From the NCBI GenBank assembly GCA_016931215.1, contig JAFGFD010000090.1:1-43253 (forward strand): a DNA stretch of 43,253 bases, in the 5' to 3' direction. Positions 1 through 43,253 of the stretch are shown one piece after another; positions within the stretch are counted from its first letter, which is position 1, and the number at the start of each line of letters is the position of its first letter. The translations under genes were made by a program, and so were the position numbers. The notes under the pieces are model-generated. The model was given only the letters and a program-made list of their open reading frames with translations. It had not been told where the DNA came from and made no database searches. This DNA is from Candidatus Omnitrophota bacterium. Lineage in GTDB: Bacteria > Omnitrophota > Gorgyraeia > JAHIPI01.

Positions 1-1998
1 GGCGACATCGCCAAGAGCGAGTCTGAATTCACGGTAGCTCAAACAGGCGCGATAACCATAACCTCGAGCTATAAGACGTTACCGCAGCAGGGAGATTCTG
101 TCGCCATCAGCATAACAGGAGGCTCTATTATATCGCCTACTCCTGCTCCGGCTACTGTCAAAGTCGGAGACGTGCTTACGATAAAGGCGCAATATCCGCC
201 TCCGGCCAACAAGTCATTTAATCAATGGCTGGTATCGCCTCAGGGGGCAGTGTCATTCGGCGCTTTAGGAGCCGGCCAGACGACGGCTACCGTAGTAAGT
301 ATTGCCGCGCCGATTACGATAACGGCTGACTTTATGGATGACTTCGGGATGTTTGGCGACCCTGACGTTATATACGATGTAGTAGTAGTCCCCGGCAGCC
401 AATCAGACGATGTCTATGTTACGCAATGCGGGTACGGAAAATCTATTGCGGTAAATGCGATAGTTAGGCCGGGCGAAGAGTTTGTTGAATGGTCGTCAGC
501 GGGACCGGTGGAAATAGAAAGAAGATTGTTGACGGCGACCTCCGTTAGAGTGTACGGTAAAGGAGCTGTGAGGGCTACGCTTAGAGCTATGCCGACCGCC
601 ACTTTATCGGTCACAGGCGGCTGGATGATATCACCGACCGGTACATCGACTGTGGTTCAAGTTGTAGATACCATTGACATCATGGCAGACATTCCCGCCG
701 GAAAGCAATTCGACCAATGGTCAGTGCTACCTGTGGGAGCGGTAAGCTTCGGCTCAATCACTTCTGCTGAGACAACCGCTACAATACAAAGCGTTGCATT
801 GCCAATCACAATAACGGCGAAGTTTAAAGATACACCTGTGATGTACACACTCACCGTGATTCACGGTACGGATCGCGCCGACAGATATTCAGTGCAGTGC
901 GGTTACGGCGAATCCGTAAGTATCAGTGCTACGATTAAGGACGGAGAAGAGTTTACTGAGTGGAAATCATCAGGCCCTGTTGTAATAAGCAATGCAAATA
1001 GGGCATCTACCTCGGTAAAAGTCTGGGGTAACGGAATGGTATTGGCGATGATACAAGATATACCTATCGAGACATATACACTTGAGGTCATAGGCGGCAC
1101 ATCTTCGGGCCAGACCCAAATAACATGCACCGCGGGAGAGACAGTATATATATCGGCAAGCATCCCCTCGGGCAAGGAATTCAGCGAATGGCAAGCGACC
1201 GGGGGCGTAATCGTCACCAATCCTTTAAATAGTTATACGGCCGTAACCGTAAACGGGAGTGGTACTGTGGAGGCTATCTTTGTAGATATTCCGGCGCCCG
1301 TGCTGTATACCCTTACCGTAATCCCGGGCAGAGACCGAGCCGACATGTATTCAGTACAGTGCGGATATGGCGAGACCGTCAACATAAGCGCTATAGTGGA
1401 AGAAGGGGAGAAATTTAATCAGTGGAGAGCATCAGGTCCACTGGAGGTGGGCGATTTATTTAGCGAATCTACGTCAGTAACGGTCTGGGGTGACGCAACG
1501 GTAGTGGCCATGATAAGCGAAATCTTACCTGAGACATATACACTCACGATCATAGGCGGCACATCTTCTGGCCAGACTCAAATAACATGCACCGCGGGAG
1601 AGACAGTATATATATCGGCAAGCATCCCCTCGGGCAAGGAATTCAGCGAATGGCATTCGGTGGGAGATGTCGTTATAAACAGTCGTTTAAGCAGCTACAC
1701 GTCTGTGACCGTGAACGGAGACGCGACGGTTGAGGCTATCTTTGACGAAGAGACTTATCAACTCGATGTAAGCGAACAGGAGGGTTACTGGTGGTCGACA
1801 TCTTGTACATACGGCGAGACCGTCTCTATATCGGCGTGGGTCAGCTCAGGACAGGAATTCGATTACTGGTCATCGTCGGGTGACGTGGAAGTCGAAAGTC
1901 CATACAGCCAGTCGACATATGTGACCGTTCGTGGTGATGGTTCTGTAGAGGCGATGTTTAGCCAGACAGGTTACGGAAATACAGTTACAAGCCGTTAA
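1..1998 (+). CDS. Large surface protein made of Listeria-Bacteroides (InlB B-type) repeats; 5'-partial, open from the window edge
   Basis: Frame 1 is open from nt 1, so the GTG at 172 is not the real start. About 8 modules of ~75 aa follow the pattern YTLTVI.G...(Y.VQ)CGYGE.V.ISA....G..F..W...G.V.........T.VTV.G..TV.A.F, typical of the Flg_new/InlB B-repeat fold. Confidence 0.7.
   Translation, partial: GDIAKSESEFTVAQTGAITITSSYKTLPQQGDSVAISITGGSIISPTPAPATVKVGDVLTIKAQYPPPANKSFNQWLVSPQGAVSFGALGAGQTTATVVSIAAPITITADFMDDFGMFGDPDVIYDVVVVPGSQSDDVYVTQCGYGKSIAVNAIVRPGEEFVEWSSAGPVEIERRLLTATSVRVYGKGAVRATLRAMPTATLSVTGGWMISPTGTSTVVQVVDTIDIMADIPAGKQFDQWSVLPVGAVSFGSITSAETTATIQSVALPITITAKFKDTPVMYTLTVIHGTDRADRYSVQCGYGESVSISATIKDGEEFTEWKSSGPVVISNANRASTSVKVWGNGMVLAMIQDIPIETYTLEVIGGTSSGQTQITCTAGETVYISASIPSGKEFSEWQATGGVIVTNPLNSYTAVTVNGSGTVEAIFVDIPAPVLYTLTVIPGRDRADMYSVQCGYGETVNISAIVEEGEKFNQWRASGPLEVGDLFSESTSVTVWGDATVVAMISEILPETYTLTIIGGTSSGQTQITCTAGETVYISASIPSGKEFSEWHSVGDVVINSRLSSYTSVTVNGDATVEAIFDEETYQLDVSEQEGYWWSTSCTYGETVSISAWVSSGQEFDYWSSSGDVEVESPYSQSTYVTVRGDGSVEAMFSQTGYGNTVTSR
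1069..1193. repeat. Intragenic direct repeat, copy 1 (125 nt)
   Basis: Near-identical to 1531-1655, offset 462 nt (154 codons). The last ~78 nt (caaataacatgcaccgcggg...cagcgaatggca) are identical by eye. Confidence 0.9.
1531..1655. repeat. Intragenic direct repeat, copy 2 (125 nt)
   Basis: Partner of 1069-1193. The encoded peptides ETYTL.(V/I)IGGTSSGQTQITCTAGETVYISASIPSGKEFSEW are identical. Confidence 0.9.
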
Positions 1999-2062
1999 AA
2001 TAGAAGCGCATAAATAAGATTTTATCGGGCCGGCGTTAAGCCGTATCCCGTTGCAGAGCGGA

Positions 2063-2106
2063 GAAGAAGAAGGGCGAGAAATTCTCGCCCTTCTTCTTTG
2101 TTTTTG
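2063..2106. terminator. Bidirectional intrinsic terminator between convergent genes
   Basis: Arms agaagaagggcgagaa (2065-2080) and ttctcgcccttcttct (2082-2097) are perfectly complementary. A T-run (ttgttttt) follows on the plus strand and an A-rich run lies on the other side. Confidence 0.6.
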
Positions 2107-2140
2107 GGGACGGTTCCGTATCCTTACGGAAACCTGTCCC

Positions 2141-3289
2141 CTAATCGGCATTCATGAACTCGACCACGGATCTTGCGGCACGCGAACTCGCCCCCGGCTT
2201 ACCCAAAGTCTCTTTTAGTTCACGGAGTCTTTTCTTTATGTCATCACTCTTTGCAGGATTGAATAGAATCTCGGAGGCCTCTCTGTACAGATTGCCGACG
2301 GTGAGGCTGTATTGGATCAATTCAGGCACTATCTTTTTTCCTGCCAGGACATTGACGAGTCCTATCGAAGATACGCTCATGAACGGCTTCATTATTATGG
2401 CATTTAGCAGAGATACCTTGTATATAATGACCATGGGCACATTCATTATTGCGCACTCCAAAGTGACCGTACCCGAAGCGGCAATGGCTAGATCGGTTAT
2501 CGACAGGCAATCGTACAATTCGTTTTCTTTGTTTTCCACTACCCTATGAGGTGCTTTGAAATCTTGCAGATATCGGTCGAATATTTTACTGTCAAGATTA
2601 CTCGATCTGACTATCACGAATTGAATATCGTTCGATCTTCGATATAACAGATCGCACGCCTTTGCCATCGCGGGTAGAAGGAAGTCGATCTCGCGTTTGC
2701 GCGAGCCGGGTAAGAGAGTGACCGTCTTTTTGTTTTTATCAAAAGACAGTCGTTTCATAATAACTTCTTTGTCCGAAGAAGACCTCGCTATGTCTAAAAG
2801 AGGATGCCCGACGAATTCGGCAGGGACGCCGCTCTTTTTATAAAGGTCTGCCTCGAAGTCAAAGAGTACGAGTATTTTGTCGACGTATTTTTTTATTTTG
2901 TTGATGCGCCACTTTCCCCAAGCCCACACCTGTGGGCTTATGTAATACAATACTTTGACCCCGCGGCTCTTTAACGCCTTTGCCATTCTAATGTTGAAAC
3001 CCGGGTAATCCACCAGGATTACCAGGTCGGCTTTTTCTTCCATGACTTTTTTTACGAAATCTGTGAATATTCTCTTTATTGTGGCGAAGTTTTTTATGAC
3101 ATCAGAGACTCCGACGATGGCAAGTTCGTTGGAGTCATAAAAAAGCTTTACGCCTTCGCGGGCCATTAGGGGACCCCCTATACCCATGAGTGCCGTATTT
3201 TGATTGGTTTTCTTTATCTCTTTGGCGAGTCTGGAGGCGTGGAGATCGCCCGATGGCTCTCCGGCCACCAGGAAGATTTTTTTACTCAT
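2141..3289 (-). CDS. lpxB: Lipid-A-disaccharide synthase
   Basis: 382 aa. N-terminus MSKKIFLVAGEPSGDLHASRLAKEIK is the LpxB signature, with GT19-like length and layout. Confidence 0.9.
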   Translation of the reverse strand: MSKKIFLVAGEPSGDLHASRLAKEIKKTNQNTALMGIGGPLMAREGVKLFYDSNELAIVGVSDVIKNFATIKRIFTDFVKKVMEEKADLVILVDYPGFNIRMAKALKSRGVKVLYYISPQVWAWGKWRINKIKKYVDKILVLFDFEADLYKKSGVPAEFVGHPLLDIARSSSDKEVIMKRLSFDKNKKTVTLLPGSRKREIDFLLPAMAKACDLLYRRSNDIQFVIVRSSNLDSKIFDRYLQDFKAPHRVVENKENELYDCLSITDLAIAASGTVTLECAIMNVPMVIIYKVSLLNAIIMKPFMSVSSIGLVNVLAGKKIVPELIQYSLTVGNLYREASEILFNPAKSDDIKKRLRELKETLGKPGASSRAARSVVEFMNAD

Positions 3290-4208
3290 GTAACTTGGCC
3301 TTTATCTGCTTCGTAATGTCTATTGCCACACCAAGTGCTTCGCGCGCTTCTTCTCCCGAGACTATAGGTCTTTTGTTTTCAAGCACGCAATGGACAAAGG
3401 ATTCAAGTTCTTTCTTGAGAGGCTCTTCCTTTATGATTTTAATTCTTTCTTTTTTCAGACGGCGGCTCTTTCTTTTGTATAGAATAGCCGATTGGTTGAG
3501 GTAATTGAGGTTTATGTGGGAGTCTTCCTGTGATATCCTGATCGTTCTCTGCGCCTTCTTGGTGACGCGGCTTGCCGTAAGGTCGCAGATTATATCGTTT
3601 GCAAATGTCAACCGTACGTTGGCCGTGTCCTCATGGTCGGATACGGACTTTACGCCCACCGCCTCGATTCCCTGTACGGGACTTCGAATCAGGCCGAGTA
3701 TGATATCGATATCATGTATCATCAAATCGAGGACCACCCCTATGTCGGCGGCCCTTTCGACAAAAGGTCCGAGACGATTACATTCTATAAAACGGGGCGA
3801 TTTTATATATGGCTCTATAGCCCTTATTGCCGAATTGAAGCGCTCTATGTGGCCTACCTGGATTATCAGATTATTCTTTTTCGCTATCTCCAAGAGCTCA
3901 TCGGCCTCTTCAAGGGTCTTTGTTATCGGTTTTTCTATTAAGACATGAATACCCTTATTCAAGCATTCTTTGGCTATTTGATAATGAAGAAATGTGGGGA
4001 CGGCTATACTGACCGCCTGGACCTTATCCAGTATATCATAGTAATTACTGTAATATTGAGTGTGATATTTTTTCGCTACCTTTTTGCCTTTTTCCTCATC
4101 CGTGTCGCATACTCCCGCAAGCACAACCCTGTCCAATTCTGCGTAGACCTTTGCGTGCTTTGAGCCGAGATGACCGACACCTATGACAGCTACGTATAAT
4201 TTATGCAT
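3282..4208 (-). CDS. Gfo/Idh/MocA-family NAD(P)-dependent oxidoreductase (possible GnnA-like UDP-GlcNAc 3-dehydrogenase)
   Basis: 308 aa. N-terminal Rossmann motif VAVIGVGHLGSKHA and the EKP motif (LIEKPI). Overlaps the lpxB start by 8 nt, implying an operon. Confidence 0.8.
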   Translation of the reverse strand: MHKLYVAVIGVGHLGSKHAKVYAELDRVVLAGVCDTDEEKGKKVAKKYHTQYYSNYYDILDKVQAVSIAVPTFLHYQIAKECLNKGIHVLIEKPITKTLEEADELLEIAKKNNLIIQVGHIERFNSAIRAIEPYIKSPRFIECNRLGPFVERAADIGVVLDLMIHDIDIILGLIRSPVQGIEAVGVKSVSDHEDTANVRLTFANDIICDLTASRVTKKAQRTIRISQEDSHINLNYLNQSAILYKRKSRRLKKERIKIIKEEPLKKELESFVHCVLENKRPIVSGEEAREALGVAIDITKQIKAKLHE

Positions 4209-4361
4209 CTAACATACCTTTACTTTTTATAGCCTTAACTCATCAAATTGTTTTGATTATATCACTTATGCCGGCTATATGCAAGAAAAAATGGCAGGAT
4301 AGAAACGTTTTTTGGCGTAGAGGTCTTTGATGGCAAAAATGCCTCCACGGCCATTAATTAC

Positions 4362-4390
4362 TTGTCCAAGTATAACAAATATGATAAAAT
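4362..4390 (+). promoter_or_regulatory. Sigma70-type promoter candidate for the ABC exporter
   Basis: TTGTCC, 17 nt, TAAAAT, with TGn directly upstream of the -10 (tgataaaat). Lies 30 nt before the ATG at 4420. Confidence 0.45.
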
Positions 4391-4419
4391 ACTCACCAAT
4401 ATAAAGGGGTAGCAAAAGG

Positions 4420-6246
4420 ATGAGAGATTACATACGGTTACTTAGGTTCTTGCGGCCGCATCTTTGGGTTTTGCTCATTGCCGTGATATTCATGCTTCTT
4501 TTTGGCGTGTTTGAAAAGGCGTCTTTATGGGCAGCGATTCCATTCGTTGATAATATTCTATCGGGTAAAGCAATAGTCATGCCCGGGCAGAATTATGCAC
4601 CGCAGTTTGTCGTTGGCATTGTCGATAGGATAAACATGCTTGCGAGCCGATCGCAACTGACTCTTCTTTACTGGATCCTGGGCGTGCTGGGAGCGCTTTT
4701 GTTCCTTCGTGAGGCGACATCTTTCTTTAAGAGCTACTTCATGCGCGATTTGGGAGAGAGGGTCATTCGCGATATAAAGGCAGAGATATATGATAAATTT
4801 CTTTCTCTCTCGCTGGGGTATTACAGCAAACATCCGACGGGTAAACTTGTATCGCGCATAACATACGACGCCACCTTAATCCGCGATTCCATAACAAGCG
4901 GCCTTACGGATTTATTCGATCAGCCCATACAGATATTGCTGGGTCTCTTTGTCGTGGCGTTTATAAAACTTTGGTTCAATATATCCTGGGCCCTGATACT
5001 TCTCAGCATCGGCGTCATCCCCGCGATTCTTTATCCTGTCAGGCAGCTGGGGAAGAAGCTTAAGAAGCTTTCTAAACAGAGCCAGGATAAGATGGGAGAT
5101 ATCAATGTAAATCTTTACGAGACGATATCGGGCATGAGGATAGTAAAGGCCTTTTCGATGGAAGACTATGAGAACGAAAGGTTCAGAAGGCTGAATCAGC
5201 AATTTTATAAATTGAGCATGAAGATAGTGAAGCGTATGGAGATTATAAGCCCTATCTCCGAGTGCGCCATAATATTATGTACGGGTTTTGTAATATTTTT
5301 CGCCGGCAGGAACATAATAGATGGTAACCTCTCTCCGGGGGCTTTTATAGTATTTGTATCCGCTTTGGCGCTTATGGCTAAGCCGATGAAGCGGCTGGCG
5401 AGGGTATACGGAGTTCTGCAGACGGCGGTTGCCGCCGGGATAAGGATATTTGAAGTTTTGGACGAGAAGATAGAAGTAAGCGAAAGACCGGATGCCGTTT
5501 CATTGTCGCCTATGAGCGAAGGTATAATTTTTGAGAGGGTAAGTTTTAACTATGGAGACAAGGATGTCCTTAAAGGCGTCTCATTCGATGTCAGTAAGGG
5601 TGAGATCATAGCTTTTGTAGGGCCAAGCGGCGTCGGCAAGACCACGCTGGTCAACCTCATACCGCGTTTTTACGATGCCACAAAAGGCAGAATCAAAATC
5701 GATGGTGTCGATATTAAGGATGCTACTCTTAAGTCATTGAGGGATCAGATCGGTATAGTCACTCAGGATACAATATTGTTTAATGACACCGTAAGCGCGA
5801 ATATTGCATACGGCAGAATTGACAACACATCCAAGGCCAATATCATAAAAGCCGCCAAGATAGCAAATGCCCATGATTTTATTATGAGGACGCCTGATGG
5901 CTATGATACTATAATAGGGGAGCGCGGCTTCAGATTATCGGGCGGGGAGAAGCAACGGCTGGCTATAGCAAGGGCGATCTTTAAGAATCCGCCCATTCTC
6001 ATTCTCGATGAGGCTACGTCACAGCTTGATACGGAATCTGAACAGCTTGTTCAAAGGGCAATCGACCGGCTTATGGAAGGAAGGACCGTCTTCGTCATAG
6101 CACACCGTTTGAGCACGATTAAGCATGCCACAAGGATATTTGTCATGGATAAGGGCAATATTACAGAGCAAGGCGGGCATGCCGAGCTTATGGAGAAGAG
6201 AGGTCTTTATAAGAAGCTGTACGAAATGCAATTTAAGGACGCCTAA
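4420..6246 (+). CDS. msbA: ABC exporter, fused permease and ATPase; MsbA-like lipid A/lipid flippase
   Basis: 608 aa. N-terminal 6-TM domain, Walker A GPSGVGKTT, signature LSGGEKQR, Walker B ILILDEATS. Divergent from the lpxB operon. Confidence 0.75.
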   Translation: MRDYIRLLRFLRPHLWVLLIAVIFMLLFGVFEKASLWAAIPFVDNILSGKAIVMPGQNYAPQFVVGIVDRINMLASRSQLTLLYWILGVLGALLFLREATSFFKSYFMRDLGERVIRDIKAEIYDKFLSLSLGYYSKHPTGKLVSRITYDATLIRDSITSGLTDLFDQPIQILLGLFVVAFIKLWFNISWALILLSIGVIPAILYPVRQLGKKLKKLSKQSQDKMGDINVNLYETISGMRIVKAFSMEDYENERFRRLNQQFYKLSMKIVKRMEIISPISECAIILCTGFVIFFAGRNIIDGNLSPGAFIVFVSALALMAKPMKRLARVYGVLQTAVAAGIRIFEVLDEKIEVSERPDAVSLSPMSEGIIFERVSFNYGDKDVLKGVSFDVSKGEIIAFVGPSGVGKTTLVNLIPRFYDATKGRIKIDGVDIKDATLKSLRDQIGIVTQDTILFNDTVSANIAYGRIDNTSKANIIKAAKIANAHDFIMRTPDGYDTIIGERGFRLSGGEKQRLAIARAIFKNPPILILDEATSQLDTESEQLVQRAIDRLMEGRTVFVIAHRLSTIKHATRIFVMDKGNITEQGGHAELMEKRGLYKKLYEMQFKDA

Positions 6247-6300
6247 TGGGAGCTGAGGCGACTATATACACTAAACAGTAGTTGCCCCTGATTAAAACGC

Positions 6301-6328
6301 TTGCAAATAGGCGATATTTTGGTATAAT
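6301..6328 (+). promoter_or_regulatory. Sigma70-type promoter candidate for rpsB-tsf
   Basis: TTGCAA, 16 nt, TATAAT, with an extended -10 (tggtataat). Implies a ~200-nt leader. Confidence 0.5.
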
Positions 6329-6334
6329 ACAACC

Positions 6335-6535
6335 CCTGGCGGCTTCTTTTGCTCATACCAATAAAAGCCTCAGGGATATTTTTAGACTAAACAAATCATT
6401 TAAACAAGCGGTTACATAGGCGCAGAGTTGGGCCTGTGGGCTGCTTTAAGGAATTCCTTTCATGGCCCCGTGCCTTGGGGGACAATATAAAACGGGGCAA
6501 GAACGTGAGAGGTAATTCACTAAGGAGGAATAGAG
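6335..6535 (+). promoter_or_regulatory. Long structured rpsB 5' leader (possible S2 autoregulatory element)
   Basis: Hand-found stems ccctg..ggctt/aagcc..caggg (about 6344-6385) and gccccgt/acggggc (about 6463-6497), upstream of SD aggagg and the TTG start. Confidence 0.3.
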
Positions 6536-7441
6536 TTGGAACAAGACACACGTACGCTGATAAAGCAATTGCTTGAAGCAGGTGTCCATTTCGGGCACCA
6601 GAAGAATAAATGGAACCCTAAGATGAAGGAATATATATTTACCGAAAAGAGCGGTATATATATAATTGACCTCCAAAAAACGGTCGAGGCTCTTTTAAAT
6701 GCCTGTAATTATCTTTATGAAGTCGCCAGAAGAGGGGAGAGCATCCTTTTTGTAGGGACTAAGAAACAGGCGCAGGATATCATAAAAGAAGCTGCCGAAA
6801 AAGCCGGGATGTTCTATGTCACAAATAGATGGCTTGGGGGTCTCCTCACAAATTTTGATACTGTGAGGAAGAGCGTTGCCAGATATGACAAGATAGAGGC
6901 TATGAAGGAAGACGGCACTTTTGACAAACTCTCGAAGAAAGAAGCTTCTCAGTTGAATAAAGAACTTTTGAAGTTAAAGAAGAACCTGGACGGCGTTCGG
7001 AAAATGAATCGTTTTCCCGGAGCGCTCTTTGTGATAGACCCCGGCCGCGAGAATATCGCCGTCAAGGAAGCCTCAAAACTTAAGATCCCCATAGTTGCCT
7101 TGATCGACACAAATTGTGACCCGTCTTTGGTGACCTACATCATTCCGGGTAATGACGATGCCATCAGATCGATAAAATTGATAACGGGCATAATACTGGA
7201 ATTTGTACTCAAGGGTAAAAATGAGTTCAATGCGGGAAAGAAAGTAGCTGAGAGCAAGAAGGAAAAGGAAAGATTGAAGGCGGCAGGCGGCGCGCCGGGA
7301 GAGGCCGACGAGCTGGTTGAGAGCGCCGAAGACATTGCCGCTCGTTTCAGGCGTGGCAAAAAAGAGGAAAAGATCGAAGAGGAGAAGACGATAAGGCATA
7401 GAGTCGGTTCCAAAAAACCGACAGGCAGAAGAAGGGAATAG
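6536..7441 (+). CDS. rpsB: 30S ribosomal protein S2 with a K/E-rich C-terminal extension
   Basis: [24 protein letters not shown] and ALIDTNCDP motifs. TTG start 6 nt after aggagg. 301 aa. Confidence 0.95.
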
Positions 7442-7444
7442 ACA

Positions 7445-8035
7445 ATGGTTAAAGCGGATTTGGTGAAGAGACTCAGAGAAAAGACAGGCGTAGGCATGAT
7501 GACCTGCAAAGAAGCCCTGAAGGAATCGGGCGGCGATATGGAGAAGGCAATAGAAATACTCAGGAAAAAAGGAGAGGCAAAGGCCTTCAAACATGCCGGC
7601 AAGACAGCCAAGGAAGGACTTGTGGGAAGCTACATTCACCTTGGGGGCAAGATAGGCGTTCTCTTGGAATTGAGTTGCGAAACGGATTTTGCGGCAAAGA
7701 GCGAAGATTTTAAGGAACTCTTGAAGGACATATCGATGCACATTGCAGCAAGCAATCCCCTATACGTTAAGCGGGAAGATATTCCCAATGAGGTGATCGC
7801 CAAGGAGAAAGAGATATTTAAGGCCCAAGTGCAGAATAAGCCTCCTCAGGCGGTTGATAAGATAGTGGATGGTAAAATGGATAAGTTCTACACGGAAGTA
7901 TGTCTTATGGAGCAACCTTTTGTAAAAAATACCAATACGACCGTAAAAGAACATATTGTCTCATATGTGGCAAAGATTGGCGAAAATATAGTAGTAAGAC
8001 GTTTTACAAGATATCAGGTCGGAGAAGAAATATAA
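7445..8035 (+). CDS. tsf: Elongation factor Ts (short form)
   Basis: LVKRLREKTGVGMMTCKEALKESGGDMEKAIEILRKKG is the UBA-like N-terminus. 196 aa. Sits in the canonical rpsB-tsf position. Confidence 0.95.
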   Translation: MVKADLVKRLREKTGVGMMTCKEALKESGGDMEKAIEILRKKGEAKAFKHAGKTAKEGLVGSYIHLGGKIGVLLELSCETDFAAKSEDFKELLKDISMHIAASNPLYVKREDIPNEVIAKEKEIFKAQVQNKPPQAVDKIVDGKMDKFYTEVCLMEQPFVKNTNTTVKEHIVSYVAKIGENIVVRRFTRYQVGEEI

Positions 8036-8137
8036 ATTCGGTTAACGGTTTTCGGTTAAAGGTGTTCGAATTACGCAGTCTTGACGCTATTAACCGTGAA
8101 CCGTAGACCATACACCATAAACCATAAACCGATTTTT

Positions 8138-8854
8138 ATGAAAAGACCCATATTCTCTAAGATAGTCCTTAAGATAAGCGGAGAAGCTTTGCAGGGTCGT
8201 CTTGGGCATGGGATAGATGCGGATGTCATTAAATCCGTTGCGATGCAGATCAAAGAGATCCACGATTTAGGTGTCCAGATAGCAGTTGTGATCGGGGGCG
8301 GTAACATATTCAGAGGCAATGTTGCTGAGACAAGGGGCATAGACAGGGTTACCGCCGACTATATGGGCATGCTAGCGACGGTTATCAACGGTATGGCACT
8401 GCAGGACGCTCTTGAAAAGGCGGACGTCCAAACGAGAGTGATGACAGCGATAGAGATGAAAGAGGTTGCCGAACCGTTTATCAGGCGCAGGGCCATGAGA
8501 CATCTTGAGAAAAAAAGAGTTATAGTATTCGTTGGCGGTACGGGAAACCCTTATTTCACCACGGACACCACAGCTGCGCTAAGAGCGATTGAAATCGGGG
8601 CCGATGTCATACTGAAGGCGACAAAGGTCGACGGCGTCTACTCGGCCGATCCGGTTAAGCATAAAGATGCAAAACGTTTCAAAAGATTAAAATATCTGGA
8701 CGTAATAAAGAGAAATCTCAAGGTAATGGACGTTACGGCCATAAGTTTATGTATGGATAACAAATTGCCCATAATCGTATTCGATCTTTTTAAGAAAGGA
8801 AATATCAAAAAAGTTGTTCTCGGAGAGAACATAGGCACAGTCGTTGAGGGGTGA
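8138..8854 (+). CDS. pyrH: UMP kinase
   Basis: [18 protein letters not shown] and GGGNIFRG motifs. I prefer the ATG at 8138 over the TTG at 8081, which would add 19 non-conserved residues. Confidence 0.9.
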
Positions 8855-8857
8855 GGT

Positions 8858-9421
8858 ATGGAGACGGTAAAAGATGTTGTGTATGACGTAGAATCTAAGA
8901 TGAAGAAGACCGTGGAAGCGACGCACAGGGAGTTCAATACCGTGAGAACGGGCCGGGCAAACACGGCTATGGTGGAAGGGCTACATGTGGAGTATTATGG
9001 GCAGGATGTACCGCTGAGACAGATAGCCGGTATCTCTGCGCCCGATGCGCGACTGATTGTCATCCAGCCATGGGATCCCCAGGCCCTAGCTTCGATAGAG
9101 AAGTCTATAATGAAGTCGGATATCGGGATAACGCCGACGAATGACGGGAAGATTATAAGACTCAGCATACCTCCGCTTACACAGGAGAGGCGCGAGGAAC
9201 TGGCCAAAGTGATCAAAAAGATGGCGGAGGACGGCAAAGTTTCGCTTAGATCAACCAGGCACCACGCCAATGATATAATAGATAAGCTTGAGAAAGACAA
9301 AAAGATCAGCGAAGACGATAAGTTTAACGGCCATAAAGAGATCCAAAGGCTTATAGACAAGTATTCCGAAGAGATAGATAAGATATTTAAGGTCAAGGAA
9401 ACAGAGATTACAAGTCATTAG
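8858..9421 (+). CDS. frr: Ribosome recycling factor
   Basis: 187 aa. REFNTVRTGRAN....VEYYG and the helical C-terminal half. Canonical pyrH-frr order. Confidence 0.95.
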   Translation: METVKDVVYDVESKMKKTVEATHREFNTVRTGRANTAMVEGLHVEYYGQDVPLRQIAGISAPDARLIVIQPWDPQALASIEKSIMKSDIGITPTNDGKIIRLSIPPLTQERREELAKVIKKMAEDGKVSLRSTRHHANDIIDKLEKDKKISEDDKFNGHKEIQRLIDKYSEEIDKIFKVKETEITSH

Positions 9422-9448
9422 TTCGTATATTTGATAAAGAAATAAAGT

Positions 9449-9524
9449 GGGCCGCTAGCTCATCTGGCAGAGCACCGCCCTTTTAAGGCGGGTGTAGAAG
9501 GTTCGAGTCCTTCGCGGCTCACCA
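9449..9524 (+). tRNA. tRNA-Lys (anticodon UUU)
   Basis: Hand-folded cloverleaf: acceptor gggccgc/gcggctc (one G-U), D arm gctc/gagc, anticodon arm ccgcc-cTTTTaa-ggcgg, T arm gaagg-ttcgagt-ccttc, discriminator A, encoded CCA. Confidence 0.95.
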
Positions 9525-9706
9525 GCATTTTACTTTGTTGTGAGACGCCGGCTTGCTCGAAGTGAGGTTTCGCCGACGAGTAGGAGGAAAAGCGCATACT
9601 TCCTCGAATTGCAGAAGATAGCGACAGAAACCGAGTGGCCGACCCGAGTATCTTGGCGAACGAAGTGAGCCGAACGAGGGCGCCGAGTCCTTCGCGGCTC
9701 ACCAGC
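9525..9706 (+). repeat. tRNA-3'-flank element, copy K: ~157-nt non-coding insert plus an exact 23-nt copy of the tRNA-Lys 3' end
   Basis: 9684-9706 equals 9504-9526 (cgagtccttcgcggctcaccagc). The interior is homologous to 22061-22213. There is no credible ORF. Confidence 0.6.
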
Positions 9707-9769
9707 TATTTAGCCTATAGTCGATGGACTATGGGCAAAGGGTAGACCATATACATAAATATATAGCGC

Positions 9770-10186
9770 ATGAAACCATTCGAGATAGTGGATCATACAG
9801 CGGATATCAGCATAAAGGCATACGGCAAGAGCGAAAAAGAGCTTTTTGAAAATGCCGCTCGCGGTATGTTCAACATCGCCGCGGATCTGGAAGGCATCAC
9901 TACCTCAACCGAGCTTAATGTAAAAGTCAGCGCCCTCGACAAGGAAGAGCTGCTCGTCGAATGGCTGGACGAGCTCCTTTACAATTTCTACACCAAACAC
10001 ATAATATTTTGCGAATTTAACATTGTAGAACTCACCGATAAAAGCCTGAGCGCCAAAATAAAAGGTCGCTTCATAGGCGAAAACAAAAACCGCCTCAAAT
10101 CCGAGATAAAAGCGGCTACTCGCCACGGCTTGAATATCGTCAAAAAAGACGGCATCTATGAAGTGCAGATAGTATTTGACGTCTAG
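9770..10186 (+). CDS. Archease (RtcB activator/chaperone)
   Basis: 138 aa. N-terminal FEIVDHTADISIKAYG motif. Immediately upstream of rtcB. Confidence 0.85.
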   Translation: MKPFEIVDHTADISIKAYGKSEKELFENAARGMFNIAADLEGITTSTELNVKVSALDKEELLVEWLDELLYNFYTKHIIFCEFNIVELTDKSLSAKIKGRFIGENKNRLKSEIKAATRHGLNIVKKDGIYEVQIVFDV

Positions 10187-10194
10187 GAGGTTCG

Positions 10195-11655
10195 ATGGGC
10201 GGAGCATGGCAAGGGCCTCTGGAGAGAATCGATGATTACCGTTGGATGATCCCTAAATCATTCATGAACGGTATGAACGTCCCGGGAATCATTTACGCAG
10301 ACGATATTCTTATCAAAAGCATTAAGAACGATAATGCCCCTCAACAGGTAGCGAATGCAGCATGCCTTCCAGGAGTAGTGAAAAATTCCCTGGCGATGCC
10401 GGATATACATTGGGGATATGGTTTGCCTATAGGAGGTGTCATAGCTACCGACATAGAAGAGAATGGCGTAATAACGCCCGGCGGAGTCGGTTACGATATA
10501 AACTGTGGCGTAAGGCTTATCAGGAGCAATCTAACCGAGAAGGAAGTCAGGGCGAAGCTGGATGTGCTTGTTACGACGCTCTTTCACACTATTCCGGCGG
10601 GCGTCGGGTCCAAGAGCGACATAAAGGTAAGTGATCGAGACGAGAGAAGGATCATGACGACGGGCGCCAGCTGGGGAGTGGAAAACGGTTTCGGAGTTAA
10701 AGAGGATTTGGACCATACCGAAGAGAACGGATGCATGGATGGCGCCGATCCCGACAAGGTATCTGAAAGGGCATATGAGAGAGGCGTCCGACAATCGGGC
10801 ACACTAGGTTCAGGAAACCATTTCCTGGAGATACAAGTTGTAGATGAGATTTACGATGAGCCTGCGGCTAATCTTTTTGACTTGTCCCTCGGTAGCGTTA
10901 CTGTTATGATACATACAGGGAGCCGCGGATTTGGCCATCAAATATGCGATGATTACTCTAAGGGAATGGTCAGATGCCTTTCCAAATATAACATAAGTGT
11001 ACCTGACAGACAGCTTGCCTGTGCGCCTGTCAAATCTCCCGAAGGAAGAGACTACATAGCTGCGATGAAGTGCGCGGCGAATTACGCGTGGAACAACAGG
11101 CAGTGCCTGATGCACATGGTGAGGACGGTCTTTGAAAAGGTCTTCGGGTCGAGTCAAAAGAATCTGGGATTGACTCTCATATGGGACGTAGCTCACAACA
11201 TTGCGAAATTCGAGAGATATAAGATTGACGAAAAAGATAAGATGCTGTGTATACACAGGAAGGGTGCTACACGAGCTTTCGGGCCCGGCAACCCGGCAAT
11301 TCCGCATGAATACAGAGAGTATGGTCAGCCTGTCATAATACCAGGAGACATGGGAAGAAATTCCTACATCTTATTGGGAACAAAGAAGGCAGAGGAAGAA
11401 ACATTCGCCAGTACATGCCATGGTGCGGGTCGATGTCTATCAAGAAAGGAAGCGATGAGAAGGCATGACCGTAACACCCTCTTGAAAGAATTGGGGGCCA
11501 AGGGCATAAAGGTGATGGCGGTTGGAAAGGAGACCCTTGCTGAAGAGGCGCCGTACGCATATAAGAATGTAAACGAGGTTGTCAACGTAGTCGATAAGGC
11601 AGGCATTTCCAAAAAGGTCTGCAGGATGAAGCCAATAGGCGTAATAAAAGGATAA
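10195..11655 (+). CDS. rtcB: RNA 3'-phosphate/5'-OH ligase RtcB
   Basis: 486 aa. GGVGYDINCGVRL, GSGNHFLE, HTGSRGFGH, HRKGATRA and TCHGAGR motifs. Confidence 0.95.
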   Translation: MGGAWQGPLERIDDYRWMIPKSFMNGMNVPGIIYADDILIKSIKNDNAPQQVANAACLPGVVKNSLAMPDIHWGYGLPIGGVIATDIEENGVITPGGVGYDINCGVRLIRSNLTEKEVRAKLDVLVTTLFHTIPAGVGSKSDIKVSDRDERRIMTTGASWGVENGFGVKEDLDHTEENGCMDGADPDKVSERAYERGVRQSGTLGSGNHFLEIQVVDEIYDEPAANLFDLSLGSVTVMIHTGSRGFGHQICDDYSKGMVRCLSKYNISVPDRQLACAPVKSPEGRDYIAAMKCAANYAWNNRQCLMHMVRTVFEKVFGSSQKNLGLTLIWDVAHNIAKFERYKIDEKDKMLCIHRKGATRAFGPGNPAIPHEYREYGQPVIIPGDMGRNSYILLGTKKAEEETFASTCHGAGRCLSRKEAMRRHDRNTLLKELGAKGIKVMAVGKETLAEEAPYAYKNVNEVVNVVDKAGISKKVCRMKPIGVIKG

Positions 11656-11660
11656 AGCTT

Positions 11661-12935
11661 ATGTTGGATTTAAAATTCATTAGAGAAAATAGTGAACTTG
11701 TTAAAAAGGCCATGAAAGACAGAAATGTCAACCTGGATATAGACGAATTACTGAAACTCGACGGCAAAAGGAGAGAGTTGCTTAAAGAGGCCGAGAAGCT
11801 CAAGTACGAAAAGAACAAGATGTCCGAGGAAATTGGCAAAAAAATAGCGAAAAAGAATGATGTTAAAAATGAAAAAAGTCAAATAAAATCAATGTCCCAA
11901 AAAATAAGTGAATTTGATGAAAAAGTGGGTGATATTGATAAAAAAATGGTCAATTTGATGCTGATAATCCCAAATATACCCCACAAAAGCGTTCCAATTG
12001 GCAGTGAACAAGAGGCGAATAAAGTAGTTAGAACCTGGGGTAAAGAACCTAAGTTTGACTTTGAGCCAAGACACCATGTCGAACTTTGTGAGCTCCTCGA
12101 TATAATTGACCTTAAGAGGGCCTCTAAGATCGCAGGATCTTTTTTCATTTTGTATAAGGGGTTAGGTGCGCGCCTTGAGCGAGCCCTTATTAACTTCATG
12201 CTCGATCTTCATACAAAAGAGCACGGTTACATGGAGGTATTTCCGCCTTTTTTGGTCAATAGAAAGAGCATGACCGGAACCGGCCAACTGCCAAAATTGG
12301 AAGAAGATATGTATCGGCTCAAAGACGACGATTATTTCCTAATACCTACCGCGGAAGTCCCCGTGACGAATCTGCACAGAGATGAAGTCATTAACGAAGA
12401 CAAGCTCCCCATATATTATACAGCTTACACGGCATGTTTTAGAAGAGAAGCCGGTTCTTATGGGAAGGATACGAAGGGGTTGACAAGAGTACATCAATTT
12501 GACAAGGTCGAAATGGTTAAGTTTGTAAGACCGGAGACATCATATGATGAGCTTGAGTCCTTGGTTAAAAATGCGGAGAAGGTAATTCAGCTTCTTGATC
12601 TTCCATATCGGGTCACGCTACTTTCAACGCAGGGAATAAGCTTTGCCGCTTCAAAGTGTTACGACATAGAATTATGGGCAGCCGGTAGTAAAGCGCACCT
12701 TGAAGTATCCAGTTGCAGCAACTTCGAGGATTTTCAGGCTAGAAGGGCTAATATTAAGTATCGGCAGAAAAACGGAAAACTCGCCTATGTACATACGCTC
12801 AATGGCTCGGGGGTAGCGACCGCAAGGTTGCTTATCGCATTGATAGAGAACTATCAGACTAAGGACGGCACTGTCCTCATACCCAAAGCGCTTCAGCCAT
12901 ATATGGAAGGCTTAAAAGAGATTAAGCCGTTATGA
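11661..12935 (+). CDS. serS: Seryl-tRNA synthetase
   Basis: 424 aa. N-terminal coiled-coil arm (MLDLKFIRENSELVKKAM) and class II core motifs (FRREAGS, GSGVATARLLIALIENYQ). Confidence 0.95.
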   Translation: MLDLKFIRENSELVKKAMKDRNVNLDIDELLKLDGKRRELLKEAEKLKYEKNKMSEEIGKKIAKKNDVKNEKSQIKSMSQKISEFDEKVGDIDKKMVNLMLIIPNIPHKSVPIGSEQEANKVVRTWGKEPKFDFEPRHHVELCELLDIIDLKRASKIAGSFFILYKGLGARLERALINFMLDLHTKEHGYMEVFPPFLVNRKSMTGTGQLPKLEEDMYRLKDDDYFLIPTAEVPVTNLHRDEVINEDKLPIYYTAYTACFRREAGSYGKDTKGLTRVHQFDKVEMVKFVRPETSYDELESLVKNAEKVIQLLDLPYRVTLLSTQGISFAASKCYDIELWAAGSKAHLEVSSCSNFEDFQARRANIKYRQKNGKLAYVHTLNGSGVATARLLIALIENYQTKDGTVLIPKALQPYMEGLKEIKPL

Positions 12936-13606
12936 TACTGAAGACAATCAAATCAGTCTTAGGGATATTACTATTACCTGTAGTATTCGCCGTAGCAAGC
13001 TCTTTTTACGAACAGTTCGGATTTATAGATATCAATTTTACAAAAGGGCAGATATATTTTTTATGGGGCGTTACTGCATATTGCCTTTTCCAGCTTATCT
13101 TAATAAAGCCCGTCTACTTGTATGTCCTGGGCCACGAGACAGTGCACGTCCTGGCGACATGGTTGTGTCTCGGAAGGGTGACGAGGTTCCATGTCACTTC
13201 AAGAGGCGGCAGCGTCTCGACAACAAAGACCAATATCTTTATTAAATTGAGTCCTTATTTTATCCCGATATACGCCATTCTTATTACGGCAGCGTATTTT
13301 TTTATAATAAAGATGTTCCTATGGGGTTTTCTGGTTAGGCCTTATTATATGTTTTTGTTCGGAGCTACGCTATCCTTCCACATAATCATGACGATAGACA
13401 CTATAAAAGTTAAACAGCCCGATTTCGCGAAGGCGGGACATATTATGTCACTTGTTTTGATATTTGTAATCAATATGATAATTATTGCGGGGATACTGGG
13501 ACTTTTCTTTAATAGTTTTTCTTTTTTGTCTTTTTTACGCAGTTCATACTATTCTTCGGTCGATCTATACAGGACTATATTCATCCGGTTGTTTCAGTAT
13601 AAATAA
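12932..13606 (+). CDS. Polytopic membrane protein with a HExxH motif (putative membrane zincin, DUF3267-like)
   Basis: 224 aa, about 6 hydrophobic helices, GHETVHV motif. Its start overlaps the serS stop (ATGA). Confidence 0.5.
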   Translation: MILKTIKSVLGILLLPVVFAVASSFYEQFGFIDINFTKGQIYFLWGVTAYCLFQLILIKPVYLYVLGHETVHVLATWLCLGRVTRFHVTSRGGSVSTTKTNIFIKLSPYFIPIYAILITAAYFFIIKMFLWGFLVRPYYMFLFGATLSFHIIMTIDTIKVKQPDFAKAGHIMSLVLIFVINMIIIAGILGLFFNSFSFLSFLRSSYYSSVDLYRTIFIRLFQYK

Positions 13607-13663
13607 TTAGTGGTCCGTTTTCCGTTCCGAGAGGTTGATTTAGAAGAGGAGTTCTTTATACGT

Positions 13664-14350
13664 TCAAAAAAGATATTTTAATGCGGTAAAGATATATCTC
13701 AACCAGACCTTACTCAAGACAATTGCCGAAACACCCGTCTTTCTCGCGTATTCATGACTTGGGATTTCCTCTATCTTGAAACCAAGTTTAAGGGCCTTCA
13801 TCACCATCTCTTGTTCGATTGTGGTTATGTTCTCCCTTAGATTCAGCGTTTGTGCCATATTGGTCTTTATCGCCCTGAACCCATTTTGCACGTCTGTAAG
13901 TTTCTGTCGCCATCTTATGTTTATGATAAGGTTTATTATGACACTTCCAAGTAGTCGCAGGGTCTTTTCCATATCTCCCTGCAACTCGTCGCTGCCGCCT
14001 TTCCCTCGCGAAGCTATTACCATATCTGCCTTGCCGTCAGCTATGGGCTGTACAAGATGAGGTATATCTTTTGGATCGTGCGAACCGTCGGCGTCCATGA
14101 AGACTATAATATCACCCCGGGCCTTCTCTATGCCAAGCCTTATGGCGATACCTTTACCACGGCCGCTGTCCTGGCAGACTCTCGCGCCTTCATTTCTGGA
14201 TATCGCACGAGTGTCGTCCCCGGAAAGCCCATCTACAACGAGGATTTCATAAGCATACTTTTTTGCCTCTAAGATGATATTTCTTATGGTAGGCGCTTCA
14301 TTTTTGGCAGGTATCACCACTGATATGCGTGGTTTTTTTTCCTCGATCAT
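13664..14350 (-). CDS. GT2 glycosyltransferase (polyprenyl-phosphate sugar synthase type, DPM1/ArnC-like)
   Basis: 228 aa. ISVVIPAKNE, VVDGLSGDDT and FMDADGSHDP motifs. Confidence 0.8.
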   Translation of the reverse strand: MIEEKKPRISVVIPAKNEAPTIRNIILEAKKYAYEILVVDGLSGDDTRAISRNEGARVCQDSGRGKGIAIRLGIEKARGDIIVFMDADGSHDPKDIPHLVQPIADGKADMVIASRGKGGSDELQGDMEKTLRLLGSVIINLIINIRWRQKLTDVQNGFRAIKTNMAQTLNLRENITTIEQEMVMKALKLGFKIEEIPSHEYARKTGVSAIVLSKVWLRYIFTALKYLF

Positions 14351-14470
14351 GACAAGCCCGCTTATCTCTTCGCTATAATAATTTTTTACGGTTAAAATTT
14401 GATATCGTTGCTATTATATCAATTACCATTGGACGCTGCAACGAAAATATTCTGAAAAGAAAAAAATTTA

Positions 14471-14499
14471 TTGAGAAAAGGTGATTTAAGATGTATAAT
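14471..14499 (+). promoter_or_regulatory. Sigma70-type promoter candidate
   Basis: TTGAGA, 17 nt, TATAAT, about 100 nt upstream of the YHS-domain gene. Confidence 0.5.
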
Positions 14500-14596
14500 A
14501 ATTACACATTAGTATTATACATTTCTATTATGCGCCATATTAATAGCATTATCTCTTTGGACGGATAGATAGTTACAACAAAAGATGGAGGGCAGC

Positions 14597-15049
14597 ATGA
14601 CGAAGAGATTTGACCCAAAGGTTCTTTTTATCTGCTTGGTTTTCATGGCATTATCCTCAGGCAAGTCTTATTCGGTATCGGTCGATGAGGACGGTGTCCC
14701 TATAGCAATACAAGGTTATGACCCAGTCGCCTACCACACCGAGTATCACGCCACAAAAGGTTACAGCAGCGAATGCTATAAGTATAAGGACATGATGTGG
14801 TATTTCTGCAGTACCGCGAACAAGGAACTCTTCGTAAAAGACCCAGGGAGATATATGCCTGCCTATAACGGATATTGTGCCCATTGTATGAGTTTTAAGG
14901 GATTTAAAAAGCTTTCGGACCCCAATGTCTGGACGATCGAAGACGAAAGGTTATTTCTCTTTTCGGCGGAATACAAAAAAGAAACGTGGGGCAACAATGC
15001 GAAAAAGAATATCGAAAAAGGCGACAAACATTGGGAATCAATAAATTAA
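14597..15049 (+). CDS. Secreted YHS-domain protein
   Basis: Signal-like N-terminus, then GYDPVAYH....KG, YFCSTANKELFVKDPGRYMPAYNGYC and LFLFS motifs. ATG at 14597 sits 4 nt after ggaggg; the track start at 14585 is also possible. Confidence 0.65.
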   Translation: MTKRFDPKVLFICLVFMALSSGKSYSVSVDEDGVPIAIQGYDPVAYHTEYHATKGYSSECYKYKDMMWYFCSTANKELFVKDPGRYMPAYNGYCAHCMSFKGFKKLSDPNVWTIEDERLFLFSAEYKKETWGNNAKKNIEKGDKHWESIN

Positions 15050-15251
15050 TCTTTTAGCAGTTTCTATTCATGAAATTGTAACACCCATTCCTTGTCTAAT
15101 CCCCCTGGCTTTTTTATTCGATATTGTGATTGATTTTTTATATGATATCTGCTAATCTTAAACTGAAATATGTAACATATCAACAGCTTAAATGCCGTAA
15201 ATTCTGTTCTTTATTTTTGCTGAAGCGGGGAATTGAAAAATCTCGAGTTAA

Positions 15252-16775
15252 ATGAATCAGTATATAAAAGAACAAAAATCCATACGTAGATTAATACCTT
15301 CCTATTTTGTCCGCATAGCTTCTCTGCTAGTAATCTCATATGGGACTATAATCCGTTTGCACGAATATATAAGAAACCGTTCTCTTTGGTTGGACGAGGC
15401 CTTTGTAGCCCTCAATGTACTTGATAAGTCTATTTCCCAGCTCTTGACTCAGCCGTTCGACTATAGGCAGGCGGCTCCCGTCATGTACATTCTCTTGACG
15501 AAATTTTTGGTTTTGATATTTGGAAGCAGTGAATATGTATTGCGATTTATACCGTTATTAGCAGGCATCGCATCTATCTTCGTATTTTTTATTTTAGTGA
15601 AAAGACTGACTGGAGGAAAAGGCATTTTAATAGCTCTAATCTTCTTTTCGTTTTCAACCATGCTACTGCGCTATTCAGTAGAGGTAAAACAGTACTCGAC
15701 AGACGTTCTTATTTCTTTGTTGATATTGTACTGTGGACTCTCTTTTTTGTCGATTAGGTTCAATCTTTTAAGGGCACTTACTTTGGGGGCAATAGGCGCG
15801 TGCGCCGTATGGCTGAGCCATCCTTCAGCATTCATGCTTGCCGGACTAGGCTTAGCTTTATTATACCGTTCTTTTTCAAAAAAAGACTTAGGGCAGATAC
15901 ATTACTGGTGTCTCAGTATCTCCATCTGGGTTGTGAGCTTCGGTATTTTTTATTTCCTTTCATTGCGGCATATTGAGCATAATTCTGAATTGCGGTTATA
16001 CTGGGCGGAGTCTTTTATGCCCGTCCCACTGTCATTACAAGAAGCGAAACTTTTTTATAAATTATTTTTAGGCATGTTTTGGGAAGTGGGAGGGATGCGT
16101 TTTGATTTTTTAGGATTATTTCTCTTTCTACTAGGCTCACACTCGGTGTATAAAAGAGACAGGAAAGTAGCTATATTGTTATTGGCACCTCTTGTATTTA
16201 CTGTCATCGCATCTTTTATGCATAAATATCCCTTCAAGGGAAGGTTACTTTTATTTTACGCACCCGTTTTGTATATATTAGTGACTGAAGGATTGGTATT
16301 TTTTGTCGATAATAAATTATTGTTATCAAAAGCAATAGGGTCCGTTCTTATATGCGTAATGTTATGGCATCCTATCGTAATAGCGCCCAAGCACTTGTCT
16401 TCAAGCCTCTTCCATTCGGAGGAAATACGGCCCGCTTTAGAATACCTGAGGAGTCATTTTAAGGAAGGGGATGATATATACTTATATTATTCAACGTATT
16501 TCTGCTTTAAATACTATGCTGAAAATTATGGATTTGAGGATATCGATTATATCAAAGGTGTCCAGGGGACACACGATAGAGAAAAATACATACGCGATCT
16601 TTCGCGCTTAAAGGGAAGAGGAAGGGTTTGGTTTATATTCACACATGTGCAAAAGGATGAACGGGCTGAGACAAACGACGAAGAATACATAGTCACCCAT
16701 CTCGATACACTCGGGAAACAATCGGAACATATTCAATCAGACGGAGCCTCGCTCTATTTGTACGAGCTAAATTAG
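15252..16775 (+). CDS. GT-C fold membrane glycosyltransferase (GT39/GT83, ArnT/PMT-like)
   Basis: 507 aa. About 10 N-terminal TM helices, LWLDEAF acidic motif in the first loop, soluble C-terminal domain. Confidence 0.65.
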   Translation: MNQYIKEQKSIRRLIPSYFVRIASLLVISYGTIIRLHEYIRNRSLWLDEAFVALNVLDKSISQLLTQPFDYRQAAPVMYILLTKFLVLIFGSSEYVLRFIPLLAGIASIFVFFILVKRLTGGKGILIALIFFSFSTMLLRYSVEVKQYSTDVLISLLILYCGLSFLSIRFNLLRALTLGAIGACAVWLSHPSAFMLAGLGLALLYRSFSKKDLGQIHYWCLSISIWVVSFGIFYFLSLRHIEHNSELRLYWAESFMPVPLSLQEAKLFYKLFLGMFWEVGGMRFDFLGLFLFLLGSHSVYKRDRKVAILLLAPLVFTVIASFMHKYPFKGRLLLFYAPVLYILVTEGLVFFVDNKLLLSKAIGSVLICVMLWHPIVIAPKHLSSSLFHSEEIRPALEYLRSHFKEGDDIYLYYSTYFCFKYYAENYGFEDIDYIKGVQGTHDREKYIRDLSRLKGRGRVWFIFTHVQKDERAETNDEEYIVTHLDTLGKQSEHIQSDGASLYLYELN

Positions 16776-16815
16776 GTAAAGCGATAAATGAGGGCCACTG
16801 CAGGTATTTTTAGAC

Positions 16816-18273
16816 TTAATTTACTAGATTTTCTATTCTGCGCATTCTATATATAATAAGCCTACTGGTTTCATTAACAATGGGGGAATAATAGTCCCAT
16901 ACTATCTTGCCGTCCTTTGTGACTTCAAATACATGCCCTTTGTTACTTTCCGTAATCAATGTATTTCCGTTGTCAAGCCTTTGGCACGATCCCTGAGTTT
17001 TTGAAAACAATGACTGAGGAGGCGTAGCCATATACTGCCATACAATCGATTCTTTTTTAGGTTCTACCTCGATGACGCGCGAATAATCCCTGTGTTTACC
17101 GTTTTCAAAAAATAGAACATTGCCGTTCTTTAAAAAAGAAGCTGCGTGCAATCCGTCGAATTTTTTATTTAATTTCCATACTACTTTTCCGTCGGCAGCA
17201 TTAAATATCAAAAGATCGCTTGTGAAAAAGCTCGAGACCAATATATCACCTTTTTCACATAGGCCATCTATATCCCTCTCGGCTGATTCGACCGAATTCG
17301 TATGATATACGTCAAACTTTAAATCCTCTTGTGTCAACAGGTGGCTTCTTTGAACGTCATTATCGAAAAAGCAGTTATCTATAACGCCTTTTTCGATTAT
17401 TTTCCAAACAAGATTAGGATTTAACATAAAATGGTACAGTTTAATTATTGTTGGGACTGAGATCACATCTTTATATTGGCTTAGAAGAGAGATCTCATTT
17501 TTAACATCGCCGTCTTTTGATAAAACCGTTACGTATTCGACTTTTATCGGTACGGGTAGGCCGCAGAGTAAAATTATCTCCCACTTATATGTAAGTACAA
17601 ATATGTCACCGTTATCCGCTGTGTCAGCGTCGTGATGGGCCGCGATATTTATAACCCATCTTATGTTGGATTCCCAATCCAACATATACAGTTTATCGTA
17701 GTCGGCCTGAAGTATGAGATTACCATCCTTGAGAAATTCGGCAAATCCGATTTTTGATATATCTTCATTTTTTACGCTCCACTCATTTATGACGTTACCT
17801 TCCATGTCTATAAGATAAACTTTGGGTTCTTCGTTATTTGCGACGAAGAGGTTATATCCTTTATAGCTAAGATTCTCGTCATGAAAAGTTACGGCCTCTT
17901 TACTGTCGGTTTCACGAATCGGGGTTTTGCATAAATACGGCAGGCTCATGAGACGGTCTTCCGGGGATATTTTGCAAAAAACATAGCTATTCATGCGGCA
18001 AACACAGACTATAACGCATGCCAGGATAAAAAAGATTAATGCCGCGTGAAAATATCTATTTCCGTTCTTTTTAGCGATTAATTTCCTGAGCAATAATACG
18101 TACAGTAATTTGCATAAGCCATATATAATCAAAACGCAAAAAAGGAGAGATAGAACAAAAAACCAGATGATGTATAGGAAAATATTATTATTGATTACTA
18201 TGAATATCGCTGCTAAAAACAACGCACCTAATATTATTAATATCTTTTTCAAGGCCGAATCCCTGTTTTGCAA
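16816..18273 (-). CDS. Membrane-anchored arylsulfotransferase (ASST)-like beta-propeller protein
   Basis: 485 aa. N-terminal TM helices, then repeated NGN/DGN..L blades: AAHHDADTADNGDIFV, DVYHTNSVE, GDILVSSF, LHAASFLKNGNVLFFENG, CQRLDNGNTLITES..GHVFEVTKDGKIVW. Confidence 0.5.
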   Translation of the reverse strand: MQNRDSALKKILIILGALFLAAIFIVINNNIFLYIIWFFVLSLLFCVLIIYGLCKLLYVLLLRKLIAKKNGNRYFHAALIFFILACVIVCVCRMNSYVFCKISPEDRLMSLPYLCKTPIRETDSKEAVTFHDENLSYKGYNLFVANNEEPKVYLIDMEGNVINEWSVKNEDISKIGFAEFLKDGNLILQADYDKLYMLDWESNIRWVINIAAHHDADTADNGDIFVLTYKWEIILLCGLPVPIKVEYVTVLSKDGDVKNEISLLSQYKDVISVPTIIKLYHFMLNPNLVWKIIEKGVIDNCFFDNDVQRSHLLTQEDLKFDVYHTNSVESAERDIDGLCEKGDILVSSFFTSDLLIFNAADGKVVWKLNKKFDGLHAASFLKNGNVLFFENGKHRDYSRVIEVEPKKESIVWQYMATPPQSLFSKTQGSCQRLDNGNTLITESNKGHVFEVTKDGKIVWDYYSPIVNETSRLIIYRMRRIENLVN

Positions 18274-18320
18274 TAGGTGTATGAGACCATATATTACCGT
18301 TTTTCATCGGAGGGGGAAAA

Positions 18321-19001
18321 TCATTGCATATTAAGTTTAAATATATAAGCGATAAATAGAATACCATTTCGAATAGAGATCTTACTTCTACCCTTTATTC
18401 TGCCCTTGCAGACATATGGCAATTCGATAATTCTTTTACTCGCACATTTAATGAGTATTGCAGGCAGGCATTTAGGGCCGAATGGCTCTATATGCATATC
18501 TTCTATAATTTTTTTTCTCAATACAAAGTATCCAGACAGAGGATCCCTTATTTTTTTAAGATTCGGCAAAAATAAGTGAGTGATAAAAATGGCAAATTTT
18601 GAAAGGAACATCCTCTTCTTGGGCCAATTGAGCAGCACTGCTTTGTCGACATAGCGGCTTCCGATGACTACGTCATATTTGTTTAGGTAGTCATAAAATA
18701 CGGATAAGTACTCCGCGGGATGTTGAAAATCGGCATTTAAAGTAGCTACTATATCTCCTCCCGATTCCTTTATTCCATCCATTACAGCTGACGCCAAACC
18801 TCTCTTTCTGAGCCTGTGCAATACTTTAATATTTTTATATCTGTTCTTGAGAGACTCGGCTATTTTACCCGTTCCGTCCGGGCTGCCGTCATCCACGATT
18901 ATTATTTCATGATCGACTTTATCTAACGATTTAGCGACATCGCGGATAAAATCATCAAGATTTTCGGATTCGTTATATGTAGGTATTATTATTGAGAGCA
19001 T
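18321..19001 (-). CDS. GT2 polyprenyl-phosphate mannose/glycose synthase-like glycosyltransferase
   Basis: 226 aa. LSIIIPTYNESENL, IIIVDDGSPDGT and LNADFQHP motifs. Confidence 0.85.
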   Translation of the reverse strand: MLSIIIPTYNESENLDDFIRDVAKSLDKVDHEIIIVDDGSPDGTGKIAESLKNRYKNIKVLHRLRKRGLASAVMDGIKESGGDIVATLNADFQHPAEYLSVFYDYLNKYDVVIGSRYVDKAVLLNWPKKRMFLSKFAIFITHLFLPNLKKIRDPLSGYFVLRKKIIEDMHIEPFGPKCLPAILIKCASKRIIELPYVCKGRIKGRSKISIRNGILFIAYIFKLNMQ

Positions 19002-19013
19002 ACGGATCAGTTT

Positions 19014-20000
19014 TTATCGCTGTCTTGAGAAATAAAGCTGATGGGCCTGAAGTTCGTATCTATCTTTCGTAGAGCGAATGTATTCAATAGTTTTAGCGAT
19101 ACCGTCCTTGACGGTTATTCTCGGATCAAATCCCAGCACCTTTTTTTGCTTAGTGACATCGGCAAGGAGTCTTAAGGCGTATATATTTATCGGAACAGGA
19201 ACGTATATGGGCTCCAAAGAAGTCCCAAGGCGATCGTTTATCATTTGAACCACCTCGTTGAAACTGGTTTCTTTGCCGGTGCCAAGGTTTATTATTTCGT
19301 TCTCAAAATTAAGATCATTTGCCCTGACCAAGGCCTCTACTACATCGTCGACGAAGATAAAATCCCTCGTCTGCGTTCCGTCTCCCCATATAATAGGTCT
19401 CTGCCGTTCGAGCATTGCCCAGGCAAACAGAGATATTACGTTCGCATAACCTTCTTTAGTCTCTTCACCGTAACCAAAGACGCTAAAAGGCCTTACGCCC
19501 ATGCACCTGATGCCGTATCTTTTGAAATAATGTCCGGCGGCCTCTTCGTTAAATTTCTTTGTCAAAGACTTTAAATCAGGGGGGTCTATATTCATGTCTT
19601 CACTGTATGGCAGGTCGTTACCTTCATATACGGCACTTGTGCTTAAATAGATTATCCTTTTTATGCCTTCTTGCCTCATGCCTTCCAAGACGTTTATGAA
19701 CCCTTTAATAGTTATATCCGAACTTTCAACCGGATCTTCCTCAAACATCAAGAAAGATGAAGGTGCCGCCAGATGATAGACCATATCCATCCCGGACAGC
19801 GCCTGCCTTACGTCATCGTAGTCTCTTATATCTATTTCAACTACGGCAGATTCAATGCCGCTACCTAGCAAACGATCCCGACTGCCGATTTTAAAATTGT
19901 CCAAAACTTTTATATTATGGCCGGTTGACAATAAAACCTTAGCGAGCCTTCTTCCTATAAAACCGCCACCCCCGGTTATCAGTATGTTCATTATTTTCAC
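19014..20000 (-). CDS. NAD-dependent nucleotide-sugar epimerase/dehydratase (extended SDR)
   Basis: 328 aa. ILITGGGGFIGRRL glycine-rich motif. Length and layout resemble GalE/UXS. Confidence 0.85.
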   Translation of the reverse strand: MKIMNILITGGGGFIGRRLAKVLLSTGHNIKVLDNFKIGSRDRLLGSGIESAVVEIDIRDYDDVRQALSGMDMVYHLAAPSSFLMFEEDPVESSDITIKGFINVLEGMRQEGIKRIIYLSTSAVYEGNDLPYSEDMNIDPPDLKSLTKKFNEEAAGHYFKRYGIRCMGVRPFSVFGYGEETKEGYANVISLFAWAMLERQRPIIWGDGTQTRDFIFVDDVVEALVRANDLNFENEIINLGTGKETSFNEVVQMINDRLGTSLEPIYVPVPINIYALRLLADVTKQKKVLGFDPRITVKDGIAKTIEYIRSTKDRYELQAHQLYFSRQR

Positions 20001-21436
20001 CCCTCTCTTTTCTTATAGAGATACAGTATAAGTGTCTGGTCAAGCGCATTGTATTCTCCCGAATATACATTATAGTATACTACATCAAATATCTTATCGA
20101 TTTTTTTATCCGTGAACATCCCAGGTTTTCCCTGTATAAACCATAGCCTTTCGTAATTTTTTAAGTCGACGTTATCGCGGAGGATAAACCAATTTGCCTT
20201 GCTGCTAAAATTGGAGTAGTGATCAAAAAGATACATCTGCCTTTTGTCGAGAAAAAAAACTGCGTCGTTGACGTTTGCATTGCCGTCAAAATAACTTGCC
20301 GCGGACCTGTAATCGGCGTTCCTGTTTGTCGTAAAATATTGGAATAGACTAACGGTAGAAAAGGAGAAAATAAGACAGACACCTATGACCTTGATGTATC
20401 TTTTTTTGACGGTCAATAATCCTACGGCGGTTGCTATGTAGAAAGCGGTAGAGGAACCTATCGCATACTTGGGTCGGAACCTATCCGGTGATAGTATTAA
20501 AAAAACGAGAAGAAAAGGTATGATAAGCCATGTCAATAGAATCAACGCATTTTCTTTTTTCAAATTCCCTTCAAGGACATCCGCGCCTCTATTTCTACTA
20601 TTGAGGAAAAAATTAAGCACTGCTATCAGAGATATCATCATTAAGAAATAAGAGCGGGAAGACCACTGGAAGGCAGTCTCCGCTATGTCGCTGAACCGTC
20701 GCACGGGAAATATAAAAAAGTAAGCCTGCCCCGAGTATATATGATTGATTAAATAGGAGAACCTTTTTGAGGTTGCAAAAAAAGACAAAAGTGGCAAAAG
20801 CAATAATGTCAACAGAGATAGCTGTATAAACCAGAACTTTAGCTTTTTAGTTTCAAGCCGCCTATATTTAATAGAATAAAGAACAAGAAAAATAACTTGA
20901 GCCATAATGACAAATAACCCTATGCAATGTGTATAAAAAAGCAATACGCTGGACAAGATATAACCTATTATCGTATATTTGGCTCTGAATGATAGCAATC
21001 GTATGAAAAAGTAGAAGGATGACAGAGTCAGCATGGAGACCAAGCTGTACATCCTGGCTTCCTGGGAATAACTTATGTGGAAGGAGGAGATGGACAATAA
21101 AAGGGCACTCAATAGACCGATTTCTTTATTAAAAATAATCTCGCCCACTTTGTAGATTATCAATATGGCGAGAACGCCGAATATGGCAGACAGAAATCTT
21201 ATAGAATACTCCGTATTACCGAATATACCGATCCAGTACCGCAATAGAATGTAGTAAAGAGGGCCATGAAAGAAAGAAGCGCGCTCTTTTATAATTTCAT
21301 TAATTCCCGACTCGGCGGTGTGTATTGCAATACCTTCGTCCGTCCATAGACTTTCCGAACCTAAATGATAAAGCCTAAGAAACAATCCAATTAAAAAAAT
21401 AGAGGTCAAAACTAAAATGTGAAGATGACGTCTCAT
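19997..21436 (-). CDS. GT-C fold membrane glycosyltransferase (GT39/ArnT-like)
   Basis: 479 aa. SLWTDEGIAIH first-loop motif, about 11 TM helices. Overlaps the downstream epimerase start by 4 nt. Confidence 0.7.
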   Translation of the reverse strand: MRRHLHILVLTSIFLIGLFLRLYHLGSESLWTDEGIAIHTAESGINEIIKERASFFHGPLYYILLRYWIGIFGNTEYSIRFLSAIFGVLAILIIYKVGEIIFNKEIGLLSALLLSISSFHISYSQEARMYSLVSMLTLSSFYFFIRLLSFRAKYTIIGYILSSVLLFYTHCIGLFVIMAQVIFLVLYSIKYRRLETKKLKFWFIQLSLLTLLLLPLLSFFATSKRFSYLINHIYSGQAYFFIFPVRRFSDIAETAFQWSSRSYFLMMISLIAVLNFFLNSRNRGADVLEGNLKKENALILLTWLIIPFLLVFLILSPDRFRPKYAIGSSTAFYIATAVGLLTVKKRYIKVIGVCLIFSFSTVSLFQYFTTNRNADYRSAASYFDGNANVNDAVFFLDKRQMYLFDHYSNFSSKANWFILRDNVDLKNYERLWFIQGKPGMFTDKKIDKIFDVVYYNVYSGEYNALDQTLILYLYKKREG

Positions 21437-21687
21437 ATTTATCTATGACATTAAACTATCTTGACAAGTTCTCTGTAACTGTTCTGCGGAGTAAGCTTTT
21501 TACTTTACTATTCTATTATATATGGATGTCAAAGGCAACGAGTTTTAATTTTGACGATTTTATATAAAAAAGTTTAAGACGGGCGCTTTCATGAAGTAAA
21601 AAATCTTGATATCCGATGAGCCGATATAAATGTCATGTGCTGTCAAAATAACCGTTATAACGGAAAAATAAGGAGAAACTTACTTCT

Positions 21688-21715
21688 TTACAACATTAAA
21701 AAAATCTGGTATTAT
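21688..21715 (+). promoter_or_regulatory. Sigma70-type promoter candidate for tRNA-Ser(UGA)
   Basis: TTACAA, 16 nt, TATTAT, with an extended -10 (tggtattat). Lies ~90 nt upstream of the tRNA. Confidence 0.45.
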
Positions 21716-21804
21716 GGACACGGATTTCACGATGGAAGAAGTATATGTGCCCCACACTTAGTAATACCCGGCCTTGTAAATAGTGTGGTTGAGTTACAGC
21801 TATC

Positions 21805-21895
21805 GGAGGAGTGGCTGAGCGGTTGAAAGCGGCGGTCTTGAAAACCGTTAGACTCTTTACGGGTCTCAGGGGTTCGAATCCTCTCTCCTCCGCCA
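21805..21895 (+). tRNA. tRNA-Ser (anticodon UGA)
   Basis: Acceptor ggaggag/ctcctcc, anticodon arm gcggt-cTTGAaa-accgt, long variable arm, T arm agggg-ttcgaat-cctct, discriminator G, encoded CCA. Confidence 0.95.
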
Positions 21896-22060
21896 GGATT
21901 TAAAATTGCAGCGGAGTTTTAGGATTCGAAGCGAGCGAACGCGCGACGGGCAGGAGCGATGAGGCCGTAAGTCGAAGACCGACCGCAGTGAGCGAGGGGA
22001 GGTTACGCAAGCGAGCTCCGCGAGCTGTAGTAACCGAATCCTCTCTCCTCCGCCAGGATT
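21896..22060 (+). repeat. tRNA-3'-flank element, copy S-A (divergent), ending in an exact 26-nt copy of the tRNA-Ser 3' end
   Basis: 22035-22060 equals 21875-21900 (cgaatcctctctcctccgccaggatt). The 5' half shares ttcgaa(g/t)(c/t)gag..cg(c)cgac...(t/c)aggag with copies S-B and K. Confidence 0.55.
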
Positions 22061-22232
22061 ATTACAAGATGCGGAGATGCTGAATTCGAATTGAGCCGGC
22101 GCCGACAAATAGGAGGAAAAGCGCGTACTTCTAAGTAAAACCCCAGATAGCGACAGCCGGCGATTGGCCGACCCGAACACCCTGGGGCCGAAGTTTAGGC
22201 CGGGGTGAGGGCGCCGAATCCTCTCCCCACTT
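22061..22232 (+). repeat. tRNA-3'-flank element, copy S-B, ending in a decayed copy of the tRNA-Ser 3' end
   Basis: Collinear with copy K (cgccgac..taggaggaaaagcgc.tacttc, agatagcgacag, ggccgacccga, gagggcgcc). The terminal ccgaatcctctc (22214-22225) matches the tRNA T-loop/T-stem and then diverges. The period from the previous copy is 180 nt, as at tRNA-Lys. Confidence 0.6.
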
Positions 22233-22291
22233 TATATTTGGTGGTTTTTATAATTATATATTAAAAGAAAGCGGAAGACTAAGGGAAAAAA

Positions 22292-23437
22292 GTGGTTAAA
22301 GATAAAACTAGCAACGATAGCCTAGTTAGACGTGTCGGTAAAAGTATTGCGATCGTATTTCTTTTATATACCTTTCTTCTTAGTATTTCCTTGATGAGTC
22401 ACGCTTTTAAAGGGTTTGGCAAAGAGTTTGCCGAAACATTGATCAGTACGACCTCCAACCCTTTTATAGCTTTTTTTGTCGGACTTCTTGCTACTAGCAT
22501 AATCCAGAGCTCAGGTACCGTTACTTCGACAATCGTTGCCTTTGTGGCTTCGGGGGCACTTAGCGTAAGGTGTGCCATACCTATTATTATGGGTGCCAAC
22601 ATCGGCACTACAGTTACCAATACGTTGGTAGCTTTGGGACATTTTAGCAGACGTGAGGAGTTTAGGCGCGCTTTAAGCTGTTCTACCATACATGATTTTT
22701 TTAACTTGCTTACCGCCGCGATTCTGTTGCCCATTGAATTATCGACTCACTATCTGGAGAGGACGGCTGGATTTTTTGCTGCGCGATTTTGTGAAATTTC
22801 CGGCATGAACGTACGGAACCCTTTAGATTTTATTATAAAACCGGCTATCAGGACTATCGATGGCATTTTTATTGACGCTATTCATCTTCCAACAAAAGTG
22901 GCGAGTATATGTATGCTTATTTTCGCCTTGACCACTTTGTTTCTGTCACTTATCTATGGGATGAAGATTATGAGATCGCTTATAATAGAAAGGACTGAAA
23001 CCGTTTTAAATAATGTGTTGGGAAAAAACGCCACACTAGTCATGCTTATGGGCGTATTTTTTACTGCTCTTGTGCACAGTAGTTCAGTTACAACATCGAT
23101 TATGGTTCCTATCGTCGCATCAGGCATTCTTACCGTAGATAATGCTTTTCCTATTACATTGGGAGCAAATCTCGGCACGACCTTTACGGCTTTAATAGCA
23201 TCTCTTACGGGTAATGTAGCTGCGGTAACAATAGCCTTAGCACATTTTATTTTTAACTTAACAGGCATACTTATTTTTTATCCGCTAAAAATACTTAGGA
23301 ACATTCCATTAACAATGGCTAAGAAAATGGGGGAGATAGCATATAAGAAACCAATATATGCGTTTATGTATGTAGTGGTAGTCTTTTTCATTACACCGAG
23401 CATTTTGATATTTATTTCACGTCTACTCAAATGGTAG
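22292..23437 (+). CDS. Na+/phosphate symporter family protein (NptA/YjbB-like transmembrane domain)
   Basis: 381 aa, GTG start. Duplicated SSG/SSS-T-TS..V and GANIGTT / GANLGTT motifs typical of PF02690. Confidence 0.85.
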   Translation: MVKDKTSNDSLVRRVGKSIAIVFLLYTFLLSISLMSHAFKGFGKEFAETLISTTSNPFIAFFVGLLATSIIQSSGTVTSTIVAFVASGALSVRCAIPIIMGANIGTTVTNTLVALGHFSRREEFRRALSCSTIHDFFNLLTAAILLPIELSTHYLERTAGFFAARFCEISGMNVRNPLDFIIKPAIRTIDGIFIDAIHLPTKVASICMLIFALTTLFLSLIYGMKIMRSLIIERTETVLNNVLGKNATLVMLMGVFFTALVHSSSVTTSIMVPIVASGILTVDNAFPITLGANLGTTFTALIASLTGNVAAVTIALAHFIFNLTGILIFYPLKILRNIPLTMAKKMGEIAYKKPIYAFMYVVVVFFITPSILIFISRLLKW

Positions 23438-23446
23438 GAGGAAAAC

Positions 23447-24127
23447 ATGTTCAAGAATTTTATATCATTTTGGCGAGGGAAAGATTTTTTGAGCCAAATT
23501 CTGGAAGATTTTAATAAAATGGGCGAAGATACGGAGGATATGTTCAATTCCGTGCTTGAGAAGCTTTTAGAATCCAGGCAAATAGAAGGATTGAAAGACA
23601 AGATTTACTCTGTCGACAAAAAAGTTAATAAACTAGAAAAGGAAATAAGAAAACGTATTGTAGAACATTTGTCCGTACAGCCCACGGTGGATGTCCCAGC
23701 CTGTCTTCTCATGATGAGCGTTGTAAAAGACTCCGAGAGAATAGGCGACTACTGTAAAAATCTATATGAGGTTACGGAACTTCTTAAAAGTCCTTTGGAT
23801 AAGAAAAAGTTCAAAGATTTGTTCAACAATATAGACGAAGAGATTAAAAAGGAGTTCAAAAAAACACGACAGGCCTTTACGAATTCTGACGAAGAACTTG
23901 CCAGAGAGGTTTTAAGTCTGGAGACGGTGATAGTCAAGAGATGTGATAGCATTGTGAGAAAACTGGCGGCAAGCTCGCTTAAAACAAATGAAGCTGTATG
24001 CCTTGCACTCATAGCTCGCTATTTTAAAAGGATAGCTGCGCATTTGGCGAACATAGGCTCATCTGTAATCTTGCCTATAAGCGATTTAGATTTCTTTGAC
24101 GAAAAAGTAAGACGGGAAAAAAGTTAA
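23447..24127 (+). CDS. PhoU-domain protein (split-off cytoplasmic partner of the Na/Pi symporter)
   Basis: 226 aa, all-helical. DSERIGDYCKNL and FKRIAAHLANIGSSV are PhoU-type helix motifs. Lies 9 nt downstream of the symporter. Confidence 0.7.
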   Translation: MFKNFISFWRGKDFLSQILEDFNKMGEDTEDMFNSVLEKLLESRQIEGLKDKIYSVDKKVNKLEKEIRKRIVEHLSVQPTVDVPACLLMMSVVKDSERIGDYCKNLYEVTELLKSPLDKKKFKDLFNNIDEEIKKEFKKTRQAFTNSDEELAREVLSLETVIVKRCDSIVRKLAASSLKTNEAVCLALIARYFKRIAAHLANIGSSVILPISDLDFFDEKVRREKS

Positions 24128-24190
24128 ATAGAGATTTAATATTACGTATTTAACGTGCATAACTGCATGGGGTATAGGAGGAATTGACAT

Positions 24191-24565
24191 ATGTATTCAG
24201 GAATAAATTACGGAGGCTGGGGACTACTGTTGCTTGCAATGGGGGTCGGTTATTTAATCTGCTTAAAAGCAGCAAAAGAGAATACAAAATTATTTCAATA
24301 CGCCGGTTATGTTATAGGTGTAGTCATGATTACATTGAGTTTCGTACTTTCGCTCTTTAATATAGGTGACACTGTTGCAAGTATAAAAATGACCGTGAGA
24401 AGGGCGAGAAGAACGACCCTGCGTTCGAGCAGAAATGCTACCCCTCAACAAAAAAGGGATACAACTATTCCTCAACCTGCCACAGATTTGGATACTAAAT
24501 TAGGTTTACCCAGAAAAGCCATTGGTATAAGCGGGGAGAGGACAGAACCTAATACGGAAAGGTAA
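24191..24565 (+). CDS. Small membrane protein with a basic C-terminal tail, unknown function
   Basis: 124 aa. Two predicted TM helices, SD aggagg 8 nt upstream. No family recognised. Confidence 0.4.
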   Translation: MYSGINYGGWGLLLLAMGVGYLICLKAAKENTKLFQYAGYVIGVVMITLSFVLSLFNIGDTVASIKMTVRRARRTTLRSSRNATPQQKRDTTIPQPATDLDTKLGLPRKAIGISGERTEPNTER

Positions 24566-24614
24566 TCCCTCTGGTCTTCACTCCGCTGTATTGTATTTAA
24601 AAAGTCGTCTATAA

Positions 24615-24704
24615 GGAGAGGTGCGAGAGCGGTTGAATCGACCTGCTTGGAGAGCAGGCGTAGCCGCAAGGCTACCCAGGGTTCGAATCCCTGCCTCTCC
24701 GCCA
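24615..24704 (+). tRNA. tRNA-Ser (anticodon GGA)
   Basis: Acceptor ggagagg/cctctcc, anticodon arm cctgc-tTGGAga-gcagg, long variable arm (gtagcc gcaa ggctac), T arm caggg-ttcgaat-ccctg, encoded CCA. Confidence 0.95.
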
Positions 24705-24849
24705 GTTGGGAAATGTCTTTGTTGGCTCGCCCTCTGCGAGGGTTCGCCAGCCGATTTTAAGCGCAAATTGGAATTTTTTATCTTTCAAAATGAAGTTCGA
24801 GCCGATATTTTTTCAGGTTCTTTGGCAGTTTTTCAATCCGAAAGGGTCG

Positions 24850-24896
24850 CTTCCGCAGGCGGGCGGAAGGGGGGTTTGGGGGGAATTCCGCCCGCC
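24850..24896 (+). promoter_or_regulatory. GC-rich, mutually exclusive hairpins (terminator or switch candidate)
   Basis: cttccgc (24850-56) can pair with gcggaag (24863-69). Alternatively ggcgggcggaa (24858-68) can pair with ttccgcccgcc (24886-96), enclosing a G6-T3-G6 loop. Confidence 0.35.
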
Positions 24897-24992
24897 CTAC
24901 AAATTTTGGGCGAAATCTGTTCGAATTTTTTGAAAGCACACCGCCATCCTTTTCGAGAATATACAACTCGAACCTCATCAATCAGTTAATCC

Positions 24993-25022
24993 TTGTAGGC
25001 ATCCGCGATAGAATGGTATAAT
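24993..25022 (+). promoter_or_regulatory. Sigma70-type promoter candidate abutting the helicase ATG
   Basis: TTGTAG, 18 nt, TATAAT, with an extended -10 (tggtataat). Only 6 nt separate the -10 from the ATG at 25029, and no SD is present. Confidence 0.45.
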
Positions 25023-25028
25023 ATTCGC

Positions 25029-26267
25029 ATGACGTATATAACAGAACAGCCAAATATTTCATTTGACGGGTTAGGTATTGCTCCGAAGATTATTGAGACA
25101 CTTGACAAGATGCGGTTTGCCCACCCAACGCCCATACAGCACAAGGCAATTCCGATAGGAATAGAAGGTAAGGATATTATAGGAGTTGCTCAGACAGGCA
25201 CGGGTAAAACGCTTGCCTTCGCTATCCCCATTATCCAGCATCTCTCCAAGAAAAAAGGACGATGTTTAGTTCTCACCCCCACAAGAGAGCTTGCTATCCA
25301 AGTCGATGAGACATTTCGGAAGATCGCTCCGATATTCGGTATAAAGACGGTCGTTATAATAGGGGGCGCATCTATGAACTTACAACTTAAGGCGTTGAAA
25401 TATAATCCAGGAGTCCTTATTGCAACACCTGGCCGCCTTGTAGACCATATGGAGCGGCGCACTGTTCACTTGCATGATATAGATTTTCTGGTACTAGATG
25501 AGGCCGATAGGATGCTAGACATGGGGTTTAAACCGCAGATCGATCATATCCTTAAAGTCATACCTAGGAACAGGCAGACGATGCTTTTTTCGGCCACTAT
25601 TCCGGCAGACGTTATTGCAATAGCGGCTCATCACATGAAACTTCCGGTTCATATCGAGGTCGCACCATCAGGTACGGCACCCGAACTAATCGCACAGGAG
25701 ATTTTTATAGTTAAAAAAGAGGCAAAAAAATATCTCCTGGAAAAATTACTTTCTCAGTACCACGGACCAGTGCTTATTTTTTTACGTACAAAGATTGGCG
25801 CCAGAAAGATTACCCGGCATATCAGGGAAAATGGGCATAAAGCCGCCGAAATCCACTCGGACCGCTCGCTGAGTCAGCGAAAAGAGGCACTAGCTGGTTT
25901 TAAAGACGGAAGATACAGAATACTCGTTGCTACGGATATCGCAGCAAGAGGTATTGACGTTGCCGGTATAGAACTTGTTATAAACTATGATCTTCCTGAC
26001 GATATAGAACAATACGTTCACCGCATCGGCCGGACAGGTCGCGCGGGCCACGAAGGCAGGGCCGTATCTTTTGCGACACCGGACCAAGGCAAAGAAGTCC
26101 GCAATATAGAAAAACTTATAAAAATTGCATTACCTATAACCGAACACCCTGATCTACCTCGTGAAAACTTTGTTCAGGAACATAAGCAAACGTATAGTTT
26201 CGCACCTCGCAACAAGCGCAGAAGAGGTCGTCACGGGTTACGTAAGATACGGAGTAGAGGTAGATAA
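25029..26267 (+). CDS. DEAD-box ATP-dependent RNA helicase (RhlE-like)
   Basis: 412 aa. Q motif, AQTGTGKT, PTRELA, DEAD, SAT, HRIGRTGRAG and a basic C-terminal tail. Confidence 0.95.
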   Translation: MTYITEQPNISFDGLGIAPKIIETLDKMRFAHPTPIQHKAIPIGIEGKDIIGVAQTGTGKTLAFAIPIIQHLSKKKGRCLVLTPTRELAIQVDETFRKIAPIFGIKTVVIIGGASMNLQLKALKYNPGVLIATPGRLVDHMERRTVHLHDIDFLVLDEADRMLDMGFKPQIDHILKVIPRNRQTMLFSATIPADVIAIAAHHMKLPVHIEVAPSGTAPELIAQEIFIVKKEAKKYLLEKLLSQYHGPVLIFLRTKIGARKITRHIRENGHKAAEIHSDRSLSQRKEALAGFKDGRYRILVATDIAARGIDVAGIELVINYDLPDDIEQYVHRIGRTGRAGHEGRAVSFATPDQGKEVRNIEKLIKIALPITEHPDLPRENFVQEHKQTYSFAPRNKRRRGRHGLRKIRSRGR

Positions 26268-26276
26268 TAACAGAAC

Positions 26277-26732
26277 ATGTCAGGTCTTTTCATGACTATA
26301 TCGTGGATTAATAGACAGATTGCAGTAAGCGCAGCCTTTGCAGATGATGATATACCTTTACTCAAAGAGCAAGGCATAAACGCAGTTTTAGATATACGCT
26401 CAGAACGGGCAGATAATGAAGAGCTTCTTAAGAAACACGGTATGAAATATATGCAGGTTAAGGTGGATGACACATTTAGCCCTTCATTCGGCCAACTCGA
26501 AATAATTATGGAATTTATAGAACCGTTGCTGGAAAGAGGGCGTAAGGTGCTTATACACTGTCAGCATGGAGCCGGTAGATCTAATCTTGTTGCAGTTGCG
26601 GTGCTGGCACGACAGGGGATGGATGTTTCTGCCGCTGTCCGACTAATTAAAGAAAGACACCCTAATTGCGGATTCAGCAATAGTCAAAAAAGCTTCCTGG
26701 ATAGCGAACTGAGTAAATTTCTAAACAAGTGA
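26277..26732 (+). CDS. Dual-specificity / PTP-superfamily phosphatase
   Basis: 151 aa. Active-site loop HCQHGAGRS (CX5R-S). Confidence 0.75.
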   Translation: MSGLFMTISWINRQIAVSAAFADDDIPLLKEQGINAVLDIRSERADNEELLKKHGMKYMQVKVDDTFSPSFGQLEIIMEFIEPLLERGRKVLIHCQHGAGRSNLVAVAVLARQGMDVSAAVRLIKERHPNCGFSNSQKSFLDSELSKFLNK

Positions 26733-26739
26733 CTACCAT

Positions 26740-27651
26740 ATGACGAAGATCCTTTATGTAATCAACCGCAATCCATTTAGAGGCCACGGAAACGAGGTGT
26801 GGATGAAATTCCGTTCGTTATGGCCCGAAAAGGTGCGACCGGAAGATATCATTATGACAAGGTGGCCCGGTCACGCCAGAGATATAGCGGCTCGTAGTAA
26901 GGGATATGATGTTATCGCCTCGTTCGGAGGTGACGGCACCGCTAGTGATGTATTGTCAGGAATCATGGACCATAAAGAGCCCAGGCCCGCACTGGCTATC
27001 TTCCCTGGCGGAACGACCAATTTAATGACGTACAATCTGGGAATAAGATCAATCGAAGATGGAATAGAGCTATTGCGCCAGGGGTACACGAGGTTTTTTG
27101 ATATTATGCGGGTTGACTGCAGGGTTAATGGACGCCCCTCCCATAAATATTCTTTCCTTGCCTGCAACGCTGGATTTGCGGCAATATCATATAGAATGCT
27201 TGGCCCATGGATGGAACATTTTTTTGGTTCAAGGCTGGCACGTTATCTAAGGGCCATTATGGGTATTGTCATGTATAGGCCTACGCACGTTACTATGAGA
27301 TATGATGGACAGGAATACAGCGGTTACACAAAAGCGGTTCTTATCGGCAATGCCGAATGGATATTAGAAGACGATTTGCCTGCTACTCCAGTTATGGGTT
27401 TCGATGATGGTGAATTGAATGTTACTATTATACCGGCTCAGACGAAATTAAGGGATTTTTCAAACATATCTAAGGTCGCCGTGGGTAGGAACATCAAGGA
27501 AAAAGGGGTCTTATATTTTCCAGCGAAGCAAAGCGAAATAAAAAGTAATCCTCCGACAGGCTTGGCGATAGACGGAGAGTTTTATGGCACCACTCCGGCC
27601 ACGATAACCCTTTGTCCGCGCGCTATCAAAGTTGTATCTGCGAAGATGTAA
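26740..27651 (+). CDS. Diacylglycerol/lipid kinase family protein (DAGK catalytic domain, YegS-like)
   Basis: 303 aa. ASFGGDGTASDVLSG motif. Confidence 0.8.
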   Translation: MTKILYVINRNPFRGHGNEVWMKFRSLWPEKVRPEDIIMTRWPGHARDIAARSKGYDVIASFGGDGTASDVLSGIMDHKEPRPALAIFPGGTTNLMTYNLGIRSIEDGIELLRQGYTRFFDIMRVDCRVNGRPSHKYSFLACNAGFAAISYRMLGPWMEHFFGSRLARYLRAIMGIVMYRPTHVTMRYDGQEYSGYTKAVLIGNAEWILEDDLPATPVMGFDDGELNVTIIPAQTKLRDFSNISKVAVGRNIKEKGVLYFPAKQSEIKSNPPTGLAIDGEFYGTTPATITLCPRAIKVVSAKM

Positions 27652-27657
27652 TTAAAT

Positions 27658-28068
27658 ATGAGTAACAGTATAAATACAGGGGGAAAAAGCAGAATAGTTA
27701 TAAGGGCAGTAGCTGTCATAGAGATAGTAATAGGCTTATATATTTCTCTAAGTTTTATCATTGCCTCTTTAATTACTCCTCCGGGGAGACCAAAGACCGT
27801 ATATGGATTTGTTGTTGTAACCAGCTTGATCTCTATAATAATGGGAATAGGATTATACCGATACAAGAATTGGGCGAAACAATTCCTTATATTTTTTGCC
27901 GGTTATATAATATTTACTAAGTTTCTACTATTTTCAAATCTGGTAGAATTTACAGGCGACACTATAAATTTTATTTCCATAGATTTAAAAGACGTTATTT
28001 CATTTATATATCATTTTTTTATTTTGCTCGTCTTTAATCTGAAAATAATAAAGAAAGAATTACGGTAA
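27658..28068 (+). CDS. Small 4-TM membrane protein, unknown function
   Basis: 136 aa, strongly hydrophobic. Lies 6 nt after the kinase gene. Confidence 0.45.
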   Translation: MSNSINTGGKSRIVIRAVAVIEIVIGLYISLSFIIASLITPPGRPKTVYGFVVVTSLISIIMGIGLYRYKNWAKQFLIFFAGYIIFTKFLLFSNLVEFTGDTINFISIDLKDVISFIYHFFILLVFNLKIIKKELR

Positions 28069-28115
28069 TAAAAGGATTAGTCCGTAACCTTTCCGATTAT
28101 CGTAATGCGAATGAT

Positions 28116-29687
28116 ATGCTTGAGTTATCGAAAAAAAGACATAGATTAAGGATTATAATACCGTCCTACCCGATGTTCAATATCTACTCTCGTAACGCAG
28201 CACGGACTACGGCGTTGGGCCCCATCTGCGTGGCAACAGCCGTGAATAAAATGGAAGAATGGGATGTTGAGGTCATTGATGAGAACAACCTCCGTTGGTA
28301 CGGACCCAAAGCGGATTTGGTCGGAGCCGATCATGAATTTTTACAGAGGTTGAGGCCTGTGGATGTCGTCGGGTTTTATGGAGGTTTGACGAGTACCATT
28401 CCAAGGCTCTACAAAATAGCACATTTTTACAAAACTAAAGGTATTCCGACCATTGCAGGGGGCCAGCATTTTGTCGGAGAGAATATAGACGAAGCCTTGT
28501 CTTCCAGTATTGATTACGTCGTTAGAGGGGAGGGAGAGGACAGCATCAAGGAGCTTTTGCAAGCTTTAACAGGGAAACGCGATTTTACCGAAATCAAGGG
28601 AATCGCTTATAGAAAAGACGGAAAAACTTTTCTTACGCCAGAAAGAGAACCTATAACTGATTTTGACAGACTGCCTCTACCTGATTTCTCATTGGTGCGA
28701 TATGCCAAAATGGCAGTCTATCCGGTTGAGCGGATACGAGGATGCGGGATGGATTGCGAGTTTTGCACCGTTAAAGGCAAACCGAGATACGCCTCTCCTG
28801 AACGATTACTTGAACGGATCAGCTTTCTTGTAGAAACGAAAGATGCAAGGAAATTCTTTATTGTCGATGATCTTTTTGGACAGCAACGGGAGGAGACTAT
28901 AAGATTTTGTAATATGCTTAAAGATTACCAGAAAGAAATTGGGAGACGGCTGGGTTTCGGCGTCCAGATACGATTGGATAAGGCGAAAGATAAGGAGCTC
29001 CTTTCTGCTATGCGAGGGGCAGGAATTAATTTTGTAGCCATTGGCTATGAATCTCCTATCGAAAAAGAATTAAAGGCAATGAATAAACATCTTAAGCCGG
29101 AAGAGATGTTGGAACTTACAAAAATATTCCGCAAATTCAGGTTTATGGTGCATGGTATGTTTATTTTTGGCTATCCGATGAAAGAAGGTGTGGACTTCAA
29201 AATGGCAGCAAAGGAACGGGTGGCGTACTTTAAAGATTTTATCCATAAGTCCAAAATTGATACAGTTCAAGTTCTACTTCCGGTTCCATTGCCAGGGACA
29301 GAGCTGAGAGATAGGCTTAAGAAGCAAAACAGGATTTATCCCGTCCAAAATGTAGGATGGGAATATTATGACGGCAACTACCCTCTTTTTGAACCGGACG
29401 ATCCCATGACTGCCGAAGAAATGCAGGCAGCTTCAAGGGGCATCATGAACGGCATATACCAGTTTAAAAACATGTTTTTTGTAGGCTTGAATATCCTTGC
29501 TTTTCCATACCTGGTTTTCTTCTTACATGATATTAAAACGGGGTGGAAAAAGTGGTTTAGGCCCTGGCGAAATTATGTAGTTCGTTTTGGAGGTTGGATC
29601 ACCATGAAGAGATGGGCATCAGAATTTAAAAAAGATGACTTCTACCAGAAATTACAGCAAGCAAAAGAGCATTTAAAGAATCAATAA
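28116..29687 (+). CDS. B12-binding-domain radical SAM enzyme
   Basis: 523 aa. N-terminal cobalamin-binding-like Rossmann domain, CGMDCEFC (CxxxCxxC) cluster motif, and a hydrophobic helix near the C-terminus (FFVGLNILAFPYLVFFL). Confidence 0.85.
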   Translation: MLELSKKRHRLRIIIPSYPMFNIYSRNAARTTALGPICVATAVNKMEEWDVEVIDENNLRWYGPKADLVGADHEFLQRLRPVDVVGFYGGLTSTIPRLYKIAHFYKTKGIPTIAGGQHFVGENIDEALSSSIDYVVRGEGEDSIKELLQALTGKRDFTEIKGIAYRKDGKTFLTPEREPITDFDRLPLPDFSLVRYAKMAVYPVERIRGCGMDCEFCTVKGKPRYASPERLLERISFLVETKDARKFFIVDDLFGQQREETIRFCNMLKDYQKEIGRRLGFGVQIRLDKAKDKELLSAMRGAGINFVAIGYESPIEKELKAMNKHLKPEEMLELTKIFRKFRFMVHGMFIFGYPMKEGVDFKMAAKERVAYFKDFIHKSKIDTVQVLLPVPLPGTELRDRLKKQNRIYPVQNVGWEYYDGNYPLFEPDDPMTAEEMQAASRGIMNGIYQFKNMFFVGLNILAFPYLVFFLHDIKTGWKKWFRPWRNYVVRFGGWITMKRWASEFKKDDFYQKLQQAKEHLKNQ

Positions 29688-29774
29688 GGATTAGTGCCCA
29701 AATTGTGCCCACCTGACTCAGTAACACCTGTGTACATCTGCAAACAAATGTAAACATCCGCACAGCTTAATTTC

Positions 29775-29813
29775 TTGACAATAAAAGAGTTATGTTATAA
29801 GCTGTTTATCGAC
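29775..29813 (+). promoter_or_regulatory. Conserved promoter-like motif, copy 1
   Basis: cTTGACA, 15 nt, TATAAG (or 17 nt, TAAGCT), followed by ctgtttatcgac. Lies ~80 nt upstream of the lipoprotein/tspO pair. Confidence 0.45.
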
Positions 29814-29890
29814 GGGGAGTAAGGATTTATACTTGATTGACTACCTGCCTCTACGCCAGATTTTGAAATATTAAATCCCTATATTATCTT

Positions 29891-30070
29891 ATGCATTTTA
29901 TGGTCACGAAAATTAAAATATTGATTTTGTTGGCGCTACTGATTTTTATTTACGGGTGCTCTTTTACATTGCACAAAAGAGAAAGAGATGAAACTAAGCC
30001 GGCAGATCAAGGCAGTGAGACGAAATTAGAATTAAGAGGGCCAAGAGCCGTAATAAAACACGAATTTTAA
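29891..30070 (+). CDS. Small putative lipoprotein (59 aa; below the ORF-track cutoff)
   Basis: MHFMVTKIKILILLALLIFIYGC has a signal peptide and lipobox-like IYGC. Its stop lies 1 nt before the tspO ATG. Confidence 0.35.
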   Translation: MHFMVTKIKILILLALLIFIYGCSFTLHKRERDETKPADQGSETKLELRGPRAVIKHEF

Positions 30071-30071
30071 T

Positions 30072-30560
30072 ATGCGCGAAAAAATAATAAAAGACTTATG
30101 GAAGCTTATTATCAGTCTGCTTATATGCCAGGCCGCAGGCATTATCGGGTCTTTTTTTACTGCACAATCAGTAACTACGTGGTATTTGGATATGCGGAAA
30201 CCGTTTTTTACGCCGCCTAATTATATTTTTGCTCCGGTTTGGTTTCTTTTGTATTTACTGATGGGAATCGCATTTTTTCTTGTATGGCGCATAAAGATGG
30301 ATCCTAGCAAATTGAGAGCCGCTTTTGCGATATTCATCACACAGTTATTGTTAAACAGCACTTGGTCCATAGCTTTTTTTGGATTTAAGTCCCCAATGGC
30401 GGGACTTATCGTAATCGTTGCACTGTGGTTGGCAATATGTTATACGATCATTATTTTTAGAAAGATTTCATTAACGGCAGCAATGTTACTTATTCCTTAT
30501 ATATTATGGGTAAGTTTTGCCGTTTTTCTAAATGGAGCCATTTTTGTGCTCAATAAATGA
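30072..30560 (+). CDS. tspO: TspO/MBR family tryptophan-rich sensory protein
   Basis: 162 aa, 5 TM helices. FFTPPNYIFAPVWFLLYLLMG and NS.WS..FF motifs. Confidence 0.9.
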   Translation: MREKIIKDLWKLIISLLICQAAGIIGSFFTAQSVTTWYLDMRKPFFTPPNYIFAPVWFLLYLLMGIAFFLVWRIKMDPSKLRAAFAIFITQLLLNSTWSIAFFGFKSPMAGLIVIVALWLAICYTIIIFRKISLTAAMLLIPYILWVSFAVFLNGAIFVLNK

Positions 30561-30643
30561 GTTATGGTGCTCAAACGGTGCCCAAAAAAGGCGGCAGTAG
30601 ACAAAAACAGAGAAAAGCAGAGGAATGTAATGACGCCCATTAG

Positions 30644-30906
30644 TCAAGCACTTTTTAAGTTAGAACACAGCTCTTTGTTAATATAGTTTTCATGGTACTG
30701 TTTAGGCGTCATATTGCCAAGCGACTGGTGCGGATAGTCCGTGTTATACGCCTCGATCCATTTGTTTAAAGCGACTTCAAAGTCGAACGGGTTATCCCAT
30801 TCATAAGGCCATACCAAGTCCTCTTTGATGGTGCGCATGACACGTTCGGTATCCGAATTGCCTTTGGGATTTGACCATGTGGTAAATATCTGCTTAATAC
30901 CAAAAA
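30644..30906 (-). pseudogene. Remnant of an IS3/IS481-type DDE transposase (C-terminal part of the rve integrase core only)
   Basis: ...NPKGNSDTERVMRTIKEDLVW....F..ALNKWIEAYNTDYPHQSLGNMTPKQY matches the end of rve-domain transposases. The upstream part of the 154-aa ORF has no transposase character. No N-terminal HTH domain or inverted repeats were seen. Confidence 0.65.
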
Positions 30907-31214
30907 GCGAGGTGATATCAGAAGCCTTGTTTTCATTCCTGAAGGAGCAAAATCTAATAAAAGCTGTAAAATAAGTCAGTCTTTTATACAGCTCGCAGAT
31001 TAAAACCCTCAATATTAGTCCGCCCGTTAGATAATATAGATCAGACCTATAAGCGTAAATTTGACTTGTTTTTTTATGTAACGCTATATGTAATAAGCGG
31101 TTACGCAAATTAATCCATACTTTTCTTGTAACCGTTAAGATTTTAATGTATACTATATTTAAGAAGGGCAGAGACTAAAGAGTTCTGTCCATTTTTTATT
31201 ATAAGGGGTATAAC

Positions 31215-31586
31215 ATGCTTGAAAAGAAAAGAATACTGATTATTGAAGATGAAAAGACCTTTGCGGAACTGGTCAAAATGAATCTTGAGCTGACCGGTGT
31301 ATACGATGTCAATATCGCCTTGGACGGAAATAGCGGTTTGGATAGAGTGAAAAAAGAAAGGCCCGACCTCGTAATTTTGGATTTGTCTCTTCCGGGCATG
31401 CCGGGAGAGGAGATCTGCAGAGAGATAAGGAGGGACAAGGAGATTTCCAAGATGCCCGTTATTATGTTAACAGGCAAGAGTCGGGATGCCGAACGTATTG
31501 TTGGAAGAGTGATCGGCGCAGATGCCTACCTTACGAAACCCGCAGATATTCGCGAAGTGCTCGATGCCATTAGAAAAAATATCTAA
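31215..31586 (+). CDS. Stand-alone response-regulator receiver domain (CheY-like)
   Basis: 123 aa. ILIIEDE, DLVILDLSLPGMPG (phospho-acceptor Asp) and LTKP motifs. No output domain. Confidence 0.9.
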   Translation: MLEKKRILIIEDEKTFAELVKMNLELTGVYDVNIALDGNSGLDRVKKERPDLVILDLSLPGMPGEEICREIRRDKEISKMPVIMLTGKSRDAERIVGRVIGADAYLTKPADIREVLDAIRKNI

Positions 31587-31700
31587 TCTACCAATAACAG
31601 ATCTTTGCCTATAATATCGATATCTCTAAAATCAAAAAAGCATAGCCATTCTAACGACAAAATAACACCACTTGTCCCTGGATATCCGTGATGTAATGCC

Positions 31701-31739
31701 TTGACATTAAACAGATTATGATATACTCTATTTATCGAC
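31701..31739 (+). promoter_or_regulatory. Conserved promoter-like motif, copy 2
   Basis: cTTGACA, 15 nt, TATACT, then ctatttatcgac. Lies ~75 nt upstream of the autotransporter start. Confidence 0.45.
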
Positions 31740-31813
31740 GCTGGCCTGGTAGATTATGTCGGCTGTTTTTGTCGATAGTCCTCTATTACCTTTAACGAGA
31801 CAGGAAACGTTAA

Positions 31814-34705
31814 TTGAAGAAGACATTTATTTTAATAAATATCTTTTTACCTATCTTTTTTTCTATCCCAAATACGCCTCTCGCCTGGTCCTGGGAATTT
31901 GCCGTATTCGGCGATACGCGCGATAACGATGGTGATCCGGGCGTAGCAAGCAACGCCTTGAGCGTGATATTTAACAGTATTGTAACCGACCACGATTGTG
32001 CTTTTGTATTGATCACAGGAGATCTCATATACGGTGAATCAGGGGCGGCCCCTCTTACATTGAACGGCCAATTCCAGTCGTTTAAAGATGTTGCCGCATC
32101 CCAAGGGTTAAAAGTGGCCGGCGAAGAAGGGGAAGGCGTACCTTATTACCCAGTGCGCGGCAATCACGAGACTGTTAACACCGTCTGGGGAACCGATGAT
32201 GTGGAAGCGTGGAAAAGCATTTTCAGCACCTTGCCTCAAGACGGGCCGACCAGTGGTCTCGGGGGTATAGGTGACAGCGAAGTAGGAATGACATACAGTT
32301 TCACCTATGAGAATGCCCTCGTTATGGCAATAGACGAATATGTCAATGACAGATTACACTACTATTGGGTCGAGGATACAATAACGGCCTATCCGAGCGA
32401 GCATGTTTTTTTATTTGGCCATGAACCGGCGTATGAGGTGGTTCACTCCGCATGTCTTGCGGACAATATAGGCGACAGGAGAAATTTACTGACGAGATTT
32501 TACGACGGAGGCGGCACGTTTTACTTCTGCGGTCATGATCATCTGAACGCACTTGCCAGGATATGCGACGAAGACCCCACCAAGGGCGGCACTCAGGGGT
32601 TATATCAGGCTGTCCTGGGCGCGGGAGGGGCTCCGGCGTCCGATTTTGACGGAGAGTACAACAAGGATTATCCCGGCGATTACCCCGTCGAAGGTTTTTA
32701 CCATGACACCGATACTACAAACGGCATACCGTATCATTACGCCTATGCAATAGTTACCGTAGAGGAGGACTTGTTGTGGCTAAAACTCTACGGCACGGAA
32801 TCCGTAGATGATGTAGATTGGGAGTTGCTTTACGTACTTGTCGTAGGCGGAACTTTAGAGTCCGACACCTCTGTATTGACCAGTGATATAGCTAATGACT
32901 CAGTTATAAATTTTAATCAGGGAAGTGACGATACTTATAACGGGATTATCACAGGAACGGGAAGTATTGTTAAAGAAGGATCGGGCAAACTTACTTTTAG
33001 CGGCGACAATACCTACACCGGTACTACCACCGTAGCGGAGGGCGAACTTTCGGTTATTGGCGATCTGTCGGATTCCGATGTGGTTGTAAACTCAAGAGGA
33101 ACCCTTAGCGGCGTTGGACCGCTAAAAAGCCTTACCAGCTATGGCATAGTAAATCCCGGAAATTCTGTGGGGATCCTGGATCTCGGGGGCGGCGATTTTA
33201 CGCAATATGACTCCGGCACCCTTCTTATTGAAATCGATTCGGCAGTAAGTTATGACACAATAGTAAATGTCGATACAGCTACTCTCGGCGGAACGCTTCA
33301 GACGGCCATGACCGGTACTTATGCCGAGGGGACTACTTTAGCAAGCGTTATCGAGACTACGGGAGGAATAACAGGCACCTTTTCGACTTTGCATACGCAA
33401 ATTACGCCGACCATAGTTTGGAAACCAAGCGTCAACGGAAACGACCTGGATTTGGTGGCTACGCGTGATTACAATAACGACTCTTTAAGAGAATGGCTGG
33501 GTGAAAACGGCAGAAGTATCGCGCCGGTATTGGAATCCGTTCTCCAGGCGGCTACAGGGGATTGGGTTACGATTAAGGCTGCCATCGACGGATTGACCAA
33601 TAACGCGGATGCCGTCCGCGCATATTTGGAGATATCTCCGCAAAAGCTGAATAACCTACCGTTCTTTTCATTTAATAACTTCGATCAACAGCTGACCAGC
33701 CTGAATAATCAGATGTATGCACTCCGCATAGGCGGTCTTGGCAATACCGCTTACGCTAAGTTTGACGGTATCGATAGCCGGTCCTTGCGGCATAGCACAT
33801 TGCTTGCTTATGACGGTGATGATTGGGCCAAGTTTGTTCCGGAAAGGACCGCGGAGGAATACGCGGAGGGGAATAGATGGTTTTTGTCTATTAGCGGAAA
33901 TGGAAGTTATGTAAAACGCGATTCAACGGATAATGAGACAGGCTATGAATGCAAGTCGGGAGGAGTCACCGCCCTCTTGAGTTATTTATTTGACGACAGC
34001 CTGCTTATGGGCGTTCATGCCGGCTATAATATATCCGATTCCGATATTGCTTTTTCGGGAGGTAATATTACGCTCGATTCGATTTCGTACGGAATATGCG
34101 CCTCTACATGGAAGAAAGACCTTTATCTCGATACGTCTATAAGCGGTTCTTCCAATTTCTATGATAATGAACGCAATATCTCTTTTGCCGGACTCAACAG
34201 GACCGCAAGATCCGAGACATTCGGTCAACAGGTTAATGTGTACGCCGGAAGTGGATATGACTTTCACATAAAAGACTTGACTATCGGACCTACCGCCACA
34301 ATAGAATATTCAAATGTCTGGATAGATAACTTTTCGGAGACGGGCGCAGGGGTTCTTAATATGAGTTTTGACGGCCAACGGGTCGATTCGGCCCAATTGG
34401 GACTGGGAGGGCGCACATATTATGGAATGGATTGGAAAGGCATAAGCATAACGCCCAAGATTTATGCATCATACCGGCGCGAGCTTCTGAATAACGGAAG
34501 GACCATTACCACCCGCTTGAAACACGGAGGTAACATATTTCAGACGACAGCCGATGGAATCGATAAGGATTTTGCGTTAGTAGGTATGACCCTCTCGATA
34601 GGATTTCAAGGAAAAATGTTTTTTAATGCAGGCTACCAAACTCAATTGGCAAATGAAGATTACAAATTTCACTATTTTGATTGTAGCCTGGATATCTACT
34701 TTTAA
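31814..34705 (+). CDS. Autotransporter with a calcineurin-like metallophosphoesterase passenger
   Basis: 963 aa, TTG start, signal peptide. Phosphoesterase motifs GDTRD, GDLIYG, RGNHE, GHEP, GHDH. PATR repeat GTGSIVKEGSGKLTFSGDNTYTGTTTVAEGELSV. C-terminal ~280-aa beta-barrel ending in F. Confidence 0.85.
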   Translation: MKKTFILINIFLPIFFSIPNTPLAWSWEFAVFGDTRDNDGDPGVASNALSVIFNSIVTDHDCAFVLITGDLIYGESGAAPLTLNGQFQSFKDVAASQGLKVAGEEGEGVPYYPVRGNHETVNTVWGTDDVEAWKSIFSTLPQDGPTSGLGGIGDSEVGMTYSFTYENALVMAIDEYVNDRLHYYWVEDTITAYPSEHVFLFGHEPAYEVVHSACLADNIGDRRNLLTRFYDGGGTFYFCGHDHLNALARICDEDPTKGGTQGLYQAVLGAGGAPASDFDGEYNKDYPGDYPVEGFYHDTDTTNGIPYHYAYAIVTVEEDLLWLKLYGTESVDDVDWELLYVLVVGGTLESDTSVLTSDIANDSVINFNQGSDDTYNGIITGTGSIVKEGSGKLTFSGDNTYTGTTTVAEGELSVIGDLSDSDVVVNSRGTLSGVGPLKSLTSYGIVNPGNSVGILDLGGGDFTQYDSGTLLIEIDSAVSYDTIVNVDTATLGGTLQTAMTGTYAEGTTLASVIETTGGITGTFSTLHTQITPTIVWKPSVNGNDLDLVATRDYNNDSLREWLGENGRSIAPVLESVLQAATGDWVTIKAAIDGLTNNADAVRAYLEISPQKLNNLPFFSFNNFDQQLTSLNNQMYALRIGGLGNTAYAKFDGIDSRSLRHSTLLAYDGDDWAKFVPERTAEEYAEGNRWFLSISGNGSYVKRDSTDNETGYECKSGGVTALLSYLFDDSLLMGVHAGYNISDSDIAFSGGNITLDSISYGICASTWKKDLYLDTSISGSSNFYDNERNISFAGLNRTARSETFGQQVNVYAGSGYDFHIKDLTIGPTATIEYSNVWIDNFSETGAGVLNMSFDGQRVDSAQLGLGGRTYYGMDWKGISITPKIYASYRRELLNNGRTITTRLKHGGNIFQTTADGIDKDFALVGMTLSIGFQGKMFFNAGYQTQLANEDYKFHYFDCSLDIYF

Positions 34706-34862
34706 AGTTTTTTGCTGATTAAGTTGTATAATTTAAAAGCAAGATTTGGTTCAGCAAAATCATATATGGTAACAATTAATAATTGATAAATTATATCCAA
34801 ATTACGGCTACGGCGCGTCATACTTTGCCCATATTGATATCTCATACAGAGACTTATCGCCG

Positions 34863-35303
34863 TTATTTTCCGTAGAGAGCATTTAATTGTTCAACAGTCG
34901 GATTTTTGGGATAATACTCGCCTTGGGGCCCTATATAACCCTCACCCGATTTACGCAATAGAACTTCCGCGTAACTGCCGTTTGAATTTGGTATATTGAT
35001 CGTTATCGTTTCAGCATAAGCGCGCTCGGGCGCCGCAGAAGAGACAATCACTGTACTCGACGACGGCACGACTACGTACTTTGTCTCCCTTTCTTTGGTT
35101 GCCAGACTGCAGCAGTAAAGGAAGGCCAGGCCCCCGAGTATCGGAGAAACATAATAGCATGGATGTATCGGAACTTTTTTGAATTTGGGATGGCATGCCG
35201 TTGAACGATGGTCCCACGCAAGGGCGTTGACGGAATACATGAACAAAGAAATGCTCAAAAGAGTCACTACAAATCTCCTTATAAAGGCCTTTTTATAACC
35301 CAT
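34863..35303 (-). CDS. Hypothetical exported/membrane protein
   Basis: 146 aa. N-terminal signal/anchor, second hydrophobic segment, C-terminal GPQGEYYP..PTVEQLNALYG motif. No named family recognised. Confidence 0.45.
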   Translation of the reverse strand: MGYKKAFIRRFVVTLLSISLFMYSVNALAWDHRSTACHPKFKKVPIHPCYYVSPILGGLAFLYCCSLATKERETKYVVVPSSSTVIVSSAAPERAYAETITINIPNSNGSYAEVLLRKSGEGYIGPQGEYYPKNPTVEQLNALYGK

Positions 35304-35504
35304 ATTTAACCCCCTTTGTTTTACGGACCGTTTTCTTAACGATTAAACAAATGAAACTAGAAAAAGTTCCGCAAAAATATAGAAATATTTCGTTTTCTGG
35401 GATTGACCGGGTTTTATACATGTCGCTATGGCCAAATTTGCCTTGCCCGAGAAAGAAAAAACCTCCTATGCCAATAAACGCCGATATCCATATGCCTTAA
35501 TATC

Positions 35505-35543
35505 TTGACATGAAAGGAGTTGTATTATAAGCTGTTTATTAAC
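35505..35543 (+). promoter_or_regulatory. Conserved promoter-like motif, copy 3
   Basis: cTTGACA, 15 nt, TATAAG, then ctgtttattaac. 24 of 27 nt are identical to copy 1 across gagtt.t.ttataagctgtttat. Lies ~175 nt upstream of the GT2-methyltransferase gene. Confidence 0.45.
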
Positions 35544-35719
35544 AATATATTGCCCATTTGCTCCTTATGAACGGTCTGTTTTTTCCTTGTCAAGCTTGAC
35601 CTCAGAAGATCAGAGTTTGTCAGATTGGATATACGGACTGGCAACGACTGAAAAGACACGGCCCAAACGTAACAGGCCGGGGGCATAGATTTCATATAAT
35701 TAATCTTACGGGTAAAATC

Positions 35720-37021
35720 ATGGATTTATCACTAGTCATTCCGGCCCTCAACGAAAGCAAGAATCTGTCTAATCTTATTCCCAGAATCAAAAAAGCGCTG
35801 AGCAACCTTAATATAGAATACGAAATTATTATAGTTATCGGCAGCCGCGATATATTACCGACGACCTTGACAAAAGAGGGGCATGTTGTTGTTATAAAGC
35901 AAAAACATCGCGGTTTCGGAGGAGCTTTGGTATCCGGTTTTTCGGCCGCCAGCGGAAAATTTTGCATGACTATGGACGCTGATTTCAGCCATGACCCGAT
36001 TTTTATAAAAAAATTGTGGCACGTAAGGGATAAGGCTGACCTAATAGTTGCGTCGAGATTTATACGAGGATCGCGGTACGAGACGGATTTATTGCGGAAA
36101 GTACTCTCTATGCTACTGAATAAAATATTTGGCTATGGTCTGTCTATACCTTTAAAAGATATTTCAAGCGGATTCAGGCTATATAGAAGCTCAGCATTGA
36201 AATCTATTCCTTTGGACTCGCATGATTTTGATATACAGCAAGAGATACTTATTAAATTTTACATAAGTGGGTATGACGTAATAGAAATACCTTTTTTCTA
36301 TAAGATGCGCAGGTACGGTAAAAGTCACGCCAGGCTGATCGAATTCGGCATATCGTACATCAGGACTTTTCGTAAGATATTTATTTTGAGGAATTCAATC
36401 ATATCGGCAGATTACGATTACAGGACTTATTCAAGTAGGGTATTGCTGCGAAGGCATTGGCAGAGAAAGAAGTATAAAATAATTAAGTGTTTTTTATCGG
36501 ATGCAAAGAATGGCTTGGTTGCCGATATCGGCAGTGGTTCGAACAAATTAGCGGCAGATTTAAAACGCATTGTAGCGGTAGACAATGATATTCCAAAATT
36601 GCTGCATCTAAGAAAGATAAGAGGTGACGACAGTAGGTTAATAAGCGCATTCGCGGAAAGATTACCGTTTCCCGACGGCACATTTTCATGTGTTATCTGC
36701 GCAGAGGTCATAGAATACGTCAAGGGCAAAACGCTTTTTGACGAGCTAAAAAGAGTTTTGGCAAAAGACGGTTTACTTATTATAGTGACAACGGATTATT
36801 CAAGGAAGTTATGGATGGGCATAGAAAGAATAATCCATAAAATACTGTCGGGAGGTTATGTTAAAAAAAATTTCAGGCAATACACGAGAAACACCCTGAC
36901 AAAGATATTGAACGAACACAATTTTTCTATAGTTGACAAGAAATATATACTCTTTTCAGGCTTGTGCGTAAAAGCCCGAAAAGATTTACAGGAACGAGAA
37001 ATGAAACATGATGAGGCTTAG
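35720..37021 (+). CDS. Fusion protein: GT2 polyprenyl-phosphate glycosyltransferase plus class I SAM methyltransferase
   Basis: 433 aa. N-terminal LSLVIPALNESKNL ... MDADFSHDP. C-terminal VADIGSGSNKLA and FPDGTFSCVICAEVIEYV (Methyltransf_11-like). Confidence 0.8.
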   Translation: MDLSLVIPALNESKNLSNLIPRIKKALSNLNIEYEIIIVIGSRDILPTTLTKEGHVVVIKQKHRGFGGALVSGFSAASGKFCMTMDADFSHDPIFIKKLWHVRDKADLIVASRFIRGSRYETDLLRKVLSMLLNKIFGYGLSIPLKDISSGFRLYRSSALKSIPLDSHDFDIQQEILIKFYISGYDVIEIPFFYKMRRYGKSHARLIEFGISYIRTFRKIFILRNSIISADYDYRTYSSRVLLRRHWQRKKYKIIKCFLSDAKNGLVADIGSGSNKLAADLKRIVAVDNDIPKLLHLRKIRGDDSRLISAFAERLPFPDGTFSCVICAEVIEYVKGKTLFDELKRVLAKDGLLIIVTTDYSRKLWMGIERIIHKILSGGYVKKNFRQYTRNTLTKILNEHNFSIVDKKYILFSGLCVKARKDLQEREMKHDEA

Positions 37022-38743
37022 ATACATATTACCCGTCGTTGTGATAATCAGCTTGCTGTATGGACTTGTTCTTGCGAATAAAATAGACGCACCCACTTCC
37101 AGCCTCGATTGGTGGAATCTCTCTGCTGCTGAGTCCATTGTAAGCGGCGGAAAACCTTTTATAGCTGACCCGAGATTCGACCGAATAGCGTTATTGTTGG
37201 AACACCCTATTTTTTATCTTTATCTTGTGGCTCTTGTGCTTAAGATATTCGGTATAGGCATCATACAGGCGCGTGTCGTCGGTATAGCCTTCTTTTTATT
37301 CACATTTTATTCACATTGGTGCTTATATATATATTTTGCAGATCTTTCTACCCTCACAATGAATTTGCTCCGCTATTCGCGCTGCTTTTTTACGGTCTGC
37401 ACCCCATAGCAGCGCAGGGGTCTTTTATCCTTGATCTCGACAACACCGTATTGGCATTCACTACATTGCTGTTCTTCTTCATTTATATAAAGAGCTATAA
37501 CTTACCCGATAGAATAAGGACGTTGATTGTTCCCCTGGCTTTAATTGCGGTCCTATTTTCCAAATTGGTCCCCATCCCGGCTGTTGTCTTTAGCATGTTC
37601 ATAGATTATTCTGTGAGATCGAACTGGGCCAAGGGTGTAAAAGAAGTAGCGAAAATATCGATTTTAGGCATAGCGGCCTATTTTATTATAAATTCGATCG
37701 CATATTTTATATTGGGTTATGGCGATTACATATTTCAGCAATATTTATATATTGTGAATATTTTTCTTTTGCTTTTAGTAACATCTCAAACTAATGTTTT
37801 TTATCAACTGGCGCTCACAGCAGGCAGACTTATTATATGGATGTCGCCTTTTTTCCTTGTTCTATTCGCAGGCGCGGCAGTAAGGAAGTTTAAGGCTATT
37901 AGATTTGACAGAAAGGCATCTCCTGATTTTATCATAGGCATATACGCTGTACTTACCCTTATCTTATCGCTTATTACAGCCAAGCTTACATACGGTTTTC
38001 CCAAGATGCAGTCTTCCATTATGCCGATTGCGACGGTCTTTGTCGCCGGCAATTTATCTTTAAAAAGATTAGATAGAAGGGATTTTATATTGTGCGTAAG
38101 CATTTTGCTCTTTGCCGTTTTATTCTTATATTTCGCAGTAGGAGATGTACTATATGTCGTAAATTATTCAGCAAAGGAGTCACTTATTTACGGAAACAAT
38201 TTATGGTTCGAAGACATAATATTACCTCTATTGTTATATATGAGTTTCCCTATCCTTCTGATAGGGGCTTTGATGGCATTTTGCAGAAAAATACGATTCA
38301 AGGATAGCATCATCCTATCGCTGACTATATCTTTCATAGCCTCAAATATGTATATATCCGTTATACATGCAAGGGTCGATTATTTGACAGGTTTTGATTA
38401 TGGTACGAGGGGAAAAAAAGAACTGATTAGCTTTATCAAAGGTATAGCTGAGTCGCAAGATGCAATATTTGCACCTGTTGATATCTTTTACGCCTTGAAA
38501 ACCGGTGGGACAAATGTTCAATACCGAGAAGCATGGGGCCACTCTGAAAGATTCATAGATTATATTAGGACCATACAACAGGATATAATCGTTTACGGCG
38601 TTACGATCAATACCGTTTATCAATTTCAAAATACCTTACGTAACAAAAAGGTCTTAAACTTTTTAAACGGCTTTTACGATAAGAAGGACATAGGGAGTTA
38701 TTCAGTATGGGTTTCAAAAAGAAAGAAAACGGATTTACAATGA
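37008..38743 (+). pseudogene. GT-C/ArnT-like membrane glycosyltransferase split by a frameshift (track ORFs 37008-37409 and 37316-38743)
   Basis: The two ORFs are consecutive parts of one polytopic protein. Removing one copy of the 11-nt tandem duplication at 37294-37315 joins ...GIAFFLFT to LVLIYIFCRSFYP... in frame. Confidence 0.65.
37294..37315. repeat. Perfect 11-bp tandem duplication (ttttattcaca x2)
   Basis: 37294-37304 equals 37305-37315. It lies exactly at the frame switch of the GT-C gene. Confidence 0.9.
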
Positions 38744-38811
38744 CGAGGAATTAAAATACCATAGCTTTTAATAAAGAAGAGATACTCGACAGACTCAGGC
38801 GCGGATATCAG

Positions 38812-39003
38812 ATGGAAGAGGAGATGGCCGAAACATTGGTCATGTCATGCGATAAGGAAAGCATACCTTCTCTTTTATCTGAAGAACAGCAAAAAAAGGT
38901 TCGTAATATACTCTTACAGATAAGCAAACAGACAAGATTGCACAAAGAGAAGATTTCAAACATGATAGCCTATTATAGCGAGGAGAAGCGCGATGACCGA
39001 TAG
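38812..39003 (+). CDS. Small helical hypothetical protein
   Basis: 63 aa from the ATG. The frame is open back to 38755 (..NKEEILDRLRRGYQMEEEM..). The real start is uncertain. Confidence 0.3.
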   Translation: MEEEMAETLVMSCDKESIPSLLSEEQQKKVRNILLQISKQTRLHKEKISNMIAYYSEEKRDDR

Positions 39004-39193
39004 TCTATTCGAAAAGAGAATACGTCAATTATTTACAGTGGATAAAAATGCATATGAAATCTATACCGATTTATGGAAAAATATAAATGACGAGGTTGTA
39101 AGGAATGAATTAAAAATTATAGCCGAGGAAGAGAAAAATCACATGAAAGAAGAAGAGAATACATTATCATTATTAGTAGGAGATATATCGTAG
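38993..39193 (+). CDS. Small helical hypothetical protein with an ExxH motif (ferritin-like half-domain?)
   Basis: 66 aa. NAYEIYTDLWKNINDEVVRNELKIIAEEEKNHMK resembles one helix pair of rubrerythrin/ferritin-like proteins. Overlaps the previous ORF by 11 nt. Confidence 0.35.
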   Translation: MTDSLFEKRIRQLFTVDKNAYEIYTDLWKNINDEVVRNELKIIAEEEKNHMKEEENTLSLLVGDIS

Positions 39194-39933
39194 CGTCAAA
39201 TTAGAACAGCTATAACCGAATGAGCTTGCGCCGGAAAGATTATTTTACTTTTAGAAAAAATGCATACCTCCCGAAGTTTTTAACCCTTATCCATCTCCAA
39301 TTTTCTTATTTTAGTGAATATGTCTTCCAGTAAGATCCGATATGGCATTTGTTGTAGAAAAGCCGAGAGATAGTAAAGATGCTAAGGCAAGCGAAGTTGC
39401 AGGAGGGAACCAAACCATAGGAAGAGACTCGCCAGTCAAATTTGTCGTTATGCCTTTTCCTTACGTAATATGCTCGGCACAATTCAAATATAAAACGCTG
39501 TCAGAAGAGAAGCGATAGCGATCTCTAGCTATTACGGTCAAGGCCAAACAGCTTAATATAATCAGGGTTGCGATATAAAAAAATTTCGCATAACGAATCT
39601 CCCCTGCAGCGCATCTTAATTATAGATTTTGTCAGACAAAATCTCTTTTAAACACCACCTTGTCTTTAAAACATACCTTGATCTTATAATGGCGTACCTG
39701 GACTTCCATGGATTATCGTAATTCGATTCTTTAGCTCAGCATTGCTTAATGATATCCAAGTCTATTTTGAAGTATACGTTATAATTGGAAAGACGTAAAG
39801 AACAATGTCGAGACGGAGTATAAAAAACGAGCCGTTACGCTTGCTTAGCCGGGGCGCCGGTCTATTTTCCGTTTTTTGATCCTTAATATTTTTCTTGGGG
39901 TTTTATGTGTACCGTAGTATAATTTTAGATAAT

Positions 39934-40158
39934 ATGGAGTCAATACCCGGATATATAGAGTATAAACGCAGAGAATTTTGCAAGGATGTAAGATGCCCTG
40001 TTCAGTTAGAACTGGATGGCTCCGAGGAGGGTTCTGAAAATTACGAGAACATAAGAGAGATATGCAAAAAGAATTGCAAATATACTACCTATCAGTTCCA
40101 CCATTGGTTGATACAAAAAGGCTATTTGATCGTGAGGCCCGAAAGCATTAATAAATAA
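39934..40158 (+). CDS. Small four-cysteine protein, unknown function
   Basis: 74 aa from the ATG at 39934 (MESIPGYIEYKRREFCKDVRC...CKKNC). TTGGGG, 17 nt, TATAAT (39895-39923) ends 10 nt before this ATG, so the track start at 39895 lies inside the putative promoter. Confidence 0.4.
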   Translation: MESIPGYIEYKRREFCKDVRCPVQLELDGSEEGSENYENIREICKKNCKYTTYQFHHWLIQKGYLIVRPESINK

Positions 40159-40199
40159 CCCTGCATATGTAACAAAAGGCATAAAAGGAGGTATGCGAG

Positions 40200-40997
40200 A
40201 TGGATTGGGGCATGAAAAACCGGCTCAGCCGGCTCATTCAGACCGACGGACATTGTTTCTTTCTACCCATAGACCACGGGTATTTTCAGGGTCCTACAAG
40301 CTGCCTTGAGAAACCCGGCGAGACCATAAAGCCGCTTCTCCCGTTTGTCGATGCACTCTTTGTCACACGCGGAGTATTGCGTTCCTGCGTTGACGCTGTG
40401 GGCAGTAAGCCGGTTATATTGAGGGTATCCGGCGGCACAAGCATGGCGGGAAAGGATCTGGCAAATGAAGGAATCTCTACCTCCATAGAGGAGATTATCC
40501 GCCTGAACGCCTCCGCCGCAGGCGTCTCTGTATTTGTAGGCAGCGATTACGAACATCAGACGCTCCTTAATCTTGCCAAGGTCGTCAACGAATGCGAAAA
40601 CTACGGAATTCCGGTCATGGCCGTAACGGCCGTCGGCAAAGAGATGGAAAAGAGAGAAGCTCGCTATCTTGCCTTGAGCTGCCGTATTGCCGCGGAGCTT
40701 GGCGCGAAGGTGGTCAAGACATACTGGTGCGAAAAGGACTTTGATAAAGTTGTGGAAGGCTGTCCTGTACCGGTGGTCATTGCAGGTGGACCGAAATGTA
40801 ACTCAGAGATTGAAGTATTGGAATTTATCCACGACGGCATGAAAAAGGGCGCTATAGGCATAAATCTGGGCAGAAATGTATGGCAGAGTAAACATCCTGT
40901 AGCAATGGCCCGGGCCCTGCGTTCTATAGTACACGACAACGCCACAGTTAAGAAGGCCCATGATATTTTTCAGGACTCTCAAAGTCAGAAGGCATAA
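40200..40997 (+). CDS. DhnA/LsrF-family class I aldolase (LsrF-like)
   Basis: 265 aa. DWGMKNRLSRLI....LPIDHGYFQGP, GSDYEHQ, VKTYW (Schiff-base Lys region), CPVPVVIAGGPK, GRNVWQSKHPVAM. As far as I recall the E. coli LsrF sequence, this is collinear with it. SD aaggagg lies 8 nt upstream. Confidence 0.8.
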   Translation: MDWGMKNRLSRLIQTDGHCFFLPIDHGYFQGPTSCLEKPGETIKPLLPFVDALFVTRGVLRSCVDAVGSKPVILRVSGGTSMAGKDLANEGISTSIEEIIRLNASAAGVSVFVGSDYEHQTLLNLAKVVNECENYGIPVMAVTAVGKEMEKREARYLALSCRIAAELGAKVVKTYWCEKDFDKVVEGCPVPVVIAGGPKCNSEIEVLEFIHDGMKKGAIGINLGRNVWQSKHPVAMARALRSIVHDNATVKKAHDIFQDSQSQKA

Positions 40998-41992
40998 TGC
41001 TTGTAGCGAGGTATTATAATAACAGGGATATACGGCTTGAGGAACAGCCAAGGCCGCAGATAGGTCCGGGGGAGATATTGGTGGAAGTGATGGCCAGCGG
41101 TATCTGCGGGACCGATGTCATGGAGTGGTACAGGGTCAAGAAGGCGGGTTGCGTCTTGGGCCATGAGATAGCTGGTATAATCGCTGAGTCCAGATCTGAT
41201 GGGTACAACGTGGGTCAAAGAGTATTTGTAAGCCATCACGTTCCTTGTAATGATTGCAAATATTGCCGCGCCGGCAACCATACGGCGTGCGAGACACTGC
41301 ATAGCGGCAACTATGACCCGGGCGGCTATAGTGAACTCATAAGGGTCCCCAAGCTCAACGTTGAAAGAGGTATTTATCTATTGCCGGACTCCGTCTCGTA
41401 TGAAGAAGGTACGATGATTGAGCCTGTGGCGTGTGCGGTCAGGGGCCAAAGAGTCATCGATGTCAGCGAAGGACACCTTGTTTTGATACTCGGTAGCGGT
41501 GTCTCAGGGCTCATAAATATCCAGCTTGCCAAGATAAAAGGCGCAACGGTAATAGCGACGGACATAAGTGAATATAGGCTTAAGAAAGCGCAAGAATTCG
41601 GCGCAGATGAAGTCATAGACGCAAATAGGGATTTTAACGTTAAGGCGGACAGGATAATAATCTGCACGGGCGCACTTAAGGCGGCGGAGGAATCTTTCAA
41701 ATGCATAGACAGAAGCGGCGTCATACTCTTCTTTGCGATTCCGGATAAGGACGTCGCAATACCGATTGTGGATTTTTGGCGCAATGAGATAAAGATAATG
41801 TCATCTTATGGCGCGGCATCATCCGATCTCGAGGAAGCCTTGACTTTGATTGCTGGTAAGAAGATAGATGTAAAAGACATGATAACGCATAGACTGCCTT
41901 TGGAAGATATTCAGGAAGGCTTTAAGCTTGTTGCTGATGCAGGAGAGTCTTTGAAGGTTGTTTTGGGACCGCGGCGAAAAGGTCCGGCTTAA
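40997..41992 (+). CDS. Zinc-dependent medium-chain alcohol/polyol dehydrogenase
   Basis: 331 aa. GICGTDV, GHEIAG, structural-Zn cysteines CNDCKYCRAGNHTAC, GSGVSGL NAD motif. Its start overlaps the aldolase stop. Confidence 0.9.
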   Translation: MLVARYYNNRDIRLEEQPRPQIGPGEILVEVMASGICGTDVMEWYRVKKAGCVLGHEIAGIIAESRSDGYNVGQRVFVSHHVPCNDCKYCRAGNHTACETLHSGNYDPGGYSELIRVPKLNVERGIYLLPDSVSYEEGTMIEPVACAVRGQRVIDVSEGHLVLILGSGVSGLINIQLAKIKGATVIATDISEYRLKKAQEFGADEVIDANRDFNVKADRIIICTGALKAAEESFKCIDRSGVILFFAIPDKDVAIPIVDFWRNEIKIMSSYGAASSDLEEALTLIAGKKIDVKDMITHRLPLEDIQEGFKLVADAGESLKVVLGPRRKGPA

Positions 41993-42025
41993 TAGCCGGT
42001 GCCCCGTGAGACAGGAGGATTATAA

Positions 42026-42607
42026 ATGTTGAAAAACATTTTCTTATCTTTCATACCGATTTTCGTTGCCGTTGACGCTATAGGGGTACTCCCTATATAT
42101 ATTTCCCTTACGGAGGGGTTGAACAAAAAAGAAAGACTCAAGATAATATATCAGTCCGTTGTTACGGCATTATGCCTTGCAATAGGTTTTATTTTTTTGG
42201 GTAGGGCCATATTCAAATTTCTCAATATAACCGTCGGCGATTTTATGATAGCCGGCGGCGTTGTCCTCTTTTGCATAGCGATAATAGACATTGTGAACCC
42301 CAGCAAGAAAAGGCGCCAACCGAGCGGCGAATTGGGGGCGGTGCCTTTCGGCACTCCGCTCATAGTGGGACCTGCCGTGTTGACTACATCATTGATGATA
42401 ATAAGCGAATACGGCACGCCGGCCACGTTGATTTCCGTCATATCCAATGTAATATTGGCAGGGGCGATTTTCTCGACCTCCGATTATCTCATGAAGATAT
42501 TCGGGGTAACAGGTTCAAGGGCGTTATCAAAGATAACGAGCCTGCTTTTGGCCGCCATCGCGGTCATGATGGTAAGAAAGGGCGTGTTTTTGATTTTGGG
42601 TGGTTAG
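42026..42607 (+). CDS. MarC-family (UPF0056) integral membrane protein
   Basis: 193 aa. FIPIFVAVDAIGVLPIY N-terminal motif, 6 TM helices. Confidence 0.85.
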   Translation: MLKNIFLSFIPIFVAVDAIGVLPIYISLTEGLNKKERLKIIYQSVVTALCLAIGFIFLGRAIFKFLNITVGDFMIAGGVVLFCIAIIDIVNPSKKRRQPSGELGAVPFGTPLIVGPAVLTTSLMIISEYGTPATLISVISNVILAGAIFSTSDYLMKIFGVTGSRALSKITSLLLAAIAVMMVRKGVFLILGG

Positions 42608-42666
42608 TAGCCATCAGCCAAATTTTTTACATTACTATGAGAATAAAAAGAAAATGATGCTTTAAT

Positions 42667-43194
42667 ATGAAGAAAGATCTTCGTTATAGATACATACAGA
42701 AATGGACGCGTCAGGCAAGGGAATCCGAAGACCCGTATGATGTATTCATCTGTTTTTGGACTGCGATGACCATTACCGCTCAGATAGACCGTCTAAAGCT
42801 CAAGATGCACCATAAGGAAGAAGACACAAACAGAGAAAAGATATTCGATTATTTCGTGAAGAACAAACAGGAAGTGTTCCAGGTTCTAAAGAAAAACCGG
42901 GATATCATGTTGAAGCTCATAGAGATGGAGGGGCCAAAGTACAAAGACCCCATTATCGATACCGGCGACCCTGCCCTGAGAAATAGATTTAACGAGTTGG
43001 TCCTGTATTATCACGGGAAGATACCCACGTTTTCGCAGAAGAGGATGGCGGAAAACATGGCTGAGTTGGTGAGCAGGGCCCGCTATAGTATATTTCGCAC
43101 AACAGAAATACCCGACGTGGAGTATGACAAGGCGCTTCTGCAATTGCTCAACCCGCTTCTATCTGATATCGTCAAGGTGACGACAGGGTACTAA
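42667..43194 (+). CDS. Hypothetical helical protein (weak resemblance to MAE_28990-type HEPN domains)
   Basis: 175 aa. DPYDVFICFWTAM near the N-terminus and ELVSRARYSIFRTTE near the C-terminus, where HEPN families have R-x4-6-H. No His is present here. Confidence 0.4.
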   Translation: MKKDLRYRYIQKWTRQARESEDPYDVFICFWTAMTITAQIDRLKLKMHHKEEDTNREKIFDYFVKNKQEVFQVLKKNRDIMLKLIEMEGPKYKDPIIDTGDPALRNRFNELVLYYHGKIPTFSQKRMAENMAELVSRARYSIFRTTEIPDVEYDKALLQLLNPLLSDIVKVTTGY

Positions 43195-43253
43195 TATGTT
43201 ATTCCTTATGTTATGAAAATTGGTCATAGTAGGTCAATGTATTGAGAAGAAGA

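Follow-up and report, generated by a model that had tools for sequence, protein, structure and literature searches.

The window (the whole stretch of DNA that was analysed, 43,253 nucleotides) contains a gene for tRNA-Lys(UUU), and the last 21 nucleotides of this tRNA, positions C56 to A76, recur exactly downstream of it. For any tRNA, we will call these last 21 nucleotides S. The two copies of S at tRNA-Lys are separated by 159 non-coding nucleotides, which together with the second copy make up what we will call an element of family E. The parts of the locus are:

9449–9524, + strand: host gene for tRNA-Lys(UUU), intact, with the CCA encoded (ARAGORN; Rfam tRNA model, 61 bits).
9504–9524, + strand: proximal S, positions C56 to A76 of tRNA-Lys (CGAGTCCTTCGCGGCTCACCA).
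9525–9539, + strand: U-rich linker GCATTTTACTTTGTT, serving at once as trailer of the tRNA and leader of the element (direct reading).
9540–9559, + strand: two-part antisense to S. GTGAG (stem A) pairs with positions 74–70; after one A/G mismatch, CGC pairs with 68–66; a non-complementary middle follows; and GCTCG (stem B) pairs with 60–56, with one G-U pair.
9560–9683, + strand: conserved core (alignments; covariation; covariance model, 145.2 bits at 9555–9691). Its blocks are, in order, AAGTGAG; helix P (9566–9571, GGTTTC, with 9627–9632, GAAACC); GCCGAC; TAGGAGGAAAAGCGCATACTTC; AGATAGCGACAG; TGGCCGACCC; hairpin H7 (9652–9657 with 9669–9674); and GAGGGCGC.
9684–9704, + strand: distal S, identical to positions 56–76 at 21 of 21 nucleotides, which closes the element.

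A first-pass annotation of this DNA had described the repeat as an exact 23-mer, CGAGTCCTTCGCGGCTCACCAGC. This sequence does occur twice and only twice, at 9504–9526 and 9684–9706, and none of 100 shuffles matched it. But the 21 nucleotides from C56 to A76 are the part that belongs to the family: the extra GC is specific to this locus, and all other copies stop at A76. The repeat is not an assembly artefact, because the Logan contig L030 (run SRR13394437), which was assembled independently, covers the element together with both copies of S and shows no difference in sequence. The annotation had also seen no credible reading frame in the insert, and we agree. The sole ORF is an antisense one of 80 amino acids (9460–9702) whose frame is not kept in the homologues, and a comparison of the homologues found no frame that is open in every copy. 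Stop codons interrupt all six frames of one homologue, and the alignment gaps are mostly of 1–2 nucleotides. With no conserved frame and such short gaps, a protein-coding insert is ruled out.

The insert had also been reported to resemble the region behind tRNA-Ser(UGA). This homology is confirmed by the direct-repeat families D7 (83% identical) and D10 (78% identical) and by the covariance model, which scores the two regions at 145 and 140 bits. The annotation was right that a close homologue lies there (22056–22214), but it took this for the only element at the site, and a second, divergent element precedes it in tandem:

21805–21895, + strand: host gene for tRNA-Ser(UGA), with its own S at 21875–21895.
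21896–22055, + strand: E1, a member of a divergent short subfamily (covariance model, 31.8 bits; inverted repeats I3 and I8). It has a linker (21896–21910), the anti-acceptor segment GCGGAG (21911–21916), the anti-T-loop segment GGATTCG (21922–21928), a core that extends to 22034, and an exact copy of S (22035–22055).
22056–22228, + strand: E2, a canonical element in tandem behind E1 (covariance model, 140.3 bits at 22082–22222). It has a linker (22056–22070), GCGGAG (22071–22076), GAATTCG (22082–22088), a core that extends to 22214, and a degenerate closing copy of S (CGAATCCTCTCCCC, 22215–22228).

E1 with its exact S, the degenerate S of E2, and the two-part antisense inside each element had all been overlooked. 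The subfamily of E1 was also found behind tRNA-Lys in locus L038 (37.9 bits) and behind tRNA-Thr in L004 (25.8 bits). Identity between the window's two canonical copies is just 66%.

Exact-pattern scans of species-representative genomes (185,579 genomes) and of JGI metagenomes identified seven more elements among chance matches. (Inspection led us to discard 6 of the 8 loci from the genome scan and 16 of the 21 loci from the metagenome scan as chance matches.) Ten copies served to build a covariance model, which was then run on the scan loci and on loci obtained later; together with reading of the loci, this yielded five further elements. In all, there are 14 distinct matches to the model at 25 bits or above, with rough E-values. 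Two of these are in the window and the rest are from metagenomic or MAG contigs. This is a small set, and because the scan patterns were taken from the canonical subfamily, the scans are biased toward it.

Thirteen of these 14 elements lie directly 3' of a tRNA gene and on the same strand; the remaining one, L024, is rearranged and lies on a 1.1-kb contig. Ten loci have an element that is closed by an exact copy of the end of its own tRNA. Position and closing copy are the two points that the first-pass annotation had suggested checking. There are at least 10 host tRNAs (Lys-UUU, Ser-UGA, Ser-GGA, Ser-GCU, Tyr-GUA, Ala-CGC, Glu-CUC, Gly-GCC, Leu-UAG, and Thr-UGU), and the elements range in size from about 160 to 210 nucleotides.

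The family probably belongs to the Omnitrophota, an assignment that rests on the names given to homologues: the best relatives of the window's RtcB (65–78% identity) are among proteins named Omnitrophota or Omnitrophica, and one of the element-bearing genomes carries the name Candidatus Omnitrophota. When six copies of the element were compared to Rfam 15, the tRNA model was the sole match, with nothing consistent up to E-values of 5–10. This agrees with the earlier remark that the insert belongs to no described family. Full-text searches of the literature found no description of such elements either, and the family is apparently undescribed so far. We also considered that the elements might come from viruses or plasmids and rejected this idea: four pattern scans of IMG/VR turned up no element (three were empty, and all 15 loci from the fourth were rejected by the covariance model), and BLASTN found no match in PLSDB or INPHARED.

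Each unit directly follows A76 of the tRNA and consists of a linker, a two-part antisense, a core, and S. The linker is AT-rich and is 13–16 nucleotides long in most copies. The antisense begins with 5–6 nucleotides that are complementary to the tRNA from position 74 down to 69 or 70, which includes the discriminator base and C74 (stem A). A middle of 4–10 nucleotides does not pair, and then 5–8 nucleotides are complementary to positions 62 down to 56, in the T-loop (stem B). The antisense has a total length of 17–20 nucleotides, versus 19 for a full complement. An anchored script found that stem A starts at C74 and stem B at C56, with a bubble between them, in 11 elements. The core is about 120 nucleotides long, with the invariant blocks AAG-GAG, GCCGAC, TAGGAGGAAAAGCGC-TAC-TC, TAGCG, TGGCCGACC, and GGGCGC, and with two helices whose sequences vary among the copies while the pairing is maintained. 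At the junction of the core and S, GGGCGC is always followed directly by C56, and S always ends at A76. The exact copy of S is 21 nucleotides in ten loci and is never longer, as checked by a script for the 42 tRNAs of these loci, all 42 of which have the CCA encoded. With E and E1 alike, the longest stretch of the tRNA end that is copied exactly is 21 nucleotides in every case.

As a single strand, an element would fold so that its two antisense segments clamp S into a stem-bubble-stem, which would close the conserved core. Such a strand could arise by read-through transcription from the tRNA, or it could be a single-stranded DNA intermediate. The structure is conserved and it covaries. In an alignment of ten sequences, pairing holds in 93% of the cells of three helices (stem B with the copy of the T-loop, helix P, and hairpin H7), and sliding the 3' partners by 1–3 columns reduces it to 29–49%. 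Both sides of a pair have changed in 11 instances, compared to 4.8 in shuffles, and none of 500 shuffles reached the observed value. (Stem A was scored by the anchored script and was left out of these formal pair counts because MAFFT misaligned the variable 5' region.) The pairing of the antisense segments with their cognate tRNA ends exceeds all of 5,000 random reassignments. One U-G wobble is invariant, and stems A and B contain G-U pairs on the tRNA-sense strand. The closing stems also form in minimum-free-energy folds of three full elements (z-scores –1.3 to –2.1); overall, the z-scores of the folds are modest (–0.2 to –2.1). Between tRNA-Lys and its element, we found no promoter-like or terminator-like site, so it is plausible that the two are co-transcribed.

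Relatives of the window's genome share the gene order rpsB-tsf-pyrH-frr-tRNALys-archease-rtcB-serS-x-tRNASer(UGA)-NaPi-phoU-y-tRNASer(GGA), and the occupancy of the three tRNA sites in this syntenic locus varies among genomes. In the window, there is an E behind tRNA-Lys, an E1 and an E behind tRNA-Ser(UGA), and nothing at the tRNA-Ser(GGA) site; in L031 and L032, an E lies solely behind tRNA-Ser(GGA) (120 bits). There, the outer copy of S is followed by GTCTT, which lies directly after the tRNA at the empty site of L035. Comparison to empty sites had been proposed for tRNA-Lys as well, and there the site is empty in L039, so presence varies between syntenic relatives. L031, L033, and L035 have other inserts behind tRNA-Lys, which are closed by 15- or 11-nucleotide copies of the same tRNA end and which contain an anti-acceptor segment; in L035, a 117-nucleotide unit is repeated 2.5 times. 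We considered a link to the archease-rtcB operon (tRNA repair or splicing) and rejected it: frr-tRNALys-archease-rtcB-serS is kept in the element-free L039 and in relatives with unrelated inserts, and other E loci lack rtcB.

The E1 unit behind tRNA-Lys in L038 allows a closer comparison. L037 and L038 encode identical RtcB proteins and have flanks that are 100% identical, and they differ cleanly by this 161-nucleotide unit. Recombination between two repeated 5' modules accounts for this, and the pair thus illustrates instability and not transposition. In arrays, the tRNA-proximal copies of S are perfect and the outermost copy is degenerate. There are also remnants: the tail of an E with an older tRNA-Tyr end in L028, and the tail of an E with a Gly-type end at a tRNA-Lys locus.

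Core subfamilies cut across tRNA types. Elements of the subfamily whose helix P has GGTTTC are 82–88% identical behind tRNA-Lys, tRNA-Gly, and tRNA-Tyr in three different samples, and each of them carries a perfectly fitted S and antisense. At tRNA-Lys, the canonical E of the window and the E1 of L038 have the same start of the antisense, GTGAGACGCC, despite having distantly related cores. This suggests a resident 5' module and exchanged cores; that is, the 5' module may stay with the tRNA locus while cores move between elements. On the other hand, two elements in L035 have an identical 13-nucleotide linker and different, correctly fitted anti-acceptor segments, which counts against a purely resident history. 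The fit of the ends to each tRNA might arise from core swapping, from selection after insertion, or from a templated step.

We propose that E is a family of small, non-autonomous insertion elements of the Omnitrophota that are specific for the 3' ends of tRNA genes; we would give this reading a probability of roughly one half. The first-pass annotation had offered two readings, a miniature non-autonomous element that targets tRNAs or a conserved structured RNA that is linked to them, and the fold, the position, and the variable presence lend support to both. An insertion at this place leaves the tRNA intact, since the duplicated sequence is the tRNA's own last 21 nucleotides. By analogy with folded recombination sites, the stem-bubble-stem clamp would be the site of recombination or target recognition, in which positions 56–74 of the tRNA gene appear as a pair of short duplexes with an unpaired centre between them. 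A protein whose gene lies elsewhere would recombine a circle or a folded copy of the element with the tRNA gene by exchanging strands within S, and this would give the order tRNA, linker, antisense, core, S, just as it is observed. Repeated integration would build tandem arrays; recombination between the repeats would remove units again without a scar; and recombination between elements would swap their cores. The single-stranded or circular intermediate, the enzyme that acts in trans, and the position of strand exchange are what we infer to connect these steps.

The earlier statement that there is no integrase or cargo still stands: the elements are non-coding and 160–210 bp long, and the flanks of the copies contain no gene for a recombinase, a transposase, a reverse transcriptase, or Cas1. 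(The only trace of this sort in the window is an unrelated rve_3 fragment at 30644–31108.) Searches of the flanks and of the sequence collections did not identify an autonomous relative or a helper enzyme. Several observations count against our proposal. Plain recombination via a pre-formed S does not explain how cores that are 82–88% identical came to be at three different tRNAs; such a fit would require something further, be it a templated step or the swapping of cores between resident modules. The absence of an element can be secondary, by scarless loss through recombination between the copies of S. And conservation of the core this strong would also fit an RNA that is used by the host.

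So we also considered that E might be a host-used or domesticated small RNA that is co-transcribed with the tRNA, with its mobility being secondary, and we view this as possible though unlikely. Enzymes of tRNA maturation would convert the transcript to a stable RNA of about 150 nucleotides: the acceptor-like closing stem and the CCA would lead to cleavage by RNase P at the 5' end, predicted between GU and GAG of stem A, and exonucleolytic trimming at the 3' end. The copy of the tRNA end could serve in processing or stability, or it could be a decoy for an enzyme or a toxin that recognizes that tRNA end. Such an RNA would account for the shared strand and the lack of a promoter or terminator between tRNA and element, for the end of S exactly at the CCA, which is the mature 3' end of a tRNA, and for the invariant U-G wobble and the G-U pairs on the tRNA-sense strand of the stems. 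It would also account for the conservation of the core, which keeps 65–88% identity across genomes in which RtcB itself shows only about 75% identity and which is intact in elements whose S has decayed (140 bits for E2 of the window and 137 bits for L004). However, some relatives have no element, or an unrelated insert, at the same tRNA, so E is dispensable at any given site. The tandem copies, the truncated remnants, and the copies with decayed S resemble the turnover of a selfish element. Furthermore, the closing stem pairs N73 and C74 and leaves only a CA overhang, which is not the normal end of a substrate for RNase P or an aminoacyl-tRNA synthetase.

The fit of the antisense to each tRNA could have another meaning. 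The two-part antisense might be a programmable guide that chooses a tRNA gene by pairing with its T-loop and acceptor end; a protein provided in trans would then join the element to the gene and copy the last 21 nucleotides. The integrating form would be RNA or folded single-stranded DNA. We consider such a guide rather unlikely. Within this reading only, we kept a guide RNA of the TnpB/Cas12 type, whose 3' guide would be S and whose adjacent motif would be GGTT. Its size and orientation fit, but it would target the resident tRNA gene, it leaves the antisense unexplained, and we found no effector gene, so we otherwise rejected it.

The fixed length of the duplication invites another explanation, a cut-and-fill transposon. 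The two strands would be nicked 21 nucleotides apart, one after A76 and the other at the 55/56 boundary; the element would be joined in, and gap repair would duplicate positions 56–76, with the tRNA body acting as a "leader." Cas1-Cas2 duplicates a CRISPR repeat in this manner. Every canonical copy does have the same length and ends of the duplication, which under this mechanism would automatically match whichever tRNA was used, and arrays with perfect tRNA-proximal and degenerate terminal repeats are also seen in CRISPR arrays. There is even a precedent in the casposase that acts at tRNA-Pro (PMC5137440). But the elements have no terminal inverted repeats (their sole inverted repeats are the antisense segments against S), no Cas1 or other transposase is encoded nearby, related families at the same sites carry 15- and 11-nucleotide copies, and the antisense's fit to each tRNA is left unexplained. 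We therefore see cut-and-fill transposition as quite improbable.

It is very improbable that the elements are deletion scars, that is, the attR-proximal ends of larger tyrosine-integrase islands that once sat in the tRNA gene and lost everything else. Such islands are classically recognized by direct repeats of the tRNA's 3' part that have their junction in the T-loop, and the intergenic regions here do gather remnants. But the left boundary (linker, antisense, and core) is uniform in every copy, so random deletions are an unlikely source; one family at 10 or more tRNA species is at odds with a single att specificity; and the covarying helices indicate selection on the fold. With the patterns that we used, there was no full-size relative in 185,579 species-representative genomes, JGI metagenomes, IMG/VR, PLSDB, or INPHARED. 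A lone copy whose relatives carry full-size integrase islands, which the first-pass annotation had raised as the outcome that would make this a scar, is not what we found. Finally, a chance match or an assembly artefact is excluded by the shuffles, by the identical independent assembly, and by the same architecture at 13 other loci from unrelated samples.

Some known kinds of sequences were rejected outright. Neither ARAGORN nor Rfam matched the elements to tmRNA, Y RNA-like RNA, RNase P RNA, known ribozymes, or group I or II introns, and the motif GGATTCGA, which resembles tmRNA, is instead the covarying complement of each T-loop. A MITE would have terminal inverted repeats and an arbitrary duplication of 2–10 bp; E lacks the former, and its duplication is always the 21 nucleotides at positions 56–76. 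An IS200/IS605 PATE or a TnpB omega-RNA is inconsistent with the 21-nucleotide duplication, with the lack of an Rfam match, and with flanks that contain no TnpA or TnpB. (E does have subterminal hairpins; the left and right ones are unrelated to each other.) An intron in the T-loop that is removed via an archaeal bulge-helix-bulge does not work, as the upstream tRNA is complete and the copies of S cannot occupy opposite strands of the helix.

Transfer RNA genes are classic landing sites for mobile DNA, and E is of a known kind in that it is a site-specific insert at the 3' end of a tRNA, flanked by a repeat of that end. To our knowledge, every well-understood element that lands in tRNA genes comes with an integrase of its own and keeps to a single tRNA. 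We found no counterpart to the combination of a geneless element, at least 10 tRNA targets, an antisense that is fitted along with a 21-nucleotide copy, and a folded core. If the clamp is the integration site, then two segments of 5–8 nucleotides would reveal, and might allow one to rewrite, the targeting of what would be a minimal site-specific element. If the antisense is a programmable guide, then E would be a geneless, nucleic-acid-guided integrating element of about 160 nucleotides that could be redirected to any tRNA; this mechanism would be new and would join those of group II introns, the bridge RNAs of IS110, and CRISPR-associated transposons. And if E is a processed RNA, then a phylum of very small bacteria about which little is known would have an abundant tRNA-linked RNA of a new class. 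In practice, tools that read repeats of tRNA 3' ends as evidence for genomic islands would misinterpret E loci.

Prophages, ICEs, and genomic islands that integrate into tRNA genes by means of tyrosine integrases, and CIMEs, which are derivatives of these without an integrase, are similar to E in several ways: they insert at the 3' end and leave the tRNA intact, they are flanked by direct repeats of the 3' segment with a junction in the T-loop, and they accrete in tandem while their outer repeats decay. Williams reportedly described, in 2002, direct repeats of the 3' part of a tRNA with a T-loop junction as the classic signature of integrase islands. The first-pass annotation had likewise compared the junction to the att site of a tyrosine integrase. 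The junction is indeed always exactly between positions 55 and 56, but its occurrence in at least 10 tRNAs is unlike a classical att site. Also unlike these elements, E is geneless and only 160–210 bp long, it uses no fewer than 10 tRNA species and has a different repeat at each, it has an internal two-part antisense and a conserved folded core, and no autonomous relative was found.

Casposons and the integration of spacers by Cas1 are similar in having a duplication of fixed length at or next to the 3' end of a tRNA, an upstream "leader" in the TΨC-loop, and a degenerate terminal repeat (PMC5137440). In particular, the casposase of Aciduliprofundum needs the TΨC-loop region of tRNA-Pro, upstream of a 15-bp target-site duplication (PMC5137440). 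However, the 21 nucleotides of E lie wholly within the tRNA, while the 15 bp overlap the tRNA by 5 bp, and E is a hundredfold smaller, without terminal inverted repeats or genes for Cas1 or PolB. A mini-casposon does not fit either: there are no terminal inverted repeats, the duplication is 21 nucleotides instead of about 14–15 bp, and the flanks contain no Cas1.

Folded single-stranded recombination sites, such as attC of integrons and attP of CTX-phi, have two short duplex arms around an unpaired centre and thereby imitate the duplex core site of a recombinase. The hairpins of attC and CTX-phi attP(+) resemble E in architecture only, with two stems, an unpaired spacer, and a variable or structured distal part; in these systems the enzyme acts in trans, as it would for E. 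They differ from E in that E has no R/L box consensus of attC, its terminal structure is a conserved 120-nucleotide core, and its target is the end of a tRNA gene, not attI or dif. On direct reading of the E sequences, we found neither the R''/R' core (GTTRRRY) nor dif-like XerC/XerD arms.

Small RNAs from tRNA trailers and RNAs with tRNA-like ends include 3'ETS-leuZ, tmRNA, and the bacterial Y RNA-like YrlA. Like E, these come from or lie next to a tRNA transcript, or have an acceptor-like 3' end with CCA. Unlike them, E has no match in Rfam or by ARAGORN, its end is literally a copy of the neighboring tRNA and varies from locus to locus, and it is multi-copy, with a presence that varies between genomes.

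Group II introns (through EBS1/EBS2 and IBS1/IBS2) and the bridge RNAs of the IS110 family choose their targets by base pairing. As in E, two short internal segments are complementary to the flanking target and co-vary with it. E differs in lacking ribozyme domains, a match to the introns in Rfam, and a recombinase gene. We know of no case in which either of these systems produces a 21-nucleotide direct repeat, whereas E has such a repeat and, in the copy of S, carries the complementary partner of its antisense in cis.

The tRNA genes of these genomes are followed by more than one family of small repeats. Besides E, the small folded non-coding element that lies directly 3' of tRNA genes and is closed by S, a copy of the last 21 nt (C56-A76) of the host tRNA, we found three others (L-numbers are comparison contigs, each with its own coordinates):

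L020 519-640; L007 from 3460; L028 2441-2560: family F, a second small repeat family
L020 1453-1575, 1078-1198, 1576-1661; L019 1-240, minus strand: families G and H

F starts immediately 3' of the tRNA's CCA or of an S copy, begins with CTAAAACGTTCGGGCTTCGGGGCTAAAAAGTAAGGAATGGG..., forms a long hairpin, and closes with ...CCGAACGTTTTTAAG; the F copy in L020 has a degenerate copy of a tRNA-Leu end inside it. G begins with TTCTACTTCGCCCTT..GCTGGTAGGGCTTCG, and its closing segment in L020 copies 15 nt of the tRNA-Gly end. H begins with CGAACCATTCGCTTCGCTCAGGTTCGTGGCACG and is found after tRNA-Lys(CUU) and also after a tRNA-Gly array. The tRNA trailers of these genomes are made up of small structured repeats, stacked on one another.

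Copies of tRNA ends also occur in other arrangements:

L004 5480-5680, minus strand: interrupted copies of the tRNA-Thr(UGU) end
L028 3075-3120: E-tail remnant (from the 3' part of E), gaagccgagtgagggtgc, then a tRNA-Tyr end

Two end copies lie 3' of the tRNA-Thr(UGU) of L004, and each is broken after position 62 by a distinct small GC-rich hairpin (cgattcc[ctgcctgccggcaggcagg]ctctcgccagctcca and cgattcct[ccgccacaaacattggcggacaag]tctcgccagctcca). In L028, the tRNA-Tyr end after the E-tail remnant has an acceptor strand unlike that of the resident tRNA-Tyr, and it is 1 nt from the tRNA-Tyr end of L004. The motif gttcctctttcaaaa is found 5' of this stretch and again 5' of the current tRNA-Tyr. 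This arrangement suggests that the entire tRNA-plus-element unit was replaced or duplicated.

The surroundings of tRNA-Ser(UGA) vary as well:

L038 11846-13576, minus strand; L037 13698-14876: large serine recombinase gene
Window 13664-21436: glycosylation gene block, 8 kb

The recombinase (576 aa; Resolvase, Recombinase, and Zn_ribbon_recom domains) is encoded next to tRNA-Ser(UGA), with the 3' end of its gene sharing the tRNA's final 15 nt. This may represent an element integrated at that tRNA; no link between the recombinase of L037/L038 and E was established. In the window, the glycosylation block (GT2, PMT_2, arylsulfotransferase-like, and epimerase genes) separates the serS-adjacent gene from tRNA-Ser(UGA); in the syntenic L031, L033, and L035, the tRNA directly follows that gene.

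Elsewhere in the window, we noticed:

30644-31108, minus strand: 154-aa ORF with an rve_3 integrase-core domain (E = 6.5e-11)
29739-29814, 31694-31740, 35469-35544; also 8503-8528: conserved sequence, 47-71 nt
1069-1282 and 1531-1744: 214-nt direct repeat (82% identical, spacing 462 nt)

The rve_3 ORF, the window's sole transposase-like sequence, is probably an IS fragment. The conserved sequence, which includes TCTTGACA..(17)..TATAAG/TATACT, precedes three genes (TspO, an autotransporter, and a GT2-methyltransferase) and looks like a common promoter or regulatory region. The direct repeat is an internal protein repeat of a 608-aa ORF (172-1998; Flg_new_2 / InlB B-repeat domain).

The interval between tRNA-Lys(UUU) and archease is an insertion hot spot, and in some relatives the tRNA itself is split:

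L031 6138-6255; L033 9337-9520; L035 9266-9560: further insert types (J and K) 3' of tRNA-Lys(UUU)
L037 9180-9422; L038 7328-7570; L058 2973-3248: small GIY-YIG nuclease gene, 80-91 aa
L031 5807-6044; also L032 and L039, about 9165-9450: group I intron in tRNA-Lys(UUU)

The 5' part of J resembles E, with a closing copy of 15 nt (cttcgcggctcacca). K is a 117-nt unit in 2.5 repeats, each closed by the 11-nt gcggctcacca, with two segments complementary to the tRNA acceptor end within. Some relatives have the nuclease gene between their tRNA-Lys inserts and archease; the window lacks it there. The window's tRNA-Lys is intron-free; in L031, L032, and L039, a LAGLIDADG_3 ORF lies just upstream of the tRNA, between it and frr, and the tRNA is split at the anticodon loop by an intron that matches Rfam's Intron_gpI (88.9 bits).

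Follow-up and report, generated by a model that had tools for sequence, protein, structure and literature searches.

Short non-coding elements directly behind tRNA genes in Omnitrophota end in a copy of the host tRNA 3' end and form one apparently undescribed family

Genomic islands and prophages reportedly integrate at the 3' ends of tRNA genes with tyrosine integrases and with a sublocation in the T-loop, as Williams is said to have described in 2002, and a classical integrase is specific for one tRNA. Such islands insert behind an intact tRNA gene, leave a direct repeat that runs from the T-loop to or past the tRNA end, accrete in tandem with older degenerate tRNA fragments lying further off and may bring their own terminator, all of which is also seen in the elements described here (the last in loci L044 and L062). 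Islands, however, span kilobases and carry an integrase, whereas the present elements have 140-290 bp with neither integrase nor open reading frame, and a single family of them is found at more than 20 tRNAs, with host-specific ends, a conserved structured core and an inverted copy of the target. MITEs and the RAYT-moved REPINs are closer in size: like the elements they are small, non-coding, multi-copy, hairpin-forming and intergenic and have no enzyme of their own. Their inverted repeats are constant and their target duplication is short and fixed, while the arms of the elements change with the insertion site, the duplication has at least 21 nt with a variable right edge, and insertion is strictly specific for tRNA 3' ends.

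The three segments from which the analysis started, one behind a tRNA-Lys gene and two behind a tRNA-Ser gene, lie in a single 43,253-nt stretch of DNA (the window) and are members of one family. This family of non-coding elements directly behind tRNA genes is widespread in Omnitrophota, a phylum about which little is known and whose bacteria are very small and possibly host-dependent. It is apparently undescribed: the full-text literature that was searched held no account of such elements, which does not by itself prove that none exists. About 45 further copies were recovered from Omnitrophota genomes and metagenomes (about 50 in all), with lengths of 140-290 nt, mostly about 150-200. The Lys locus comprises the following features, with helices as predicted by the consensus fold.

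9449-9524, + strand: host tRNA-Lys(TTT) with encoded CCA (ARAGORN; Rfam tRNA model, 61 bits)
9504-9526, + strand: X0, first copy of the direct repeat, tRNA positions C56-A76 plus GC, read from the sequence and repeated exactly downstream (0 mismatches)
9525-9704, + strand: Lys element of 180 nt following tRNA-Lys, one family copy, of the long type
9525-9539, + strand: A/T-rich spacer of 15 nt (gcattttactttgtt), from the sequence and left-end comparison
9540-9548, + strand: P0' gtgagacgc, the "+16" segment, complement of tRNA positions 74-66 with one mismatch, from the sequence
9549-9554, + strand: non-complementary middle of the inverted copy, family motif W-G-C-H, from left-end comparison among copies
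9555-9561, + strand: P1' gctcgaa, T-loop-side complement (helix 1)
9557-9586, + strand: conserved 5' block TCGAAnnGAGnnnnCGC(n)CGACnnnnAGGAG, the family search pattern (3 matches in the window, 0 in shuffles)
9566-9571, + strand: helix 2, 5' strand ggtttc, partner 9627-9632 (gaaacc)
9581-9592, + strand: purine-rich, Shine-Dalgarno-like motif TAGGAGGAAAAG, invariant by copy comparison and predicted to be unpaired
9593-9623, + strand: helix 3, cgc (9593-9595) with gcg (9621-9623)
9627-9632, + strand: helix 2, 3' strand gaaacc, with compensatory changes among copies
9637-9645, + strand: helix 4, 5' strand ggccgaccc, partner 9678-9684 (ggg.cgcc)
9648-9657, + strand: helix 5, 5' strand, partner 9669-9675 (gccgaac)
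9665-9702, + strand: minihelix, 9665-9672 with 9695-9702 and 9676-9680 with 9689-9693, an alternative fold specific to the Lys copy that overlaps helices 4 and 5
9684-9706, + strand: X1, second copy of the direct repeat, C56-A76 plus GC, 3' strand of the closing stem, from the sequence and repeat search
9714-9735, + strand: hairpin cctatagtc-gat-ggactatggg directly 3' of the Lys element, which also follows the element in L053

The interval 9504-9706 opens exactly with one copy of a 21-23-nt direct repeat (cgagtccttcgcggctcacca plus gc) and closes exactly with the other, and the hairpin at 9714-9735 is probably the native one that formerly stood behind tRNA-Lys. The same anatomy was observed throughout the family, where each copy closes with a repeat of its host tRNA from T-loop C56 to CCA (21 bases, usually perfect). 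In 25 distinct full copies (141-288 nt) the end is an exact copy of at least the last 18 nt of the host tRNA, which is itself intact, and its 3' part is repeated directly at both ends of the insert. The duplication ranges from 21 to about 90 nt, with a fixed left boundary and a variable right edge, and the terminal copy tracks the host tRNA between related loci (L030 vs L040 at N73, L027 vs L033 at two positions). In L049 the tRNA gene lacks CCA, the copy lacks it as well and the repeat extends 12 nt into the trailer, indicating that the source was the gene and not the mature tRNA; this rules out that the repeat arose when mature tRNA was reverse transcribed or through template switching at CCA.

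Each element starts with the spacer, whose family consensus begins G-N-A-T-T, followed by an imperfect inverted copy of the same tRNA end. In the Lys copy, gtgagacgc starts 16 nt past the CCA and is the reverse complement of gcggctcac (9514-9522) with one mismatch; in the Ser copies, gcggag (21911-21916 and 22071-22076) stands 16 nt past a CCA in each case and complements ctccgc of tRNA positions 69-74. The initial annotation had reported these complements in all three elements, and every coordinate and sequence was confirmed. Its further claim that the segment changes in step with the acceptor end of its host was borne out across many tRNA identities by 41 distinct pairs of element and host, taken from the window and from related loci: a perfect complement of at least 5 nt that starts at +15 to +17 and keeps its register from C74 was present in 20 of the 41 cognate pairs, as compared to 11 of 1564 non-cognate combinations and 1 of about 33 element-free tRNAs, which is well above chance. 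All 20 copies that carry the acceptor-end complement have spacers of 14-16 nt. The complement at this position is confined to about half of the family; the rest lacks the acceptor-end segment and has other spacers and the T-loop complement only. The T-loop-side arm also covaries with the host tRNA; in the Lys copy it is weak, 4 bp, with 9555-9558 pairing with 9685-9688 as helix 1 of the consensus fold. Two paired arms around a mismatched middle (acceptor arm, middle, T-loop arm) were recognised from sequence alone in 20 of the 41 copies. The "+16" segment forms the acceptor-side arm of an inverted, degenerate copy of the entire 3' part of the tRNA, which also has the covarying T-loop arm and the non-complementary middle, and the earlier idea that the segment belongs to the inverted repeat of a target-specific site agrees well with this anatomy. 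Sensing in the manner of a T-box was discarded, since the complement pairs acceptor-stem bases that are buried in the folded tRNA rather than C75-A76.

At the tRNA-Ser locus, two elements of different type follow each other in tandem.

21687-21715, + strand: promoter-like site 5' of tRNA-Ser (consensus match only)
21805-21895, + strand: host tRNA-Ser(TGA), with X0 at 21875-21895 (ARAGORN, Rfam)
21896-22055, + strand: Ser element 1, short type, 160 nt, same family, from the sequence
21896-21910, 21911-21916 and 21921-21930, + strand: spacer, P0' gcggag and P1' aggattcgaa of Ser element 1
22035-22055, + strand: terminal tRNA copy of Ser element 1
22056-22229, + strand: Ser element 2, long type, 174 nt, same family, from the sequence
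22056-22070, 22071-22076 and 22082-22090, + strand: spacer, P0' gcggag and P1' gaattcgaa of Ser element 2
22215-22229, + strand: degenerate terminal copy cgaatcctctcccca of Ser element 2
22227-22254, + strand: terminator-like hairpin with T run directly 3' of the Ser array

Arrays such as this one, in which unlike copies stand in tandem and the final repeat is degenerate, are accompanied among the other loci by arrays of 1.x units, solo stubs and truncated copies, and L066 holds a fossil 3' fragment with an older tRNA-Tyr end. The terminal direct repeat of the tRNA end, the size of the family and the arrays with their truncated remnants had gone unremarked in the initial annotation.

The copies were collected with one pattern that matches all three window elements and that detected 5 true loci in GTDB genomes, in Omnitrophota plus one "Planctomycetia" MAG, and about 39 in metagenomes; additional copies were gained by nhmmer. 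Four matches (L025, L045, L047, L060) fall within coding DNA where neither a tRNA nor the remainder of the element is present, and were set aside as false positives. The host tRNAs represent at least 23 anticodons and 15 amino acids, and several short contigs contain 2-3 copies, as compared to 3 within the 43-kb window. The Rfam 15 covariance models, including those for T-box, YrlA, tmRNA, group I intron and ribozymes, matched only the tRNAs at both gathering and relaxed thresholds and returned nothing credible for the elements at E values up to 10; weak matches to sX4 and plastid models overlie the tRNA itself. A group I intron P1 or guide pairing was dismissed because the intron model matches anticodon-loop introns of host tRNAs and not the elements. 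BLAST searches gave no match for the Lys and Ser elements among 50,697 phage records or for the Lys element among 72,556 plasmid records, and a scan of viral contigs with TAGGAGGAAAAGCGC gave 23 matches, all by chance and inside unrelated DNA. No open reading frame within the elements was retained: a small minus-strand protein (mechanical open reading frames 9460-9702 and 21866-22180) was rejected, as its frame is broken by 1-nt indels and variable insertions between copies. The promoter scan at the Lys locus revealed no promoter in the spacer, and a by-eye reading of the T-loop as -35 and the spacer as -10 was rejected as inconsistent among copies.

Structural analysis of an 11-copy alignment revealed a core of five helices with 96.1% of cells paired and 13 compensatory pairs, which none of 500 shuffles equalled, and slid controls of the same structure had 33-37% paired. 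Helix 2 occurs in the compensatory variants GGUUUC:GAAACC, GCCGGC:GCCGGC and GCUCCGC:GCGGAGC, helix 4 covaries as GUC:GAC in L043/L052 and helix 5 is compensatory at 4 of 7 pairs, while helix 3 is invariant and thus uninformative. The near-identical cores of L036 and L039 differ by a compensatory change (GGCUAC:GUAGCC vs GGUUAC:GUAACC). The motifs GAGCCGRR and GAGGGCGCC are conserved regardless of the host tRNA, and their complementarity to tRNA-Lys is coincidental. Fold energies of single copies were no better than those of shuffles (z = -0.2 to -0.9).

We give roughly an even chance to the explanation that the elements are miniature, non-autonomous integrative elements of tRNA genes. Such an element would carry the final 21 nt of the host tRNA (T-loop C56 through CCA) and would enter by recombination across this sequence, an event that would restore the tRNA and leave its 3' end duplicated at the distal edge of the inserted DNA. 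The insert would come to lie between the tRNA and its former hairpin or terminator and would, for this reason, most likely be transcribed together with the tRNA. As a single strand, either RNA or DNA during recombination, it is predicted to form the five helices, with a closing stem whose 3' strand would be the terminal tRNA-end copy and whose 5' strand would be the imperfect inverted copy. Because one strand of this stem is the host tRNA 3' end by construction, the other must change with the host, which would account for the covariation. The hairpin, with its two arms and unpaired centre, is a probable cis-acting site for an enzyme encoded elsewhere.

Comparison of one gene neighbourhood (frr, tRNA-Lys, archease-rtcB-serS) showed the long type in the window, the short type in L038 and a further two types of element in L075 and L077. 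L080 has no element, and a hairpin stands immediately behind its tRNA; these genomes are too diverged for a base-exact alignment of filled and empty sites. Hairpins were also found directly behind the terminal tRNA copy in many loci. No strictly orthologous filled/empty pair was found among the compared loci, leaving the insertion boundaries unproven, and excised forms were not observed. The window encodes no integrase, transposase or reverse transcriptase other than an rve_3 fragment (30644-31108), and none recurred among the 25 most frequent PHROG families of 144 open reading frames flanking other copies. Cores with 96-98% identity occur at tRNAs for Lys, Pro, Trp and Gly and at one tRNA that contains an intron, and in each case the ends are entirely specific to the host, a pattern for which ordinary integration offers no explanation. 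Integron attC sites and the attP(+) of CTX phages, both used as folded single strands, with XerCD acting on the latter, provide a parallel in their two paired boxes, unpaired centre, variable and sometimes branched cap, freedom of sequence where pairing is kept and arrays that grow at one fixed end. The elements differ from these sites in having no R-box (GTTRRRY) or dif-like arms at the junctions and no intI or xer nearby, and in that one hairpin strand is a copy of the target itself, with single-strand folding being predicted here. If mobile, the elements would be by far the smallest known units on the tRNA 3'-end integration route (about 150-200 bp, no protein), with one conserved core fitted to more than 20 tRNA targets via short complementary segments, and would bear on how nucleic acid, in place of protein, can encode the choice of target.

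A rather unlikely alternative is a stable structured small RNA within the tRNA transcription unit that is not mobile. The RNA would be cut from a tRNA-element precursor and, like many stable RNAs, would have paired 5' and 3' ends, here with an overhang of 2 nt (CA); tRNA-like 3' maturation would be conferred by the tRNA-end copy, and selection together with gene conversion would keep the copies similar while the ends co-evolve with the host tRNA. The five helices with compensatory changes, the invariance of unpaired motifs such as TAGGAGGAAAAG, the position between tRNA and terminator and the way in which the terminal copy follows the host (L030 vs L040, L027 vs L033) are consistent with it, as are a few G.U pairs on the tRNA-sense strand (GGCUAC:GUGGCC in L030/L040 and one in the T-loop arm of L033). 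Consensus folding, however, gave equal results for both strands, neither G.U pairs nor consensus energy clearly favoured one of them, no Rfam family matched, and in L044/L062 a terminator separates the tRNA from the element. A stable RNA also leaves unexplained the exact 21-nt repeat, the heterogeneous tandem arrays, stubs and fossil fragments, and the differing element types at the same tRNA in relatives. If the elements act as RNAs, they would constitute a new and large structured-RNA family whose members are produced along with tRNAs in Omnitrophota. YrlA adjoins archease-rtcB in Salmonella, and the Lys copy likewise adjoins archease-rtcB, the window archease having relatives in Omnitrophota; a general link to archease-RtcB was discarded, as the Ser copies and other loci have no rtcB nearby.

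It is unlikely, in our estimation, that the elements are programmable, protein-less units that find the tRNA 3' end via two base-pairing guides and are pasted or copied there by a host or helper enzyme, with duplication of the tRNA end. Under the equally improbable reading of the elements as mobile and guide-bearing, two segments within the inverted copy that are specific to the host, 6-9 nt against positions 74-66 and 3-5 nt plus TCGAA against the T-loop, would direct a trans-encoded recombinase or nuclease by pairing as RNA or as folded single-stranded DNA, and the terminal copy would be a long target duplication, a logic comparable to IS110 bridge RNAs, TnpB guide RNAs and Cas1-type repeat duplication. 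Host-specific nucleotides are interleaved with conserved ones (the W-G-C-H middle, TCGAA) like guides in a scaffold, near-identical cores have different specific ends, the register (from C74) and the spacing (+15 to +17) stay the same in the window type, L075 and L077, whose core families are unrelated, and the left boundary is fixed while the right one varies. The omega RNAs of TnpB/IscB and the IS110 bridge RNA resemble the elements in that a conserved, structured core (about 100-150 nt) leads directly into about 20 nt that are locus-specific and identical to flanking or target DNA, and in target-complementary segments within a scaffold. The locus-specific end of the elements is, however, a tRNA-end duplicate rather than a unique flank, and there is no tnpB, iscB or IS110 recombinase gene nearby, no IS200/605 end and no Rfam match. 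Against guides also stand the lack of a known associated protein or of one nearby, of the acceptor-end segment in half of the copies and of evidence on guide re-writing, and co-evolution of the closing stem gives the same covariation without a guide function. If true, the guide reading would mean that integration can be guided by nucleic acid in a new way, dedicated to tRNA genes and abundant across a whole phylum.

The initial annotation had further interpreted the 3' end of the Lys element as mimicking a tRNA minihelix, with acceptor stem and T arm, of the kind that RNase P, RNase Z and CCA-adding enzymes recognise; we consider this very unlikely. The pairing itself exists in the Lys copy: gtgagccg (9665-9672) pairs with cggctcac (9695-9702) and gaggg (9676-9680) with ccttc (9689-9693) around an 8-nt loop, and in silico folding recovered this hairpin (9665-9702) in both the MFE and the centroid fold, with a predicted stability about 15 kcal/mol greater than that of the family fold. 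L077-type units at the same tRNA also have a complement just upstream of the terminal copy, and the T-arm-like helix is 87% paired across copies. As a conserved, functional mimic, however, the minihelix was not upheld. In 18 long-type copies the segment 5' of the terminal tRNA copy paired equally well with cognate and non-cognate acceptor strands (4.33 vs 4.35 nt), and on the 11-copy alignment the minihelix was 67% paired without compensatory changes, with 82 of 500 shuffles as good. Its pairing partners are family-conserved motifs within the covarying helices 4 and 5, with which it competes; the loop (cgccgagt) lacks T54-T55 and a 7-nt T-loop is absent. The acceptor-like helices pair N73 and C74, leaving no free NCCA, and neither ARAGORN nor the Rfam tRNA model called the minihelix. 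The elements as a whole share paired 5' and 3' ends and a 3' acceptor sequence ending in CCA with tmRNA, YrlA and viral tRNA-like structures, and differ from these in being unrecognised by ARAGORN and Rfam, in their paired discriminator base and C74 and in having no T-loop.

Partial tRNA-gene duplication by integrating elements is known and widespread, and the tRNA fragments they leave are common (10.1101/2022.07.05.498093). It is nevertheless extremely improbable that the elements are debris, whether remnants of the attachment sites of large islands once integrated at tRNAs and since lost or repeats that arose by chance: about 50 copies agree in size and in a single conserved, covarying architecture, they occur at more than 20 tRNAs in many samples, and chance is ruled out statistically by the comparisons of the pattern with shuffles and of cognate with non-cognate pairs. 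In some contigs the elements occupy about one third to one half of the observed tRNA genes. Whether mobile or RNA, they take up a sizeable share of the tRNA genes observed here and create tRNA-end fragments, which will be misread by gene finders and by the island-detection tools that rely on them.

The three copies of the family in the window stand behind tRNA genes as follows.

tRNA genes and family copies in the window
9449-9524, tRNA-Lys(TTT)
9525-9704, Lys element, GC-rich, non-coding, 180 nt, directly 3' of tRNA-Lys
21805-21895, tRNA-Ser(TGA)
21896-22055, Ser element 1, GC-rich, non-coding, 160 nt, directly 3' of tRNA-Ser(TGA)
22056-22229, Ser element 2, GC-rich, non-coding, 174 nt, in tandem after Ser element 1
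24615-24704, tRNA-Ser(GGA)

Re-reading of the sequence confirmed all the pairings listed in the initial annotation, and the interval on which it centered (9504-9706) consists exactly of two repeat copies and the sequence between them: the 3' end of the Lys element, cgagtccttcgcggctcacca+gc (9684-9706), exactly repeats 9504-9526, which comprises tRNA-Lys positions C56-A76 and two trailer bases. Ser element 1 likewise closes with the tRNA-Ser end repeated exactly (22035-22055), and Ser element 2 with a shortened form of it, cgaatcctctcccca (22215-22229). The array is ordered tRNA-Ser, short-type copy, long-type copy, and its repeats are, outward, perfect, perfect and degenerate. Long blocks are identical between Ser element 2 and the Lys element (TAGGAGGAAAAGCGCRTACTTC, AGATAGCGACAG, TGGCCGACCCGA and GAGGGCGCCGA); Ser element 1 is related to both but shorter. 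The window genes form a Gram-negative housekeeping set (rpsB, tsf, pyrH, frr, archease-rtcB-serS, lpxB and glycosyltransferases), with an archease whose nearest relatives are from named Omnitrophota. The approximately 320 nt of non-coding sequence behind tRNA-Ser(GGA) (24705-25028) has GC-rich hairpins (ggctcgccctctgcgagggttcgccagcc; ccgcaggcgggcgg...ccgcccgcc), lacks the tRNA-end repeat and is not a family member. Of an IS3-type integrase core (rve_3), a 154-aa minus-strand ORF (30644-31108) retains the C-terminal portion alone and is thus a transposase fragment.

A degenerate pattern fitting all three copies, TCGAAnnGAGnnnnCGC(n)CGACnnnnAGGAG, had no match in shuffles of the window and retrieved six loci from GTDB genomes, five of them true (two Omnitrophota MAGs and one MAG labelled Planctomycetia), and 43 from metagenomes, about 39 of them true; the loci compared below carry designations of the form L024. 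Profile searches with nhmmer added copies that the pattern had missed in the same loci, including hosts with a TTCAA T-loop, where the element complement is accordingly TTGAA. The elements matched no Rfam family up to E = 10 and no phage or plasmid record, and no description of such elements was found in Rfam or by full-text literature searches. The hosts represent at least 23 anticodons: Lys TTT and CTT; Ser TGA; Gly TCC, CCC and GCC; Ala CGC, GGC and TGC; Arg CCT, TCG and TCT; Val TAC, CAC and GAC; Tyr; Thr; Pro TGG and GGG; Leu CAA and TAG; Trp; Gln; Met (stub only); and several tRNAs with group I introns. Such introns interrupt anticodon loops (L042:1164-1400, L075:2030-2267, L062:3044-3263 and L080:~1050-1340), and ARAGORN therefore misses several Omnitrophota tRNAs. 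A LAGLIDADG ORF adjoins tRNA-Lys in L075/L076, a GIY-YIG ORF lies in L038 (7330-7570), and the RtcB of L081 contains an intein.

An exact copy of the host tRNA 3' end terminates 25 distinct complete copies of 141-288 nt. The shared part begins at C56, preceded by GCGC, GTAAC or GTAGG in the element versus GGTT in the tRNA, and the terminal copy follows its own tRNA where loci differ at N73 (L030 versus L040) or at two positions (L027 versus L033). In L049, the tRNA-Val gene has no encoded CCA, the terminal copy also lacks it, and the repeat extends 12 nt into the trailer; the gene was therefore copied, and a copy of the mature tRNA is ruled out. The long core type reads ...TGGCCGACCCGA...GAGGGCGCC and the short one ...GGTTAC-hairpin-GTAACC or GTAGTAGGC, each followed by the tRNA copy. 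The left end has four parts in order: a spacer, an acceptor-end complement (in about half of the copies), a short stretch without complementarity in which W-G-C-H is loosely conserved, and an arm complementing T-loop/T-stem positions 54-63 with a conserved TCGAA at its end. The complement 16 nt past the CCA therefore belongs, as one of its arms, to a degenerate inverted copy that spans the entire 3' part of the tRNA. Long-type copies carry the motif GAAGTGAG(C) two times in the same orientation, just 3' of the T-loop arm and just 5' of the terminal tRNA copy (9560-9567 and 9662-9669 in the window); GCGCCGA is likewise found twice family-wide, once within the 5' block and once where the tRNA copy begins, and several stubs break off at this motif.

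The proposal that the +16 segment is matched to each host was real in 20 of 41 distinct element/host pairs, that is, in only about half of the copies; these had a perfect complement of at least 5 nt (5-7 nt or more) in register from C74 inward, starting at +15 to +17, and scores among the 41 pairs were bimodal (0-2 or 5-7). The hosts concerned are Lys TTT, Lys CTT, Ser, Gly CCC, Gly GCC, Ala, Arg CCT, Leu CAA, Leu TAG, Tyr, Pro and Trp. Left ends paired with other tRNA ends reached 5 nt in only 11 of 1564 combinations, as did 1 of about 33 element-free tRNAs in the same loci, and the complement thus exceeds chance. The same +15/+16 rule holds at tRNA-Lys in two element types with unrelated cores (L077 and L075). 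The T-loop-side arm also covaries with the host: its five variable bases matched cognate positions 59-63 at a mean of 4.06/5 (perfect in 13/31), as compared to 2.78/5 for non-cognate tRNAs (perfect in 12/862). The further copies and chance controls by which the initial annotation could have been refuted therefore favor it on this point.

RNAalifold predicted five helices for 11 long-type copies, of which helix 1 closes the structure by pairing the T-loop-side arm with the beginning of the terminal tRNA copy. Helix 2 covaries (GGUUUC:GAAACC, GCCGGC:GCCGGC, GCUCCGC:GCGGAGC) and is broken in the GCGAGC subtype, helix 3 is short and invariant, helix 4 (GGC..CCC:GGG..GCC) becomes GUC:GAC in L043 and L052, and helix 5 is YYUGGC:GCCGRR. 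An independent count on the long-type alignment found 96.1% of cells paired and both-side changes in 13 of 28 pairs; these values were reached by 0/500 shuffles, and sliding the partners lowered pairing to 33-37%. The 3' helix of the short type showed the same kind of changes (GGUUAC:GUAACC, GGCUAC:GUAGCC, GGCGAC:GUCGCC and, with a G.U pair, GGCUAC:GUGGCC), and its first hairpin similar two-sided ones. Single copies folded no better than shuffles and the reverse strand yielded an equal consensus energy, so that the pairing data fit RNA or single-stranded DNA alike; they show that core pairing is under selection in a folded molecule of either kind.

Comparison of loci gave indications of insertion and turnover. 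The syntenic locus tsf-pyrH-frr-tRNA-Lys-archease-rtcB-serS occurs in five states.

States of the syntenic tRNA-Lys locus
Window: long-type copy
L038: short-type copy and stub
L075: third type, ~120 nt, 2362-2490, behind an intron-containing tRNA-Lys; GTGAGC at +16, 15-nt terminal tRNA copy
L077 (Ga0272442_10000052): fourth type, 2.9 identical tandem 107-nt units, 2193-2480, behind tRNA-Lys(TTT), ending 20 nt short of the archease start codon; each unit with GTGAGCC at +15 and a terminal tRNA copy of 11 nt
L080: element absent, hairpin only

The same tRNA-Gly host with the same spacer carries a long-type element in L026 and a short-type one in L032, and elements at Lys, Pro, Trp, Gly and an intron-containing tRNA share cores that are 96-98% identical, with host-specific ends that differ altogether. 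At many loci (L036, L038, L041, L043, L064, L067, L070 and L039), a second spacer, an inverted copy and TCGAAG.GAGCGAGCGCC come after the terminal tRNA copy, and the unit then breaks off at variable points; solo stubs or truncated units lie behind tRNA-Met (L049) and tRNAs in L035 and L051, and a fossil 3' fragment 130 nt downstream in L066 carries a different, presumably older, tRNA-Tyr end. The truncated second unit of L070 (reverse strand, ~1650-1600) ends exactly at the conserved AGGAG (...CAGGAG), 4 nt before the secE ATG, and from its position this Shine-Dalgarno-like motif appears to serve as the secE ribosome-binding site.

We give about an even chance to the explanation that the family comprises miniature non-autonomous elements that were integrated at tRNA 3' ends through recombination over the 21 nt of tRNA-end sequence. 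Islands that target tRNAs leave partial tRNA duplications behind by a known logic (10.1101/2022.07.05.498093), which would here be cut down to a unit about 150-200 bp long and without any protein. The inverted copy would pair with the terminal tRNA copy as the closing stem of the conserved fold, and because of this pairing both arms would covary with the host. The two-arm geometry around an unpaired center and the constant register from C74 suggest that this hairpin is a candidate cis-acting site for a trans-encoded enzyme. No such enzyme was found near the elements in the window, and none recurred in 144 flanking ORFs (among the 25 most frequent PHROG families listed). The elements work like tRNA-targeting integrative elements but lack the integrase gene that defines that class; they are small, non-coding and multi-copy like MITEs and REPINs, but have site-specific inverted arms; and their hairpin resembles integron attC and CTX attP(+) in geometry, but not in conserved cores. 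Integration does not explain how one core family acquired ends that fit more than 20 different tRNAs.

A promoter-like site (21687-21715) precedes tRNA-Ser, and a terminator-like hairpin with a T run (22227-22254) immediately follows the Ser array. Strong hairpins lie within a few bases 3' of many terminal tRNA copies (9714-9735 in the window; L024, L033, L042, L044, L057, L062 and L066) and directly after the CCA at the empty tRNA-Lys site of L080, so that the element sits between the tRNA and its former terminator and should be co-transcribed with the tRNA; in L044 and L062, the element-side tRNA-end copy brings its own terminator. The hairpin after the Lys element (cctatagtc-gat-ggactatggg) has a near-identical counterpart after the L053 element and, judged by this likeness, may be another small repeat and not simply a terminator.

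A non-mobile stable RNA processed out of tRNA transcripts is a less probable account: the position of the element before a terminator speaks for it, the equal folding of both strands and the different element types at tRNA-Lys in relatives against it. Somewhat less probable again is a guide-bearing element that chooses its target by base pairing, the terminal copy being a long target duplication. The host-matched arms agree with this, and the layout of a conserved scaffold with 20 locus-specific nt resembles TnpB guide RNAs, but that gene is absent here and half of the copies lack the acceptor-end complement. Nucleic-acid-guided insertion at tRNA genes, which would be categorically new, correspondingly has a small but real chance. 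Both alternatives are compatible with the miniature-element explanation; it may well be that a functional RNA is encoded by a mobile element.

The tRNA minihelix mimic proposed by the initial annotation is quite improbable as an explanation of the family. The hairpin (9665-9702) does pair in the minimum free energy fold of the Lys copy, at -60.0 kcal/mol versus -45.4 kcal/mol when forced into the family structure, but it is not kept across the family. Its 5' strands are the conserved GAGCCGRR and GAGGGCGCC, present whatever the host and forming helices 5 and 4, which covary; in 18 long-type copies, this region paired equally well with cognate and non-cognate acceptor strands (4.33 versus 4.35 nt; -9.9 versus -9.3 kcal/mol), with the Lys copy as the single extreme value. 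On the alignment, 67% of it was paired, 82/500 shuffles were as good, and compensatory change showed no excess; in addition, it pairs N73 and C74, and its 8-nt loop lacks T54-T55. We conclude that the minihelix arose by accident, because tRNA-Lys happens to complement a conserved motif, and is at most a copy-specific alternative fold. Debris or chance is hardly credible beside the conserved, covarying architecture of the copies and the shuffle and non-cognate counts.

Other small elements occupy similar positions. One with terminal inverted repeats AAAACGTTCGG ... CCGAACGTT lies directly 3' of a tRNA CCA or of an element's terminal tRNA copy (L026 from ~1726, L028 from ~3460, L027 from ~1263 downward, L054 after 517, L024 after 6644 and L066 after 2440), and in these genomes the first base past the CCA seems to be generally used as a landing site. 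A second, MITE-like element of about 97 nt, TCTACTTCGC ... GCGAAGTAGA, stands at +1 after tRNA-Gly (L024:6977-7075), where it parts the tRNA from its family element by about 100 nt, and recurs in L032 (~4933) and L054 (~1453), there 3' of the terminal tRNA copy.

Follow-up and report, generated by a model that had tools for sequence, protein, structure and literature searches.

Structured, gene-free modules stacked behind a tRNA-Ser(UGA) gene of a Candidatus Omnitrophota bacterium belong to a widespread family that may insert at the T-loop of tRNA and tmRNA genes

Introduction

Genomic islands mobilised by tyrosine integrases have an established signature, consisting of a direct repeat that begins in the T-loop and runs to the 3' end of the tRNA, the use of tmRNA genes and tandem accretion. 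Here, small modules behind tRNA genes are described in a 43,253-nt stretch of DNA from a Candidatus Omnitrophota bacterium (contig JAFGFD010000090.1; hereafter the window). As in integrase islands and the cis-mobilisable elements (CIMEs) derived from them by loss of cargo, the direct repeat of these modules is the 3' part of the tRNA from the T-loop onwards, the insert rebuilds the live tRNA, tmRNA genes also act as hosts, and tandem accretion places the older elements distally. However, a module of ~130-250 nt holds no gene, no integrase is linked in the 126 listed loci, and a single conserved core recurs across 36 isoacceptor types. Moreover, the islands use duplex att arm sites with protein-binding repeats, whereas the module has a covarying single-strand fold and a target-complementary arm. 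Of the island features, the tRNA 3' direct repeats starting in the loop are present (76 of 81 at C56), while a cognate integrase was not found in the loci.

[quoted passage not shown] In contrast to MITEs, the module arms are copies of the target, differing between copies according to the local tRNA sequence, and the duplication has a fixed left edge and a length of 19-166 nt instead of being a short, fixed target-site duplication. The family also has no known parent insertion sequence. In integron cassettes with their attC sites, and in folded ssDNA sites of the CTX-phage type, the recombination partner is defined by a one-strand fold and mobilised in trans, and small promoter-less units are inserted serially at one site with the newest proximal. 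The modules differ in lacking an integron integrase, an attI platform and the GTTRRRY core. Their target is the tRNA T-loop with the junction GGTT|CGAAT, several helices of their fold meet in a junction that has invariant purine-rich joiners, and the window contains no integrase.

Group II introns (EBS/IBS) and the bridge/seek RNAs of IS110/IS1111 elements share with the modules an internal segment that is complementary to, and co-varies with, the target. The modules are 5-20 times smaller and have no intron-encoded protein, IS110-type recombinase or ribozyme domains, and their arm could act on the adjacent repeat copy rather than on the target itself. No Rfam match was obtained on the modules, and the sole group II match is a separate intron beside locus L099. 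Finally, in the Neurospora mitochondrial retroplasmids (Mauriceville/Varkud) a tRNA 3' end including CCA is fused to the element, and integration via that tRNA homology duplicates it. These are, however, kilobase-sized, eukaryotic organellar replicons with their own reverse transcriptase, which is not linked to the modules. As full-text searching of the literature returned no description of such elements, the family is apparently undescribed.

Results and discussion

Repeat structure behind tRNA-Ser(UGA)

The tRNA genes, repeats, modules and signals given below all lie on the plus strand. An intact tRNA-Ser(UGA) with an encoded CCA was identified at 21805-21895 (ARAGORN; Rfam tRNA, 57.7 bits), followed by two G+C-rich modules, S-A and S-B, of ~135-155 nt each. 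After each module, a copy of the tRNA 3' end begins precisely at T-loop position C56. The first repeat copy (DR1, 21875-21900) lies within the live tRNA and runs from C56 to CCA plus GGATT. The second (DR2, 22035-22060) represents the displaced tRNA tail and also supplies the 3' strand of the S-A helix P1. Both are identical at 26/26 positions (CGAATCCTCTCTCCTCCGCCAGGATT) with a period of 160 nt, which cannot be due to chance. The third copy (DR3, 22215-22226) starts a further 180 nt downstream and is decayed, with 11 nt retained (CGAATCCTCTC) before the sequence diverges. This repeat comparison confirmed both the exact 26-nt repeat with its 160-nt period and the decayed copy at 22215 that had been proposed in the original prediction. 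A minus-strand ORF of 104 aa at 21866-22180 was judged spurious.

Independent short-read contigs from run SRR13394437 (L001 and L214) match the window at 100% identity across the tRNA-Lys element described below, as well as across the 3' part of S-B and the third repeat, which corroborates the sequences. The order of S-A and S-B, also part of the predicted tandem structure, is not settled by these contigs, since they end inside the repeats (at window position 22175 and in tRNA T-arms). Because they break exactly at the repeats, a mis-joined assembly could be considered, e.g., if repeats of the Ser and Lys elements had been collapsed or expanded. This is extremely improbable, as S-A and S-B differ in subtype, unique sequence flanks each repeat, the Ser-specific GCGGAG is present in the S-B leader, the tandem architecture recurs in unrelated assemblies, and the existing contigs are fully identical to the window. 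Scanning of JGI metagenomes for close strains of the window organism returned nothing, and exact-protein look-ups for its strains returned contigs from one run only.

Modules S-A and S-B

S-A is a type-A module. Its leader contains the motif GCGGAG (Y', 21911-21916), antisense to CTCCGC of the tRNA acceptor end; longer versions of this type of arm are found elsewhere in the family. The 5' arm X' (AGGATTCGAA, 21921-21930) is antisense to the T-loop and the 3' strand of the T-stem (TTCGAATCCT) and forms the closing helix P1 with 22035-22042. The core (21931-22034) begins with GCGA and is composed of the P1b 5' strand GCGAAC (21935-21940), the P2/P3 region with the GGCCGTAAGTCGAAGACC hairpin, the P1b 3' strand GTGAGC (21988-21993), the joining strand GAGGGGAG (21994-22001) and the P4 hairpin GTTAC...GTAAC (22002-22034). 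A hammerhead-like core in S-A (CGATGAGG...GAAGAC) was considered and dropped, as the CUGANGA motif was absent on reading the sequence.

S-B is of type B. The leader again carries GCGGAG (Y', 22071-22076), followed by the arm X' (GAATTCGAA, 22082-22090) with one mismatch to the Ser T-arm, and the core at 22091-22214. This core consists, in order, of GAG, P1b CCGGC/GCCGG, a GCCGAC..GGAGG hairpin, AAAAG, a variable hairpin, GATAGCGACAG, TGGCCGACC and a terminal domain ending in GAGGGCGC. The 5' parts of S-A and S-B are 76% identical over 62 nt, repeat included. Their predicted homology in the 5' halves is thus borne out, with the refinement that they represent two subtypes of one widespread family instead of mere local relatives.

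Folding placed a type-B terminal hairpin at 22202-22228, formed by GGGGTGAGG (22202-22210) and CCTCTCCCC (22220-22228), including DR3 and having the tail ACTTTATATTT. Next to it, a terminator scan detected a small terminator-like hairpin (22227-22244) with the T tract TTTTTATAAT (together 22227-22254). This is the only terminator-like site from tRNA-Ser to the next gene, with none between the tRNA and the modules. Upstream, a consensus scan revealed a promoter-like site, TTTACA-17-TATTAT with a TG (21687-21715), which is likely to be the start of a transcript spanning tRNA-Ser and both modules. With the tRNA promoter before them and the sole terminator after them, the modules are probably also transcribed as a structured 3' trailer. 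The outermost repeat copy had been predicted to fold and, with a T-rich tract, possibly to act as the terminator of the unit. The fold and the tract are there, but the hairpin is built into type-B modules. The equivalent hairpin of the Lys element (9665-9702) has no T tract, which suggests that the type-B terminal hairpin is not only a terminator.

The tRNA-Lys(UUU) element

A third member of the family was found in the window behind tRNA-Lys(UUU) (9449-9524; ARAGORN, Rfam). This type-B element (9525-9683) has a leader with Y' GTGAG (9540-9544), the arm X' CTCGAA (9556-9561) and a core at 9562-9683. It is followed by the displaced tRNA-Lys 3'-end copy (9684-9706, C56 to CCA plus GC), identical to 9504-9526 at 23/23 positions. 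The element shares its repeat period of 180 nt with S-B and is collinear with it (83% identity over 46 nt and 78% over 41 nt), as originally predicted.

A family at many tRNA genes

Pattern scans yielded at least 126 unique type-A copies among the matches listed and about 24 type-B copies, distributed over Omnitrophota, CPR, Desulfobacterota, Bdellovibrionota and other phyla. Of the at least 126 listed type-A copies, 89 are located 68-420 nt behind a tRNA on the same strand, representing 36 isoacceptor types; at least five further copies are found at tmRNA genes. The modules are non-coding and measure ~115-135 nt across the family, or 135-160 nt with leader. Their layout is a live tRNA, a short leader, X' (sometimes extended as Y'), the folded core and a second tRNA tail from C56 to the 3' end, with which X' pairs to close the fold as helix P1. 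In type A, the core is made of P1b, P2, P3 and P4, joined by invariant purine-rich GAAGCGA and GAGGGGAG, while type B differs in its 3' domain. A small ORF or peptide in the core was rejected, as the copies do not differ in length by multiples of three and GGAGG takes part in helix P2.

The antisense arm matches its own tRNA exactly from T54 over a median of 11 nt and over at least 9 nt in 77 of 89 copies, whereas no match to other tRNAs was obtained in 78%. The longest arm is a perfect 24 nt (locus L164). The left edge of the repeat is at C56, i.e. at T-loop 55|56, in 76 of 81 cases; in the WWE3 group it is T55, 1 nt from the other subfamilies. The right edge is variable, with a length mode of 21-22 nt ending at CCA and a range of 19-166 nt; the repeat ends at CCA position 0 or +1 in 28/81. 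The repeat had been correctly described as a duplicated tRNA end, but the boundary assumed at the tRNA 3' end is instead fixed in the T-loop. The spread of repeat lengths rules out a fixed-length target-site duplication. A tRNA intron or split tRNA is unlikely as well, since the proximal copy already completes the tRNA and neither a bulge-helix-bulge signal nor an endonuclease was observed.

Comparative analysis of 51 type-A copies showed pairing in 76.3% of the cells, compared with 60.4% after shuffling, with none of 500 shuffles as high. Changes on both sides of a pair occurred in 298 cells versus 118 in shuffles, and the covariation score was 0.370, against 0.141 for shuffled alignments and 0.07-0.09 for slid partners. 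The core contains five covarying helices, including tandem G.A pairs, and tandem G.A and Watson-Crick pairs are exchanged in P1b, P2, inner P4 and even P1. Single-sequence folding energies were no better than those of shuffles, so that the structural case is built on the comparative data. Based on these data, the modules have a conserved secondary structure supported by covariation, as RNA or ssDNA. Ten U.G pairs at one P4 position indicate that the tRNA-sense strand is the folding strand.

The conservation of this fold across phyla could reflect a cellular RNA function instead of mobility. The modules would then be a cellular non-coding RNA domain, either a structured 3' trailer or a released small RNA with a tRNA-like ...NCCA end. 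It would have a selected role in tRNA or tmRNA biology, e.g., in processing, stability, quality control, as a decoy or in repair, and spread as a slow by-product of duplication or gene conversion. We consider this possible, though rather doubtful. The fold is kept by compensatory changes in many phyla, tandem G.A motifs are typical of functional RNAs, and P1 remains helical even via G.A substitutions. The leaders are short (median ~30 nt) and only 17 of 75 contain a terminator, with none before 22227 in the window; most family copies are predicted to be co-transcribed with their tRNA. In loci L104, L119 and L164, the antisense arm still matches the live tRNA while the distal copy decays. Against such a role, presence is patchy and most orthologous tRNA sites are empty, which excludes an essential function tied to any particular tRNA. 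Active spread is implied by near-identical copies at different tRNAs of one genome, and the tandem stacks with decayed tails resemble parasite dynamics.

The Lys element is located directly upstream of archease-RtcB, which could also be taken as a sign of a cellular role. However, tRNA-Lys precedes archease-RtcB in 27 of 78 loci, from which the module is mostly absent. The adjacency is therefore due to the tRNA and not to the module. As other copies have unrelated neighbours, a functional tie between the module and RtcB or archease is unsupported.

Evidence for insertion and stacking

In related Omnitrophota, a gap of only 37-80 nt separates the tRNA from the following gene at orthologous tRNA-Ser(UGA)-Na/Pi-PhoU loci. 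In the window this distance is 396 nt, i.e. ~56 + 160 + 180. Sites without the module (L234-L236 and L239) belong to other species, with a flanking protein of 77-79% identity. Similarly, the spacing between tRNA-Lys and archease is 409-490 nt in 17 related, module-free loci and 671 nt in the window. Near-identical cores are found behind Thr, Leu, Met and Asp tRNAs, all within one WWE3 genome, and shared variants among copies are seen in CAZLUT01. Together, the empty orthologous loci and the near-identical copies at different tRNAs identify the modules as insertions.

Tandem stacks occur at other tRNA or tmRNA genes as well (L086, L095, L098, L142, L169, L175 and L232). In five cases, CCA is present in the proximal repeat copy only, compared with none for the distal copy only; in 12 loci neither copy has CCA. 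The decayed repeat copies are the distal ones. Serial insertion at a single tRNA gene, as first proposed, is supported by the empty sites, the stacks elsewhere and this asymmetry of CCA, with the repeat boundary moved from the 3' end to the T-loop. The outermost module, S-B, is probably the oldest of the stack.

Searches for an associated enzyme and a known family

The original prediction raised the question of a cognate recombinase. No such gene was found, whether within the window or in association with the family: there is no integrase near the window elements and no IS110-type, DEDD or serine recombinase gene in the window, and the modules stand alone between tRNA and host genes. Among the first downstream ORFs across loci, the only recombinase-like match was in L181, where the ORF looks like a large serine recombinase by its sequence; this match is not recurrent. 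No reverse transcriptase was found linked to the modules, although one copy, in L099, has a group II intron and the associated reverse transcriptase family as its neighbour.

Rfam 15, applied to the window and 16 related loci at gathering and permissive thresholds, identified only tRNAs. The modules themselves gave no match with E-values up to 10, group II models included. A weak sX4 match (34.8 bits versus a threshold of 70) was carried by the tRNA part. A phage or plasmid origin was rejected, with 0 matches in viral contigs and none by BLAST in phage or plasmid collections.

In loci L110 and L109, cargo genes, including an integrase fragment, are situated between tRNA and module. This raises the possibility that the modules are inert leftovers, namely attP-only remnants of integrase-borne islands which lost their cargo by deletion and are no longer mobile. 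The T-loop-to-3'-end repeat, the use of tmRNA genes and the tandem accretion all match the signature of tyrosine-integrase islands. Nevertheless, this origin is very unlikely. At least 96 of the 126 listed type-A copies are cargo-less and 1-3 carry cargo, and random deletion would not preserve a covarying fold, a target-matched arm and near-identical copies at different tRNAs. The single island of L110, with its tyrosine integrase fragment, has an additional decayed repeat between it and the module and therefore looks like an independent insertion. A tblastn search with this integrase found nothing else among the collected loci, and it was rejected as the cognate enzyme.

Proposed mechanism and implications

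Taken with the architecture, the covariation and the target-matched arm, the C56 boundary, the empty sites and the spread within genomes lead us to infer insertion by crossover at the T-loop. On balance, S-A, S-B and the Lys element are probably three copies of a widespread module family that inserts at tRNA and tmRNA genes in this way, although appreciable doubt attaches to this reading. Our leading guess is that the chromosomal tRNA gene and a copy of the element, probably circular and bearing its own tRNA tail, cross over in or at the T-loop. The tail of the element would rebuild the live tRNA, and the old tail would be pushed distally. As each insertion would restore its target, the site would stay open to a second element, yielding the newer, proximal S-A and the older, distal S-B with its decaying tail. 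The trans-acting machinery would most likely recognise the folded tRNA-sense single strand, as RNA or ssDNA, with a target-matching P1. Against the insertion model, no circular form, excision product or within-population polymorphism was seen.

The combination of a fixed left and a variable right edge could also come from template switching or an RNA route. In the latter, X' would act as a splint or guide on the tRNA, and the 3' end of the module would be joined to nucleotides 56-76, either by ligation or by a CCA-initiating, T-loop-jumping reverse transcriptase. The chimeric copy would then be converted into DNA and recombine with a tRNA gene via the captured tail, in a bacterial SINE-like or retroplasmid-like cycle. 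The repeat end is most often the mature CCA end (the 28 of 81 cases at 0 or +1), and in L143 it is the native terminator U-tract, i.e. the end of a primary transcript. The CCA confined to the proximal copy in five cases, with no reverse case, would fit as well. The L164 arm perfectly copies G53-A76 and ends exactly with the A76 complement, resembling cDNA made from a mature tRNA. Any RNA that has both a T-arm and CCA serves as a host, including tmRNA, and the intron with a reverse transcriptase family beside the L099 copy would also be in line. Nonetheless, such a route seems distinctly unlikely, considering that the modules have no linked reverse transcriptase and that 12 loci have repeats but no CCA in either copy. 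Moreover, the 1-nt shift of the left boundary to T55 in the WWE3 group argues that the element, rather than a tRNA modification block, determines the boundary. Every feature cited also fits a DNA crossover with an element-borne tRNA tail.

It is also conceivable, if improbable, that the modules are protein-less mobile elements that are autonomous in their RNA. The core would then be a catalytic or recombinase-recruiting RNA, while the arm would program attack at the T-loop. If true, this would represent nucleic-acid-guided insertion or a bacterial SINE-like retroelement, which retargets to any tRNA via ~10 nt. As one core occurs at 36 isoacceptor types with no linked enzyme, either a trans-acting recombinase of folded strands or a nucleic-acid-guided mechanism would be needed. 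If confirmed, either would be a new mode of tRNA-gene targeting, possibly programmable.

If the family is as it appears, a common, previously uncatalogued passenger resides at tRNA and tmRNA genes across many little-studied phyla. Its presence would account for partial tRNAs, G+C-rich stretches and spurious ORFs downstream of tRNAs, where short-read assemblies break. Copies that are co-transcribed and have an NCCA tail may affect tRNA 3' processing or mimic tRNA ends.

Returning to crossover at the T-loop with a probably circular element, loci L142 and L143 show that the duplication can run on across the native flank, or across the leader plus X'. Such extended blocks are expected if a circle recombines anywhere in the shared sequence.

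Stacked modules behind tRNA genes

RtcB and other window proteins are closest to those of Candidatus Omnitrophota MAGs (best 74%), and the window is ordinary chromosome with the order rpsB, tsf, pyrH-like, frr, tRNA-Lys, archease, RtcB, SerRS, glycosyltransferases, tRNA-Ser(UGA), Na/Pi transporter, PhoU, tRNA-Ser(GGA) and DEAD-box helicase. tRNA-Ser(UGA) lies at 21805-21895 on the forward strand. The 26-mer CGAATCCTCTCTCCTCCGCCAGGATT at 21875-21900, which spans T-loop C56 to CCA and a further 5 nt, recurs exactly at 22035-22060, and a third tail copy starts at 22215, with 11 nt kept and the rest diverged. Between these copies are the proximal module S-A and the distal module S-B, which are G+C-rich (55-58% vs about 37% in the surroundings) and align in their 5' parts. 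ARAGORN, Rfam and a repeat search thus confirm the original prediction of two related elements with an exact 26-nt repeat and a decayed third copy. Its claim that S-B is collinear with an element behind tRNA-Lys(UUU) (9449-9524), with the same 180-nt period, is also borne out: this Lys element is collinear with S-B and flanked by a perfect 23-nt repeat of the tRNA-Lys tail (9504-9526 and 9684-9706). Short-read contigs from run SRR13394437 match these element regions at 100% but terminate within the repeats, so that they support the sequences and not the tandem order. The tRNA-Ser finding is not an artefact, and no catalogued family explains it. No match to the modules was found among Rfam families, phage and plasmid records or viral contigs, nor was a description of such elements found in a literature search.

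A family of non-coding modules

In a first survey, the tRNAs of 80 related RtcB loci were scanned for downstream repeats of their own tails, yielding further cases. A close relative of S-A is located behind tRNA-Ser(UGA) in another Omnitrophota genome (comparison locus L070). Using the S-A 18-mer GGCCGTAAGTCGAAGACC as query, 14 more Omnitrophota copies were retrieved behind Arg, Val, Ser, Met and Pro tRNAs. Two subtypes can be distinguished, type A (S-A) and type B (S-B and the Lys element). The type-A 3'-domain pattern, GAGGGGAG NN TACGCAG ... CGWAGKR, matches at least 120 loci; the matches listed include Omnitrophota, CPR (WWE3), Spirochaetia, Desulfobacterota (delta-proteobacteria), Bdellovibrionota, Oligoflexia, Elusimicrobia, Planctomycetota, FCPU426, Acidobacteriota and Verrucomicrobiota. 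There are at least 126 unique type-A copies. Among the 126 listed, 89 follow a same-strand tRNA at a distance of 68-420 nt, with 36 isoacceptor types represented, and in 62 of these 89 the tRNA tail is perfectly repeated in the next 16 nt past the module. Several other type-A copies have tmRNA as host. A type-B pattern matching S-B and the Lys element gave about 24 copies, nearly all in Omnitrophota, behind ten tRNA isoacceptor types (nine amino-acid specificities) and tmRNA.

On the tRNA-sense strand, type A reads 5' to 3' as a leader (0-322 nt, median about 30), the arm X', GCGA, the P1b 5' strand, P2, AAAAG, P3, the P1b 3' strand, GAGGGGAG, P4 and the tail from C56 on. X' is complementary to the local tRNA from T54 to N63 or beyond and pairs with the repeated tRNA tail as the closing helix P1. 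P2 is a hairpin of the form CCGA-C/G ... G/C-GAGG and P4 one of the form NNUAC GCAG, inner stem, CGWAGUANN; the repeated tail (C56) follows P4 with zero spacer. S-A has X' at 21921-21930, P1b at 21935-21940 with 21988-21993, GAGGGGAG at 21994-22001 and P4 at 22002-22034. Type B shares the 5' half of type A, with GAGGGGAG-P4 swapped for GAGUGGCCGACC...GAGGGCGCC, and its 3' domain includes a terminal hairpin in which the tail itself is paired (22202-22228 in S-B, 9665-9702 in the Lys element).

Comparative support for the fold

The six-helix model was evaluated on an alignment of 51 type-A copies, with 500 shuffles and slid-partner controls. Standard pairs fill 76.3% of the cells, compared to 60.4% in the shuffles (none as high) and 29.5-40.2% for slid partners. 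Cells changed on both sides number 298 (118 in shuffles, 62-93 for slid partners), with such change seen in 30 of 37 pairs, and the covariation score is 0.370 (0.141 and 0.07-0.09, respectively). Much of the seemingly unpaired remainder is systematic, with tandem G.A/A.G in about half of the sequences at positions in P1b, P2 and inner P4 that are C-G, G-C, U-A or A-U in others. RNAalifold alone recovers P1, part of P2 and P4, and single-sequence folding energies do not differ from those of shuffles. At one position of P4, 41 copies have U-A and 10 have U.G; the latter would be a C.A mismatch on the opposite strand, indicating that the tRNA-sense strand folds. Tandem G.A also occurs inside P1 in several independent copies (X' ...GGAYGAGAA opposite CGARU), so that P1 is a helix kept by selection rather than just a scar of copying. 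On this comparative evidence the fold is taken as real, and the folded molecule would be RNA or single-stranded DNA.

The arm matches the local tRNA

The exact antisense match from T54 between a module and its own tRNA has a median of 11 nt (89 copies) and reaches at least 9 nt in 77 of the 89. For other tRNAs the match is zero in 78% and at least 9 nt in only about 11%. All four common T-loop variants (TTCGAAT, TTCAAAT, TTCAAGT and TTCGAGT) are mirrored by the arm, as are T-stem bases past the loop, and seven arms reach 18-23 nt. At locus L164 it is the perfect antisense of G53-A76, halting at the complement of the terminal A. Where proximal and distal tails differ, the arm is usually the better match to the live tRNA (19 vs 9 nt in L104, 21 vs 0 in L119 and 23 vs 0 in L164). 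Within the window, the arms are AGGATTCGAA + GCGGAG (S-A), GAATTCGAA + GCGGAG (S-B) and CTCGAA + GTGAG (Lys element), the last matching TTCGAG + CTCAC of tRNA-Lys. Only 2-4 changes are needed between most tRNAs, and some arms are imperfect (S-B; L084).

Insertion and duplication of the tRNA tail

The two tails begin to match at C56 in 76 of 81 cases; just before this point the tRNA has TT and the module has the P4 stem. In a subfamily centred on WWE3, this left edge lies one base earlier. The right edge is variable: the repeat most often measures 21-22 nt, which takes it to CCA or a single base further, and its range is 19-166 nt. In L143 the repeat comprises the 21-nt tail and 145 nt of native flank, through the terminator, and in L142 a 91-nt repeat of tail, leader and X' flanks two different cores. 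These extents exclude a fixed-stagger target-site duplication. The pattern is what a single crossover between the chromosome and a circular molecule sharing a sequence block with it would produce; template switching or an RNA intermediate are other possible routes to it. In repeats with intact bodies, CCA is present in both copies in 48 cases, in neither in 12, in the proximal copy only in 5 and in the distal copy only in 0, so that the live-tRNA tail seems to have come in with the element, and the distal copy to be the original that was displaced.

Related Omnitrophota share the gene order tRNA-Ser(UGA), Na/Pi transporter, PhoU, small ORF and tRNA-Ser(GGA), with a gap between tRNA-Ser(UGA) and the transporter of 37 nt in L239, 80 nt in L234-L236 and 396 nt in the window, i.e. 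about 56 + 160 + 180. tRNA-Lys lies upstream of archease-RtcB in 27 of 78 loci; its distance to RtcB is 409-490 nt in 17 loci and 671 nt (491 + 180) in the window. Nearly identical cores occur behind Thr, Leu, Met and Asp tRNAs in one WWE3 MAG, and a common GGUAAGG variant behind Met, Pro, Leu and other tRNAs in CAZLUT01. Stacks of at least two modules, some of mixed type, are found in L086, L095, L098, L142, L169, L175 and L232, and trails of decayed tails follow some modules (L097). From these patterns we infer that the modules are insertions that move. Serial insertion at one tRNA, as originally proposed, is supported and sharpened by the empty orthologous sites, the stacks elsewhere and the different subtypes of S-A and S-B, which mean that the window pair arose by two insertions rather than by local duplication. 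That the second repeat is perfect and the third decayed fits S-A being the newer.

For insertion, a DNA-level model is favoured as our best estimate. An element copy consisting of tail, leader, X' and core, probably circular, would recombine with the tRNA gene in the T-loop, at 55|56 or close by. The crossover would be the work of an enzyme that acts in trans and reads the folded strand, and the duplex-like P1 helix would offer it the target sequence. With such a model both edges of the repeat, C56 on the left and the variable one on the right, are accounted for, as are the CCA asymmetry, insertion at tmRNA, stacking and the regeneration of the target. The model leaves unexplained how arm and tail come to be re-written for a new tRNA, and perfect 24-nt arms (e.g. 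in L164) give a hint of copying. A route through RNA would explain the repeat ends at CCA or terminators, the cDNA-like arms and the universality of hosts, but no reverse transcriptase is linked to the modules. A cellular RNA role, which may coexist with mobility, fits all observations but the patchy, parasite-like distribution; in a consensus scan, the only promoter-like and terminator-like sites in the window bracket tRNA-Ser(UGA) and both modules.

In its workings, the module comes closest to a tRNA-sited integrative element that carries no cargo (CIME) or to an integron cassette whose attachment site is folded. It has no linked integrase, as tRNA-integrating islands do, and lacks the GTTRRRY/IntI of integrons. 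Its target-matched arm recalls the EBS/IBS pairing of group II introns and the bridge RNAs of IS110, yet ribozyme domains and an adjacent recombinase are missing. The fixed target-site duplication of miniature IS-type elements is likewise lacking, and no IS partner turned up in phage and plasmid records or viral contigs. The modules are therefore filed under tRNA-targeting integrative/miniature elements, as a new form; there is a real, if small, chance that they are categorically different, i.e. a nucleic-acid-guided or RNA-borne element.

Associated genes and other inserts at tRNA genes

A cognate recombinase did not emerge, and no integrase or transposase lies near the elements in the window. 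The only such gene there is a 154-aa rve_3 integrase-core ORF at 30644-31108 (minus strand, 6.5e-11), probably a fragment of an IS3-like transposase and with no evident link to the tRNA elements. Across module loci no recurrent neighbour gene was seen. One locus, L110, carries cargo between tRNA and module (ParA and Phage_integrase fragments, AbiEi/AbiEii); a decayed extra tail copy between this island and the module leader indicates that the island entered this tRNA independently and later. In L109, defence-like genes lie upstream of the module, the tRNA end being beyond the range of the sequence.

In these genomes the T-loops of tRNAs are clearly a hot spot for insertions in general. A second family of small non-coding inserts, unrelated to the modules, lies behind tRNAs in L011 (3217-3418), L086, L174 and L224. 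It has the motif GGGGGTTTTAGGGGGAA...CCCCCTATCGGCG and is flanked by a longer tail repeat that takes in the entire T-loop; the L086 insert forms a stack with a type-A module. At L024:7612-7990, a 360-nt insert behind tRNA-Ser(UGA), flanked by a 16-nt tail repeat, encodes an 82-aa GIY-YIG protein (Pfam 7.8e-15) and resembles a free-standing insert of the homing-endonuclease type at this hot spot. In the relative L237 (4663-5576), a large serine recombinase gene (Recombinase + Zn_ribbon_recom) abuts or overlaps the tRNA-Ser(GGA) 3' end, another sign of tRNA-Ser genes as integration sites.

In L097 (minus strand, reverse complement about 2620-3160 and 3300-3480), a G+C-rich non-coding stretch of about 550 nt ending in ...GGAGCCA precedes a type-B module. 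This stretch gives no match with Rfam or ARAGORN. At least three decayed tail copies (AGTCCTCGCGG.., AGTCCGAGCGGG.. and TTTCCGAGCGG..) follow downstream, and similar ends (...GGGGAGCCA) occur in L082, L091 and L099. At L099:1-54 (minus strand) a group II intron begins with its 5' end (Rfam group-II-D1D4-3, 47.5 bits), just past the terminator that trails a module's displaced tail.

Other features of the window

The order tRNA-Lys, archease, RtcB and SerRS (9449-12935) is conserved, with the Lys element wedged between tRNA-Lys and archease, where no terminator is predicted. Behind tRNA-Ser(GGA), a G+C-rich non-coding block of about 285 nt (24705-24990) contains the G-run palindrome GGGCGGAAGGGGGGTTTGGGGGGAATTCCGCCCGCCC and the T-arm-like fragments GGTTCGCCAGCC, GTTCGAGCCGAT and TGTTCGAATTT. 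It is absent from the 120 nt read past this tRNA in relatives L234 and L239, resembles none of the comparison loci and may be a decayed insert of another type; ORF 24621-24989 is probably spurious. An intergenic motif of 47-71 nt at 29739-29814, 31694-31740 and 35469-35544 (and 8503-8528) carries promoter-like boxes (TTGACA ... TATAAG/TATACT), ends in TTTATCGACG and may be a shared promoter or operator. The 214-nt direct repeat at 1069-1282 and 1531-1744 (82% identical, 462-nt spacing) is an internal protein repeat in a 608-aa ORF (172-1998) with an InlB B-repeat-like (Flg_new_2) domain. Finally, about 8 kb of glycosyltransferase, epimerase and PMT-family genes (13607-21800) separate a 224-aa ORF (12932-13606) from tRNA-Ser(UGA), which adjoin each other in two relatives (L234/L239).
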